Positions 1 through 52,579 of a stretch of 52,579 nucleotides of DNA are shown here, piece after piece. The stretch lies in IMG/VR virus record IMGVR_UViG_3300030329_003894, positions 1-52,579 of that record. The stretch is one strand, 5' to 3'. Every line of letters begins with the position of its first letter. The stretch's first letter is position 1. The position numbers and the translations under genes are program-made. Under the pieces are notes generated by a model that saw only the letters and a list, made by a program, of their open reading frames with translations, searched no databases and was not told the DNA's origin. This DNA is from a virus. Taxonomy: Duplodnaviria; Caudoviricetes.

Positions 1-98
1 TTTCTGGCCTTTTGAGTAAGTTCTCTAGCTTTTTTCATTGCTGCTCTATGTTTCTTAAAAGCTTGCTTTCTCATGCCCATTCCAGCACGAGCCATATA
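1..98. repeat. Terminal direct repeat, copy 1 (circular assembly overlap)
   Basis: 1-98 is identical to 52480-52577; only the last 2 bases of the window (CC vs TT) diverge. Confidence 0.95.
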
Positions 99-446
99 TT
101 CTCCACTCTGTCTTTTTATGCCCTTAATCCTATCTATAGCTTTATCTAACTCGGGCCCCCATAATGGCTTATTCTTTGCACCAGCTAATTCACCATATCC
201 AAAGCCTCTATATTTCTTACCGTAAAATTCCTCCCAATCTCTTCTAGAAACTGGAAGGTTTTCATCAACTGCTGTAGTTCTTCTAGGCATAGGAGATGTT
301 GCCCCACGAGGAAGCTCTCCCCTTGGAATCTTTCCCCTTTTAGCAATTTCCATATACTGTCTAGGATTTATACCCATATCAGCGGCCTTTTTCATGCCAC
401 CGCGTAAGCCAAATCTTTGTAATAACATCATAATTAGTCGCGCCAT
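1..446 (-). CDS. 5' part of a 171-aa basic hypothetical protein spanning the circular junction (continues to 52410)
   Basis: Hand translation from ATG at 446 (GAGG upstream): MARLIMMLLQRFG...SGEYMARAGMGMRKQ... stays open through base 1 and on to the stop at 52410-52412; not in the supplied ORF track. Confidence 0.75.
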   Translation of the reverse strand, partial: MARLIMMLLQRFGLRGGMKKAADMGINPRQYMEIAKRGKIPRGELPRGATSPMPRRTTAVDENLPVSRRDWEEFYGKKYRGFGYGELAGAKNKPLWGPELDKAIDRIKGIKRQSGEYMARAGMGMRKQAFKKHRAAMKKARELTQKAR

Positions 447-447
447 C

Positions 448-564
448 TTAATAAGTCCTCTTTTTAGCCTTTTTCACCTTTTTACCAGTTTTTTTAGCAT
501 ATTTCTTAGCTGCGGCTTTACCCTTGGCTGTATAGTTAAACTTCTTTTTTCCTACTTTAGGCAT
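448..564 (-). CDS. 38-aa lysine-rich basic protein, possibly nucleic-acid binding
   Basis: GGAGG then MPKVGKKKFNYTAKGKAAAKKYAKKTGKKVKKAKKRTY*; first gene after a putative promoter. Confidence 0.8.
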   Translation of the reverse strand: MPKVGKKKFNYTAKGKAAAKKYAKKTGKKVKKAKKRTY

Positions 565-586
565 ATATACCTCCAAATTACCACAT

Positions 587-616
587 AACTTAACAAAATA
601 TCAGACACTTTTCCAA
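587..616 (-). promoter_or_regulatory. Putative sigma70-like late promoter
   Basis: TTGGAA-N18-TAAGTT on the - strand at the head of the late gene block. Confidence 0.5.
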
Positions 617-642
617 ATATTACTTATTTATCCTTCGCGCGT

Positions 643-730
643 TAGTACTACTTAAGTTAAATATCTGACTATAGTGTTATGTACTATAGTCACTACTTAT
701 AGCCGTATACTATAGTACTACTTATAGTAG
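643..730. repeat. Cluster of short palindromic repeats (ACTATAGT x3, TAGTACTA x2, ACTACTTA x3)
   Basis: ACTATAGT at 668, 683 and 709; inverted repeat TGACTATAGT 666-675 / ACTATAGTCA 683-692. Confidence 0.7.
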
Positions 731-840
731 AATATAATCGAGTTGGGAAAAATTCCTAGAAAAAATTTTCAAAAAAATTTCTGTAGAATGGATGCACCTG
801 ATATAACATTGGTGCCCCGTGGTTGAATTAAGGGGTATGG

Positions 841-1534
841 GGGGTGCTGTAGTGTTGAAGTTCTTATATATGCACCCCAACTCTACCACCGCAATCAACT
901 GCAACAATACACTCAAAAGGCTTGTATATGTAAGTGCTATAAGCCTAGCCTTTATCATTCGTGTATTGTCTTGTTGACCATATTATATTGTTTTACTACA
1001 CATACAGTAGTCCAACTGACTGCCGTAGCAGGGACTAATCTCACTGTATCTGTAGTAAATCAATCCATCATTTTGCTACCCTATTAATACCAACAATTAA
1101 CTAAAGTTAATGGCAATACTCATTGTTTCTCTACAGCTCTTATGTATCTTAATGCTTTCTATCGCTGTATCCGAAAGTATCTAACGATACCCATTCAAAC
1201 AATATTGCCTTATTAACTCTTCATACAATTAATCATTGCTATTAATAGTTAATTCAACCACTTACCACACAGCACCACAGAACCTAGTCAGATGCTCACT
1301 AGTTAAAGTATTAATAGATAGCATATACACCAAAGACCTTAAGACCGTGTATCCCGTATGCTTATATCATCTATGAATACTTTCCCGAACTACTGAGTAT
1401 CTTCATTAATTCTTAATTTATCGGCAGGCCGACAAGCAGTTGAAAACCACTGTAAATTAAGCATTTTCTGTGTTGTCTGTGTTCGCACCAATGTTCAGCC
1501 TCTTCTAACTATGCTTTGCATAGTTGCAAACATT
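841..1534 (+). other. Non-coding tandem array of long imperfect stem-loops (candidate structured RNA or ssDNA signals)
   Basis: Stems at 841-878, 904-969, 992-1059, 1105-1218, 1305-1383, 1412-1461 and 1490-1534; no credible ORF. Confidence 0.6.
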
Positions 1535-1577
1535 AGATAATTAATAATAAAATAACAAATCAAAGGAAAATTTAATT

Positions 1578-1898
1578 ATGAATGATATAATATCTGCTTT
1601 AAAATCAATAAAACAATTATTTCCACAAGTAGCTATCCTAAATAACAAGGATAAAAATGGAAATAAATGCATTGTATTATTGAATATAGATTCATCTATA
1701 GCTTTTAATGAAGTGCAATTAAAATCTATACCTGAATTTAATAATCTTTACCTCGCTGTAGATACTTTAGCTGATGACGGTGTGACCATTTCATACACCG
1801 ACCCAACTAAATCATCTAAGCAGGATGGTAAAGGATTAATATTTATAGGGAAATCTAATGTCGAAGAGCTTGACATTAATACCGTTTCCCTATCATAA
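1578..1898 (+). CDS. First early gene, hypothetical protein (106 aa)
   Basis: AAAGGA RBS, clean ORF, followed by a terminator-like hairpin. Confidence 0.8.
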   Translation: MNDIISALKSIKQLFPQVAILNNKDKNGNKCIVLLNIDSSIAFNEVQLKSIPEFNNLYLAVDTLADDGVTISYTDPTKSSKQDGKGLIFIGKSNVEELDINTVSLS

Positions 1899-1907
1899 AT
1901 ATTAATC

Positions 1908-1951
1908 ATCATAATAGGATACGAGAACCATTGTATCCTATTATGATTTTT
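1908..1951 (+). terminator. Intrinsic terminator-like hairpin
   Basis: ATCATAATAGGATAC / GTATCCTATTATGAT 15-bp stem followed by a T run. Confidence 0.7.
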
Positions 1952-1963
1952 GTATACTTAAAC

Positions 1964-2141
1964 AGTTAATGGTGGTGGTTTAGGCGATTATACACACTAA
2001 TGTAGTGAAAAAGTATGGTCTAAACTGCTACTATTAACTTTATTGCAACGAGGTAAACCTATAATAGCGAGAGCTTAACCAAAGGTTTGATGGGTGGTGC
2101 AAGAAAGGTATAAGTGAAATTCTTATGTGTAGTTGCAATAA
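1964..2141 (+). ncRNA. Two adjacent structured RNA elements (unassigned)
   Basis: 22-bp stem 1964-1985/2018-2039 with five G-U pairs; 10-bp stem 2040-2049/2132-2141 enclosing several small hairpins. Confidence 0.5.
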
Positions 2142-2169
2142 TTTAATTAATAAAATGAGGTAAATAGTG

Positions 2170-2316
2170 ATGAATAAAGGATATAAAGTAGTAAATCTAG
2201 CTAATGGTTTAATAACAATGGTAATTGCTAATAGTTTAATTGAGGCAACTAAAAAGGGTCAGAAATATTTTACTGAGCCTAATAGACCAACTGCTAGAGT
2301 TCAAATATTAAATTAA
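2170..2316 (+). CDS. Small hypothetical protein (48 aa)
   Basis: GAGGT RBS; MNKGYKVVNLANG...RVQILN*; below the ORF-track cutoff. Confidence 0.65.
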   Translation: MNKGYKVVNLANGLITMVIANSLIEATKKGQKYFTEPNRPTARVQILN

Positions 2317-2335
2317 ATAAAAAGGATGAATTATT

Positions 2336-2671
2336 ATGAATTGGGAAGCAATATTCTTGTATGCATTTCCTATAACTGCAATATTTATATTATTTATTAT
2401 ATATCCATTAGTATTTGATAAAGATGCTAAATTGCCATTATGTGAGCACGGATATGCTAATAAAACTATTTGTATGAGTTGTAGGGAATATTATGAAAAA
2501 TATAGTGAATACGAATATGATAAATATCATGAAGATAAGGTAAATGATGCTTATCGTTCTAGGTTTAATGAAGAACTTATCAAAGAAAATGATAATAGAA
2601 TTAAAAATGATAGTAATGATTCTAATTTTGAAGAAGAAGGTTTTGATAAGAATGGTAAACCTATTTGGTAA
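2336..2671 (+). CDS. Membrane-anchored hypothetical protein with a small Cys/His motif
   Basis: N-terminal hydrophobic helix; CEHG...CMSC; AAGGA RBS. Confidence 0.75.
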   Translation: MNWEAIFLYAFPITAIFILFIIYPLVFDKDAKLPLCEHGYANKTICMSCREYYEKYSEYEYDKYHEDKVNDAYRSRFNEELIKENDNRIKNDSNDSNFEEEGFDKNGKPIW

Positions 2672-2682
2672 TATTTAAAAGT

Positions 2683-2920
2683 GTAGTTGAGGGTAATACT
2701 GAAAGGTTGTTAGCTGTTATATTTATGATATAAGAGAAGACTTCTGAGTAGGATATTACCCGCTTCTACGATAACAATTAAATGGGTAAATAGTACAATT
2801 AGCTATTGAAATATATAGAAAATTATTAAATGAGCGACTCTAAGTATCAAGACAGCTTCCGTCAAAGGTTAAGCCAATATACTTTCAGTCTAAAATGCTC
2901 AATAAATCTATTTACCCATT
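2683..2920 (+). ncRNA. Two adjacent structured RNA elements (unassigned)
   Basis: GGGTAATA 2691-2698 / TATTACCC 2754-2761; perfect 13-bp stem 2781-2793/2908-2920 with nested stems. Confidence 0.45.
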
Positions 2921-2943
2921 AACATTAAAAAGAGAGGTGTATA

Positions 2944-3240
2944 GTGAAAAAGTCAGATATGTTTTATTCAATATTAGCGGTAGTATTATTAATTGCTATT
3001 GCATATTTATCAGTAAAGGTAGAAATTGTTGAAAAAGTTAGTGAAGTAATCAGATGGGAAGAACCTGATACTTTAAAAGTTGAACCTGATTTAAATCATT
3101 TACCATTTGATGAAACATTTAAATGGTGGAGAACTCAATTAGGCCCGTGTGGTTTATTTGAATGGAATGATGATTTATATATAACTTTATATACAGAAGA
3201 GAATTTTGAAGATTGTATAAGGTTAGTCAGTAATGAATAG
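2944..3240 (+). CDS. Membrane-anchored hypothetical protein
   Basis: GAGGTG RBS, GTG start, N-terminal transmembrane helix. Confidence 0.75.
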   Translation: MKKSDMFYSILAVVLLIAIAYLSVKVEIVEKVSEVIRWEEPDTLKVEPDLNHLPFDETFKWWRTQLGPCGLFEWNDDLYITLYTEENFEDCIRLVSNE

Positions 3241-3373
3241 TTTTATCCCAAGGTGGACAAGAATGCAATTTATACAATGGGCTAAAAAAAGGTGGCCTAA
3301 CACCTCATTCAGTAAAATGCGGAAAAAGCAACTAATCGCAATTTATTGTAATACTAAAAATAGGTTAGACTAA
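3233..3373 (+). CDS. Small basic hypothetical protein (46 aa)
   Basis: MNSFIPRWTRMQFIQWAKKRWPNTSFSKMRKKQLIAIYCNTKNRLD*; overlaps the upstream stop (translational coupling). Confidence 0.6.
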   Translation: MNSFIPRWTRMQFIQWAKKRWPNTSFSKMRKKQLIAIYCNTKNRLD

Positions 3374-3389
3374 ATGAAGTCTATTTATC

Positions 3390-3582
3390 TGTAGTCGGGT
3401 ATTATCCTCCTTACCCAAAAGGATATCATCCGTATTCTTGTCCCGATACTCGACTACAAAACTTTAAACTATGTACCTCATAGTAAATGGTGATGGGATT
3501 CCCATTATAAAGATATTGACAGGCGAGTAACCATACAGGCATTAATTCCCTGTATAAATTCTAACGAGGGTCAAGCCACCAT
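3390..3582 (+). ncRNA. Two structured elements immediately upstream of the Ubl gene
   Basis: 13-bp stem 3390-3402/3446-3458 (one G-U); multibranch ATGGTG 3487 / CACCAT 3582 with nested TTGAC/GTCAA and ATACAGG/CCTGTAT. Confidence 0.45.
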
Positions 3583-3632
3583 AAATATTTAATAGTTAAC
3601 TAATAACAAAAAGAAAGGAGAAATTTGTTCAT

Positions 3633-3917
3633 ATGGCAAATACTTCAAATACTCAAACAACTGAACCAAGACAGTTGCAAATCCACGAAGGTGGTTCTTG
3701 GACAACAAAAACTGTAGTAGTAAATACTATAGGCGAACTAAGGGTAGAATTAGATATCCCTAATGATGTACAAATTAATATTAATGATACTTTGTACTCT
3801 GATAATACATCACCAATGCCATTAAATGGTACTAATGATGATGGAAGTACTCAACCACTATTTGTTGGATGGCAATCTAACAATAAAACAGGAGGTTGTG
3901 CTGTGGTATTATCATAA
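3633..3917 (+). CDS. Ubiquitin-like (beta-grasp) protein precursor
   Basis: 94 aa; beta-beta-helix(TIGELRVEL)-beta(VQININD) pattern; near-terminal KTGG followed by a 6-aa extension CAVVLS; upstream of E2, JAB and E1; AAAGGAG RBS. Confidence 0.75.
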   Translation: MANTSNTQTTEPRQLQIHEGGSWTTKTVVVNTIGELRVELDIPNDVQININDTLYSDNTSPMPLNGTNDDGSTQPLFVGWQSNNKTGGCAVVLS

Positions 3918-3927
3918 ATAAATAAAT

Positions 3928-4000
3928 TAAGGGGGACAATAACTGGTCCTATAAGTCCTATGATAGCCAAGAAGGCAAAGGAATATGTGAGTCCCCCTTA
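3928..4000 (+). promoter_or_regulatory. Structured element between the Ubl and E2-like genes
   Basis: TAAGGGGGAC / GTCCCCCTTA perfect 10-bp stem enclosing small hairpins. Confidence 0.5.
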
Positions 4001-4021
4001 TAATTAGACAGGAGTAAATAA

Positions 4022-5707
4022 ATGAGAGAATATAATTTTATAAATCCTAATATTGATAAATATAGTCAAGCACCTGTTATTATTGATGGTGATACTATTA
4101 GTTTATTAAATTGGGATTATCGAGCATTATATGATGGTAGTTATGAGGTAACACCGCAATTACCATTATTTCCATTAGATTTATTATTAGAAACAGTTAA
4201 TGGTAATGATTTAGCAGATGTCACAGCTTTAGATTTTACTAGAAGATTTAACGATAAGGTAGAACATTTTGCTAAATATTATGGTAAATACATGACAGAA
4301 ATAACAGGTAGTGATTATGTATTTGAAACAACTAAAAACTTTAATTGGAAAAGAGGTATATATGATGTTTTAAGAGCTTATGCTAATGAAGTATGTGGCT
4401 TTAATAAGAAAAATTCTGGTATTGACACATTTTTTAATAGAATAAGTCAAGGCAGATATACACTTAATAATATTCATACTCAACTTTCTCGAATTGAAGA
4501 TTTGAAAAGAGAATGTAAAAGAAGAGTTGGTAGTGTTGTAGAAAATGCAGATGAAGTTGTTGAAGGATTTAAACAACAATTGAATAATATTAAAGAAAAT
4601 ACTGCTTTAGCTCTTAGTATGACTTCTAAATTTCAAATATATCATGGCATTAATCTAACTGACCTTAATCCTAATCCTCCATTTGATGGATTCTTAGACC
4701 TTACAGTTTATACTATAGTTATAGTTGAACCTAATAATATGAATCTAATTAAATCAAATGGTGTCAATTTAGGTGTAGTACCTGTGCCTAAAGCATATCT
4801 TGTATTTAAAAGACCTTTAACTAAAGTTTTATTAAATAATGTTAAAGGTAGTGATATACGATTTAAAGCATCTGTTGCAGGTAGTAAGCATCCATACATT
4901 TCAACTACAACATTTAACAATTTAGACATACATTCAACTCGAAATGACAATACAGTAGGTCCAAGTTTTGTACCATGGTCATCTTCATTATGTTTATCGG
5001 CTTTTGCTGATAATATATTAAATGCATTGCAAAGGAATGATTATGTGCAATTTGTAATGAGTTTAAATGCATGGAACAATACTTATAATGTAGAAACAAC
5101 TAATCCTCATAATCCACCAGCTTCAGTTTTTTATCTTAATGGATTACCTAAAGATATTGATGAAGACCAAATACAAACATATAAATCATATACTGATTTT
5201 AATGAGGAAAGATGTTGGGATGCACAAATAAGTAATCATGGGCTTGCTGAAGATATCGATGAGTTGACAGGATATTTAAGGGATGAAAGTAATTTAAATT
5301 ATTATGAATATGGGGATTATGTAGTTACTTCATGCAATAAAAGACAATGTCCATTGCGAGAAAGATGTATTAAATTCAATAAATATCAAGAATTTCTTGA
5401 AATTGAAGATATAATAGAAAAAATAGAATCTATAGTTGGTTATGTCATTGGTGAAAAATTACAAGATGTAGATTTTAAAAATTATTATAGTGAATTTGAT
5501 GCATATAATGAATTTGCTTATAACTTTAAACATCATTTTAATTCTTATATTATGAATAACAGTTCTATGTACTCTCAATTATTAGATTGGAAATATTGGG
5601 ATAAAGTAGAACAGAATGATGAATTTATAGAAGCATGTCAAAATGCGGATACTAAAGATTTGGCTAGAGCAGTTCAAGCTTGGACACAATCAATTAACTC
5701 ACAATAA
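4022..5707 (+). CDS. Multidomain protein with a putative prokaryotic E2 (conjugating) domain
   Basis: HPYI (H290) followed by SLCLS (C324), resembling the E2 HPN...xCL signature; C438/C443/C449 cluster; lies between Ubl and JAB. Confidence 0.55.
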   Translation: MREYNFINPNIDKYSQAPVIIDGDTISLLNWDYRALYDGSYEVTPQLPLFPLDLLLETVNGNDLADVTALDFTRRFNDKVEHFAKYYGKYMTEITGSDYVFETTKNFNWKRGIYDVLRAYANEVCGFNKKNSGIDTFFNRISQGRYTLNNIHTQLSRIEDLKRECKRRVGSVVENADEVVEGFKQQLNNIKENTALALSMTSKFQIYHGINLTDLNPNPPFDGFLDLTVYTIVIVEPNNMNLIKSNGVNLGVVPVPKAYLVFKRPLTKVLLNNVKGSDIRFKASVAGSKHPYISTTTFNNLDIHSTRNDNTVGPSFVPWSSSLCLSAFADNILNALQRNDYVQFVMSLNAWNNTYNVETTNPHNPPASVFYLNGLPKDIDEDQIQTYKSYTDFNEERCWDAQISNHGLAEDIDELTGYLRDESNLNYYEYGDYVVTSCNKRQCPLRERCIKFNKYQEFLEIEDIIEKIESIVGYVIGEKLQDVDFKNYYSEFDAYNEFAYNFKHHFNSYIMNNSSMYSQLLDWKYWDKVEQNDEFIEACQNADTKDLARAVQAWTQSINSQ

Positions 5708-5719
5708 AGGAGGCCTTAA

Positions 5720-6718
5720 ATGGCAGAAGCAAAAGAATCAAAGAGAAGATTTATAATCTCTGAGAAAGATTGGAATACTATGCAACAATATGCCAGAATA
5801 TCTTATGATAAAGATAAAAACGAGATATCTGGTATTACTTGTTTGAAAAAAGTAACTCATCCAACATCAGGTGAATCAGTATGGCAATTATTTGACCCAG
5901 TTATTCTTAAACAAGAGAATACAGGAACAACTACTGAATTAGATGGTGATGCATTAAGAGATTTTTATATTAAAGCTGGCATGAAATATGGCAAAGATAT
6001 AAGATTCTGTTGGTGGCATTCTCATCATACTATGAATGCATTTTGGAGTGGAACTGATATTAATGAAATTAAAGAATGGAAAAATGATTCTTGGTCATTA
6101 GCATTAGTAATTAACCTATTTCATGAATATAAATTAAATGTTCATGTTTGGGACCCAATAGAATATAGTGAAGATGTTAGACTTGAAGTTCTAAGAAATG
6201 TTCCTAAAGCTACAGCAAAACAGCTTAAAGAATATGATGAACTATGTGATAGTCCAGCACAAATACAAACTATTGGAACACCTCAGCCATGGTATCGTAA
6301 TAATAATATAAATCAAGCAAATATATGGGACCATGCAAGGAAACTATCTAATCAGGTAGCTAAACCCTTAGACCCATTAGCTAGCGATGATAAATTATTA
6401 TGGGCTACACATGATAATGCTCTTCATTACTCTGAATTAATTGATTTTGTTATTGAAGAAATCAATGATATGATGACAGAATATGCCTTAGGCAAGAAAG
6501 ATTATAAGGAATATACTGAATTTGTTAAAATAGTTAATGACAGATTAAAAGTGCGAGATGCAAGAATGAAAATAAAGAAAATTGCTAAGGGTAAGTTACT
6601 TGAAGCAACAGGAACTATGGAAGCTGAAGACCATATTATTTTCAATGATGATACGACTAAAGAAATATATAGTCAAGCACAAATACAATCAGGAGGGTGG
6701 CATTATTATGGGCATTAA
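5720..6718 (+). CDS. JAB/JAMM (MPN+) metallopeptidase with a C-terminal extension
   Basis: E35 plus an exact H-x-H-x7-S-x2-D motif (HSHHTMNAFWSGTD, H100-D113). Confidence 0.92.
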   Translation: MAEAKESKRRFIISEKDWNTMQQYARISYDKDKNEISGITCLKKVTHPTSGESVWQLFDPVILKQENTGTTTELDGDALRDFYIKAGMKYGKDIRFCWWHSHHTMNAFWSGTDINEIKEWKNDSWSLALVINLFHEYKLNVHVWDPIEYSEDVRLEVLRNVPKATAKQLKEYDELCDSPAQIQTIGTPQPWYRNNNINQANIWDHARKLSNQVAKPLDPLASDDKLLWATHDNALHYSELIDFVIEEINDMMTEYALGKKDYKEYTEFVKIVNDRLKVRDARMKIKKIAKGKLLEATGTMEAEDHIIFNDDTTKEIYSQAQIQSGGWHYYGH

Positions 6719-7376
6719 TATGAGAAGTGAAGGTTTAATCAATAACCTTAATGAATTTACTTTCCATATATTAGGCTGTGGGGCTATTGGTAGTTCCGCA
6801 GCCAATCAATTAGTAAGAGCTGGTGCAACCAATTTCTTATTATATGATATGGATATTGTAAATACAGAAAACTTAGGTGTATCTCAATATTTGGATGAAC
6901 ATATTGGTAAACCTAAGGTAGAAGCTTTAAGTAATTATTTACAATCTATTAATGATGAAGTTGATATTATATGTTTTCATGAAAAATATGATATGTTTAG
7001 ATATCAACATAATCAAGATATAGTTATTTTAGGCTTTGATAGCATGGAATCAAGAAAAGAAGCTGTGCTAGATATTTGTCGCGATAAAATGCAAAAGCCA
7101 TTTATGTTAATAGATGGCAGAATGGGTGGAGAACATTACCAACAATATGTATTTACTGATGTAACATTGCCTAAATACATGAAAACTTGGTATAGTGATG
7201 AAGATGGAGACCCAGAACCATGTAATATTAAAGCGACAACATATTGTTCGAATATGGCAGGAGCATTTATAGTTAATGCAATAAGAAAGGTCTTAACACA
7301 GAGTCCTTACGAGAGGGAATTGTCATTTAATTTTCCTCATATGACACTGCAAAAAAAGACTTGTTTCCAAGCCTGA
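6708..7376 (+). CDS. E1/ThiF-family adenylyltransferase (Ubl-activating enzyme)
   Basis: GCGAIGS, DMDIVNTENL, IGKPKVEAL, GFDS, DGRMG; candidate catalytic Cys in EPC; start moved to ATG 6708 behind AGGAGG. Confidence 0.92.
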   Translation: MGINMRSEGLINNLNEFTFHILGCGAIGSSAANQLVRAGATNFLLYDMDIVNTENLGVSQYLDEHIGKPKVEALSNYLQSINDEVDIICFHEKYDMFRYQHNQDIVILGFDSMESRKEAVLDICRDKMQKPFMLIDGRMGGEHYQQYVFTDVTLPKYMKTWYSDEDGDPEPCNIKATTYCSNMAGAFIVNAIRKVLTQSPYERELSFNFPHMTLQKKTCFQA

Positions 7377-7389
7377 CATATAGTAAATT
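7361..7389 (+). promoter_or_regulatory. Putative sigma70-like promoter of the replication module
   Basis: TTGTTT-N17-TAAATT. Confidence 0.45.
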
Positions 7390-7424
7390 GATAGTCCCTT
7401 AGCAGCCTTTGTTAAGGGATTATC
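7390..7424 (+). terminator. Hairpin closing the ubiquitin-like operon (terminator or processing site)
   Basis: GATAGTCCCTTAGCA / TGTTAAGGGATTATC 15-bp stem with two G-U pairs; no strong U tract. Confidence 0.5.
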
Positions 7425-7450
7425 GTTATCACAAATAAGGAAAATAAGCA

Positions 7451-8122
7451 ATGGCACTAAAGAAAGTAAAGAGGAAAGTTGTCTCTACTAATCCTAGTAC
7501 ACTTCTATTATATGGAGCTCCCAAAGTAGGTAAAACTACTATGTTATCTGTCTTAGATGATTGTTTAATCATTGATACAGAAAAAGGTAGCCGTATGATT
7601 GAAGGATACATACAAGAGGTTAATAGTAGAGAAGAACTTATTAATACTCTTATAGAGATAAAAGAAAGTAAAGATGTAAGCTATAAATATATTGCTATAG
7701 ATACTATAGATAAAGTAGCTGAATGGGCTGAAAGACAAGTATGCAAAGAAGAAGGTGTTGCAGCAATTGGAGATTTAGCATTTGGCAAAGGTTATGGTAT
7801 GGTTAGAGAGAAAGTATCTAGAACACTATCAGCTTTTAAAGAAGTAGCAGAGCATCTTATTATAATTGGACATAGAAAAGTAGCATATGCAGTAACAGAA
7901 GGTAATCCAATAGTTATACCTGAATCAATTGATTTGACAGGTAAGCTTAAGAATGTAATTATGGCTGGCTGTGATGCAATTGGATATGTCTATCGTAACG
8001 AAGATGAATTAATGGTTTCATTTAAAGCAAATGATGCTATTGAAGCAGGAAGTAGATGTCCTCATCTTAAAGGTAAAGAAGTTAAATTCGAATGGAAGAA
8101 TATATATAAGGAGAATAAATAA
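7451..8122 (+). CDS. Sak4-like (AAA_24) P-loop ATPase / single-strand annealing protein
   Basis: Walker A GAPKVGKT, IIDTEKG, Walker B IAIDT, GKGYG, CDAIGY. Confidence 0.85.
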   Translation: MALKKVKRKVVSTNPSTLLLYGAPKVGKTTMLSVLDDCLIIDTEKGSRMIEGYIQEVNSREELINTLIEIKESKDVSYKYIAIDTIDKVAEWAERQVCKEEGVAAIGDLAFGKGYGMVREKVSRTLSAFKEVAEHLIIIGHRKVAYAVTEGNPIVIPESIDLTGKLKNVIMAGCDAIGYVYRNEDELMVSFKANDAIEAGSRCPHLKGKEVKFEWKNIYKENK

Positions 8123-8706
8123 TGGCAATTTTCAAGCCTGAAGCTAAAAGCACTCCTTCTGGATTCTTAGGACCTATTGAAGTAGGTATTATAGGATTTA
8201 CAGATAGAAGTGGAGAATATGATTGGTCAGATATTTTTATTGAAGTAGAATTATCTGTTAAAAATAGTGAATACTCTAACAAAATGTCCATACTAGGTCG
8301 ATTAGATAAGGATGCTAATGGTGATATAGTAGGCGGTTCAGTTTTAAATAGAATGTACAAATTCTTTGAAGCTATAGGATGTAATGCTGGGCTAAATGTT
8401 AAGGGTAAATGGGAAGATGAGCACGGTAATGAAATAGAAAACATTGGTGATTATCTTAATCAAAGATTTACCACAAAAGGTGAAGAATATCAAGCTTACG
8501 CTTATAAGAAAAAGCCAAAGCCTGGTAAGAAAGTTTATACAGAAATTTATCCAAGATTATATCCTCTTGGAGAATCAGCTACTAAGCAATTATTAGATGA
8601 TGTTAAGTGGCTTAAAGGTAAAGGTGTTATCAAAGAAGCAGATGCAAGTGATATGCCACAACAATCTGATACACCTTTAGCAGATAATGCATTAAACAAT
8701 CTATGA
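8122..8706 (+). CDS. Probable ssDNA-binding protein
   Basis: Lies between Sak4 and primase-helicase; beta-rich core with an acidic, flexible tail; call rests on context. Confidence 0.5.
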   Translation: MAIFKPEAKSTPSGFLGPIEVGIIGFTDRSGEYDWSDIFIEVELSVKNSEYSNKMSILGRLDKDANGDIVGGSVLNRMYKFFEAIGCNAGLNVKGKWEDEHGNEIENIGDYLNQRFTTKGEEYQAYAYKKKPKPGKKVYTEIYPRLYPLGESATKQLLDDVKWLKGKGVIKEADASDMPQQSDTPLADNALNNL

Positions 8707-10469
8707 TATATGTAGAGATAGCAGTAGACTCTCCTAGAAATAGGGGTATATTGGTATTAAAGTCTGACCTTGCTAGGTATATACCTAAAGATGGGAAAGC
8801 TTTATATCGCTCTGTTTATCTTTATAATGAAGAAGCAAAGCAATTTGCTGATTCTAAAGGCTCTTTAAAAGGCTATCATGGAGAACGTGGAATTGACAAT
8901 GTCCTCATAGATATAGACAGAAAAGATAATTCAGATGAGTATACACTAAAGAAACTTAGAGAAACTCTATTACACTTAAATGTACTTGAAGTTGCTGATG
9001 AAAGCATTCAATGTTATTTTAGTGGAACTGGATATCATATCGTCATAACTAATGAAGTATTCAACTTCCAACCTTCTGATAGCCTGCCTTACCAAGTAAA
9101 GCAAACAATGTCTAGCTTGTTTGAAAACATTGATACTAGTATTTATATGAGAAGCGGAATATATAGAGTAGCACATACAAAGAATCAGAAAACTGGTCTT
9201 TACAAAATACCTATAACTCTATTTGAAGCTAATAATGCTAATATTGATGAAATACATGATTTTGCATCTGACCCTAGATTAGAATATCCATATGCACTAT
9301 TAAGTGGAGATAATGAACTAGAAGGTTATTTATGCCTAGAAACTCCAAAAATAGCCCAATTTGGGAAAGTTATGGAGCCAACGAAGGTAGTACCATGTGT
9401 TCAAACAATGTTGCGAAATGGGCCACAAGAGGGCTCTAGACATAATACTGCTCTTAGAATAGCAAGTCATTTTAAAAGGCACGGCATACCTAGTGAATAT
9501 GCAAAAGTAGCCTTATTACATTGGAATAATAATACTTTAAATGAACAGCAGATGATAGAAAAGACAGAATCTGTATACAATGGAAACTATAATTATGGAT
9601 GCCAAGATGTATTAATGAAAAAGTATTGTCAAACTAAATGTATGTATTTTAAAAACAAGGATTATCACATAAATGTGAAGGATTCTGATGAACTGCAAAA
9701 AGACTTTGAAGAGAGATTAACAACTAATTTCAAAGGCAGAACTATTCCATTGGCAGAAATGTTTGGCTTAGATAAATATGATACACAAATATATCCAGGA
9801 GAGTTAGTTACAATATTTGGGCCAACAGGTTCAAATAAAACAACACTTGCTCAAAATTTGGCATTAGGAGTTGATTTTAAAAACGATAAAATTAATCCAA
9901 CATGGCAAATTCCAACATTGTTTTTGTCCTTAGAATTATCAGCATGGTATATGCACAGAAGACATCTTCAAATAGTTTCGGGGTTATCAAAAGAAGAAGT
10001 TAATGAAGATTATAAAGAAATCTATAATAAACATGCAGATGAATTAAGGCATTTACAAATACAAACAATATCACCAACTTTAAATTCTATTCAAGATAAA
10101 ATAAAACAATTAAATCCATCAGTAGTAATAGTGGATTATATTGATTTAGTAGAAACTCCAAGAGATGTTAAAGGAGAATACGAACAAATTAAGTTTGTTT
10201 CTCATAGTCTGTCAAATCTTGCAGTTAATCTTGATGTAATAATAATTCAAATATCTCAGGTAAGTAGAGAATACAGTAGAAATGATATATTAGATTTATA
10301 TGCTGGAAAGGGCTCAGGAGCCATAGAAAATGCTTCGCGAAAAGTGATAGGATTAAATGGACAAGCTAACACAAATGTAAAGCATATACATATGTACAAA
10401 AATACTGATGGAGAATTATTTGATGTTGAAGTAGAATGGCGTGATAGTTTTAGATTGAGGAGAGTATAA
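8703..10469 (+). CDS. AEP primase-polymerase fused to an SF4 (DnaB-like) helicase
   Basis: DID and FSGTGYH (AEP); EGSRHNTALRIA (PriCT-like); Cys cluster; GPTGSNKT, IVDYID, SQVSR, GSGAIEN (SF4). Confidence 0.88.
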   Translation: MIYVEIAVDSPRNRGILVLKSDLARYIPKDGKALYRSVYLYNEEAKQFADSKGSLKGYHGERGIDNVLIDIDRKDNSDEYTLKKLRETLLHLNVLEVADESIQCYFSGTGYHIVITNEVFNFQPSDSLPYQVKQTMSSLFENIDTSIYMRSGIYRVAHTKNQKTGLYKIPITLFEANNANIDEIHDFASDPRLEYPYALLSGDNELEGYLCLETPKIAQFGKVMEPTKVVPCVQTMLRNGPQEGSRHNTALRIASHFKRHGIPSEYAKVALLHWNNNTLNEQQMIEKTESVYNGNYNYGCQDVLMKKYCQTKCMYFKNKDYHINVKDSDELQKDFEERLTTNFKGRTIPLAEMFGLDKYDTQIYPGELVTIFGPTGSNKTTLAQNLALGVDFKNDKINPTWQIPTLFLSLELSAWYMHRRHLQIVSGLSKEEVNEDYKEIYNKHADELRHLQIQTISPTLNSIQDKIKQLNPSVVIVDYIDLVETPRDVKGEYEQIKFVSHSLSNLAVNLDVIIIQISQVSREYSRNDILDLYAGKGSGAIENASRKVIGLNGQANTNVKHIHMYKNTDGELFDVEVEWRDSFRLRRV

Positions 10470-10678
10470 TGAATGGTTTCTTATTAACAATAATATTAGA
10501 TAATGACTTATTTGTATTAGAATTTTTCAGATTATTTAGAATAGGTTTTGCATGGGGCGATGATGAAATGTCGTACCATAAAGGACTTATACTAGGTGTA
10601 TGGAAATTAGAAACTAATATTGTTCTTGCTTATAGAAAAGAATTAAAATGGCAAGATAAAGAAGTAGGTCAAGCATAA
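10469..10678 (+). CDS. Hypothetical protein
   Basis: Coupled ORF with GGAG RBS. Confidence 0.65.
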   Translation: MNGFLLTIILDNDLFVLEFFRLFRIGFAWGDDEMSYHKGLILGVWKLETNIVLAYRKELKWQDKEVGQA

Positions 10679-10694
10679 ATAAAAAGGAGAAAGT

Positions 10695-10919
10695 ATGATA
10701 CGACGTTTGAAAAGAATGTTTTTTAAAAGAAAACATTATAACAAATTCCCTAAAAGACCAAGCTGGAAAGAATTTAATGAATTAGAAAGTAAATATTACA
10801 GATTAAGTAATAAGCTTCATAATTTAGCAGCTAGCTTAGATAGGCAATTAATAGATTCTACATTTGTTTCTAGTAAAGATGCGAAAAAGTACGAAAAGAA
10901 CAACACCTGTATCTACTAG
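10695..10919 (+). CDS. Hypothetical basic protein
   Basis: AAGGAG RBS. Confidence 0.65.
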   Translation: MIRRLKRMFFKRKHYNKFPKRPSWKEFNELESKYYRLSNKLHNLAASLDRQLIDSTFVSSKDAKKYEKNNTCIY

Positions 10920-11364
10920 ATTAAGGAAATGGGAGGAAAGATTTCTTCCTAAGCTTAAGAAACACCATGGCAATAGGTCAAAAGGTGTATTTCATAGGCT
11001 TATGAAGAAATCTTCTACTCTTAGAACTTCCTTGAAAAGGAGAAGTAAAGAATATGAAGTATTATTTGATATATCTCTTAAGGAAATTCGTGAACTTATA
11101 CTTTCTGCCTATGGGAGAAAGTGTAAATATTGTATCGATATTCTTAAGGTTAATAATATGGTATGTGACCATATTATGCCTCTTAGTGGCGGTGGAGATT
11201 CTATTGTAGAAAATCTTCAAATGATTTGTGCACGATGTAATACAAGGAAAGGACCATTAACACATAAAGCATATAGTAAATTATTAGCTTGGTTAAAAAG
11301 ACAAAATAAAAATACAAGAGATTATATATTAAGAAAATTAGCAAGAAGTGATGTTTTTAAATGA
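10879..11364 (+). CDS. HNH endonuclease
   Basis: CKYC...DHIMPLSGGG...NLQMICARCNTRK; start uncertain (10864 or 10879). Confidence 0.85.
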   Translation: MRKSTKRTTPVSTRLRKWEERFLPKLKKHHGNRSKGVFHRLMKKSSTLRTSLKRRSKEYEVLFDISLKEIRELILSAYGRKCKYCIDILKVNNMVCDHIMPLSGGGDSIVENLQMICARCNTRKGPLTHKAYSKLLAWLKRQNKNTRDYILRKLARSDVFK

Positions 11365-11570
11365 GCAGTAGAGAGTTGTTAGCGTGAGCGCAAACGAGGG
11401 TTTTTTGGGTTTTTGGATATACCGCTTAATATATCCCCCTTCCCGTTATTTTGACCCTATTTGATACTGCTCATTAATTTAATGGTAACTAACACCTTAG
11501 GTGTGATGTTGCCTCGTCGAAAAGAGAACGGGGGCGGGCTAATGAAGTTTATAACAGCCCCCTGACTCGA
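11360..11570 (+). ncRNA. Structured intergenic element(s)
   Basis: AATGAGCAGTA 11360-11370 / TACTGCTCATT 11465-11475 with nested GGATATA/TATATCC; further hairpins to about 11570. Confidence 0.4.
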
Positions 11571-11582
11571 AAGGAGAATTAG

Positions 11583-11918
11583 TTGGATATTAAAACACAA
11601 GTTAAATTAAAAAAAAGATGTAGTGAATGTCTTCAAAAATATAATAGAAATTTTTGGAATGAATACAAGTTTCAATTAGACCTATATAATACAAGGAGAA
11701 CTCAAGAAGATTGGTCTCAATTTCATGGACACGATAGATTACATATTACAATAGCAAACTTTGTTGATAATAATAATGGACATACCCCTAGTACTACTTG
11801 GTCATTATATGTAGATGAAGATATGGGAGAGAAAGAAATTTTCTTAGGAGAAGAAATGCCTATAGAACAATTAGAAAGATTTTATGAATTTTTAAAAGTA
11901 GCTTTAAATAAAACTTAA
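11583..11918 (+). CDS. Hypothetical protein
   Basis: AAGGAG RBS, TTG start, CSEC motif. Confidence 0.7.
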   Translation: MDIKTQVKLKKRCSECLQKYNRNFWNEYKFQLDLYNTRRTQEDWSQFHGHDRLHITIANFVDNNNGHTPSTTWSLYVDEDMGEKEIFLGEEMPIEQLERFYEFLKVALNKT

Positions 11919-11927
11919 GGAGAAAAA

Positions 11928-12182
11928 ATGAATCCGATAGTACAATTTTACTTAGCAGCATCTTTAATATTTGGTATTATAGATGAAAAGAATAATTTAG
12001 ATAATCCTAAATATCCAACATCAGATAGAAGATATATATTATGTAATTGGGAAGAAGAAGATTTCTATCCCATAGAAGTAATGGGTGGTCCATTATTAAG
12101 AGTCTCTAAAGAAAGTGATAGTAAGATTAAAGCTAAAGCAAGAAGAAGATATTGGGAAAGAAATGTTGAAACGGAAGAATAG
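11928..12182 (+). CDS. Hypothetical protein
   Basis: AAGGAG RBS. Confidence 0.65.
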   Translation: MNPIVQFYLAASLIFGIIDEKNNLDNPKYPTSDRRYILCNWEEEDFYPIEVMGGPLLRVSKESDSKIKAKARRRYWERNVETEE

Positions 12183-12309
12183 GAATAAATTTGAAAAAGA
12201 TAATAAGGTAAAATTATCTAAAATTGAGTGGTTAGTAGTACTACTCTCGGTTGTTCTCATACCATGGTTATTTTACCTTTTTATCGAAATCTTGGAGGTA
12301 ATAAAGTGA
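12163..12309 (+). CDS. Small membrane protein
   Basis: Basic N-terminus plus one hydrophobic helix; start uncertain. Confidence 0.5.
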   Translation: MLKRKNRNKFEKDNKVKLSKIEWLVVLLSVVLIPWLFYLFIEILEVIK

Positions 12310-12440
12310 GTAACATAAAGTTAAGTAAATGGGATAGAACAGCAATTAAATTCAAAAGGATGTTTGGATGGAAAATAAAAGAAATAGCAAAAAGACACAA
12401 AGTAACTACAAGGACAATCTACCGTGTGTTAAAAAAATAA
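12306..12440 (+). CDS. Small helix-turn-helix DNA-binding protein
   Basis: GGAGG RBS and GTG start; GWKIKEIAKRHKVTTRTIYRVL is a typical HTH. Confidence 0.75.
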   Translation: MSNIKLSKWDRTAIKFKRMFGWKIKEIAKRHKVTTRTIYRVLKK

Positions 12441-12503
12441 TAAAACATCAAGAAAAACTATATAAAGTAGTGTATAGGGATGGAAAATGGATAAGGAGAA
12501 GAA

Positions 12504-12740
12504 ATGTCAGGATACAAAAAAAAGGTGTACCTAAATAAATTAGGTGAAGCTAGTCGTAATAACGGATTAAAAGCAGGAAAATTAACACAGCAAAAAAATG
12601 CTATTGGTGATGGGCTAACACCAACTCAAAGAAGAACAGCTAAAATTAAGAAAGCGGCAATGGGTTGTTGGTGGATAGAACAATTTATAATGGGGTCTAT
12701 ATCATCAGGTAGAAATAAAAATGGCATAGATGATGAGTAA
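12504..12740 (+). CDS. Hypothetical basic protein
   Basis: AAGGAG RBS. Confidence 0.65.
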   Translation: MSGYKKKVYLNKLGEASRNNGLKAGKLTQQKNAIGDGLTPTQRRTAKIKKAAMGCWWIEQFIMGSISSGRNKNGIDDE

Positions 12741-13116
12741 ATTCTTCGATATCGATTTACCTTTCGGGGAAAAATATGAAGATACACTCTCTAATTTATT
12801 GACAGATAATACAAATAATAAGATTGAAGTAAAAACTGAAAGAGATATCTGGAAATCGACTGGCAATATTTATATAGAATTGGCTTGTCGTGAGGCCTTG
12901 AGTGGTCTAAGCACTACTCAATCAGATTGGTGGGCTATTATACTTACTTTTGATGGAGCTATTGAAAGTATTTCTATAATACCCACCAATCTGTTAAAGA
13001 AAAGAGTTAAATCGTTAATTAAAAACAATAAAGCAGAATATCCAGTATATGGTGGGGATGATGATGCGAGCATTGGAGCTTTAGTTCCAATTAAGGAGTT
13101 ATTAAATGGAAGCTAA
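12730..13116 (+). CDS. PD-(D/E)xK-fold putative nuclease
   Basis: GEKYE...IEVKTE...TGNIYIE pattern. Confidence 0.6.
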   Translation: MMSKFFDIDLPFGEKYEDTLSNLLTDNTNNKIEVKTERDIWKSTGNIYIELACREALSGLSTTQSDWWAIILTFDGAIESISIIPTNLLKKRVKSLIKNNKAEYPVYGGDDDASIGALVPIKELLNGS

Positions 13117-13855
13117 TAAATTAAAGAATTATCTTAAAAAACTTAATATTATTAGGCACAGCTCTGGTGATAGATGGTATTCACCAGCAAAGCTTACATT
13201 TTGGAAACCATCAGTAACAACTATTATTGGTGGTGCATTATCTAAAGGTATTGGATTTGAACAATGGTTAGGTAATCATCCTAGTTATAAAATAGCTTGT
13301 GAGGAAAGAGATGCAGCAGCTGCAAGAGGAACAGAAGTTCATGATTTAGCAGAGCAATATATGCTAGGTCATGAAGTTTCTGGCTCTACAGAAGAAGTTA
13401 ATAAACATTTAATGTCATTTGAAAAGTTCTGGAATGATAATGATATAGAATTAATAGCAACTGAATTATTTATGTGGTATGCAGATGTTCCTTGGGCTGG
13501 CACTTGTGATATAGTAGCTAAAATAGATGGAGAATATAGTATCATTGATATTAAAACTGGTAATTATTATAAAAGCCATGAAATACAATTAAGTATGTAT
13601 GCTGAACTATATAATCATATAGCAAGAGAATGTGATATTCCTGAAGTTACTAAAATTTATGGATTATATACTAAGGGCAAATGGATTAAAGAGCCAAATT
13701 ATCAATTTAAATCATTTAAAATTAATGTAGATATAGCCATGGCTACTAAACATATTTGGGATTTTATTCAGGGAGGAAAACCTTATCCTAAGTATAAACC
13801 AACTATTAAAACTAAATTTAAAGCAAAGGAGAAAGATTCTTATGATAGATTATAA
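13106..13855 (+). CDS. PD-(D/E)xK (RecB-like) exonuclease
   Basis: PSVTTI, RGTEVH, AGTCD, IIDIKTG, QLSMYA. Confidence 0.85.
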   Translation: MEANKLKNYLKKLNIIRHSSGDRWYSPAKLTFWKPSVTTIIGGALSKGIGFEQWLGNHPSYKIACEERDAAAARGTEVHDLAEQYMLGHEVSGSTEEVNKHLMSFEKFWNDNDIELIATELFMWYADVPWAGTCDIVAKIDGEYSIIDIKTGNYYKSHEIQLSMYAELYNHIARECDIPEVTKIYGLYTKGKWIKEPNYQFKSFKINVDIAMATKHIWDFIQGGKPYPKYKPTIKTKFKAKEKDSYDRL

Positions 13856-14078
13856 AGAAAAAATTCAACTATTACAGCAATTAATTGATAAACAAGAAGA
13901 TAGAATTATGGAACTAGAAAAGAAATTAGAATTTTACGAAGAGGCTAATACTGAATTAATAGCCAAGGGTAATTCAACTATCACACCAATCCCTAAATTT
14001 ACAGGTGTTTCAATTAGTGCCATCTTACATGATAGAGAGATGGCAATTATTAAAATGAATAATAGGAATGGAGCATGA
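13842..14078 (+). CDS. Coiled-coil hypothetical protein
   Basis: AAGGAG RBS, heptad-like N-terminus. Confidence 0.65.
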   Translation: MIDYKEKIQLLQQLIDKQEDRIMELEKKLEFYEEANTELIAKGNSTITPIPKFTGVSISAILHDREMAIIKMNNRNGA

Positions 14079-14353
14079 GTCCTCAATTATCATCTGACAG
14101 AATCTTAAGATTAGTTACGCATCACACTAATAAAGAATGTGCAATGTGTGATACGACTAAACTAGGTCCTCGCTGGGAATATAGACATTATAAATATGTT
14201 CCCAGCCACAGTCCTGAAATATTGTTATTATGTAGAAAATGTATATACAAAGAAGTCTATGGAACTAAAAATGCTTCAAAGGCAGATAGGCAAAGACTAT
14301 TACATAGATTAAATTATGATTATGGAAATAATACACCAAAAGTGGAGAAATAA
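14075..14353 (+). CDS. Zinc-finger-like protein
   Basis: CAMC...CRKC. Confidence 0.65.
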   Translation: MSPQLSSDRILRLVTHHTNKECAMCDTTKLGPRWEYRHYKYVPSHSPEILLLCRKCIYKEVYGTKNASKADRQRLLHRLNYDYGNNTPKVEK

Positions 14354-14592
14354 TGGCACAAAGTAATAAATATAAAAACATTGGTAAAAAACAAATTATC
14401 AATGTAATGAGTCAAGTTATACAAAAAGTGGAAGCAATTGAAATGACATTAAATTTATTAATAATGTTTGTTGATAAAGACAAGAAGTTTAATGAATTTA
14501 TGCAAGAAAAATTAGGAGGTACTAATGAAACACAAGGAGATGTGCAAACTGATAGACAAGAAGATTCTTCCGATAATAAAGAAAACTCGTGA
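14353..14592 (+). CDS. Hypothetical protein
   Basis: Coupled ORF, GGAG RBS. Confidence 0.65.
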   Translation: MAQSNKYKNIGKKQIINVMSQVIQKVEAIEMTLNLLIMFVDKDKKFNEFMQEKLGGTNETQGDVQTDRQEDSSDNKENS

Positions 14593-14830
14593 TGCTGGAC
14601 AGAAAGAATATGCACATACAGCAGACAATGTATTTGCTAATTTTGAAAGAGTAGCTAAAGCACTAGGCATTAGCAAGGAAGAAGTATTAATGGTGTATCT
14701 ACTTAAGCATATAGATGGGATTTCTGCCTATGTGAAAGGGCATAAGTCACAAAGAGAGGATGTAACAGGTAGATTAACAGATGCAATAGTATACTTAATG
14801 CTCTTATGGGGAATGGTAGAGAGGCAGTAG
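14525..14830 (+). CDS. DUF1599 / nucleotide-modification-associated helical domain protein (tentative)
   Basis: KEYA...VFANFERV...LKHIDGI...RLTDAIVYL; GGAGG RBS. Confidence 0.55.
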   Translation: MKHKEMCKLIDKKILPIIKKTRDAGQKEYAHTADNVFANFERVAKALGISKEEVLMVYLLKHIDGISAYVKGHKSQREDVTGRLTDAIVYLMLLWGMVERQ

Positions 14831-14836
14831 CCTCTC
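14819..14836. terminator. Hairpin where the two transcription arms converge
   Basis: GAGAGGC-AGTA-GCCTCTC. Confidence 0.45.
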
Positions 14837-14861
14837 AAGGAGCGGTTTCGGTTTATGGTGG

Positions 14862-15098
14862 TTAGAAATCGTATGTTAAATGAATACCATAAGGATTATT
14901 TCTTAATTCTTCTTCATCCCAGCCTTTAGGAAATTGAAATCCTAGATTAGTTCTATCCCCTAATCCAATATTCAAATTTCTTTTAAGAATAATATCCATT
15001 AAGGAATTACCTGCTGGGCCAAATCCTTGACCACCAGTATTCTTTAAATAGGCATCATATAATAAATTTGCACCTTGTCCTAATTGTTCCTTATTCAT
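14862..15098 (-). CDS. Hypothetical protein (last late gene)
   Basis: Coupled to the upstream gene by an ATGA-type overlap. Confidence 0.65.
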   Translation of the reverse strand: MNKEQLGQGANLLYDAYLKNTGGQGFGPAGNSLMDIILKRNLNIGLGDRTNLGFQFPKGWDEEELRNNPYGIHLTYDF

Positions 15099-16483
15099 TT
15101 CATTAATCCTTTAAATAATAATGATGGGTTTTTTCTTAAACTCATAGCCTTTGCTGCTATTTGAGCTAATCTACCTAATTTATCTTTTCTAATATCTGTT
15201 AATTTTGGAGAAGCTGGTTCTGGTCCATAAATTCTAGCAGTTTTTGATGCTGCTTGCGTTATTCTAGATTTCTTTGGAGATATGTCATACTCTTTTCTAG
15301 GCTTAGTCTCTGGTCTACGAGTTTTAAAGGTCCAATCAGCTCTATTTAAAACTGGTTGTGCAAACAACCTTTCTACACCTTTTGTAATCTTACCCGTACC
15401 TAAGTCATGAACATCTCTCATACCACCTCGTATTGGAAGATATGTACCGCCTTTTCCATTTTTATTAGGAATCCAAGCAAAATCCATGTATTGCCAATGT
15501 TGCCCAGCAACATATTCTAAAGCTTTAGACCATCCCATTCTGTTAATTGGAACAAATCCTAATCTAAAGGTCCTAGTAACAGTACCATCCTTCAATCGAT
15601 GCCTAAGGCCTTCTCCAGGTTTTATTTCAGTTAATTTCATATCACCTACAACTTCACCTCTGGGATTAACTGGCAACGATAATCCATTAATTACTTGCCT
15701 TGGGAATTTTCTAACTTCTGTACCATAATCATATTCAGCATTCATTATAGCTTTTTTAACATTAGATATTGCATTTCTACTACCGCTTGCAAATACTTTT
15801 TTAATACGACTTATTCTAGGGTCATTTTTTGCTTTATTTTTAAAATCATCTTGCTGCTCTTCTCCATGTATTAATGTCTCAATTTCTCTCCCAACATATG
15901 GTTTCATAGATGCATCTATCCTTGCCATTTGCGGCTCTACAATAGTTTTTACTCTTACATCACCCTTGCCCATTGGAATCATTGAAGGGTCCTTGCCAAC
16001 AGCAACTTTAGTATTGCCAACTAGTAATCTTCTTTTTTTCAACGTATTTTCTGCATTTTTTAAATCCTGCTCTTTTTGGATTCGTTCTCTTTCAGTGAAA
16101 ATTCCAAATTTATCATCTTTTCTTAATTCTTTTTTCTGGTCTTTAATTCTAGATTCCATAGCTTTCAATTCTAAAGATTCTCCAGTAACTAAACTATGCC
16201 CCAATTGATACATCCCACCTCTTACACTATAACCACCAGCTTGTAATGCATTATGTAATGCTTGAGATATCTTACCACCCTTAGCATATTGTTTAATAGG
16301 GCTACGAACTCCATATCCTTGAGTATCAACAACAGAAGATAATAGAGATTGTGCACCTTTTCCAAGGGCATAGCCACCTAAAGCAGCTCCCCCAGCTGTA
16401 TATGCAGCATACTTCCCAAAATTTTGGGCAGAATTTAACTCCTCATCTGAGGGGGTCATCGCTTCTATTAATTCATCTGCCAT
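15095..16483 (-). CDS. Basic protein, probable internal virion/ejected protein
   Basis: Follows the giant virion protein; N-terminal Gly/Ala hydrophobic segment. Confidence 0.5.
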   Translation of the reverse strand: MADELIEAMTPSDEELNSAQNFGKYAAYTAGGAALGGYALGKGAQSLLSSVVDTQGYGVRSPIKQYAKGGKISQALHNALQAGGYSVRGGMYQLGHSLVTGESLELKAMESRIKDQKKELRKDDKFGIFTERERIQKEQDLKNAENTLKKRRLLVGNTKVAVGKDPSMIPMGKGDVRVKTIVEPQMARIDASMKPYVGREIETLIHGEEQQDDFKNKAKNDPRISRIKKVFASGSRNAISNVKKAIMNAEYDYGTEVRKFPRQVINGLSLPVNPRGEVVGDMKLTEIKPGEGLRHRLKDGTVTRTFRLGFVPINRMGWSKALEYVAGQHWQYMDFAWIPNKNGKGGTYLPIRGGMRDVHDLGTGKITKGVERLFAQPVLNRADWTFKTRRPETKPRKEYDISPKKSRITQAASKTARIYGPEPASPKLTDIRKDKLGRLAQIAAKAMSLRKNPSLLFKGLMK

Positions 16484-19400
16484 TAATAAAATTCTCCAGG
16501 TGTAGGCACTTTTCTTTCAGGTCCTTCTCTAAGGTCTTTAGATGCCTTTGTTAAACCGATTGCAGGAACTCCTGTCCATTTATCAATAATTCCTAATGGA
16601 TTTTCTATAATATTATTAGGTCCATGCAAATCTCTAATTATTCTTCCAAATGGGAACATTGTATATACATAATAGTTAGAAACACGCTCCCAATCGTCCT
16701 CTAATATAGCTCTCATAGAAGAAATAGGCAATCTTAAAATAGGAGGAGTAACTGTCTGTAATGGAGCTAATGCTCTAGGCCATTGTCCAAAGAAAGCTCT
16801 ATTACGCTCTTTCTCATCTCCGAATATCCAATCAGCGGTATCTTGAACCCAATTCCAAGGAGCTGGCATAGCAGTTTCAAATAAGGAATAAGCAAAAGCA
16901 TTACCTAAAGCAAATACAAATAAGTCCATTTGCATTATTCTAGCAGCTCTTTTAGCTTCCTCTCCTTTAAAACCATATATTCTAGCTTGTCGTAAAGCTT
17001 CTTTTCTAAATCTAACAGCATTCCATCCCCATAATTGGAAACGAGTCATTACTTTACCTAATGCAGTCCTAGCAAACATAGGTCTATATGGAGCAGAATA
17101 TAAAAACTGTGTAGCTTTAACACCTTTCTTAGCTAATTCAATAAGAATAGGATGGTCAAAATCTTTAATAGCTCCACCAAATTTATTATACCAATGTAAA
17201 TAATGTGCCATAAAAGCATCTCTTCTTAATGCTCTCTCAGGGACAGACATAAATTTAGCTGCTAATTCTGCAACAGGCTTAGTTATTTCTCTTTTCTTAG
17301 CTAAGTCAAGTACAGATTCTTGTGATAACTCAGGGTCCTTTGAAAGCTTTCTAGCTACATCTTGAATAAATTGCTTATTCTTACTTGTTTGATACTCTTT
17401 AGCTAATCCATACTCAGCCATTAAATATTCTGGCAATACTCCATGTTTAACAACAAATTCATCGATTGCTTGCAAAGAGTTCCATTTAGGATTAATAGCT
17501 GATAATTTTTTAGGATTTCTTGCTGTTAGCCAGGTATTAAAACCTACTGATTGAATAGTATGCATAGTACCACCAAAGATATTATTAACCACCGATTTAG
17601 GATGTGCTAATAATGATGCTAATTCAAACTTAGCTTCTAAATTACTCCAGTTCCTTATCTGGAATAAATCTATTCCTCTTAAATTCTCTGGTAGGTCTTT
17701 CTTAATTAATCCAAGCTTTTCGCCTATTTTATTAACTCTATTTTTAACTCTATTGTCAGCCCACCAAGCATATGGAGTACCTTTCATCTTCATCTTAGGG
17801 TCATTTAATACTTGCTCAGGAACAACATCAGGATTACCCATAGCTCCTTGCACATATAATTTCAAAAATGTAGACCAAGCTTCAGTTTGCTCTTTCCCCA
17901 TCTTTTTAAACATAGTACTATTAAAATCATTAATTGTATTTCTTCCAAATATCTGTGACATTTGTCTGAAGTAATTGCCTACTAATCCCTTGACATAATT
18001 ATTAGCTACTTGTCTATCTAGGGAATAGCCTGGCATATGAGCATTTCTAGAGAAAAGTGGACCAGCCTTCTTTAAACTTCTAAACCAATTAATACTTTCT
18101 TGTTTTTCTTGTTTTTTGGCAGATATGTTAGTTAATACTTCAAAATGTTTCCATTCATCTAAATCCTGAAAATTCCATTCACCTGTTAATGCATGATGTC
18201 TATAGGTTAAGCTTGTTAATATCTCTTCCATTTGAGCTTTAGGTAGCTCAGCCTTATTTAAAAAATCAGTATATCTTTTTAATGATTCTAATGCTGTTTT
18301 TCTATCAAAATGCATATGAGGCCAATATCTTTCAAAATCTATTGGTTCTGTTGCCCTAGTTTCAGATTGCATTAATTCTTTTTTTACTTTAGGGTCTTTA
18401 GTCATTTCAATCATCATTGATTTAGCAACTTTTCTTATCCCATCTACACCAAATTCCAATGGAAACCCTTTGCCTGCTTCATAACTTTTCTTTAGATGTC
18501 TGACAAATGCAACATGGTCTATTCTAGGACTTGTTTGTGCTTTGTCATACCATCCTATTCTAAATGGTTCTAATGATGCTTGTATAACTCCCTTAGGTTT
18601 ACCAGTGACTTTATTAATAGGCACATCACCAGCTATAACTTCTGTGAACATTTTTCTAAAGAAATTGGTATATGCATCATTAATAACTTTAATAACTTCT
18701 TCACCCCTCATTCTTTTTTGCTCACCTTTAATATTAACAGTATATATCTTATCCTTAATAGATTTGTCATAATCATATTTCTTTAAGACATTTTGATATA
18801 GCTCATTATATGTTTGAGAGTCGGCATAATTAATAGCAGATTCTTTATCTTGCCTAGACAAAAGGTATTTAGTGTTGGGGTGTTCTCTAATTGCTACTGC
18901 AATCTCGTGAAGTGCATCTGCCCCTTTAATATTATCTAAAAACAATAACTCTTCACCTAATTTCTTTTCATATTCTTCGCCTTTACCAATAGCAGCATCA
19001 TTAGCTCTACCAATCCAATGAGTTAATTCATCCATATACTGTGTTGGTTTAACTACCTTACCTTTTTTAAATATACCTTCAGGGGTCAAAAACATACCTT
19101 CTTTTTGCATTAGAACAATTTCATCTTTCATTAATTCTCTATTAATTGTTTCAGGGAATTGCAAATAATGTCTTTGTGATAATTTAGTAATTTTACCACT
19201 TTTAAGTCTTTGCCATAAAGTTCCTCTTTTAATATCATCAAACCAATTACTCATTGCCATCCAATCAGCTTTATTCATTAAACTTATATCTTTCTCAAGT
19301 AATCCCCTCACTAATAAATGGAAATTTTCAGTAACTTTATTATTTTCTGTCTTTAAATGAGTTAGGATATTATCAATAGCGGCTTTAGTTTCCTTAGATA

Positions 19401-22400
19401 CTTCTACCTTTTTCTTAGGTTTTTTAACACTTTCCCAACCAGAGGTAGAAGTTAAGAATTTATCCATATCTCCAGTAAAGTATTCAGGTAGTCCTTGTTC
19501 TATATTCTCTTGTTTTTGTGGCTCTTCTACAAGTCTTTGTCCTAATTTCCTAACATCTTCAGGGGCTCTTTGTTTAGAAATCTCTGTATAAACATCGCCC
19601 ATTTCTTTTAAAAATTCTATTCTACTATCTCTATTGACAGATTGACTATTATAACCTAGCCTAGATAATGAAGTTTTAGATGCTTCCTGCCTCATAGAGC
19701 TTATCCATCTATAAGCTACTTCATCTAAGGGTATCTTCTTTTTATTAATAAGAGCTTCAAAATTCTGTATTGCTTTTAAATCACCACGATTTAATGAACC
19801 TAACATAAGAACATCAATTAAATCTTGTTGATTCTTAGTATTGTATGTATTCTTTTTAACCTTTGCAATCTTGGCATCTATAGTAGCTTGGTCCATTACA
19901 GCAGTAGTTGGCTCAGTACTTTTAACCTCCCAACTAAATCCAGGTGATTTTAATCCATGTTTTTTTAAGAATGCTGCAATATCCAACCCCTGGTCACCTA
20001 CAGATTCTTGTAAGTCAGGGTCATTTCTTAATCTTCTTTTACTCATTAAATAACTATTTCTTTTCCAACTATCTACAGCTGCAACAATTCTTTTAATATT
20101 CTTTCGCTCATTAGCATCCATTTTATCAATGATTTCTCTAACTTTTTTAACGGTAACTAATGTAGTTAAATCTTTCATAAGAAATGCACTAGCTTTATCT
20201 CTTATATCTCTTAAAACTTGTATTCTTTCATTTTTCCAATTAAAATTCTTAAGAGTTTTAAAAGCACCTCGTTTAGTTTTAACTTTAAATTCTCTCTGAG
20301 TTTTTCTTAATAATTCTGGTGTATGCTGAATAGTAGTATTATGTATAACTTGTTTAAATAAATTATTATCACTAGCAACAATATCTAAATCAGTATTATT
20401 TAATAGCGATAATCTTCTTTTATTTTTCCCTGAGCCTGTTGTACCTGCATTTAATGTCACATCCATATAATGGTGATAGTCCATTTTAAAAGACTTTCTG
20501 TCTAATAATTCAAGCAAATCATCGTATTTATTAACAGACTCTTTGTAGTTTCTATATAAAGCTTCTACCTTGTCTACATCTACTCTTTTCAAAGGACCAT
20601 CTGAATAGTCTAATTCATGTAACATCCTAGCAATTTTTGGAGTTACTGTATTAATATCAGCTTCATTTTCAAACATTAATTTAGAAGTCATTTCATGTCG
20701 TTCTTCCATTGTAAAATTACGATTCTTTAAATAATCTCTACCATAATAAGCTGAATTTGCTTTTTCCATCATACCAAAAATACCTTGTTGCTTTAACTGG
20801 TATATATCATTATTATTAAATTTATCAATGAACTCATTTGGATTCTTAACCTCTTTTCCATTTTTAGTTACTGAATCTACATTAAAATGAGCTTTATACA
20901 TTTGTTTCCACCATTCTGCATAATTTTTCATCCCAGGATAGTCCATAGGGTCAGAAGAAAGTCCTACCATAGCCCTAGTAAGCTTACGTATATAATCTTT
21001 CTCTTTTGGGCTTGTTTTAGGCGAAATTTTAACATCGTATACATCTTCTATCCATTTTCCTTTAACTTTTTTATTAGTTTTAAAGCTAAAAGTATCAGAA
21101 CCTCTATCTACTAATACATTATAAACAGATGCCATTATTTGTTTAGGACTAATTGCTGCACCACTAAGTAAGTTTCTACCATCTGTAGCTGCATGAGACA
21201 TCTCCATTCTAGTATTAGGAGCATAAGCTGCAGATATATCATCTATATCATATTTTCTTGTATCTGGTTTTAAAAGACTCTTAATTATTTCTTTATCTTT
21301 ATTTTCAGTAATAATAATATTTCCATCTTTATCCTTCTCGTAATATTCTTCTTTATTAGCCTCATAAGCATCTTTCCAAGTCTTTTTAAAGCCACCTTTA
21401 CCACCCATGTATACATAAGCCGCATCACCATCAAGGTCAGCACCACCTAAGGCTTTCATAGCTCTAGAATGCAATAAAATCCCATGACCTTTTCTACCTG
21501 TAAAACCTGCAAATTCTAATATATGAGTGCCTGAGATAGAGTCCATTGGAACTCTCATTACAGCAGACCTAAATACTTCTTTTAATTCAGCCTTAGCTAC
21601 AGCGTCTTTTGTTCTTAGATACATTTCATACAGCTCTCCTAAAGACCTATTACCAAAAGATTCTGTCTCTACTCTCATTTGGCGATAAGCTTCATCTAAA
21701 AAGAAAAGCTTATCATTAGTATCTAATTCTTTTAATCGAGGGTTGACACCATCCATATCTTCTCTTAAATATCTATCATATGGTCTCATTCTAGCAGATA
21801 TAGAATTATTAATTTTTGGCTTTGTAGCTTTATTAATTACCCAACTAGACAGAACTTTCATTCTATAGTCATTAACAAAATTATGGACAAAGATAGCCAT
21901 TTGATTTTCTGGCCTATTGCTTAGTTTAGCAGCCACTCTACCATCTTGAATCATTTGACTACTAAGAGAATTAAACTCTTCTAATTCTTTAATTTCTGCT
22001 TTATATGTTTCAATATCCATATCACCATTTTCAAATTCTTCAGCAAGGGAATCTTTTCTTTTCTCTAACATAATTTCATATGCTTTACGAGCAAATAATT
22101 GATTGCCTTCAAGTTTCATAGAAGCAACTATTCTACCTAAACCCATATTTTCCCAATCTAATTTCTCTAATTCTCTCATTAATTCTTTGTCAGATGCTGT
22201 AGGTAGTTTATCTTCATATGCCCTTAATGCATCATTTGCCTTTTTAGTGCCCTTGTATTTAGGTTCTAACATAGTATCAAAGATATCATTGACTATATCA
22301 TTCATATGTATACCATCTTTAGTTTTAGGTGCAAATGCTAGTGATTCTACTAAACTATTTAATAATTGCTTTTTAAGGGATTGTTTTTGTAACATTTCAG

Positions 22401-25400
22401 GACCTTGTCTAACACTATAATTAAACTTTATAGCACTAGGGTCTAATTCATAAATAGCATTAGGATTCTCTGTAATCAAATCCCTAGTACCTCTTTGCTT
22501 AGCTGCTGTTTCTTGTATGATAAAATGTGTATCAGCTAATCTCATATCTTCACTTTGTTTTTTACCCGCAGCATGCATCATATACTTACCTAATAAAGCA
22601 CCATGCTTAGCATCAGGGGCAATGATAAATGATTTATTTTGCCCAGAAACAGGATGACCAGCATCCTTATTTAAAGCATCTATTACATCATCTCTTACTA
22701 TAATAGCACCATCCATCATTTCTTCCATCTCAGTATTCTTTAAATTAGCAAGTTTTTGATTTTTAAGCTTTTTACCAGGCTCTACATCTACATCATTATC
22801 CATAACAAAATTAAAATTACCATTTTTTGTTAAACCTAATTTTCGTTTAGTTGTAGGGTCTACATAGTTTTGATAAAATTCTTTATCACCACCATAAGAA
22901 TCTGTCATCCATATTTGACTTCTTTTATTCCAATTCTTTACATTGTTAATAAATCCTTTTCCTAACATCATCTTCATATTAGCATCATTAAATTCTAATC
23001 CATTTTTAGCTAAATTCCATAAGACATTTGATTTAAAAGCCTTATCAAAGTAATCTTTTGCTTGTTGCTTAGTCATAAAATTATCACCTGCAGCAAATTT
23101 CTTACTAAACTTTTCAACAAAATCATCTCTTAATTTATCAATTTTATATCTTCTAAATCTTTTAGTTATCTGATTATAAGAATGTTTATCTACATCAGGA
23201 TGCCATCTCATAAATATAAGCTTATCATTATCTCCTTTTCCCCCGAAATAATAAAAGCCACCATTTTCTTCTTTCCCCCAATGCTTTAAACTTCTAGATA
23301 ATAATTCATTAAAAGCTTTTTCTCCATATTTTTGAGAACCTCTAAATCTAGAAGGAGTTAATTCTCTATGTCTACCATTAAATCCTTCTACTACTATATT
23401 ATCTAAAACAGCAAAAGCCCTCTCATCCTTACCTGTTAAAGCACGCCAGATATCATCTACTAGTTTCATTGGTTCAAGAGTTCTTTTTACATTACCTGCT
23501 AAATTACTTTGATAAGTTTCATCCATCATAGTAATTTGCTTACCATCAGAGGTAAATTGAATTAATTTTCTGTCATTATTTCTACGACTAATCCATTGAC
23601 GAGCGAAGTTTTCAGCCTCATCTCTTTGCTCTTTATTATATTCTTTACTTTTAGGATTTAATTCTTTTATATCAAATTCTTTAATTATTTCTTTTAAAAA
23701 CTCTTGAGACCTATTAACTTTAGAGCCTGGATTATGATACTTAGGAAAGATTTCAGCAATCCTATCCATATCTTGTATCATTTTAGATTCTTTAATTGGA
23801 CCAACTAACCCCTTATAAGAACCTATATTTTTCATATATTTCTTAACAAATTTAAATGGATTAGTGCCTATTTCTTTTTCAGATGTAGGTATACTACCTG
23901 TATCAGCATCTTCAACATTCTTTAAGCCACTATCATCTTTTTCTGTTTGTTTACCTTGTGCAATGGCCTCTTTAGATAATTGCTCGGGAAAATGTTGTTC
24001 AAATAATTCAGCAAATGCTTTTTTAGATTCATTTTTATTAGTAGCATCTGCAATAAATCCCATAGCCCTAGGAGGAGTCTCTGGATTTCTAGGAGCAAAA
24101 CCCTTAGCTGATGGTATATATCTATGCCATTGATTTTTTACATGCTCATATACATATACTGGCTTATTCATATTAATAGCCATTTGAGCAGCCCAGCCTG
24201 GAGCACCTTCTAATTGTTTATTAGTTTCTATTACTCTACCATCTTTTAATGTCATCTTCCTAAATTCGCCAGATAAGTATAAAGCATCTGCATTTTTAAC
24301 TACAAAATAATTCTTTCTGACCATATCTAGATTATCTCCAGTAGGTGTTTTGCCTAGCATATTACCAGCTCTAGTAATCTCTACATTAGCTTCTGCTAAT
24401 TCTTCTGGCTTCAATCCATGGGCTACACCAGGAAAGACTTTCTTTTTCATTTTAGCAGCTTCAGGCCTAGTAACCATATGTATATTAGCTATCTTATCTC
24501 TTCTTTTATGACCTTCTCTAGCAATAAATGATTCCACTCCACTTTGTCCAGAAGTAATAACAAAATGTTCAAATCCTGCTAATGCACCAGGTTTAAGCTT
24601 TATTTTTTTACCATCTGCTCCTGCTACTTGATAGTATTCACCAATATTATCAAGCATTTTAGCTGCTTTTTTAACATCTACTCCAGTAGCTTTTGCAAAG
24701 TCTAATACAGCTTGAGTATTCTCATCCATAGTTCCCCATCTAGACTTAAACATTTCTTTAGTAACAGATTGAACTTCTGGAGGTAGTTTTTTAAATTCAG
24801 GATGAAATTCAGGGTCTCTCATAACTAGAAGCTCTGCATTATCCTTAGCATCCTTTTCATATCTTTGCATAAATTTTTGAGCCTTAGCATATGTCCAAGG
24901 TCTCTCATTCCCACCAAACCACGCCCCCATAACATATTGATATACTTGCTCAGGAGTAGTAGCTCCTTGCATTGTACTAGGTAATCCCATAAATAATGAA
25001 CCAGCTAATGTTTTAGCAACCTTATTCCCTGCTTCATCACCCACATTAATAAAATTTCCAATACTTCTAAATACACCACCTGCCATACCGCCATGGGCAA
25101 ATGCAGACATCATTTCATCTACACCCCCTTGCCAAGAGGATACTGCCGAAGCTGTACCTAAATGGAATGCTCCTTCAGCTATATGCCTAGCTCTATTCCC
25201 AAGAATAAAGTCAGATGCTGTCTTTACAGCTGAATTTTTAGCTAATCTGCCTTGATTTAAAAAGGGTTTTACTGACTTCTTAGCAAAATCAGTTGCTACT
25301 TTGGCAGCAGCCATAGGAACGGATTTATCATTAAGACTTCTAGCTAATTTAGCTGCAGATACTAATGATTGTGCTTTAGTTAATTTAGCAGCTCCCATAA

Positions 25401-25713
25401 GTGGAGCAGATATAATACCAGGAGCAAAACCTGCTAAATGACCTAGGTTTTTAAATATAGCTTCGTATTCATTGTCAGGAGCTTCGCCAAAATGTAATGT
25501 AGTGAATCCCTCCATAAAGCCTGCACCAAAATCAGTGAGTGCATCTTTAATACTAAACTCACCACCAAAAAATGGCACACCATGATATGCGGCATGTTGT
25601 TCTATTGATTGTTTAAAGGGTTCTGAAAAGGCTTGAGGATTATCTTTATAACGGTCTATAATACTTCGTAGAGTTTTTTCGTCCCACTTTGGTTGAAATT
25701 GGGCTTCCGCCAT
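16483..25713 (-). CDS. Giant internal virion protein with a two-barrel RNA polymerase core (putative virion RNAP) and a SLOG-like domain
   Basis: RVP (R1387) ... GGADLDGD (D1426-D1430, nt 21424-21438); upstream DG (D1001) with K1027/K1043; located in the ejection-protein cluster. Confidence 0.75.
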   Translation of the reverse strand: MAEAQFQPKWDEKTLRSIIDRYKDNPQAFSEPFKQSIEQHAAYHGVPFFGGEFSIKDALTDFGAGFMEGFTTLHFGEAPDNEYEAIFKNLGHLAGFAPGIISAPLMGAAKLTKAQSLVSAAKLARSLNDKSVPMAAAKVATDFAKKSVKPFLNQGRLAKNSAVKTASDFILGNRARHIAEGAFHLGTASAVSSWQGGVDEMMSAFAHGGMAGGVFRSIGNFINVGDEAGNKVAKTLAGSLFMGLPSTMQGATTPEQVYQYVMGAWFGGNERPWTYAKAQKFMQRYEKDAKDNAELLVMRDPEFHPEFKKLPPEVQSVTKEMFKSRWGTMDENTQAVLDFAKATGVDVKKAAKMLDNIGEYYQVAGADGKKIKLKPGALAGFEHFVITSGQSGVESFIAREGHKRRDKIANIHMVTRPEAAKMKKKVFPGVAHGLKPEELAEANVEITRAGNMLGKTPTGDNLDMVRKNYFVVKNADALYLSGEFRKMTLKDGRVIETNKQLEGAPGWAAQMAINMNKPVYVYEHVKNQWHRYIPSAKGFAPRNPETPPRAMGFIADATNKNESKKAFAELFEQHFPEQLSKEAIAQGKQTEKDDSGLKNVEDADTGSIPTSEKEIGTNPFKFVKKYMKNIGSYKGLVGPIKESKMIQDMDRIAEIFPKYHNPGSKVNRSQEFLKEIIKEFDIKELNPKSKEYNKEQRDEAENFARQWISRRNNDRKLIQFTSDGKQITMMDETYQSNLAGNVKRTLEPMKLVDDIWRALTGKDERAFAVLDNIVVEGFNGRHRELTPSRFRGSQKYGEKAFNELLSRSLKHWGKEENGGFYYFGGKGDNDKLIFMRWHPDVDKHSYNQITKRFRRYKIDKLRDDFVEKFSKKFAAGDNFMTKQQAKDYFDKAFKSNVLWNLAKNGLEFNDANMKMMLGKGFINNVKNWNKRSQIWMTDSYGGDKEFYQNYVDPTTKRKLGLTKNGNFNFVMDNDVDVEPGKKLKNQKLANLKNTEMEEMMDGAIIVRDDVIDALNKDAGHPVSGQNKSFIIAPDAKHGALLGKYMMHAAGKKQSEDMRLADTHFIIQETAAKQRGTRDLITENPNAIYELDPSAIKFNYSVRQGPEMLQKQSLKKQLLNSLVESLAFAPKTKDGIHMNDIVNDIFDTMLEPKYKGTKKANDALRAYEDKLPTASDKELMRELEKLDWENMGLGRIVASMKLEGNQLFARKAYEIMLEKRKDSLAEEFENGDMDIETYKAEIKELEEFNSLSSQMIQDGRVAAKLSNRPENQMAIFVHNFVNDYRMKVLSSWVINKATKPKINNSISARMRPYDRYLREDMDGVNPRLKELDTNDKLFFLDEAYRQMRVETESFGNRSLGELYEMYLRTKDAVAKAELKEVFRSAVMRVPMDSISGTHILEFAGFTGRKGHGILLHSRAMKALGGADLDGDAAYVYMGGKGGFKKTWKDAYEANKEEYYEKDKDGNIIITENKDKEIIKSLLKPDTRKYDIDDISAAYAPNTRMEMSHAATDGRNLLSGAAISPKQIMASVYNVLVDRGSDTFSFKTNKKVKGKWIEDVYDVKISPKTSPKEKDYIRKLTRAMVGLSSDPMDYPGMKNYAEWWKQMYKAHFNVDSVTKNGKEVKNPNEFIDKFNNNDIYQLKQQGIFGMMEKANSAYYGRDYLKNRNFTMEERHEMTSKLMFENEADINTVTPKIARMLHELDYSDGPLKRVDVDKVEALYRNYKESVNKYDDLLELLDRKSFKMDYHHYMDVTLNAGTTGSGKNKRRLSLLNNTDLDIVASDNNLFKQVIHNTTIQHTPELLRKTQREFKVKTKRGAFKTLKNFNWKNERIQVLRDIRDKASAFLMKDLTTLVTVKKVREIIDKMDANERKNIKRIVAAVDSWKRNSYLMSKRRLRNDPDLQESVGDQGLDIAAFLKKHGLKSPGFSWEVKSTEPTTAVMDQATIDAKIAKVKKNTYNTKNQQDLIDVLMLGSLNRGDLKAIQNFEALINKKKIPLDEVAYRWISSMRQEASKTSLSRLGYNSQSVNRDSRIEFLKEMGDVYTEISKQRAPEDVRKLGQRLVEEPQKQENIEQGLPEYFTGDMDKFLTSTSGWESVKKPKKKVEVSKETKAAIDNILTHLKTENNKVTENFHLLVRGLLEKDISLMNKADWMAMSNWFDDIKRGTLWQRLKSGKITKLSQRHYLQFPETINRELMKDEIVLMQKEGMFLTPEGIFKKGKVVKPTQYMDELTHWIGRANDAAIGKGEEYEKKLGEELLFLDNIKGADALHEIAVAIREHPNTKYLLSRQDKESAINYADSQTYNELYQNVLKKYDYDKSIKDKIYTVNIKGEQKRMRGEEVIKVINDAYTNFFRKMFTEVIAGDVPINKVTGKPKGVIQASLEPFRIGWYDKAQTSPRIDHVAFVRHLKKSYEAGKGFPLEFGVDGIRKVAKSMMIEMTKDPKVKKELMQSETRATEPIDFERYWPHMHFDRKTALESLKRYTDFLNKAELPKAQMEEILTSLTYRHHALTGEWNFQDLDEWKHFEVLTNISAKKQEKQESINWFRSLKKAGPLFSRNAHMPGYSLDRQVANNYVKGLVGNYFRQMSQIFGRNTINDFNSTMFKKMGKEQTEAWSTFLKLYVQGAMGNPDVVPEQVLNDPKMKMKGTPYAWWADNRVKNRVNKIGEKLGLIKKDLPENLRGIDLFQIRNWSNLEAKFELASLLAHPKSVVNNIFGGTMHTIQSVGFNTWLTARNPKKLSAINPKWNSLQAIDEFVVKHGVLPEYLMAEYGLAKEYQTSKNKQFIQDVARKLSKDPELSQESVLDLAKKREITKPVAELAAKFMSVPERALRRDAFMAHYLHWYNKFGGAIKDFDHPILIELAKKGVKATQFLYSAPYRPMFARTALGKVMTRFQLWGWNAVRFRKEALRQARIYGFKGEEAKRAARIMQMDLFVFALGNAFAYSLFETAMPAPWNWVQDTADWIFGDEKERNRAFFGQWPRALAPLQTVTPPILRLPISSMRAILEDDWERVSNYYVYTMFPFGRIIRDLHGPNNIIENPLGIIDKWTGVPAIGLTKASKDLREGPERKVPTPGEFY

Positions 25714-25718
25714 GATAT

Positions 25719-26912
25719 TTACTTACCTTGAGCTTGTGAATATAAATCCATTACACTTGGAGCAGCAAAGGCTAAAGAAGCAATTCTTCCTACTGGATGA
25801 GCTTTCAAAGCTGTTGCCCCGAGCATACCTAAAATACCTAGATTACCTAGACCCCTACCAACTTGTCCGCCAGCATCACCACCTAGGTATTCACCTAAAG
25901 ATTGGGCTTGGCTTAAAAGTCCATAACCTAAAATTTGAGCAGGCAAACCACCACCATAAGGCCTCATAGTTCTACCTAATGTTTTATATCTAGCTTCTTC
26001 AGGAGCTAAAGCTGCTCTTTCTGAAGCTAATTTACTTATATTACCTCTAATTTTACTTATTTTAGCTGAAGCAGTTTTACTTCGTTTTTGCTCTGTCTTT
26101 AATTCATTAACCCTAGCTTTAAGGTCTTTCATCTTCTGGTCATTTCTTTGCAAGACATTCTTATTAGCTTCTGCATTCAAATTCTTATTAGCAATACTTA
26201 AATCCTTTTTAATATCAGCTGCACTCCTAGGAACTGTAAGTTTATTTAATTTAGCCCTTTCAGCCCTTACATCCTTTAGTGTCTGTTCTCTAAGTTTCCT
26301 TGCCTCTTTATTGGCATCAATTACATCCTGAGGTGTTCCCATTAAATATTGACCACCAGCTACAGCGCCAGCTAATGCTAATGGACCTCCAATTCTTCCT
26401 AATAAGCCAGGTTCCTCTATAAGGCCTTCTATAGGACTAGGACTAGCATCTGGTAAATAAGCTCTTACTGCTTGAGCTTGTGCGAATGCATTTTCATCTC
26501 CACTTGCCTCTAAGTCAGAAACTAAATCGAGTAAATTTTGATATAATTGAGGAGAATCTTCTATAGCATCTTCAATCTGTGAATCAGTGGCTCCTCGCAT
26601 CTTTAGTTTATTAAGCTCTGACATTTGCTTTTGGGTTCTCATTGCACTAGCTTGGGTATATTGAGATTCAAAGTTTTGAACATCTTGAGCAGATATTCTT
26701 CCACCCTTCATAGAAACAAAAGAGTTCCATAAGGCAGTTTTGTCGGGCATAGGAGTACCGCCTGTGTATACAGGAGCTCCATCTACCATATCAAATTGTC
26801 CACCAGCACTCATTCCATATTGTAATAAATTGCCAAAGAATTGTTGTTCTCTGCCCGCTTTACGAGCTCGCATTACATCTGCAAATGATTGGCCTGGGTC
26901 GCCGTATGCCAT
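25719..26912 (-). CDS. Probable ejection (DNA-transfer) protein
   Basis: Coiled coil plus Gly-rich hydrophobic helices; position between tail genes and the giant virion protein. Confidence 0.55.
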   Translation of the reverse strand: MAYGDPGQSFADVMRARKAGREQQFFGNLLQYGMSAGGQFDMVDGAPVYTGGTPMPDKTALWNSFVSMKGGRISAQDVQNFESQYTQASAMRTQKQMSELNKLKMRGATDSQIEDAIEDSPQLYQNLLDLVSDLEASGDENAFAQAQAVRAYLPDASPSPIEGLIEEPGLLGRIGGPLALAGAVAGGQYLMGTPQDVIDANKEARKLREQTLKDVRAERAKLNKLTVPRSAADIKKDLSIANKNLNAEANKNVLQRNDQKMKDLKARVNELKTEQKRSKTASAKISKIRGNISKLASERAALAPEEARYKTLGRTMRPYGGGLPAQILGYGLLSQAQSLGEYLGGDAGGQVGRGLGNLGILGMLGATALKAHPVGRIASLAFAAPSVMDLYSQAQGK

Positions 26913-27122
26913 TTATTCTCCTCCATTCCATGGGAAATATTTACTTATTAAACCTTTAACTATAAATAATAATACTACTACTCCGAATACAGAGCCAACA
27001 TCTACAAAATGATTACCACTATCACTTTCAATTTTGCCTCCTCCTGGAGTTTCAATAGTAAACTTTTTTAGTTTCTTTGGCTCTCCGCCTACAATAATAT
27101 CCATTAATCGCCTGTCCACCAT
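26913..27122 (-). CDS. Small membrane protein
   Basis: One hydrophobic helix VFGVVVLLFIV. Confidence 0.6.
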   Translation of the reverse strand: MVDRRLMDIIVGGEPKKLKKFTIETPGGGKIESDSGNHFVDVGSVFGVVVLLFIVKGLISKYFPWNGGE

Positions 27123-28276
27123 TTATATACATCGTATATCTTATTTGCACCTTTTCTACCTATATTATAAACTCCTTTAGCAGCATCTATACCCAAATCT
27201 ATATACTCTCCACCAACTTCTCCTAATGCTTCTCCTAAAAGGCCTCTTTTATGAGGGTCTATTACTCCCATTGGATTCAAAAGATTCAAAAATGGGTTAT
27301 AATGCATTGCTTTATCCGTTGTCGATTTTAACCCTGGAACAACATCACGTTGTATTCCACCTACAAAGCCGTGTCTCATTCCATAAGGCCTAGGTGGCGT
27401 AACCCACATTTCCCCAGCTTCTCTTGCATCCTTATATCGCCTTTTTTCATCTACAGCCCATTTTTCTTCATCGCTTAAATTTAGATAGTCCAAATATTCT
27501 TGTTCTTGCCTTGCCTCATCTGTTAAAACAGGAGATGGTCTCTCACCCCATTCTTTACCAGGTGTATACGGAGCCCCTATTAAATTTGGATTTACCAAAG
27601 GATTCCAGGGGCCATAACGATATTCAGGTGCTACTTTCCTACCCATTACATCCAGGGGCTCTATACTTTCATCATAGGTATTTAAAGCTATAGGACTTTC
27701 TACACTTTCTTGAACTAATTCTGATTCTACTTCATCAGAAACTAGGTCTTCATCTTTGGGGATTAAAGCTTGCAATTCTGTTATTCTTTTTTGTTTATCT
27801 TTTTCAGCATCTTGAACAAAGCTCTCTTCTTCCTCATAATGAGCTTCTGCATCAGATAAATCTTGCTTATAATCATCATATAAATTCATACCATGCTCTG
27901 CTTCCCAATCAGACCTAGATTTTCCTCCAACTTGCTTGTAATCTTCATATCTTTTATCAAGCATATGAGAAAAAGCTTCATCTTTCTTTTTTATTTTATC
28001 GAATTTCTTTTTAGCTTTTGCTAATATTTTTTGTGATTTTTTAAATTCCTTTAGGTCAGGGAAATCTTCAGCTGGCTTACCTGAATCCTTATGCTCTGTT
28101 AATGCCTCGGCATATTTAGCACCCCATCTCTCATCTGATTTCTTCTTTATACCACCTAAAAGACTACCAATACCATAACCTATGTCAGAACCTAATGTAG
28201 AGGCATGTTGTTGTGCCATTTGGGCATTTGCTGCTTGCACCCATTGAGGGCTACTCATATCAAATTTAAGTGCCAT
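27104..28276 (-). CDS. Probable internal virion protein
   Basis: N-terminal GxxIGxxLGG segment, charged helical body, context. Confidence 0.5.
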   Translation of the reverse strand: MALKFDMSSPQWVQAANAQMAQQHASTLGSDIGYGIGSLLGGIKKKSDERWGAKYAEALTEHKDSGKPAEDFPDLKEFKKSQKILAKAKKKFDKIKKKDEAFSHMLDKRYEDYKQVGGKSRSDWEAEHGMNLYDDYKQDLSDAEAHYEEEESFVQDAEKDKQKRITELQALIPKDEDLVSDEVESELVQESVESPIALNTYDESIEPLDVMGRKVAPEYRYGPWNPLVNPNLIGAPYTPGKEWGERPSPVLTDEARQEQEYLDYLNLSDEEKWAVDEKRRYKDAREAGEMWVTPPRPYGMRHGFVGGIQRDVVPGLKSTTDKAMHYNPFLNLLNPMGVIDPHKRGLLGEALGEVGGEYIDLGIDAAKGVYNIGRKGANKIYDVYKWWTGD

Positions 28277-28917
28277 TATTGATTCCAGAGGCCGCCTTCA
28301 CTAGCTGCCCCTCCTGCAAAAGACCCAAAACCACTTGCTGCACCACCTAACATTCCACCCCAGAAACTAGACGTCCTATTTTTACGAGCTTCAGCAAGAG
28401 CCATTGCTTGTTGTCTTCTAGCTATATCTGCCTGTGCTATATTTTCTTGTATACCCATTTGCTGACTAGCCATTCCTGATTGTAATCCTGCTATTTGACC
28501 TAATAAACCTTGGCCTTGATTAAATTGACCTAACCCTTGCATATATTGTTGATTAAGACCTTGTTGCCATTGCTGATTAATATCTCGAGCCATTGCTGTA
28601 GTTGCACCTCTTTGTTGAGCTTGAGTAATACCACTTTCTTGTCCTAGTGCAGCGGCTTGTCTTCTAGCTAATAAATTTTGTAATGCCAGAGATTGATTCC
28701 CTTGCTGCTCCATAAGTCTTCTTTGTTGAAGATTGCGAACACTCATTGGGTCCATCATATCTTCTGCAAATCCCATAGATTGACCATATGCACGTTGCAT
28801 TTGACCTGCAGTTCCACCTTGCAAGTCAATTAATTCTTGAACAGGTTGCATGTATTGTTTTATTTCCTCAGGCTTAATTGAAGTATTTTCTGTTTTTGGG
28901 AATAGCCATCCAAACAT
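28276..28917 (-). CDS. Gln/Gly-rich ejection protein
   Basis: Q-rich helices and C-terminal FWGGMLGGAASGFG, typical of podoviral ejection proteins. Confidence 0.6.
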   Translation of the reverse strand: MFGWLFPKTENTSIKPEEIKQYMQPVQELIDLQGGTAGQMQRAYGQSMGFAEDMMDPMSVRNLQQRRLMEQQGNQSLALQNLLARRQAAALGQESGITQAQQRGATTAMARDINQQWQQGLNQQYMQGLGQFNQGQGLLGQIAGLQSGMASQQMGIQENIAQADIARRQQAMALAEARKNRTSSFWGGMLGGAASGFGSFAGGAASEGGLWNQ

Positions 28918-28945
28918 TATATAATGATTCCTATTTTTACCTTAT

Positions 28946-28975
28946 AATATAATAATATCTTGTCTAACAATCCAA
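28946..28975 (-). promoter_or_regulatory. Putative promoter of the ejection/vRNAP gene block
   Basis: TTGGAT-N18-TATATT. Confidence 0.5.
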
Positions 28976-28980
28976 TCACT

Positions 28981-30306
28981 TTATTCTCCTGTTACTATTG
29001 TTGCTGGTAAAGCAGTTGCTTTTAAAATTATTGGTGGATAATGCGACCCTGTTGTTCTGTTTCTACCATGTGATATATAGGTACTAGAGCCACTGGCTAA
29101 TCCTGCTAAATAATATGTAGTATCTGTTCCAGCAGTAAGCCCAGTTACAGTAAATTTTATAGTACTAATACTATGGTCAGTTTCATCTATATATACAACT
29201 TGGTCAGCATCATATGTATGTTTTTCATCTAATTCTGCATAAGATGTTCCAGTTGATAATGAAAATTTAGCACCTTTAGATACACCTGTCATCCAAAAAG
29301 AGCATTCTATTTCTACATTACCACTTGGAGGTACTTTAAATTGTATAGATAAATCAGTTCCTTGTGCAGTTTGCATAACAGTCATAGAGCTAGAATTAAT
29401 TGTAATAGTAGCATGTCCTACAGTAGTACTGTCATTCATTATTTTAGTATATCCAAGCATCATCCCAGCATAAGCACTATTAGCAGCACTAAATTCAGTA
29501 CCTGCTTTCTTTGCTATGAAATTCCCACTATGAGAATCTAATGTTATACTAGCTCCAGAATCAACAACAAAATCATCAGCAATAATTTGGTCTAAACTAG
29601 ATATAGTTAAATCGCCACTAGAATAAGTGACATCAGACAAATCATTTAAGGCAGATACACTACTAGTACCTGCACCAATATCACTTCTAACTTCTGATGC
29701 GGAGCGACTTTCTAATCCATTTGCTGTAAAGCGAGCATATTCATCATCAGCAACTGAATTACTATCTATCTTAACTGCATTAGTATCAGCGATTCCAAAT
29801 GTTAAAGTTTCTTGACCTCCAATATATGTTAAAAGATTAACTCCCGTAACATATTTAACTTCTCCATTATCTGACATTAATATTTTATCAGTGTCAGAGC
29901 TTATTTCGCTTAAACTTCCAATGGTTAATTTAGAATATGTACTTAAATTACCTAACTTATCGTATAGTAATGCCTCATTTTTAATAGGTTTATTTCTATT
30001 GCTACGTAGGCCCTTAGATGGCTTATTCCCTTTGCTTAAAGGCACTAAATTGGCGTTTAAATCAACCTGATAGCCCATAGGTGTTTTAACAGCCAATAAA
30101 AATTCACCTTTATAATTTCTAGCAAGCATAGTAGAACCAACTGGACTCTCTCTTTTTCTAATAGGACTTTGTTTAGCTTCTAAATCAGGCTGCAAATCAT
30201 CTAATCTGTCATATATTTCTTTTAAAGCCTTATCAGTTATAGGTTCTCCAACTAGAGTTCTGAGAACTTTTGCTTTTGTCATTGTTCTTGGAGAATGTCG
30301 AGGCAT
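28981..30306 (-). CDS. Tail fibre/spike-like protein
   Basis: S/T/G-rich; ALNDLSDV fibre-type repeat; beta-rich C-terminal domain. Confidence 0.6.
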   Translation of the reverse strand: MPRHSPRTMTKAKVLRTLVGEPITDKALKEIYDRLDDLQPDLEAKQSPIRKRESPVGSTMLARNYKGEFLLAVKTPMGYQVDLNANLVPLSKGNKPSKGLRSNRNKPIKNEALLYDKLGNLSTYSKLTIGSLSEISSDTDKILMSDNGEVKYVTGVNLLTYIGGQETLTFGIADTNAVKIDSNSVADDEYARFTANGLESRSASEVRSDIGAGTSSVSALNDLSDVTYSSGDLTISSLDQIIADDFVVDSGASITLDSHSGNFIAKKAGTEFSAANSAYAGMMLGYTKIMNDSTTVGHATITINSSSMTVMQTAQGTDLSIQFKVPPSGNVEIECSFWMTGVSKGAKFSLSTGTSYAELDEKHTYDADQVVYIDETDHSISTIKFTVTGLTAGTDTTYYLAGLASGSSTYISHGRNRTTGSHYPPIILKATALPATIVTGE

Positions 30307-33300
30307 TATTTAATACTCTTTGGCTTAAATACTACTCCTATTGAATCTATATAACCTCTTTGTTTTTCTAAGATAATTTTTAGTTTTTTGCCCTTCTTAT
30401 TGCTAGTTATTTTTAATCGAGGGGCAATTAAGGAAATAGGAGCATTAACACTATGTATAACATTGGTAGTAGATAATTGAGCTCGAAGAACAGTTATTTT
30501 CGTAACATCTTCAAAAGTATTAATTGCTGATACCCACATAATTTCATCATTTATTTTGATATAATGACCTGGGCGTATAAATTCTTGTTTAGTATTGACA
30601 GGATTTTCACTCTTTATTTCAAATTCATCCGTATCTGCTGGTAGATTCTGAGATAAATATGTTCCTCCTAATATTGTAGATGCATAATGTTTATTTTCTA
30701 TATTCAATGGCACTTGGCTATCATTTATATACATTCTAACTGAATTAGAGACAGATGCAGTAGAACTAAATTGACTCCCATCATCTATATTAAAATAACT
30801 AGGAGTTCCTGTTAGATTCATACTTTTAAAAACTTTATCTTGTGTGTCTGCCCCAAATGTTAAATCACCACTATGCCACGTCCATTCTCTTCTAGCAAAA
30901 TTTGTAAATTCCTCGTCTTCAGCAGAAGTAATATTATATAATAAATTTCCATCAGATAATAATACAGTACCATCTGAACTTGAATTAACATATCTAGGGC
31001 GAGGAGATTCAGATAAATCCCATCTTTGATTTAAAATATTATATAAAAATAATCTTCCCTTTCCCTCAGAATTAGATAAGGTAATTGCAAAACTATTTTT
31101 TGAATTTAGGAAAAATACTGTAGGCAAATCACCATTTATTAATGTTTGTTTAATTAATTCTTTATAACCTGCTTGTATTTTATTTCCTGATGTGTCCTTA
31201 GGGAATGCTGCAGAATTTAATATTGGATTGCCTATTGGATTAGGTTTATTGCCATCATGTAAATATACATTGTTCTTATCTAAGAAGCATAATCCAAATT
31301 CAGTTTTAACAAAGGCATTTTTTCCTGTAATACTTATACCTTCATATTCATCTTCTATTAATAATGTAATAGGGTCTAGCTTATATAATTTATTCTGCCC
31401 CCAAATATATAATCTAGAATTAAAACTAGTCATTGCTATCGGAACCTCAGGCATTATACAAAAGTCTGATGTCCAATCATATCTAAAGAAATTACCAGGT
31501 GATGACCTAAAGACATATCTTTGAGTATCATTTAATTCAGGATGCCATGCATTAGAAATAAACATATATCCCTTGTATATAGCAGATAATCCATAATGCA
31601 TTGATGAGGTGTGCTCGAGGTCTTGTGAAATACCATTCCAGTCTTCATAACTGATAGATGTGCCAGTATCCTTTATAGTATGATAAAAAACATCTTGATG
31701 CACATCATAAGTCCATTGGTCAGCTTTTAATTTAATAATATCAACTAATCCATAGGCAGAATCTTCTCCTATAGTTCTATAAACACCTATGCCAGTGATT
31801 CTTTTATTAATAGTTTGCAAATATGATGGAGTTAATTTAATTGTAAGCTCTAAGAAATCTAGGACATCATCCACTTCTTCTGTGTAAGGCCCAAATTGCT
31901 GTAATTCTGATTCAAATTCTCCATCATACTCAAATGTAAATTTATATTTATATAATCCTACCTCAATAGGACCTCCTTCAGTAGGATTCCCTTGTGTAAA
32001 TTCTATAGAAGTTAGAGAAGTACTTATAATAGCACCGTCATTTTCGCTATGTAAAAATATATCTTTAAAGTATCCGCCAGTTTCTGCTGCACCTGCTACT
32101 ACTATATCACCATTGTCATCAGTTATCTGAGCTCCTGCAATATATATATTTTGTCCTCCTTTTTCTAAATCAAAAATATTTTGATTATATCCAAAAAGGT
32201 TTTTTGACCTATTAAAATTTAAGGTACTGAACCATATATTAACATTATCAGTCGCTGTACTACTAACACTACCATTTGTAGTAACAGTAGTTTGTGTTAC
32301 TGGGGTCATATTGCTAGAATCCCATATTGTTAAATTATCGCTAAAGATATCTGAATTATATTCCTTAAAAGCAGCTCCTCTGAATCTTAGAAGATTTGAA
32401 TTTTGAGAAGAACCATCTTTGATTTTACTAATGCTATCAGTAATTTGGATTGTTTCTAAAAGTGAAGTATCTCTATTGTGATAACATGTATACCTAGCAT
32501 TACTATCAAATTCCCAATTAACACCATTACAATTAGCCCTTTTAAGAGTAGTGTATAAACTAGCTTTTTTAAATTGATTATTATAATCCCAAAAAAGCGC
32601 AGAATAAGAGCTTCTTTTTGAGTCCTTAGCCATGAATGTTGTCATGTCTTGATTTATAACTAAAATAGCAGATGTATCATTTTCTTTCTTAACTCCACAC
32701 AGATAAACAGGTGTATATTGATTATATGTTGCTATATTACTCTGTGCTTCATCAAAAGTACCATTTACATTATTATTATATTCTATATGATTCCTTGCAA
32801 CAGTAGAAGCAGCACTTCTTAAAATAGTAGGGAAAATATTATTAATTTTATCAAAACCCTCTACATCTATCTTATGCATTGTGCAAACAGGGCCCATAAC
32901 TTGTCCTCTTCCCCATTTAAAGACAGAATCCATATGCTCTCTCTTATGGGCATTAAGCTCAGAATCATGTTTAACTGAAAGTCCATATTGCACATTATTA
33001 TTTTCAGTTATCTTTTTGGGTATGTCGGTATATATATTATCATCATCTTGCTCATAAGCAAAACTTCGTGCAACATATTTATTACAAGCCCATACTTGAT
33101 TTTGATGAGCATCACCTTGCTGAACAAAATCAGCTTGTTTAAATGTTTGTTTGTTATACGCATTTTTATTGTGAAAGCCAGCAGGTGATGTATCAAAGCC
33201 ACCTCTGGTAGATGCTGAGAATGCATAAATTGGGAATGTAGCATCTGCTACTGCTGTGCAACTAAAGTTATTCCATCTATTTGCACTTTTATCAAGCCTA

Positions 33301-36300
33301 TCTCCATATCCTAGATTTGTATTTAATCCACTCTCTTCCATTCTATCCTTAAACAATGAATCATCGGGCCAATCATACCATTGAAATTTCCAAACATTAG
33401 GTTCCCAAGTAGTGGGACTTACTTGTATCTCATGATAATTGTAGTAAGGGTCAACCCATGTATCATTTACCCATTCTCCTGGAACATATTCAGACCAGTT
33501 AAATTCTTGATTGCCAGCCCACATATTTTGACTATATTTATTATTTAAAAGAGTTCTATTTGATGCAGTTTTCCATGTTCTGTTAATAAATACATAATAC
33601 CCTTGTCCAGGTTCAAATAAAGATGGTGGTTTATATCCGCCCCATCCCTTATTTAAATCCTGGTTTCCATTATAAAAACCTCTATTATTACTTTGATTAG
33701 TAAGAACATGCCTAGTAGAATCAGCCCCTGGTATAGTATTATATTTATATTCCTCTTCATCTTCCATCTCACCATTGCCAGAAACCATTACCCATGGTTT
33801 ATACTTGGGATTTTCTATTTCTGGACCACCAAAATTAGGTCTTCCACGAACAACGCCAAAATCAGTTTGAGATGGAGTATCTCCCTCATAAGTATTTCTA
33901 TAAACAATTCCAGGATGACCAGTCCATTCATCTAATTGAAATAATGTAAGGTCATTACTATATACAGTATTATAATGTACTGTATCACCTAATTCATCTA
34001 TCCAACCTGTTGACCCAACTGTGTAATTAACATTTTCATTAAAATCAGTATAATTACTTATATCTCCCTCTGTGGTCGATTCAGGTACATTAGATTGAGA
34101 ATCTTGATTGGTTGGCAAAAATGTTCTTAATACTGATAAATCATTTTCGTCTCTTTCTAAAGTTGGAGGTTTGCCAACAAAATCTCCAGTTAAATTGCCT
34201 AAAAAGGATACTGCATGCCTAGGCAGATTAAATGTCTCTTTATCATCATATGAACTCCCATGATATATTCTACCTGCTAAAAAGCTTCGACTATAATGTG
34301 ACAAAGGGTGCAATGAATTAGAGAGAGGTTCAATTTTTCTTCCTGTACGACAATCCCATCCTAGATTATGTCCCCAAAATAACTTACCATTAGCCATTGC
34401 TCCATGTTGTAAAAAATGCCTTTCATCTGTATCATCGTTTCCATAGCGGTCAGTACTTCTCCCTGGATAACTTACCGAATAAAATTGTCCAGCAGATTGA
34501 TAATTATCAGATAACCATTGCATTCCTCCATCTGTAGTCCATCTACCACCTTTATCATAAATACCCCAAGAAGCAGCGTATGGCTTGCCTGATATCCCTG
34601 ACTCTACACTAGAAGATATGGAATAGCCATTTGGCATAAAATTACTTCTTTTTAAATGACTCCCGTATATAGAGTCATAATCAACTAAACTACTAGGATT
34701 AACGCTTGAATGTGCATTAGAAAAAGTATGATTCATCATAAAGGCAAATTGTCTTGGATAATACATATCTCCAGCTGTTGGATGATTATAATAACCTACT
34801 TCAGAATATGGCAATGTTCTATCTGCCATATTTAATTGTTTTTGATTATCTATATCTAGGGTATTTGCATTATATAGAAATAAGTCCCATTTATTAAATC
34901 CCTGACCTTCTGTTTCTTTTGCATATAATATCCATATTTTAGAGTTCCACCAAAAAGATTTATTATTGGAATCTACAACTTCGGCATTTTCTTCATGATA
35001 AGTACCATTTTTAGGTATTCCGCCCTCTGAGGTTGTTTGTACTATAAATTTATTTACATCAACCATATTGACTTCATGTGGGGAATGTACATTGAATTTT
35101 GTATGTGTTTCATTAAGTGTAGGATTATCAGCACTTCCTGCATCAAGGCCCACAAACATTACCTTATCACCAGTTGTTAATCTGGTAACCCATTTAGGAG
35201 AAGTTGTATCTGCCTCATTAGTACTATCTCCATGATTTTCTCCAGCTCCGTAAGAATCTGGATACCGTCTTCCAGACCATTCACTTTCTATACTAGTATC
35301 ACAGGGTAATGCTGTAAATTCAACAGCTTCACCTACAAAATCACCTTGTATATCAGGACTTGTATTAACCTTTGTAATACGTCCACATTCAAAAGTTTCA
35401 CAAATACCAACAATTTGTGCATCAACAGGTATATTCGACCACATAAAGTTTTCTGGGGAATCACCATCTTCAGCTAAGTACATTGTACCTAATTCTGGGT
35501 GCATTTCAGCATCTGATTCTTCTGACCTATTTGGTCCATATTCTTGGTCAGCAATATTAATATTAATAATGCCATGGCCATCAGGAGAATCTCCCCAATC
35601 CTGTTCAGTATGATTATTCCTTAACCTATTCGGAATATTGCTGAAATTAAAGTTTAATTCATCGTGGCCTACACCATTATCAGTAATATCATGAAAATCA
35701 ATTAAATTTAATCTATAAATTTTATTTACTTGGCCCTTTAGTCCTAAGTAAAATACACCATGCCTTGATACCCATTTTAAATTTCCATTTACTCTAAAAA
35801 TATCAGAAGTTTGATAATTGAATGGAGTAATTTGTGAACTAACACTTTCAGTTCCACTTTCTCCGCCTGGAAGTCCAAAAGTATTATATAATAAAGGACT
35901 TTGGCAAGGGCTTAAAGATGTAATATATGTATTATATTCTGAAGCTATTAAATCTAAAATATCAATATAGGCAACTCTATTACCTACATTGCTTATAGCT
36001 ACTACATCAGATGTTCCATCTGAAGGCTGTATACTACCAGCACTGCCTCCAGTAAAGGCCTCATTATCACTTGTAGTTGTTAAACTTACTTTTCCAATAT
36101 TTGTAGAATACTTTTGATAGGTATAAGAAAATGAAGGTTCGCCTCCTAAACCATCCGCTTGTTTTCCTACATATCTTAATACAGGATATGGAGTAGCATG
36201 TTCAGCTTCGCCACAATACATGAATAAATCATTTTGTAATACTGTAGCAGTAACATCATAATCATATCTTTTCCATGCTTGAAAAGCCCCATCATCACTA

Positions 36301-38054
36301 TCCTCACTATCTGCGTGAATCCGAATAATCTGTCCTATTTGGACATTATTTGTACTAATAAATGTATGCAAGGCTGCATCTGAAGTTGTACCAACTGTTT
36401 CAAAATCATAATCTAAATTACTTGTTTTATTATCATCAGCCCAACTCTCGTCAGAATAAGGGTCATGACCTAAATCTAATTGTGGGCCCCAGGATATTAC
36501 ATGATTAGCTTCATCAGTGGCAACTTCTCGACCATGTATTGGGAATATAACTGTTTCCCCAGCAACAATCGAATCTGTAGTTATACCGCTTTCCTCATAT
36601 GATGCTAAATTAAAATCTTCCAATTTCATTCCTTCAATAGAATTTATGAAGTCATTACTTTCTGTTTTTAAAGCTACTTTAGGTGGAGTGTCAGCATTTC
36701 CTCCTGTGCCTATATATATTTTATCAGAATCTACTTGTAAATCTAAATCAGTAAAAGTAATTGTTCCAGAATTTAATTGTGTTTTTGTTGGTTGCTGTGA
36801 AAATATATTAGAATAAAGAAAAGCACTTGCACCATTTCCACTTTCCGCAATAGATACTATATCTGTTTTACTTCTATCAAATTTATCTGGCATGCTTTTA
36901 AAACTTACACCATTAAAAGTTATTGGAGCAAAAGAAGTAGTTGTAATTTTTGCTTCCCAATTATCTAACCAATCCGCTGAAGTACTAAAATGACTTACCC
37001 TAGCAGTATTATATGCATCTGTATTTTTAGGTATAATAGTTATTGTTTGATTATCAAGAGTAACAGATTCAACCTTATCTGATGCATTTAAGGTAGCTAT
37101 AATATTAACTAAAAAAGCTTTTACATAATTAATTGTAGCCCCTGCAATTGTTTTAGTTCTATTCCAGTTAAGGTCTACATCATAATTAACAACATTTACA
37201 TTCCAATTATTACCAAAGAAAGTATTTCCTGTTAAAGAATCTGGAGGCATGACATTTCCTTGCCAACCTGAAAGCTCAGCAGTCAAGGGGACGGGATAAG
37301 GCGCAGATGCATCAGTATCTGTTATTTTAAATAACCATTCTTCCCCATCTAAATGTATTTGTACCATATTTAAAAGCGGATGTAAAAAAGTTGGCCTTGG
37401 TTCACTTGGGTTTTGACCTCCCCCATCCTCAGGGAAAAATCCAACTCCATACATAGGCCTAGAACTAAAAGCAGAACCATTAACATCAGCTCCAGTTAAT
37501 CTTTTTGGCAAAAACGCACCCAAATCATGCCATTTCATCATTGCTGGATTAGCGCTGTTTCGTATTATAGGTATATATTGTAATGTTCCATTATCATCAA
37601 AAAAGAAAAAAGGTCTTGGTTGGTCATAAGCTGGATATTCATCTCCAGACAAAGGCTCCATTGAATATCTCTCCATATTATCAATAGATGTAACACTTGA
37701 CTGTTCATCTGCTGCATACATTTCTAATAGTCTATGAGTCTTCTGAATATTAAAATCATCTATATCTGTAGTTGCTTGCGTCTCACCTCCACCATAAACA
37801 CCTATAATATTCTCAAAATCAATAATAATACTTGCTGGATTATCAGCTTGAGATTCAGATTGCAACTCTTCTATTGTTTTAAATCCATTTTCAGATAAAA
37901 TCGTATCTTGTTTAATACCTTCTAATCTACCTAAAATATTATTAGAGTTAATATTTAATGAATAAGAGGCAGATTCATCATGAATATCTGTAGGGGAGGC
38001 ATTAGAAGTAATGCCTTTCATAAAGTTTTTCAGTTCTTTTAATTGCTTAGGCAT
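30306..38054 (-). CDS. Giant tail nozzle/stabilisation-like protein (2582 aa)
   Basis: N-terminal KNFMKGI...SPTDI and C-terminal propeller-like repeats, as in podoviral tail tubular proteins; very large acidic insert. Confidence 0.6.
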   Translation of the reverse strand: MPKQLKELKNFMKGITSNASPTDIHDESASYSLNINSNNILGRLEGIKQDTILSENGFKTIEELQSESQADNPASIIIDFENIIGVYGGGETQATTDIDDFNIQKTHRLLEMYAADEQSSVTSIDNMERYSMEPLSGDEYPAYDQPRPFFFFDDNGTLQYIPIIRNSANPAMMKWHDLGAFLPKRLTGADVNGSAFSSRPMYGVGFFPEDGGGQNPSEPRPTFLHPLLNMVQIHLDGEEWLFKITDTDASAPYPVPLTAELSGWQGNVMPPDSLTGNTFFGNNWNVNVVNYDVDLNWNRTKTIAGATINYVKAFLVNIIATLNASDKVESVTLDNQTITIIPKNTDAYNTARVSHFSTSADWLDNWEAKITTTSFAPITFNGVSFKSMPDKFDRSKTDIVSIAESGNGASAFLYSNIFSQQPTKTQLNSGTITFTDLDLQVDSDKIYIGTGGNADTPPKVALKTESNDFINSIEGMKLEDFNLASYEESGITTDSIVAGETVIFPIHGREVATDEANHVISWGPQLDLGHDPYSDESWADDNKTSNLDYDFETVGTTSDAALHTFISTNNVQIGQIIRIHADSEDSDDGAFQAWKRYDYDVTATVLQNDLFMYCGEAEHATPYPVLRYVGKQADGLGGEPSFSYTYQKYSTNIGKVSLTTTSDNEAFTGGSAGSIQPSDGTSDVVAISNVGNRVAYIDILDLIASEYNTYITSLSPCQSPLLYNTFGLPGGESGTESVSSQITPFNYQTSDIFRVNGNLKWVSRHGVFYLGLKGQVNKIYRLNLIDFHDITDNGVGHDELNFNFSNIPNRLRNNHTEQDWGDSPDGHGIININIADQEYGPNRSEESDAEMHPELGTMYLAEDGDSPENFMWSNIPVDAQIVGICETFECGRITKVNTSPDIQGDFVGEAVEFTALPCDTSIESEWSGRRYPDSYGAGENHGDSTNEADTTSPKWVTRLTTGDKVMFVGLDAGSADNPTLNETHTKFNVHSPHEVNMVDVNKFIVQTTSEGGIPKNGTYHEENAEVVDSNNKSFWWNSKIWILYAKETEGQGFNKWDLFLYNANTLDIDNQKQLNMADRTLPYSEVGYYNHPTAGDMYYPRQFAFMMNHTFSNAHSSVNPSSLVDYDSIYGSHLKRSNFMPNGYSISSSVESGISGKPYAASWGIYDKGGRWTTDGGMQWLSDNYQSAGQFYSVSYPGRSTDRYGNDDTDERHFLQHGAMANGKLFWGHNLGWDCRTGRKIEPLSNSLHPLSHYSRSFLAGRIYHGSSYDDKETFNLPRHAVSFLGNLTGDFVGKPPTLERDENDLSVLRTFLPTNQDSQSNVPESTTEGDISNYTDFNENVNYTVGSTGWIDELGDTVHYNTVYSNDLTLFQLDEWTGHPGIVYRNTYEGDTPSQTDFGVVRGRPNFGGPEIENPKYKPWVMVSGNGEMEDEEEYKYNTIPGADSTRHVLTNQSNNRGFYNGNQDLNKGWGGYKPPSLFEPGQGYYVFINRTWKTASNRTLLNNKYSQNMWAGNQEFNWSEYVPGEWVNDTWVDPYYNYHEIQVSPTTWEPNVWKFQWYDWPDDSLFKDRMEESGLNTNLGYGDRLDKSANRWNNFSCTAVADATFPIYAFSASTRGGFDTSPAGFHNKNAYNKQTFKQADFVQQGDAHQNQVWACNKYVARSFAYEQDDDNIYTDIPKKITENNNVQYGLSVKHDSELNAHKREHMDSVFKWGRGQVMGPVCTMHKIDVEGFDKINNIFPTILRSAASTVARNHIEYNNNVNGTFDEAQSNIATYNQYTPVYLCGVKKENDTSAILVINQDMTTFMAKDSKRSSYSALFWDYNNQFKKASLYTTLKRANCNGVNWEFDSNARYTCYHNRDTSLLETIQITDSISKIKDGSSQNSNLLRFRGAAFKEYNSDIFSDNLTIWDSSNMTPVTQTTVTTNGSVSSTATDNVNIWFSTLNFNRSKNLFGYNQNIFDLEKGGQNIYIAGAQITDDNGDIVVAGAAETGGYFKDIFLHSENDGAIISTSLTSIEFTQGNPTEGGPIEVGLYKYKFTFEYDGEFESELQQFGPYTEEVDDVLDFLELTIKLTPSYLQTINKRITGIGVYRTIGEDSAYGLVDIIKLKADQWTYDVHQDVFYHTIKDTGTSISYEDWNGISQDLEHTSSMHYGLSAIYKGYMFISNAWHPELNDTQRYVFRSSPGNFFRYDWTSDFCIMPEVPIAMTSFNSRLYIWGQNKLYKLDPITLLIEDEYEGISITGKNAFVKTEFGLCFLDKNNVYLHDGNKPNPIGNPILNSAAFPKDTSGNKIQAGYKELIKQTLINGDLPTVFFLNSKNSFAITLSNSEGKGRLFLYNILNQRWDLSESPRPRYVNSSSDGTVLLSDGNLLYNITSAEDEEFTNFARREWTWHSGDLTFGADTQDKVFKSMNLTGTPSYFNIDDGSQFSSTASVSNSVRMYINDSQVPLNIENKHYASTILGGTYLSQNLPADTDEFEIKSENPVNTKQEFIRPGHYIKINDEIMWVSAINTFEDVTKITVLRAQLSTTNVIHSVNAPISLIAPRLKITSNKKGKKLKIILEKQRGYIDSIGVVFKPKSIK

Positions 38055-38178
38055 TTTCTAATTTTTTAATCCTATCTTCTAATTCTTTTAATTTGGCTTT
38101 AATATCTATTTCTCCACCTTTAAGTTTTTTTCCTAAAGCTTTAATTACAGCATCTACTATTAATTTTTGACCAATCAT
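38047..38178 (-). CDS. Small coiled-coil protein (43 aa)
   Basis: MIGQKLIVDAVIKALGKKLKGGEIDIKAKLKELEDRIKKLENA*; coupled to both neighbours. Confidence 0.6.
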   Translation of the reverse strand: MIGQKLIVDAVIKALGKKLKGGEIDIKAKLKELEDRIKKLENA

Positions 38179-38474
38179 TACCAATCCTCATTTTTCTTTT
38201 TTAAAAACTTTTCCTTTAAACCATTACCGCTCATAGCAGCTAAAATCTCCACTATCGCACGATAACTAGCTTTAATCTCTTTTTGCTCTAACTGAGTAAG
38301 TTTAGCTTGGTCTATTAATTTAATAATAATACCTTCTAATCTTTTGAAAGACTCTTCAAGCTCTTCCATTAAAGTATTCTGTATAAAGCTATTTTGCTTC
38401 CATATAAAGTATCCAAAAGCTACAGCTACTGCAATTGGTATTCCATATTGGTCTAATATTCCTAAAAATTCCAC
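38178..38474 (-). CDS. Holin-like membrane protein
   Basis: N-terminal TM (YGIPIAVAVAFGYFIW) plus coiled coil. Confidence 0.5.
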   Translation of the reverse strand: MEFLGILDQYGIPIAVAVAFGYFIWKQNSFIQNTLMEELEESFKRLEGIIIKLIDQAKLTQLEQKEIKASYRAIVEILAAMSGNGLKEKFLKKKNEDW

Positions 38475-39259
38475 TATTTCTTTTTGCCTTTAATTAGTTC
38501 ACCCCATAAAGAAGCCATACCATTTACTATTTGCACAATATGAACAGTAAAATGTCCTCGTGCATAAAAATCTACTACTCCAAATGCATGTGCCCACTTA
38601 TGCTGTCTGCCACCTAACCATTGATTCTTGTCACCTGACATATCTTTTAGGCAACCTAATGACCAAGCTGACTTAGGTCCATCCATATGGGTTACAGAAT
38701 CTTGCTGTAAACTATGATGATGACCATACATTATATTGCATCCAAGCTTTCTTAAGTGGTTAGATGTGTGATACTGACCACCAAAATGATGACCATGGTA
38801 AAAGAATATCTTGCCTATTTTAAGGTACTCTCCTGCCTTATGGTATATATACCCCCTATCATCAGACTTTATTGCCTGTTTGAACCCATATTGGGACAAA
38901 TAAGGGTATTCTTGCACAAAATAGTCTAACCATTCATCGTGATTACCCGCGCAAATGTGTCGTTTCTTACACCCTGCTTTATCTAAAGAGCTATCCATCT
39001 TATCTAAAAATAGATTGACAGATTCTATTTCTTTTTCTACTTTTGGGATTATGTATTCAACAGGTGGCTTCTTCTTTCTTTTCCACTGCCAATGTGATAC
39101 ACTACCCCATTCACCTAAATCTCCAAGGTCTATATAAATGTCAGGCTTTATAATCTCTATTGCCTGACGAACCACACTAGTGGCTAGAACATCATGAAGA
39201 GGAACATGCTTGTCTGGTGTGACAATCGCACGTTTTACAACGCCTCTATCTTTACTCAT
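38474..39259 (-). CDS. Calcineurin-like metallophosphoesterase
   Basis: PDKH, LGDLGE, GNHDE, YHGH and GHHH motifs. Confidence 0.88.
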   Translation of the reverse strand: MSKDRGVVKRAIVTPDKHVPLHDVLATSVVRQAIEIIKPDIYIDLGDLGEWGSVSHWQWKRKKKPPVEYIIPKVEKEIESVNLFLDKMDSSLDKAGCKKRHICAGNHDEWLDYFVQEYPYLSQYGFKQAIKSDDRGYIYHKAGEYLKIGKIFFYHGHHFGGQYHTSNHLRKLGCNIMYGHHHSLQQDSVTHMDGPKSAWSLGCLKDMSGDKNQWLGGRQHKWAHAFGVVDFYARGHFTVHIVQIVNGMASLWGELIKGKKK

Positions 39260-39267
39260 TCAGTCTC

Positions 39268-39585
39268 CTACGAGAAGTCTGAGCGAGACCTCCATCCCCA
39301 ATCATTGGGATTAGTGTAAGTATCTTTTACATTATCGAGCATCTGCTCAGTCTCTTTCTTATTAAAGCGTCTTTGTAAAAAACCACAATGCATACAGCCC
39401 CATAAAATGGGGCCGTCGTATGCGCCTAAAACCTCAATACCTCTGACTTTCCTATCATGGCAATCAGGGCATTCTTTAGGTTTAGTTTTTCGAGCTCTTT
39501 TTTTACTAACGCCTATATCATACAGAACATCACCAGTTCTTGCTTCTAGCATATCTTCAAAAACGATGAGCCTGTTTTTACTCAT
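39268..39585 (-). CDS. Zinc-ribbon protein
   Basis: CPDC...CMHC. Confidence 0.7.
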   Translation of the reverse strand: MSKNRLIVFEDMLEARTGDVLYDIGVSKKRARKTKPKECPDCHDRKVRGIEVLGAYDGPILWGCMHCGFLQRRFNKKETEQMLDNVKDTYTNPNDWGWRSRSDFS

Positions 39586-39869
39586 TATTTATCAGAACGC
39601 AATCCGCTAATAAATCCCTTTACGGCACTACCAACGATATTGTCTATAAGGTCTACTAGCCAAGGTTCTATAGTAGAGTTCCATACTTTTTTAGTAAGAC
39701 TCCATTTCGCTAATCCTAGAGTCATAGTGCGACCCATTAAACGAAAGAAAGATTCTACCTTAGAAGCAATCATATCATTAGGGACTTTTTTAAGAACCCA
39801 TAATACTACCCCTGCTACACCTCCGCCAGCAAGTAATCCTACATTGCCTGTTAAAAATGATAAATCCAT
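39585..39869 (-). CDS. Membrane protein, holin-like
   Basis: N-terminal TM plus amphipathic helices; AGGAG RBS. Confidence 0.5.
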   Translation of the reverse strand: MDLSFLTGNVGLLAGGGVAGVVLWVLKKVPNDMIASKVESFFRLMGRTMTLGLAKWSLTKKVWNSTIEPWLVDLIDNIVGSAVKGFISGLRSDK

Positions 39870-39892
39870 AGTTTCTCCTAATTAGTTACTAT

Positions 39893-39921
39893 AATTTACT
39901 AAGCTGTACCCCATATTTCAA
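39893..39921 (-). promoter_or_regulatory. Putative sigma70-like promoter
   Basis: TTGAAA-N17-TAAATT upstream of the holin-like/phosphoesterase cluster. Confidence 0.55.
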
Positions 39922-41317
39922 TAAGAAATTTTCCACCTGTATATGTCGTATCAGTTGCAGCTTCTCCTGTAAGAAGATATAAATAATTATTATCAGTAAT
40001 AACCTGAGTAGCTGTTCCAAATGCTTTCACATCATTAGCTGCCCATGCACCTGCACGTTCTACTAAAGTTGTACCACTAGTTAAAGAGGCTGCTTCTACA
40101 TCATCTGCATCAGCTGAAAATGCTAAATCAATATCATCTATTGAAGCGTGACCTGCAGGAGCCTCTAAGCAGCTCATTCTCCCTGATACAACCGTCCCAT
40201 TAACTCCAGATGTTATTCGAGTTAAATAACACGGATTACTTGTTCCATCTACTCCAATGATTTTAGCAGTACCATTTGCCTGAAGACCTGTTAAGTCTAG
40301 ATATATAGTAGTTTTAATCATAGTTCCAAATCTCTCAGTATAAACTCTGCATACAGTTCCAGAACCACCTGTAATACCTGTTCCTGGTGTATTTCCTACA
40401 TTACCAGTAAATAAAGCTGTTCCACTTATAGTTGTTGTTCCTGCTAATGTTAATGTTTTACCTGAATTAAAAGTTGTTCCGCCAGAAGCAAAACTAATAT
40501 ACGATGTTGAACCATCATTAATATCCATACCATTTGTACTAGTAAATCGGATATCTTTATTATCTGCTATTGTTAAATTCTCAGTTACTGATAAAGCACC
40601 TGCTAAAGTAACATTTGCCCCTGATGTAGTAATAGCTGTAGTGCCATCGCTAGCTTTAATATCATTACCACCTAAGGTTAAATCGCCATCAATTTGTAAA
40701 TTGCCAGATTCATCTAATGTTGCTATTTCTACATCTGTATGAGTTCCATTATAAAAATAGAATTTCTGACCAGTTTCATCAAAATCTTTATCAAGATAAA
40801 AAGACATATTTCCATCTGACTTAATATTTAAATCACCATCTGTAGTTCCTATTATATCTCCACCTGCAACTGTTAAATCACCAGCTAAGGTAGCATTAGC
40901 TCCAGACAATGTAAAAGCTGTTGTTCCGCCAAATGATTTTATATCATTCCCCGCAACAGTTAAATCACCACCAATAGTAACATTGTCATCGGTATCCATT
41001 GTAATAGTACTCCCACCATCTGATGCTTGTATGATATTGCCAGTAACTTTTAAATAATTCCCTATAGTAACATTATCACTTGTATCTAATGAAATAGCTA
41101 TACCACCGTCAGATGCATATATTCTATTATTACTAAGTTTAATACCTGATGTTGCTGTTATCAATCCTGAAAAGGTTAAAGCTGATGTTAAAGTCGTCAT
41201 CTTAACATCGCTAGACCCATCTGTATAATATATATCTCCAACGCCTGAACTCGTCTTATCTGTAAAAATTAAGCTTTCATAGGTCGAAGATATAGCACTT
41301 CCTGTTAAAGTTCCCAT
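39899..41317 (-). CDS. Tail fibre-like protein with ~30-aa internal repeats
   Basis: Four I-x-A-S-D-G-G/T...N-V-T-I/L-x-G-D-L-T-V-like repeats. Confidence 0.7.
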   Translation of the reverse strand: MGTLTGSAISSTYESLIFTDKTSSGVGDIYYTDGSSDVKMTTLTSALTFSGLITATSGIKLSNNRIYASDGGIAISLDTSDNVTIGNYLKVTGNIIQASDGGSTITMDTDDNVTIGGDLTVAGNDIKSFGGTTAFTLSGANATLAGDLTVAGGDIIGTTDGDLNIKSDGNMSFYLDKDFDETGQKFYFYNGTHTDVEIATLDESGNLQIDGDLTLGGNDIKASDGTTAITTSGANVTLAGALSVTENLTIADNKDIRFTSTNGMDINDGSTSYISFASGGTTFNSGKTLTLAGTTTISGTALFTGNVGNTPGTGITGGSGTVCRVYTERFGTMIKTTIYLDLTGLQANGTAKIIGVDGTSNPCYLTRITSGVNGTVVSGRMSCLEAPAGHASIDDIDLAFSADADDVEAASLTSGTTLVERAGAWAANDVKAFGTATQVITDNNYLYLLTGEAATDTTYTGGKFLIEIWGTA

Positions 41318-41327
41318 CTATATTCTC

Positions 41328-41519
41328 CTATTGTTTAGCCCATATTGTTCTTTTAGAAACATAAAAGGCGTTAGTTGTTAAATCTTCCCAATTAGTTGTT
41401 ACTTCTTGTACTCTAAAATTACCTGGATAACTCTTAAAATTAGCTGTAGTTGGCTTTATGGAACGACCTAATTTTATTGTAGTTCCACTACCCATTTTCC
41501 TTGAATCAAGTGATGGCAT
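41328..41519 (-). CDS. Small putative structural protein
   Basis: AGGAG RBS; within the virion module. Confidence 0.6.
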   Translation of the reverse strand: MPSLDSRKMGSGTTIKLGRSIKPTTANFKSYPGNFRVQEVTTNWEDLTTNAFYVSKRTIWAKQ

Positions 41520-41521
41520 AA

Positions 41522-41947
41522 TTAATACTCCTGTGGGACTATTTGTCCAGTTGTTTGATAATTACTTCTTGCAAATTTCTTAGCTCGTTTACATAATTTT
41601 TCATATTCATTATCAAAATATTGAGCTAATTCTATTTTCATATTTCTAGGGTCTTGATATCCTATAGCTATAGCTTTATATGCTAAAGCTTCATGAAATT
41701 GAATTGGTATCTCATCTAATGGCCCATGGAAATTATCAGTATAAGCATTTTCATAATTCCTATCATTTCCAACTGGAAATTTAGTAGGCAATGACAGTCC
41801 CTTAATTAAAAGTGATTTAGCTTCACTGATAGATACTATATTAGTGCTTACTCCATCTACTGTAGTTGTAGTTGTGCTATCTTCTATAAGACCGATACGA
41901 CCTCTTTCGGTAAACCATAATCTTTTAGGGTCAGTGTAATGAGGCAT
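41522..41947 (-). CDS. Head-tail adaptor-like protein
   Basis: EIPIQFHEALAYKAIA..Y motif typical of podoviral adaptor C-termini. Confidence 0.55.
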   Translation of the reverse strand: MPHYTDPKRLWFTERGRIGLIEDSTTTTTVDGVSTNIVSISEAKSLLIKGLSLPTKFPVGNDRNYENAYTDNFHGPLDEIPIQFHEALAYKAIAIGYQDPRNMKIELAQYFDNEYEKLCKRAKKFARSNYQTTGQIVPQEY

Positions 41948-42255
41948 TAAATTTCGTCCTCCTCTGATTCGTAATCATTAATAATAGGTTTAGTTATAGA
42001 CCTAGGTATTCTAACTCCATTTAAAAATACTTCATTTATTTTAAATAACCCTTCGGGTAATTTATAAAATCTTTGGTCTGCAGTAGTATTTAGGGTATCG
42101 CCAGTTAAAGTATCAACCATTTCAAATTGAGTACTAATTAATTCACTTTTCATACATAAATCATCAGCAGCTCTGTTTAATAAATGCCTTATCTCATTCT
42201 CTGCCATATGAGGATGGTGTTGTTTTACTAATTCAATTAATTGTGTTAAATTCAT
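41947..42255 (-). CDS. Head-tail adaptor-like protein (N-terminal-type half)
   Basis: MNLTQLIELVK...LLNRA..DLC...YKLP pattern. Confidence 0.55.
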   Translation of the reverse strand: MNLTQLIELVKQHHPHMAENEIRHLLNRAADDLCMKSELISTQFEMVDTLTGDTLNTTADQRFYKLPEGLFKINEVFLNGVRIPRSITKPIINDYESEEDEI

Positions 42256-42258
42256 AAA

Positions 42259-43005
42259 TTAACCTTCTTCTACTCCAAGATTCCTCCATTTAATATTAAG
42301 CCTACTGGCCTCACTTTCAAACCATTGTTGTAATTGCTGCATTTGTGCTTGTTGCAATCCAAGTAATTCAGGGTCTTCATCGTCATGGACAGATATTCCC
42401 ATTTTTACTTGTAAAATATTCATAGCACTTTTAATAGTTGCTAATAATTGAGCTTCCTTAGGGAAGCCAAATAAATCATTGTTTATATGATATGAGAAAT
42501 ATTCAGTATTATTTGTTTCGGAACTAAATTTATCTTCATGTTCATAATTCCAATATTTTAACTTATGAAGTTCATTCCAAGCATTATCTGGGTCTGGATA
42601 TACCTTTAATAATCCATCCTTATCTATACTGTATACAGGGTCTTTAGAAGACGTTCTATTATAATATAAGCTATTTGAATCTGCCCCTGAAAGAAGTTCC
42701 TCTTGTGTGACTTCCCTGCATTTTCTATGTGAAGCTGTATTTGAATCATATCGCCAAACACTAATTATCTTTAATGAAATGCCGTAATCGTCAGATTCAT
42801 CTGATGATGACCCATGAATTATTTGTCCATCTGAGCCAAAAGTTTTCTCTCTAAGCTTAGGGCTTGCCCACAATATAGAATCTACAGGGATTAAGTCAGC
42901 GACAAAATTAAAACCAGCTTTAAATAACTCAGGATTCTCTGATGCGGTATAATCTCCTATCAGATTTGATATCATTTGAGCATGAGTTAATAAAGTCTGA
43001 ACCAT
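42259..43005 (-). CDS. Neck/tail ring protein
   Basis: DPVYSI...LKVYPDP motif; position after the capsid genes. Confidence 0.5.
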   Translation of the reverse strand: MVQTLLTHAQMISNLIGDYTASENPELFKAGFNFVADLIPVDSILWASPKLREKTFGSDGQIIHGSSSDESDDYGISLKIISVWRYDSNTASHRKCREVTQEELLSGADSNSLYYNRTSSKDPVYSIDKDGLLKVYPDPDNAWNELHKLKYWNYEHEDKFSSETNNTEYFSYHINNDLFGFPKEAQLLATIKSAMNILQVKMGISVHDDEDPELLGLQQAQMQQLQQWFESEASRLNIKWRNLGVEEG

Positions 43006-43185
43006 TTATTTTGCCTTCTTATCTTTCTTTTTTTCATCAACTATTTCAGGTTCGACTACTTCTTCCATACCTGTAAGTACTTCAATAGCACCAGATAGTT
43101 TTAGACTAATTTGAGTTAATCTGTCTAATTCTTGTGCTACTTTATTATACTCTTCCTTAAGTTGACTTAACTTATCTTCTATCAT
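43006..43185 (-). CDS. Small coiled-coil protein (59 aa)
   Basis: AGGAG RBS; MIEDKLSQLKEEYNKVAQEL...GAIEVL...; below the ORF-track cutoff. Confidence 0.7.
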   Translation of the reverse strand: MIEDKLSQLKEEYNKVAQELDRLTQISLKLSGAIEVLTGMEEVVEPEIVDEKKKDKKAK

Positions 43186-43207
43186 ACTATCTCCTGTTGG
43201 TTAAATC

Positions 43208-43762
43208 TTATAAATATTCTATACCAAATACAAATTCTAAATCATCAGCTGCGAATGTATCGCCTCCATCTCTATCTATTATAGTAAAATAAATACTCGT
43301 ACTATTATCTGCAGCTTGCAACATAATAGGTAATTGTCCTGTAACGGCGCCATCACTAGAAGCACCTGGGGCAGCAAATTGATTTACCTCATTCCCATTC
43401 AAAGTTATTGGGGCTTTATCCCACATTATTACACCTAATACTTTACTAGCAACTAAATTAGGGTCACTAATATTTAATCCACTTCCTAGCGAAGCAGAAT
43501 ATTGTGTCTCTACTTGCATAAGAATAATATCAATATTTAAATTTAGCGCTTGCTGACAAGTAAACATAAGACTTGTTAACTTAGAAGCTCCTCCAAGAGT
43601 AGCTACTGCATTAGGGATTTCTGTTGTTAAACATATAACATCATTATCAGCACTTGTAGCAGCATGAAGAGTTGGTGTTACTCTTATTACTTGACCACCA
43701 CTTCTGATAGGTCCAGTGTTAGGAGTAACACTATTTCCTGCGTGTGTTATTGTTAAGCTCAT
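43208..43762 (-). CDS. Beta-rich virion (decoration-like) protein
   Basis: Composition and position after the major capsid gene. Confidence 0.5.
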   Translation of the reverse strand: MSLTITHAGNSVTPNTGPIRSGGQVIRVTPTLHAATSADNDVICLTTEIPNAVATLGGASKLTSLMFTCQQALNLNIDIILMQVETQYSASLGSGLNISDPNLVASKVLGVIMWDKAPITLNGNEVNQFAAPGASSDGAVTGQLPIMLQAADNSTSIYFTIIDRDGGDTFAADDLEFVFGIEYL

Positions 43763-43783
43763 TTCTTTTCCTTTTTAAGTTAT

Positions 43784-43810
43784 GCTAGGGGGCCATAAAG
43801 ACCCCCTAAC
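43784..43810 (-). terminator. Hairpin downstream of the capsid genes
   Basis: TAGGGGG...CCCCCTA stem; lacks a U tract. Confidence 0.5.
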
Positions 43811-43820
43811 GATTACATCA

Positions 43821-44285
43821 TTATGATGGGTCTTTACCTATACCGCCAAATGAAACACCTTCTTCTTCAGTACTATAAGAAAGTTTACATTTTCCAGAAG
43901 TTCCTAGATTCACCGCAGTAACTCCAGTTCCTCCATTAAAATGTATTCTAAACGGGCCCATACCCTTTACGTCACTAAGGTCAGCAGAGAAAAACTTTTG
44001 ACCAGCTGTGTCATGAGGGTTTGTATCGGAAGATGCTGTCGCAACAACACCCCAAGTAGTTCCATCATCCATTGAAGCTTCCACACTTAAAACTCCAGCT
44101 ACATCAGCATATGCAACTGTAGTTTCAAAACCTACTAAGATTTTTTTACCATTTAAATCGTCATAGATTGCAGGAGAAGCTACTGAATCTCCAGTACTAC
44201 TATTTACTGCAGATTCCTCTGTTTCATAATTTTTATATCCACCAGAAACAGATTCAGTCCATGTTGATAAAGATTGTATTGCCAT
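43821..44285 (-). CDS. Capsid decoration-like protein
   Basis: Directly after the MCP; GGAGG RBS; beta-sandwich-like with VEASMDDGTTW motif. Confidence 0.55.
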   Translation of the reverse strand: MAIQSLSTWTESVSGGYKNYETEESAVNSSTGDSVASPAIYDDLNGKKILVGFETTVAYADVAGVLSVEASMDDGTTWGVVATASSDTNPHDTAGQKFFSADLSDVKGMGPFRIHFNGGTGVTAVNLGTSGKCKLSYSTEEEGVSFGGIGKDPS

Positions 44286-44299
44286 GCTTTACCTCCTAC

Positions 44300-45730
44300 T
44301 TAAGAAAACTTAAGAACTGCGTGAGTTTCAGGGAGACTAATTTCAAGCCCAGCTTCAGTCAGAACCATATCTTGTCTGCCGTCAATGCCGTTATCTTGCA
44401 CATTAGTTTCTATCATAGTATCTCGACTAATACCATTACCCACTAGTGGTCTATATGCTACATTTTTCATATCAACTGCTGCACAATAATCTTCCCAAGG
44501 ACCTCTAAGTAGAGGGTCAGCAATAAAATGTAAATTACCAAAAATAGTATTTACCATTGTTACTTGATGACCAAATGAACCCTTAATGTTTTGTACATCT
44601 AATCGATATTGAGATGAACCTACAGAGTTATTTAAGAAAGAACCATTACCTAGCTTATTAAGATAAGTAATAACTTTTCTAGAACAAAGAACTAACTTAT
44701 TTCCAGAGTTTCCACCTTCAGGTGCAAAGAAATCTTCCATTGCATCTAAGAAAGCATCATATCCAGAAGAAGCATAAGACATGTTATATACCTTACCATA
44801 AGATTCTGCATAAGGTAAAATACCCCAACTGTATCTAGTAGAAGCAGTCCCTGCAGTACCTTCTATAGCAGAAGTAGTATAACCAGTTCCAAACAACATA
44901 GCATGCTCAATGTCCATTTTATGTTCCATTAGCTTATCTTGCCATATTCTTTGAAACTCATTTTTAACTCCTCTATATTCTGTAGCAAGAGAAGTTCCAG
45001 AGAATATATTCATACCAGTTTTGAATATCTGGCAATATCCTTCTCTATCAAACAACTTATCTTCCCAACCTACAGGAGAATCAGTTCCTTCAGCCCATGC
45101 ACTACCAATTACCTGACCTTTATTTCCACCTGCAAATGATTCACCTACTGCTACATCATTTAATGGAGTTAAAGATTCTGATGTAATTACAGTACTTAAA
45201 TCACTTGAATGCTCTAAGTGTTTTATTCCTACTGCATTCATATCACCATCACTATAATTACTTGTAGTAGTAGTTACGTCAGCACTCTCACTGATTTTAA
45301 ATCTTCGAACAGTGCCATCATCATTAGCTACAGCTATAACTTGACCTGGAAGAATAAAATAGCAAGGATTATTAGCAGAAGTGACTTTACCATATTTATC
45401 ATAATTACATGATATATATAAATCAGCACCAGCATCTGCTGTTGTTCCTGCTGTTTCCGCACCAGTATCCCATGCTGCGCTTGTTACTGCTGTATCTACT
45501 TCGAATGTACGTCTTTGCCACTGATGTCTTTGCTCAAGAAACTTGAACACTGGGTCATTAGTGGGCTTTTTTGCCACCTTATTTAAATATACGAAGAAAG
45601 GACTTTGCTGAGGAGCAAGTTCGGCAACCCTATCACCAAAATCAAACTTTCTACGCGTATTATCTAAGGAAGCTGTCCAGGATTGTCCCTGTGACGGATT
45701 ATTTGCGTATAATGTACTTGCTGTTGCCAC
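44300..45730 (-). CDS. Major capsid protein (HK97 fold, DUF5309-like)
   Basis: PQQSPF, YCQIFKT, HKMDIEHAMLFG, EAGLEI..PETHAV; follows portal and scaffold; GTG start with AAGGAG. Confidence 0.88.
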   Translation of the reverse strand: MATASTLYANNPSQGQSWTASLDNTRRKFDFGDRVAELAPQQSPFFVYLNKVAKKPTNDPVFKFLEQRHQWQRRTFEVDTAVTSAAWDTGAETAGTTADAGADLYISCNYDKYGKVTSANNPCYFILPGQVIAVANDDGTVRRFKISESADVTTTTSNYSDGDMNAVGIKHLEHSSDLSTVITSESLTPLNDVAVGESFAGGNKGQVIGSAWAEGTDSPVGWEDKLFDREGYCQIFKTGMNIFSGTSLATEYRGVKNEFQRIWQDKLMEHKMDIEHAMLFGTGYTTSAIEGTAGTASTRYSWGILPYAESYGKVYNMSYASSGYDAFLDAMEDFFAPEGGNSGNKLVLCSRKVITYLNKLGNGSFLNNSVGSSQYRLDVQNIKGSFGHQVTMVNTIFGNLHFIADPLLRGPWEDYCAAVDMKNVAYRPLVGNGISRDTMIETNVQDNGIDGRQDMVLTEAGLEISLPETHAVLKFS

Positions 45731-45790
45731 AATAATCTCTCCTTAAATTAACCCTCTCTCAGCTGTCGTGAGACCTTCGAGTAGGGCTGG

Positions 45791-46735
45791 TTACCACGGA
45801 TTTTTACTTTTAAAATCCGCTATCATATTATCCATAATCTTGTCAGATTCACTTCTCGCATCATTGCCTTGGCCTTGACCCGTCTGAACCCCCATCGGAG
45901 ATGGAATTTGTTGAGCTCTTTGAGTTTGTTGAAACTCAGGACTCGGGCCAGTATTTTGGGCTGGTTGACCTTGACCTTTCTGCAATCTATAAAGCTGAAC
46001 TAGATTATCTAAAGACAATGAATTAGGGTCAGACATCTGTTGAATAAACTCTTGGGCATCGCTATCATCAAATCCATAATGACCTTGTAGATGTTGTGAA
46101 ACCCCTTGCATTTGCTGTTGTTGTTGAGCATATGCTTGTTGTCTCTGTATTTCATCTTGCCTTATTTTTTCTTGAGCATCAAGTCTCTCTTGCATTTGTG
46201 CAACAGTATACTCTTGCTTAAGACTGTTATATTCAACCATATCATCACGCCATGATTCATAATCTTCTAAATACCTAGCACTTTCACTATTGGGGTCAGC
46301 ATAAGCTTCCTCTCTATTAAAAGTTCTAGGCTTATTGGGCTTGTCTGGGGGTGCAGGAAATTGTTCAACTGGTTCTTGTGAAGGTTGCTGTTGCATAGCT
46401 TGCATAGCATTAACTTGCGCTTGCAATTCTTCATATTTTTTTTGAGAATTAGCTAATTCATTTTGAGTTTTCGAAGCTTGACTTTGCCAATATTCAAATC
46501 TTCTCTCATCATTTTTAGCATTATACTCTTGTGCCTGCTCTTGTATAGGAGCAGTTTCGGGTGTTCCCTCTACTGGGGAAGCCTCGTCTTGAACCTGTTC
46601 AGTATCCTGGCCGCCAAAAAAAGCATCCTCAACTGACGTAGTATTAGAGTCCTCTGTAGGCCATGGTCCTTCAAACGCCTGATTAGAGTCGTTAGGATTA
46701 GCACTTTGAGGAGTGTCTATATTATTATCTGTCAT
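45791..46735 (-). CDS. Scaffolding protein
   Basis: Acidic/Gln-rich coiled coil between portal and MCP. Confidence 0.7.
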   Translation of the reverse strand: MTDNNIDTPQSANPNDSNQAFEGPWPTEDSNTTSVEDAFFGGQDTEQVQDEASPVEGTPETAPIQEQAQEYNAKNDERRFEYWQSQASKTQNELANSQKKYEELQAQVNAMQAMQQQPSQEPVEQFPAPPDKPNKPRTFNREEAYADPNSESARYLEDYESWRDDMVEYNSLKQEYTVAQMQERLDAQEKIRQDEIQRQQAYAQQQQQMQGVSQHLQGHYGFDDSDAQEFIQQMSDPNSLSLDNLVQLYRLQKGQGQPAQNTGPSPEFQQTQRAQQIPSPMGVQTGQGQGNDARSESDKIMDNMIADFKSKNPW

Positions 46736-48951
46736 TTCTTTTTACTCGCTTTCGACTTGCTCTTCTTGCCGCCTGAAGAGGTGGAAGTCTTATCTTTAAT
46801 TGAATCAGCGACATCTCGCTTGATTACGGCCATATTGTCGTCAAGTCGTTTTTCATAAATAGAACCTGCAGCTTTTGCTTTATTGCTAACCTGGTCAAGT
46901 TCTGTTTTAAACTTCTCAACTTCAATTCTTTTTCTTAGGTTGACAGACTCTCTATCCCTTGTCTGTAAGTCACCTTTTAATTTTTTAACCTCTTCGGTAG
47001 CCTGTTGTAATTGTGCTTGCAGCTGACCAACTTGGTCTGTTCTCTGGAGTACTCCTTCCATATCAAATACTTCAGTCTTTTTAAGCACTTCAACTCTATC
47101 AACAATACCTTTTTGATATGCATCCATATAAAATTCTAACTCTGCATATCTATTAGAAGGTAATGTGCTACCTGCTAGATAAATTACATCATATTTACCA
47201 ACTGTAATATCATTAAATATCATTATTTCACCTGTTTTATCATCAACAAGCTTTTTATTTATAACATATTCACTTAATGAATTATTAGGTTGTATGACTC
47301 TAAATACTTTTTCTGTTGTATATAACTCTTGCATAAGAGCTACTGCAACTTGTCCAATCTTTGTTAAACCAGCTTCTATATCAGCTAATTTAGATTTAAT
47401 TTTTCTTTGCCCAAACTCATCTAAACTTATTGTAGCTTTATAAGTTTGAGGAGCTGCTTGTGTATTACCCATCATCATTTCATATAATCCTAATTGATGG
47501 TCAATATCCTGTTTAGCAACCTGTTCACCATTATATAATTCATTAGGTAGTGGAGAGGGTTGAACAGGCATAGGTGCTCCATCTGTTGGGTCATAAGGTA
47601 TCGCCACTCCTGGCTGAGCCCATTTCTGTTCAAACTCATTCATATCTACACTGCCTTCAGGCACTAATATTTTAGTATTTGTACTTGTTGTTGCATGAGC
47701 AACTATTAAAGAACGCATTTTATTAATATATTCTTGTAACCCCTTTATCATTCTTACATCCGACTGTGGATAAGGAGTTCTTGTGTGTAAACTCATAAAA
47801 GGTACAATTGGGTATTTATCTGTTGGCAATTCTCTGCTATATAAATGTTTATCTCCCATTATTACACACATTTGCACTCTTGATACTTGGACAGTTACCA
47901 TTTGTATTAATTTTCTAGCTATTAGTTCACCAAATGTTAATTGCTCAACTTCCATTTTTTGTGGAGGCATAGGCATTTCAGCACTTTCATCTAATCCCAT
48001 AGTATTCATACTAGCTTGCATTTGAGCTTCATGTTGTTGTCTAATTTGTTCAAATTGAACCATCATCTGTTGCGCTTGTTTCTCATCAGATATAACTTGA
48101 CCATTAATTATCCAAGCAGGTTTTTGCACATATTCTTCAAATTCTGATTCATCCAATAGATGTTCTTTCTTACTAAAGGTTTCAAAAATCCTATATCTAT
48201 CTACTATAGTTTTATAATATCTTTCATATCCTCTGAGATATTCAGTATTCACTGTTCTATCAATATCTTCTGGAAAATGAGTAGCTAAATCATTAGCTCT
48301 TCCAGTTTCTGGCCTATCATGGTCGAAATCGGCTGTATTATTTTGAGCATTTTTAATAGCTTTATCATACATAGGATACAAAGCAGCTGCTTGGTCTCTA
48401 GTAAACAATCTAGATATTATTATATTTTCCGCATCTTCAAAAAACTTATCCCTACTATTAGGGTCTACATATACATCAAGAGGGTCTACATCATGCATGC
48501 AAACCTCTCCCTTGCCCATATCCATCATTGGGTCTTGATATACATGGATATATCCTAATCCCATAACATAATAGTCATCAATCATTTGACGAACTACTGT
48601 TCTGCCATCAGATATATCATACATATAGGCTAGCATAGCACTAAGTACCTGTGCAACCTGATTATCAGAATCTTCTCTAGGGGCAACCCTAAAAGCTGGT
48701 CGATTAGCTGACATCATAGATTTAGCAGCTTCAACTGCAGGATGAACTCTATTAACAACTAAAGGAGCCTGTCCTCTAGCTTTAAGAATTTCCTCTTGTT
48801 CTTCCGTCCATTGTCTGCCTAATCTAAATTCTTTATCTTCTTTAGCATGCTCTGCCCAAGCATCTCGCTTATCGCCATATCTCTTCCAAAGGTCTAAAGT
48901 TTCATCTACTAAAGGTTTGCCTGAAAGTTTCTTTTTTGCGCTATATGCCAT
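46732..48951 (-). CDS. Portal protein (P22-like)
   Basis: EDKEFRLGRQW...RGQAPLVVNRV, DPLDVYVDP, YPIVPF, LQEYINKMRS. Confidence 0.9.
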   Translation of the reverse strand: MAYSAKKKLSGKPLVDETLDLWKRYGDKRDAWAEHAKEDKEFRLGRQWTEEQEEILKARGQAPLVVNRVHPAVEAAKSMMSANRPAFRVAPREDSDNQVAQVLSAMLAYMYDISDGRTVVRQMIDDYYVMGLGYIHVYQDPMMDMGKGEVCMHDVDPLDVYVDPNSRDKFFEDAENIIISRLFTRDQAAALYPMYDKAIKNAQNNTADFDHDRPETGRANDLATHFPEDIDRTVNTEYLRGYERYYKTIVDRYRIFETFSKKEHLLDESEFEEYVQKPAWIINGQVISDEKQAQQMMVQFEQIRQQHEAQMQASMNTMGLDESAEMPMPPQKMEVEQLTFGELIARKLIQMVTVQVSRVQMCVIMGDKHLYSRELPTDKYPIVPFMSLHTRTPYPQSDVRMIKGLQEYINKMRSLIVAHATTSTNTKILVPEGSVDMNEFEQKWAQPGVAIPYDPTDGAPMPVQPSPLPNELYNGEQVAKQDIDHQLGLYEMMMGNTQAAPQTYKATISLDEFGQRKIKSKLADIEAGLTKIGQVAVALMQELYTTEKVFRVIQPNNSLSEYVINKKLVDDKTGEIMIFNDITVGKYDVIYLAGSTLPSNRYAELEFYMDAYQKGIVDRVEVLKKTEVFDMEGVLQRTDQVGQLQAQLQQATEEVKKLKGDLQTRDRESVNLRKRIEVEKFKTELDQVSNKAKAAGSIYEKRLDDNMAVIKRDVADSIKDKTSTSSGGKKSKSKASKKK

Positions 48952-48956
48952 TTCGA

Positions 48957-48986
48957 AATTTAACTCCTACATTGTCAACCAATCAA
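48957..48986 (-). promoter_or_regulatory. Putative promoter directly ahead of the portal start (possibly leaderless)
   Basis: TTGATT-N18-TAAATT, with the ATG 6 nt downstream. Confidence 0.4.
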
Positions 48987-50463
48987 GGAATTTCTTTTTC
49001 TTCTTTTTATCATATTTCTTTTCATCGTATTCTGCTAATCTACAAGGCTTAGCGCCATCTAATGCTGTCCATACTGCATCCATGACATCATCATGCTTTC
49101 CTCGTGGATAAGAAAGAAATTCTTGCTGTGGTTTTATGTCTTCTGGTCTAAAGTAAAATTGTTTTCTTGCGAACATAGGCACCATTGATAGTAATCGCTC
49201 TGATTTCCTTGTTCTGGGCTTAACACCTTTCTCTAATCCTGGTATGTATAAACCCTTTTCTTTCATTATATCTCGTACACCTACTCTTAATGCCTCCTGA
49301 TATCCAGTTGTTTCTATTTTCATTCGTCTGGGTTTGTACTTCATATATTTATCTATTATCAGACCTGGCTGCTTAGATGGTGTAATTCTTTCTCTTACAA
49401 TATCTATTACATATTTATTATTTTCGTTATCAATACCTATAGTAGCAATGCAGAAATAGTCTGCTCTTGCAGATAGAGATGATGCAGGGTCTACCCCACT
49501 ATACACCTCTACTGGTATTATTGTTTCTTTATCTTCTATTTTTTGTACCATTACTCCTTGCCCATTGCGAATTTCATAATCATAATGATGTAATTGTATC
49601 CATTCAGGTTTAAATGGAGCATTATCAGGAGATTGGGCTATATTCATGTATTCTTGGTAAAATCCATTTAAATTACCAATACTAGCAAATTCATCCTTTA
49701 TTTGCAAAATCCTCTCCCTAGGAAACCTTTCTGGCCATAAACTCTTTTCATCATCGTCCCAAATAGAATACCACAATACTTTCCAGGCTTTACTCTCTTT
49801 AATCCAATAAAGAAAGCAATCCTCTGATATAACCGTACCAATCATTACTAATTTACCATCATCAGACAAAGATGGTATAACAGCTTCAGTCATCCACTTC
49901 TTGTTCTTAGCACGAGCTTCTGGAGTGAAAGCATTAAGCTCAGACTCGAAATCATCTACTATAATTAGATTAGGACGAGTATCTCCTTCAATAAAACCCC
50001 TAACTCTCTGTCCTGTGCCCACAGCTATGATTCTAGTACCATTAGCTAGTATAACATCGTTATTAGTCCATCTCTTTGCAGTTTCGGGCCCCATTTCTCC
50101 AAATAGCTCTCTAAATGTATCGGAGTGTCCTAAATGGTACTTTATCCTAGATAAGAAGTTAATCGACTGGGTTTGTGATTCTGATATAATAACAATAAAC
50201 AGGTCTTCATCACTTCTCTTAAAAGCAGCTTTCCATAGAGGGTATATTAAGGAAGTAGTAGTACTTTTAGCAGTGCCACGAGGGGCCGCTATTGCGACCC
50301 TTCGTTGCTCGTTATCGGATAAGGACTTGTATATATTGAAGTGGAAAGGAGGTATCTCCTTTCGGAGGGCTGTTGGGAAGCAGTACCTTCCAAACAATGC
50401 CATATTATTATATAACTTCTTTAACGCCTGCTGTTGAGCATAACGTTCTTCATAATCACTCAT
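48967..50463 (-). CDS. terL: Terminase large subunit
   Basis: Walker A APRGTAKS, Walker B IIVDDFE, nuclease GVDPA and HDDVMDA. Confidence 0.93.
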   Translation of the reverse strand: MSDYEERYAQQQALKKLYNNMALFGRYCFPTALRKEIPPFHFNIYKSLSDNEQRRVAIAAPRGTAKSTTTSLIYPLWKAAFKRSDEDLFIVIISESQTQSINFLSRIKYHLGHSDTFRELFGEMGPETAKRWTNNDVILANGTRIIAVGTGQRVRGFIEGDTRPNLIIVDDFESELNAFTPEARAKNKKWMTEAVIPSLSDDGKLVMIGTVISEDCFLYWIKESKAWKVLWYSIWDDDEKSLWPERFPRERILQIKDEFASIGNLNGFYQEYMNIAQSPDNAPFKPEWIQLHHYDYEIRNGQGVMVQKIEDKETIIPVEVYSGVDPASSLSARADYFCIATIGIDNENNKYVIDIVRERITPSKQPGLIIDKYMKYKPRRMKIETTGYQEALRVGVRDIMKEKGLYIPGLEKGVKPRTRKSERLLSMVPMFARKQFYFRPEDIKPQQEFLSYPRGKHDDVMDAVWTALDGAKPCRLAEYDEKKYDKKKKKKFLDWLTM

Positions 50464-51214
50464 CTAATTCTTTGGTAGTTGTTCTAGAAGCTGCTATATG
50501 TGATTCCTCTTTAGTAATATCATCTATCATAGATATAGACTTAGATTCTATCTTGTCTACAGTCTTTTCCATATACTTCTCTTTCATGCCATGCATATCC
50601 TGAAGATTCTCTACAGCACGCATCATACTAGGAACATCCTTCTTAGTTTTAGCTACCTTAATTGCATCTTCTAGTAAATCAAGAGTATACTTCTCTGTTA
50701 AACCATGTTCATGCAATAAATTCTGCAATTCTTCTCGTACCATCTTTTTAAAGACCTCCGATTTCATTGTTCGTTTCCATTTACGCCTTTGAGACTGTGT
50801 TACCGCCCCTATGGCCCATTCTATAGCCAAATCATAATCTGGCTTTAATGCAAACATTTGTGCAAGATTCTTCATTTTGTCTTGCCCAGCTTGTACTTCT
50901 ATATAACTCTTACCTGTAAAGGTTACATTTGTTTTGCGACCAGCGACCACAAGTTTTTTAGAACTATACTTAGGATTATAAAAGGTATAGCCCCAAGGAA
51001 AACGCATATATACGCTGTCGCGCCCAGCATCTGAAGTATATGTCCTCTTTGAGATAACTTTTGAAACATAGTCATCATCAGAGATTGCATATTCTCCTTC
51101 TTGGGCTTTTTTCCAGTGTTTGAAGTCAATTCCCTTATCCTCTGCTTCGTTTTTTCGATATACTGTATAAGTAACCTTGCCTTGGTTCTTATGATTTATG
51201 TCTATATCATACAT
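50456..51214 (-). CDS. Probable terminase small subunit
   Basis: Immediately upstream of terL; helical C-terminal oligomerisation-like region; call rests on context. Confidence 0.5.
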   Translation of the reverse strand: MYDIDINHKNQGKVTYTVYRKNEAEDKGIDFKHWKKAQEGEYAISDDDYVSKVISKRTYTSDAGRDSVYMRFPWGYTFYNPKYSSKKLVVAGRKTNVTFTGKSYIEVQAGQDKMKNLAQMFALKPDYDLAIEWAIGAVTQSQRRKWKRTMKSEVFKKMVREELQNLLHEHGLTEKYTLDLLEDAIKVAKTKKDVPSMMRAVENLQDMHGMKEKYMEKTVDKIESKSISMIDDITKEESHIAASRTTTKELDE

Positions 51215-51852
51215 TAATATGTAAATGCACTCTCTGTCCTATTATAATCAGCCATAGTATCATTTATAGCTTTATTTTTAAATGATTTAGCATATTTAGC
51301 TCCTGCTGCAACAGCGCCTAAAGCTTGATTCTCTGGATTCCTTAATAATTCCATTAATTGAGCATCATCCATACCAAATAAGTCTTCAGCGCTATATCCA
51401 GTTAATTCTGTCGCTTTGGGTCCCCAATATGCTGTAGAAGGATTAGAAACACCACCTTCCTGGGTAGCTGTAACTAAGTCTCTAAGAGTAGAAGGCTCTA
51501 CTTGAAAATAAGATGACCCAGGGCCACCGCCCATTTGGGCTAATTCTGGGTTACCACTAATTGCATTAGACTCATGAAACCCAGTATGATAAAGTAAATT
51601 AGCAAAATCTCTAGGATTCATACCAGTTTCTGATTGACTAAAGGCGGATGCACCCCTTTGAGCTAAATCCATTAACATAGGATTTATAGGTTGTTCCATT
51701 TCTGATTGAAATTTAGCCATTTTATCGGGATTTTGTGTAGTTTGATAGTGTTCTCCCCATAATTGAGCCATTTGGTTATAATTAGATGGATTATCGTTAT
51801 CACTAACATTATAAACCTGCTGTTCCATTGGATTTAAATTCTTATCTGCCAT
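51214..51852 (-). CDS. Lysozyme-fold / lytic transglycosylase-like protein
   Basis: TGFHES...QMGGGPGSSYFQVEPST: catalytic-Glu helix plus GxxQ-type motif. Confidence 0.55.
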   Translation of the reverse strand: MADKNLNPMEQQVYNVSDNDNPSNYNQMAQLWGEHYQTTQNPDKMAKFQSEMEQPINPMLMDLAQRGASAFSQSETGMNPRDFANLLYHTGFHESNAISGNPELAQMGGGPGSSYFQVEPSTLRDLVTATQEGGVSNPSTAYWGPKATELTGYSAEDLFGMDDAQLMELLRNPENQALGAVAAGAKYAKSFKNKAINDTMADYNRTESAFTY

Positions 51853-51853
51853 A

Positions 51854-51958
51854 TTAAGTACCAGTTGAATGCATAGGATTGCCTACACTATTTGTAAACC
51901 TATTTGCAAGTCTTTTCTTTCTTTTTTTTCTACGTTCTTTTAATTTTTTATCTGCCAT
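51854..51958 (-). CDS. 34-aa basic peptide
   Basis: AGGAG RBS; MADKKLKERRKKRKKRLANRFTNSVGNPMHSTGT*. Confidence 0.6.
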   Translation of the reverse strand: MADKKLKERRKKRKKRLANRFTNSVGNPMHSTGT

Positions 51959-51966
51959 ATTATCTC

Positions 51967-52410
51967 CTAAGGTACATCATCTATTATAGCTGCAACATCG
52001 CAAACTGATGTTCCAGTATTTGTTATAGCTAATAATTCCTCAACTTCGCATTGAAGTTGTCCAAACCAAGCTTTCCCATTAGGAATAATTATTGCATCCC
52101 TTGAGGAAGTAGTAACTGTAGTGCCATCTAATGTTAAGTATACAGTATTTGAGCCATTATTCTTTATATATAGAAATTTAACTATATCCGTACCCGCTGT
52201 AATAGTATCGTGTGCAGTGCCAATAGCTTCTTCGCTAATAAAAGACCCTGATATAAGTATTGTACTCGTATTAGATACTGTTGTGTTCTTATAATACCAC
52301 TTCTCAGTAGCATCTGCGGGAGTATATCCAGCTGATAGGCTAGTTAAAGCCTTAGATATCTCATCAGGTAATATTGTAGCACTAAATGTTATTGTAGCAT
52401 CATCAGCCAT
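51967..52410 (-). CDS. Beta-rich putative virion protein
   Basis: T/S-rich; FLYIKNNG..TVYL pattern. Confidence 0.6.
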   Translation of the reverse strand: MADDATITFSATILPDEISKALTSLSAGYTPADATEKWYYKNTTVSNTSTILISGSFISEEAIGTAHDTITAGTDIVKFLYIKNNGSNTVYLTLDGTTVTTSSRDAIIIPNGKAWFGQLQCEVEELLAITNTGTSVCDVAAIIDDVP

Positions 52411-52577
52411 TAAAAGGCACCATATGTTTCATCCATTAATCTCATACCCTCAGCATGAGCTCTTGCATCAGCTTGAGCTTTTCTGGCCTTTTGAGTAAGT
52501 TCTCTAGCTTTTTTCATTGCTGCTCTATGTTTCTTAAAAGCTTGCTTTCTCATGCCCATTCCAGCACGAGCCATATA
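52410..52577 (-). CDS. 3' part of the junction-spanning 171-aa protein (in-frame internal ATG at 52574)
   Basis: MARAGMGMRKQAFKKH...MDETYGAF*; stop overlaps the next start. Confidence 0.7.
   Translation of the reverse strand, partial: YMARAGMGMRKQAFKKHRAAMKKARELTQKARKAQADARAHAEGMRLMDETYGAF
52480..52577. repeat. Terminal direct repeat, copy 2
   Basis: Identical to 1-98. Confidence 0.95.
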
Positions 52578-52579
52578 CC

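Follow-up and report, generated by a model that had tools for sequence, protein, structure and literature searches.

The window, a complete virus record of 52,579 nt with terminase, portal and major head genes, carries a four-gene cassette whose first gene (3633..3917, + strand) encodes a 94-aa ubiquitin-like protein (Ubl) ending in KTGG|CAVVLS. We propose, with somewhat better than even confidence, that this cassette is a phage-borne Ubl system in which a labile C-terminal cap is trimmed by a linked JAB peptidase, after which the Ubl would be activated by an E1 and passed via C324 of a 561-aa protein to protein targets. Most likely the cap itself is just junk for the JAB to trim, and it would be tolerated because a peptidase cutting after the GG is always present. 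Comparison of the relatives indicates that it is an evolutionarily labile extension, gained and lost via small indels and stop shifts, and not a conserved device.

The Ubl frame is preceded by a ribosome-binding site, AAAGGAG (3614..3620, +), read directly 12 nt upstream of the ATG. Direct reading of the frame places G87 at 3891-3893 (gga) and G88 at 3894-3896 (ggt), followed by the six residues CAVVLS and a TAA stop codon (3915..3917, +), exactly as the initial annotation had described this end. The mature Ubl is predicted to comprise residues 1-88 (3633..3896, +), on the basis of the ORF, the AF2 model, the fold matches and residue conservation. The six residues past the reactive Gly88 form the predicted removable cap (3897..3914, +), for which the evidence is the variable or absent tails of relatives and low pLDDT. 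The protein does have only two lysines, K26 and K85, as was first noted; K85 is invariant and lies two residues ahead of the GG, which suggests a part in recognition more than in chain formation. A CaaX-like reading of the Cys-initial tail was rejected, the Cys not being four residues from the end; such a tail is found in only 3 of 72 Ubl sequences. The intergenic stretch downstream of the Ubl gene contains a stem-loop (3928..4000, +) with a 10-bp closing stem, UAAGGGGGAC / GUCCCCCUUA, and an MFE of -24.9 kcal/mol (z -2.13; equal folding in 5 of 200 shuffles). A terminator scan of this interval found no terminator-like site, the stem-loop included.

The assignment of this product as a ubiquitin-like beta-grasp protein is supported by its predicted structure. 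The AF2 model (pLDDT 74.2) has the bb-a-bb-b order and topology of a beta-grasp, with a core formed by strands 13-19 and 22-28, helix 33-40 and strands 48-50, 53-55 and 76-80; an earlier model computed from a close-homologue alignment was unusable (pLDDT 50.6). The N-terminus is disordered and the end N83-N-K85-T-G87-G88 is flexible, with low pLDDT over residues 81-94 (block means 54 and 51). The top Foldseek match in the PDB is the Caldiarchaeum ubiquitin of the Ub:Rpn11 complex (6fnn/6fno; E 0.029, prob 0.97-0.99, sequence identity 17-18%), and the other top rows are ubiquitin, SUMO, elongin B and ISG15. No PDB match of the model reached E <= 0.001, and the BFVD search gave two at that level. 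At the sequence level, no family among the Pfam, PHROG, PADLOC and NCBIfam models matched the Ubl, and a PDB profile search returned one irrelevant match (E 1.6). The protein combines the beta-grasp fold with a C-terminal Gly-Gly on a flexible tail and linkage to an E1. With ubiquitin-like proteins as its closest structural matches, the identity first assigned to it stands.

The family combines a fixed Gly-Gly with an erratic tail. Relatives were drawn from 22 database clusters (63-97% identity), nine usable more distant representatives and 40 viral contigs; with conservation of this breadth, the feature is no accident of the sequence. Four rows, all from the representatives search, were left out of the tail count: P0031 and P0037, truncated at 54 and 68 aa; P0034, a 792-aa repeat protein that is probably unrelated; and P0039, of 129 aa, which is divergent past about residue 45. 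Of 72 sequences, 71 retain the motif [NSD][NTD]K[TVG]GG with an in-register GG; the other is a truncated 61-aa form (P0022). Among 22 diverse sequences N83, K85, G87 and G88 are invariant, and across the family the reactive end reads as an invariant N-x-K-[T/V]-G-G. Among the 65 unique sequences, by comparison, 29 end exactly at the GG and 36 extend past it by 1-19 residues. This is the pattern of conserved GG and variable or absent tail that the initial annotation had expected from an alignment of homologues.

Divergence is far quicker in the tail than in the body: mean identity over 231 pairs is 0.74 for the body and 0.09 for the tail, and in the 18 pairs with body identity of at least 85% the means are 0.92 and 0.36, respectively. 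Two members (P0004 and P0007) share 100% identity across residues 12-88 and have unrelated tails. At two further loci, L013 with a 9-aa tail and L019 without one, the JAB and E1 are identical, and the loci differ by a 29-nt insertion directly past the GG codon. Tails of one or two residues (Q, TK, RK, SK, EK) are common. Certain longer tails recur (AVIVR, AVILS, VINK and KKQ, in two clusters each), so some constraint on the tail is possible; a further type, RGLIxLPLxxS, occurs in four sequences. No longer fused forms of the Ubl were found among 7,998 candidates, a null result that weighs little.

The Ubl gene is followed by the genes for the 561-aa protein (4022..5707, +), a 332-aa JAB/JAMM metallopeptidase (5720..6718, +) and a 220-aa, single-domain ThiF-type E1 (6714..7376, +), the start of which overlaps the JAB stop by 5 nt. 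Of 40 related viral contigs, 34 carry the complete set of four genes; five of the six incomplete loci are cut by contig ends, and at the sixth (L041) the gap holds a 582-aa ORF. The cassette adjoins replication genes, heading the replication module of this 52.6-kb tailed phage, on the strand opposite to the head genes. Its tight packing on one strand, together with the overlap of the JAB and E1 frames, suggests co-expression. With respect to a divergent copy of the cassette (L039), identity is 31% for the Ubl, 22% for the 561-aa protein, 42% for the JAB and 56% for the E1: the first two diverge much faster than the last two. A DNA search with positions 3400-7500 found no match in 50,697 phage records, and in a set of one genome per species for 185,579 bacterial and archaeal species the only match was a 3.9-kb contig of a metagenome-assembled genome.

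The linkage of a JAB to the Ubl, on which the initial annotation had relied, is sound, since the cassette encodes both a JAMM peptidase with an intact site and a ThiF-type E1. The JAB consists of a catalytic domain (about residues 1-190) and a C-terminal domain without known function. Its match to Prok-JAB (E 0.0018, 18.6 bits) falls short of the 25-bit cut-off, and the PADLOC JAB models match at E 0.008-0.05; E35, H100, H102, S110 and D113 are invariant in all 36 copies. E35 and H100, the two catalytic residues named at the outset, thus belong to a full pattern of E35, H100-x-H102 and S110-x-x-D113. The E1 matches PF00899 (E 3.8e-22, 79 bits, cut-off 28.1) with a ThiF domain spanning residues 9-213. 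Its GxGxxG loop, D45, D47, K68, D109 and R114 are conserved in 35 of 35 sequences and C170 and C178 in 34 of 35, and it has no separate cysteine domain. A PRTRC system (TIGR03735-TIGR03738) was considered and rejected, the scores being far under the cut-offs: 25.6 bits for this E1 and 29.6 for the L039 copy against 144.75 for PRTRC_ThiF, 16.5 against 101.8 for PRTRC_A (L039 JAB only), and no match of the PRTRC_C model to the Ubl.

The 561-aa protein belongs to no known family and holds the position that an E2 takes in Bil operons. Its conserved core (about residues 205-385, nt 4634-5176, +) contains the motifs HPY (290-292) and NPHNPP (361-366) and, between them, C324 (nt 4991-4993), which is invariant in 33 sequences; a cysteine cluster, C438/C443/C449, follows. 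The pattern HPY...Cys...NPxNxP resembles the HPN...Cys motif of UBC enzymes. No relevant match to the protein was found in Pfam, PHROG, PADLOC, NCBIfam or PDB sequences, and the UBC and Prok-E2 models of Pfam, searched at E <= 10, hit none of four full-length members and none of 31 core segments. Profiles of the family (4, 33 and 31 sequences) against the PDB returned coiled-coil noise or no match. Its relatives were located by synteny through the Ubl; a pattern search of viral contigs yielded 13 stretches, none of which was confirmed. Matches in the ESM Atlas, all to clusters of eukaryotic-virus fusion glycoproteins, for the whole protein and for residues 205-385 (scores 0.90-0.93, 142-198 shared features), were set aside as chance, the protein's own model being poor (pLDDT 0.29). 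A complex prediction of residues 180-420 with Ubl 1-88 gave a median score of 0.56 (0.60, 0.47, 0.56) against 0.00 for the best of three controls, with contact agreement of at least 68% between runs and a partner pLDDT of at least 75. This supports an interaction weakly, since in the benchmark of 80 solved complexes and 110 mismatched pairs the mark was reached by 58 and 2, respectively, and scores of 0.60 or below came from only 7 of the 80 solved complexes and from both passing mismatches.

The cassette is similar to the Type II BilABCD operon of Ensifer aridi, with the same succession of Ubl, E2-position protein, JAB and E1, a match that is by position, the second gene being only a candidate E2. 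The Bil components are BilA (Ubl), BilB/CEHH (E2), BilC (JAB) and BilD (E1), in the order Ubl-E2-DUB-E1 (Chambers et al., 10.1101/2023.09.26.559546). In both systems residues extend past the reactive Gly of the Ubl: up to nine in Type II BilA, where Gly97 is not adenylated while Ala98 is present and BilC cuts at G97|A98 (10.1101/2023.09.26.559546), and 2-9 aa in twelve BilA homologues (Hör preprint). The general precedent that the initial annotation had invoked, maturation of capped Ubl precursors by a JAB cutting after the Gly, thus holds in Type II Bil as the Chambers preprint describes it. The JAMM active site, with a glutamate near residue 33-35, is a further likeness. The systems also differ. 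BilD is described as a multidomain E1 that joins adenylation domains, inactive and active, to a mobile cysteine domain (10.1101/2023.09.26.559546), whereas the cassette E1 is one 220-aa domain; the 561-aa protein shows no detectable likeness in sequence to E2 or CEHH models; and Bil operons are placed in bacterial defence islands, whereas the cassette lies in a phage replication module. Unlike Type II Bil, most relatives of the cassette on a JAB+E1 tree are capless (27 of 35 loci), as are 29 of the 65 unique Ubls. None of the Bil models in PADLOC appeared for the four cassette proteins among the matches listed.

On this model the Ubl would be translated with six extra residues, and a cut after Gly88 would be required ahead of C-terminal adenylation by the E1. 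The adjacent JAB, which retains an intact zinc site, would most likely make the cut at G88|C89, the part that BilC plays for BilA. The trimmed Ubl would then be activated by the E1 and transferred to C324 of the 561-aa protein, which would act as an E2, and from there to protein targets; the JAB probably also removes it from them. The data establish the gene structure, conservation, fold class, catalytic motifs and synteny, and the cut, its enzyme, conjugation and the E2 role are inferred.

Two other systems share parts of this arrangement. In the operon of Caldiarchaeum subterraneum that encodes CsRpn11, a ubiquitin precursor is likewise processed by a JAMM peptidase of the same operon (PMC6043591); that system has a recognisable E2 and a RING E3 (PMC5654768), and the phage cassette has neither in recognisable form. 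Among phages, the TAPI (Ubl) and TAPK (JAB and NlpC/P60) proteins of lambda and T1 also place a Ubl with a C-terminal glycine beside a JAB, which is predicted to cut after that conserved glycine (PMC1779556). No E1 is listed there for the tail-assembly cluster of TAPI, TAPK and TAPJ, whereas the phage cassette has one and lies near replication genes. At the level of genes, the cassette also has the makings of a capped sulfur-carrier operon: a small beta-grasp protein with GG plus tail, a ThiF-type E1 and a JAB.

Sulfur carriers with a cap trimmed by a JAMM enzyme include QbsE, processed by QbsD in the quinolobactin pathway, and CysO, processed by Mec+; these enzymes serve in precursor trimming and/or in release of the product adduct. 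It is conceivable, although in our estimation unlikely, that the trimmed Ubl is of this ThiS/MoaD type: it would be adenylated, converted to a thiocarboxylate and used as a sulfur source for a reaction by the 561-aa protein, such as thiolation of a nucleotide, cofactor or small molecule in phage replication, with the JAB in either or both of those two roles. Operon classes combining a ThiS/MoaD-like protein, a JAB and an E1 have been described (Iyer et al. 2006, PMC1779556). The single-domain E1, lacking an E1-type cysteine domain, would suit such chemistry, as would the lack of a detectable E2 family in the 561-aa protein, the annotation of homologous phage E1 genes as thiamine biosynthesis ThiF, and the sole contact of the Ubl family with Pfam, which is ThiS (1 of 22 members, E 0.0097). 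The best NCBIfam matches of the E1 are ThiS adenylyltransferase models, but they fall far under the curated cut-offs: NF006395 (E 6.1e-23, 81.6 bits against 159), TIGR02356 (E 2e-17, 63.2 bits against 275) and TIGR02354 (E 2e-16). The same holds for the MoeB models (39-43 bits against 266-377). Moreover, Pfam detects no rhodanese, cysteine desulfurase, PP-loop or other sulfur-handling domain, and no ThiG, MoaE or other acceptor-pathway gene, among nine neighbouring phage proteins, although partners supplied by the host are conceivable. Unlike the known capped carriers, the cassette has no linked sulfur-metabolism genes and sits in a phage replication context. The order of the genes is that of Bil operons, the E2 slot being filled by a large protein with an invariant cysteine, and the closest structural matches of the Ubl are ubiquitin-type modifiers. 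The fast divergence of the Ubl and the 561-aa protein relative to the E1 and JAB would also be unusual for a metabolic carrier.

Within the conjugation model, the role of the cap is to be considered. The initial annotation had read the Ubl as a capped precursor whose cap explains the linked JAB and provides a switch. The precursor part of this interpretation agrees with the Ubl fold, the conserved GG with its variable tail and the linked JAB and E1; the two consequences drawn from it find no support. Since the JAB is intact in 36 of 36 copies and the Ubl is capless at 27 of the 35 tree loci, the conserved job of the peptidase must be something other than cap removal, and is probably deconjugation, the removal of the Ubl from its targets.

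As to the switch, the cap could act as a timing device or as a targeting or hydrophobic element, keeping the Ubl inactive ahead of JAB synthesis or activation, which we judge improbable. The tails of the closest relatives are similar and hydrophobic (CAVVLS, CAVITS, AVIVR, AVILS, AAVILA), the clade that contains the window on the JAB+E1 tree is tailed throughout (6 of 6), and distant phage relatives carry long C-terminal extensions past S-G-G or S-G-A. A functional device would, however, hardly be absent from 29 of 65 unique relatives and from a sister pair of loci (L009/L011), be reduced so often to one or two residues, differ altogether between identical Ubl bodies, or arise from a recent 29-nt insertion as at L013. 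The inferred co-expression of the cassette would leave little room for a delay. That the cap is never removed, with the tailed Ubl being non-covalent, non-conjugatable or the product of a decaying gene and the JAB acting on other substrates, is very improbable: JAB conservation is indeed independent of tails, but the body, the N-x-K-T-G-G end and the whole cassette are equally conserved in tailed and untailed clades, the tailed forms (36 of 65) are too many for decay, and the same arrangement is processed in Bil.

Counterparts of the system may be found in cultured phages. Homologues of the E1 (29-33% identity) occur in 76 phage records, and crAss-like phages (NC_055880.1, cr111_1) and Flavobacterium phages (NC_041872.1, FpV4) share the pair of JAB and ThiF genes, with the JAB homologue directly upstream of the E1 (HMM E 5.7e-8 and 2.4e-6). 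Current annotation of these genes in the ΦcrAss001-type and FpV4-type phages goes no further than 'thiamine biosynthesis protein' and 'metalloprotease domain'. Before the JAB and beside a primase, the crAss-like and Flavobacterium phages encode a ~420-aa protein of no known family; hhalign of the 561-aa family against those of cr111_1 and FpV4 detected no similarity (probability 0.1-0.2%). A 211-aa protein two genes upstream in cr111_1 and a 289-aa protein of Flavobacterium phage Fpv3 match the Ubl model with their N-termini in BFVD (E 1.8e-3 and 5.2e-3, respectively, both prob 1.00). The link of the Ubl to the cultured-phage proteins is drawn from these structural matches, hhalign of the Ubl family against the N-terminal domains of FpV4 and cr111_1 giving probabilities of 6% and 37%. 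In contrast to the short caps described above, ~120-200 residues extend beyond the S-G-G or S-G-A at which the Ubl-like domain of the cr111_1/FpV4 type ends.

Because trimming of a capped Ubl by a JAB is already established for BilA and BilC, the capped precursor is not in itself new biology. What is new is the setting: uncatalogued families of a Ubl and a large partner, with a one-domain E1, in a conserved cassette of a phage replication module. No phage cassette of this kind was found in the literature or catalogues searched, a scope that did not extend to the supplementary operon tables of the Bil studies. Those tables might include prophage or phage instances. The nearest statement found is a passing remark in a 2026 preprint that one phage protein family resembles UBA5.

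It can be hypothesised, tentatively and with more doubt than assurance, that a group of tailed phages possesses a complete Ubl protein-conjugation pathway of its own, encoded in the replication module, in which the 561-aa protein is an E2-like enzyme diverged beyond recognition. This group would comprise uncultured phages of about 50 kb and, more distantly, the crAss-like and Flavobacterium phages, whose cultured counterparts would make the question testable at the bench. If this is true, both the caps and the long C-terminal extensions would be trimmed by the cassette JAB, and the pathway would let the infecting phage mark host or phage proteins, for instance in counter-defence or host take-over. 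To date, Ubl conjugation in bacteria is known as a weapon against phages, and a Ubl conjugation pathway owned by the phage would represent the other side of this conflict.

The gene for the ubiquitin-like protein (Ubl) occupies 3633..3917 on the plus strand, with a good ribosome-binding site (AAAGGAG, 3614-3620, +) 5' of its ATG, and the 94-residue product ends in ...SNNKTGG|CAVVLS. Reading of the ORF bears out the initial annotation in placing the di-glycine G87-G88 at nt 3891-3896 (+), with six residues beyond it (nt 3897-3914, +) before the TAA stop codon (3915-3917, +), and in its count of two lysines, K26 and K85. The spacer between this gene and that of a 561-aa protein contains a stem-loop with a G+C-rich closing stem of 10 bp (3928-4000; MFE -24.9 kcal/mol, z -2.13); this stem-loop might set the Ubl:enzyme expression ratio. 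We propose with moderate confidence, on the basis of structural modelling, that the Ubl is a beta-grasp protein. At the sequence level, Pfam models touched ThiS in only 1 of 22 family members (E 0.0097), and a profile search of the PDB with the family found nothing. A first structure model, from an alignment of close homologues, was poor (pLDDT 50.6); a second, from a diversified alignment, reached pLDDT 74.2 and comprises strands 13-19 and 22-28, helix 33-40 and strands 48-50, 53-55 and 76-80, which is the beta-grasp order, followed by a floppy C-terminus. Foldseek returned zero PDB matches to this second model at E <= 0.001; its PDB list is headed by Caldiarchaeum ubiquitin with its Rpn11 homologue (E 0.029), the other leaders being ubiquitin, SUMO, elongin B and ISG15 (probabilities 0.9-1.0), and against BFVD two short viral proteins matched at E 1.1e-5 and 7.3e-5.

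Relatives of the Ubl came from three sources: a word-indexed search (22 clusters, identity 63-97%), a full HMM search covering 1.84 billion representatives, from which 9 of the 14 proteins with E <= 0.001 were used, and a scan of viral contigs (40 loci). Left out of the HMM-search set were P0031 and P0037, both truncated, the 792-aa repeat protein P0034, and P0039, which diverges midway. The motif [NSD][NTD]K[TVG]GG stands in register in 71 of 72 sequences, the exception (P0022) being a 61-aa fragment, and N83, K85, G87 and G88 are invariant among 22 diverse members. Of 65 unique sequences, 29 end exactly at GG and 36 carry tails of 1-19 residues, the tail being absent in 30 of the 40 viral loci and present in 10. 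The expectation that homologues would keep the GG and vary or lack the tail is thus borne out. Tail sequence changes far more quickly than body sequence: over 231 pairs, mean identity is 0.09 for the tail and 0.74 for the body. The nearest relative of the window Ubl (P0001), 97% identical over the whole protein, differs at 2 of 6 tail positions. In two other relatives, P0004 and P0007, residues 12-88 match without exception, but the tails (11 and 13 residues) are unrelated. Comparison of two viral loci with identical JAB and E1 proteins, L013 (264-294) and L019 (2265), reveals a 29-nt insertion straight after the GG codon, which makes the untailed Ubl of L019 a 9-residue-tailed one in L013. 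On a tree of JAB and E1 with 35 rows (8 loci tailed, 27 untailed), at least three changes of state are needed, and the window falls in a clade of six, all tailed, whose sister pair is untailed. Some weak constraint on the tail is conceivable, since certain tails (AVIVR, AVILS, VINK, KKQ, RGLIxLPLxxS) recur in related sequences.

The capped Ubl belongs to a conserved plus-strand cassette, in which it is followed by the 561-aa protein (4022-5707), which has no match in Pfam, PHROGs, PADLOC or NCBIfam, by a 332-aa JAB peptidase (5720-6718; Pfam Prok-JAB sub-threshold at E 0.0018, with a complete JAMM pattern of E35, H100-x-H102 and S110-x-x-D113) and by a 220-aa ThiF-type E1 (6714-7376; PF00899, E 3.8e-22), whose start overlaps the JAB stop by 5 nt. 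When the window proteins were compared by tblastn with the 40 loci, the four genes were found with their order kept in 34, followed 3' by an AAA_24 ATPase, a 194-aa protein and a primase/helicase-like ORF; five of the six loci without the full set are cut by the contig end, and in the sixth, L041, the gap holds a 582-aa ORF that escapes recognition by tblastn. All 36 JABs keep the JAMM residues, and all 35 E1 proteins keep the GxGxxG loop, D45, D47, K68, D109 and R114; the crossover-region cysteines C170 and C178 are conserved in 34/35. Between the window (3633-7376) and loci L012-L040, identity is ~27-35% for the Ubl, ~21-26% for the 561-aa protein, 34-52% for the JAB and 55-61% for the E1, and 59-69% for the adjacent replication genes; with L039, the values are 31%, 22%, 42% and 56%, then 66% for AAA_24 and 61% for the primase/helicase-like ORF. 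Judged by these identities, the Ubl and its large neighbour are the parts that evolve fast, which is compatible with co-evolution of both or with diversifying selection. The most divergent locus, L041 (3892-7545), has a Ubl ending in D-K-G-G-G plus a 6-residue tail, and its 582-aa protein shares an N-terminal L-G-P-Q with locus L044 and G-P-Q with the 561-aa consensus. Beyond phages, L044 was the single match in 185,579 bacterial and archaeal species (one genome each). This contig, 3,859 nt long and taken from a metagenome-assembled genome with the label Nisaea sp., encodes a Ubl that ends at GG, a 660-aa protein, a JAB and an E1. Phage DNA that entered a bacterial bin is its probable source, which makes it unusable as a host assignment. 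The window itself is a complete virus record of 52,579 nt, with terminase, portal and major head genes on the minus strand and a plus-strand replication block of AAA_24 ATPase, a 588-aa ORF, presumably primase/helicase-like from a reading of its sequence, and exonuclease. Its structural half also holds two giant ORFs, at 16483-25713 (-; 3,076 aa) and 30306-38054 (-; 2,582 aa), and a PHROG scan of the 3,076-aa product gave no match at E <= 1e-5.

A residue beyond the reactive glycine blocks adenylation by E1, and the window Ubl therefore needs trimming for use. For the bacterial BilABCD system, the same block is stated for Gly97/Ala98 of the Ubl BilA, as are cleavage between G97 and A98 by the peptidase BilC and up to nine extra residues in Type II BilA homologues (Chambers et al, 10.1101/2023.09.26.559546); another preprint lists twelve BilA homologues with overhangs of 2-9 residues (Hör preprint). 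By analogy, the neighbouring JAB would be the obvious candidate for trimming the window Ubl. The initial annotation went further, in holding that the cap explains the linked JAB and provides a switch. The JAB is, however, equally conserved at the 27 of 35 tree loci whose Ubl has nothing to trim, so precursor maturation cannot be the reason for its retention. Its conserved job is more likely the removal of Ubl from targets, described as a second role of such peptidases in the work on Bil (10.1101/2023.09.26.559546). As for the cap, we infer a tolerated, labile extension in preference to a switch.

We consider conjugation the somewhat better than even choice for the function of the cassette. Bil operons have the gene order Ubl, E2, DUB, E1, and that of the cassette is equal, with the 561-aa protein in the E2 slot. 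Across 33 sequences, this protein has one invariant cysteine, C324, in a core (...HPYI...G-x-V-C-L-D...S-N-P-Y-N-x-P) that we take to resemble the UBC-enzyme pattern HPN...Cys...P-N-x-x-x-P. On the 3' side of the core, a cluster of C438, C443 and C449 (5333-5368; consensus C...C-x-x-I-x-C-x5-C), with C443 invariant in the 33 sequences, may form a small zinc-binding element. Complex prediction with residues 180-420 and Ubl 1-88 fell in the class 'weak support' (median 0.56; runs 0.60, 0.47 and 0.56; best of three controls 0.00), the mark being reached by 58/80 solved complexes and 2/110 mismatches, and at 0.60 or below by only 7/80 solved complexes and both passing mismatches; at least 68% of contacts agree between runs, and partner pLDDT is at least 75. 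The core, the cluster and the prediction are compatible with an E2-like role, for which every sequence-level test failed. It is unlikely that the Ubl and E1 instead serve sulfur transfer as a sulfur-carrier system. In favour of that rival, the E1 lacks a cysteine domain, scores best with short ThiF models, yet far below their cut-offs, and has homologous genes annotated as thiamine biosynthesis proteins in deposited phage genomes. A Pfam scan of nine neighbouring proteins found no linked sulfur-handling gene. Membership of the PRTRC system was rejected by the NCBIfam model test.

E1 homologues of 29-33% identity occur in 76 phage records. Sorted on the leading word of the organism name, most fall under Flavobacterium (29), Bacteroides (29) and 'uncultured' (12), and they include crAss-like phages such as cr111_1 and FpV4-like phages of Flavobacterium psychrophilum. 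In two such phages of Bacteroidota, cultured or named, FpV4 (NC_041872.1, 1610-5621) and cr111_1 (NC_055880.1, 1761-5636), a JAB homologue lies directly upstream of the E1 (HMM E 2.4e-6 for cr111_1 and 5.7e-8 for FpV4; 'Contains metalloprotease domain' in the cr111_1 record), preceded by a ~420-aa protein of no known family and without similarity to the 561-aa protein, and the block adjoins a primase. Two genes upstream of the JAB and ThiF pair, a 211-aa or 289-aa protein has 85-90 Ubl-like N-terminal residues ending in ...K-I-R-S-G-A or ...V-K-S-G-G, then ~120-200 more residues. Sequence-profile support for this likeness is weak. In BFVD, the window Ubl model matched the 211-aa cr111_1 protein (E 1.8e-3) and, from the related Flavobacterium phage Fpv3, a protein of 289 aa (E 5.2e-3), ranks 4-8 being cr111_1, Fpv3, cr126_1 and cr106_1 proteins, all at probability 1.00; these matches are independent support for Ubl-like N-termini in these phages. 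The name of one cr126_1 match refers to a bL12 C-terminal domain. In these phages, the Ubl-like domain would be made as a true proprotein, in keeping with cleavage after the glycine by a peptidase of the cassette.

The trimming of capped Ubl precursors by linked JAMM enzymes is already known, as in QbsE/QbsD and CysO/Mec+. Caldiarchaeum is another known case (PMC6043591). In the relevant passages of a 2006 survey of prokaryotic Ub-like systems, phage Ubl and JAB are placed solely in tail-assembly clusters (PMC1779556). No account of a Ubl-E1-JAB cassette in phages came up in our literature search, where the closest item was a passing remark in a 2026 preprint that likens one gut-phage protein family to UBA5. 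The analysis confirms a capped Ubl with predicted trimming, an ordinary mechanism in a new family; the cassette around the capped Ubl is a novel form of an already known type of system, and it is the cassette that deserves moderate interest.
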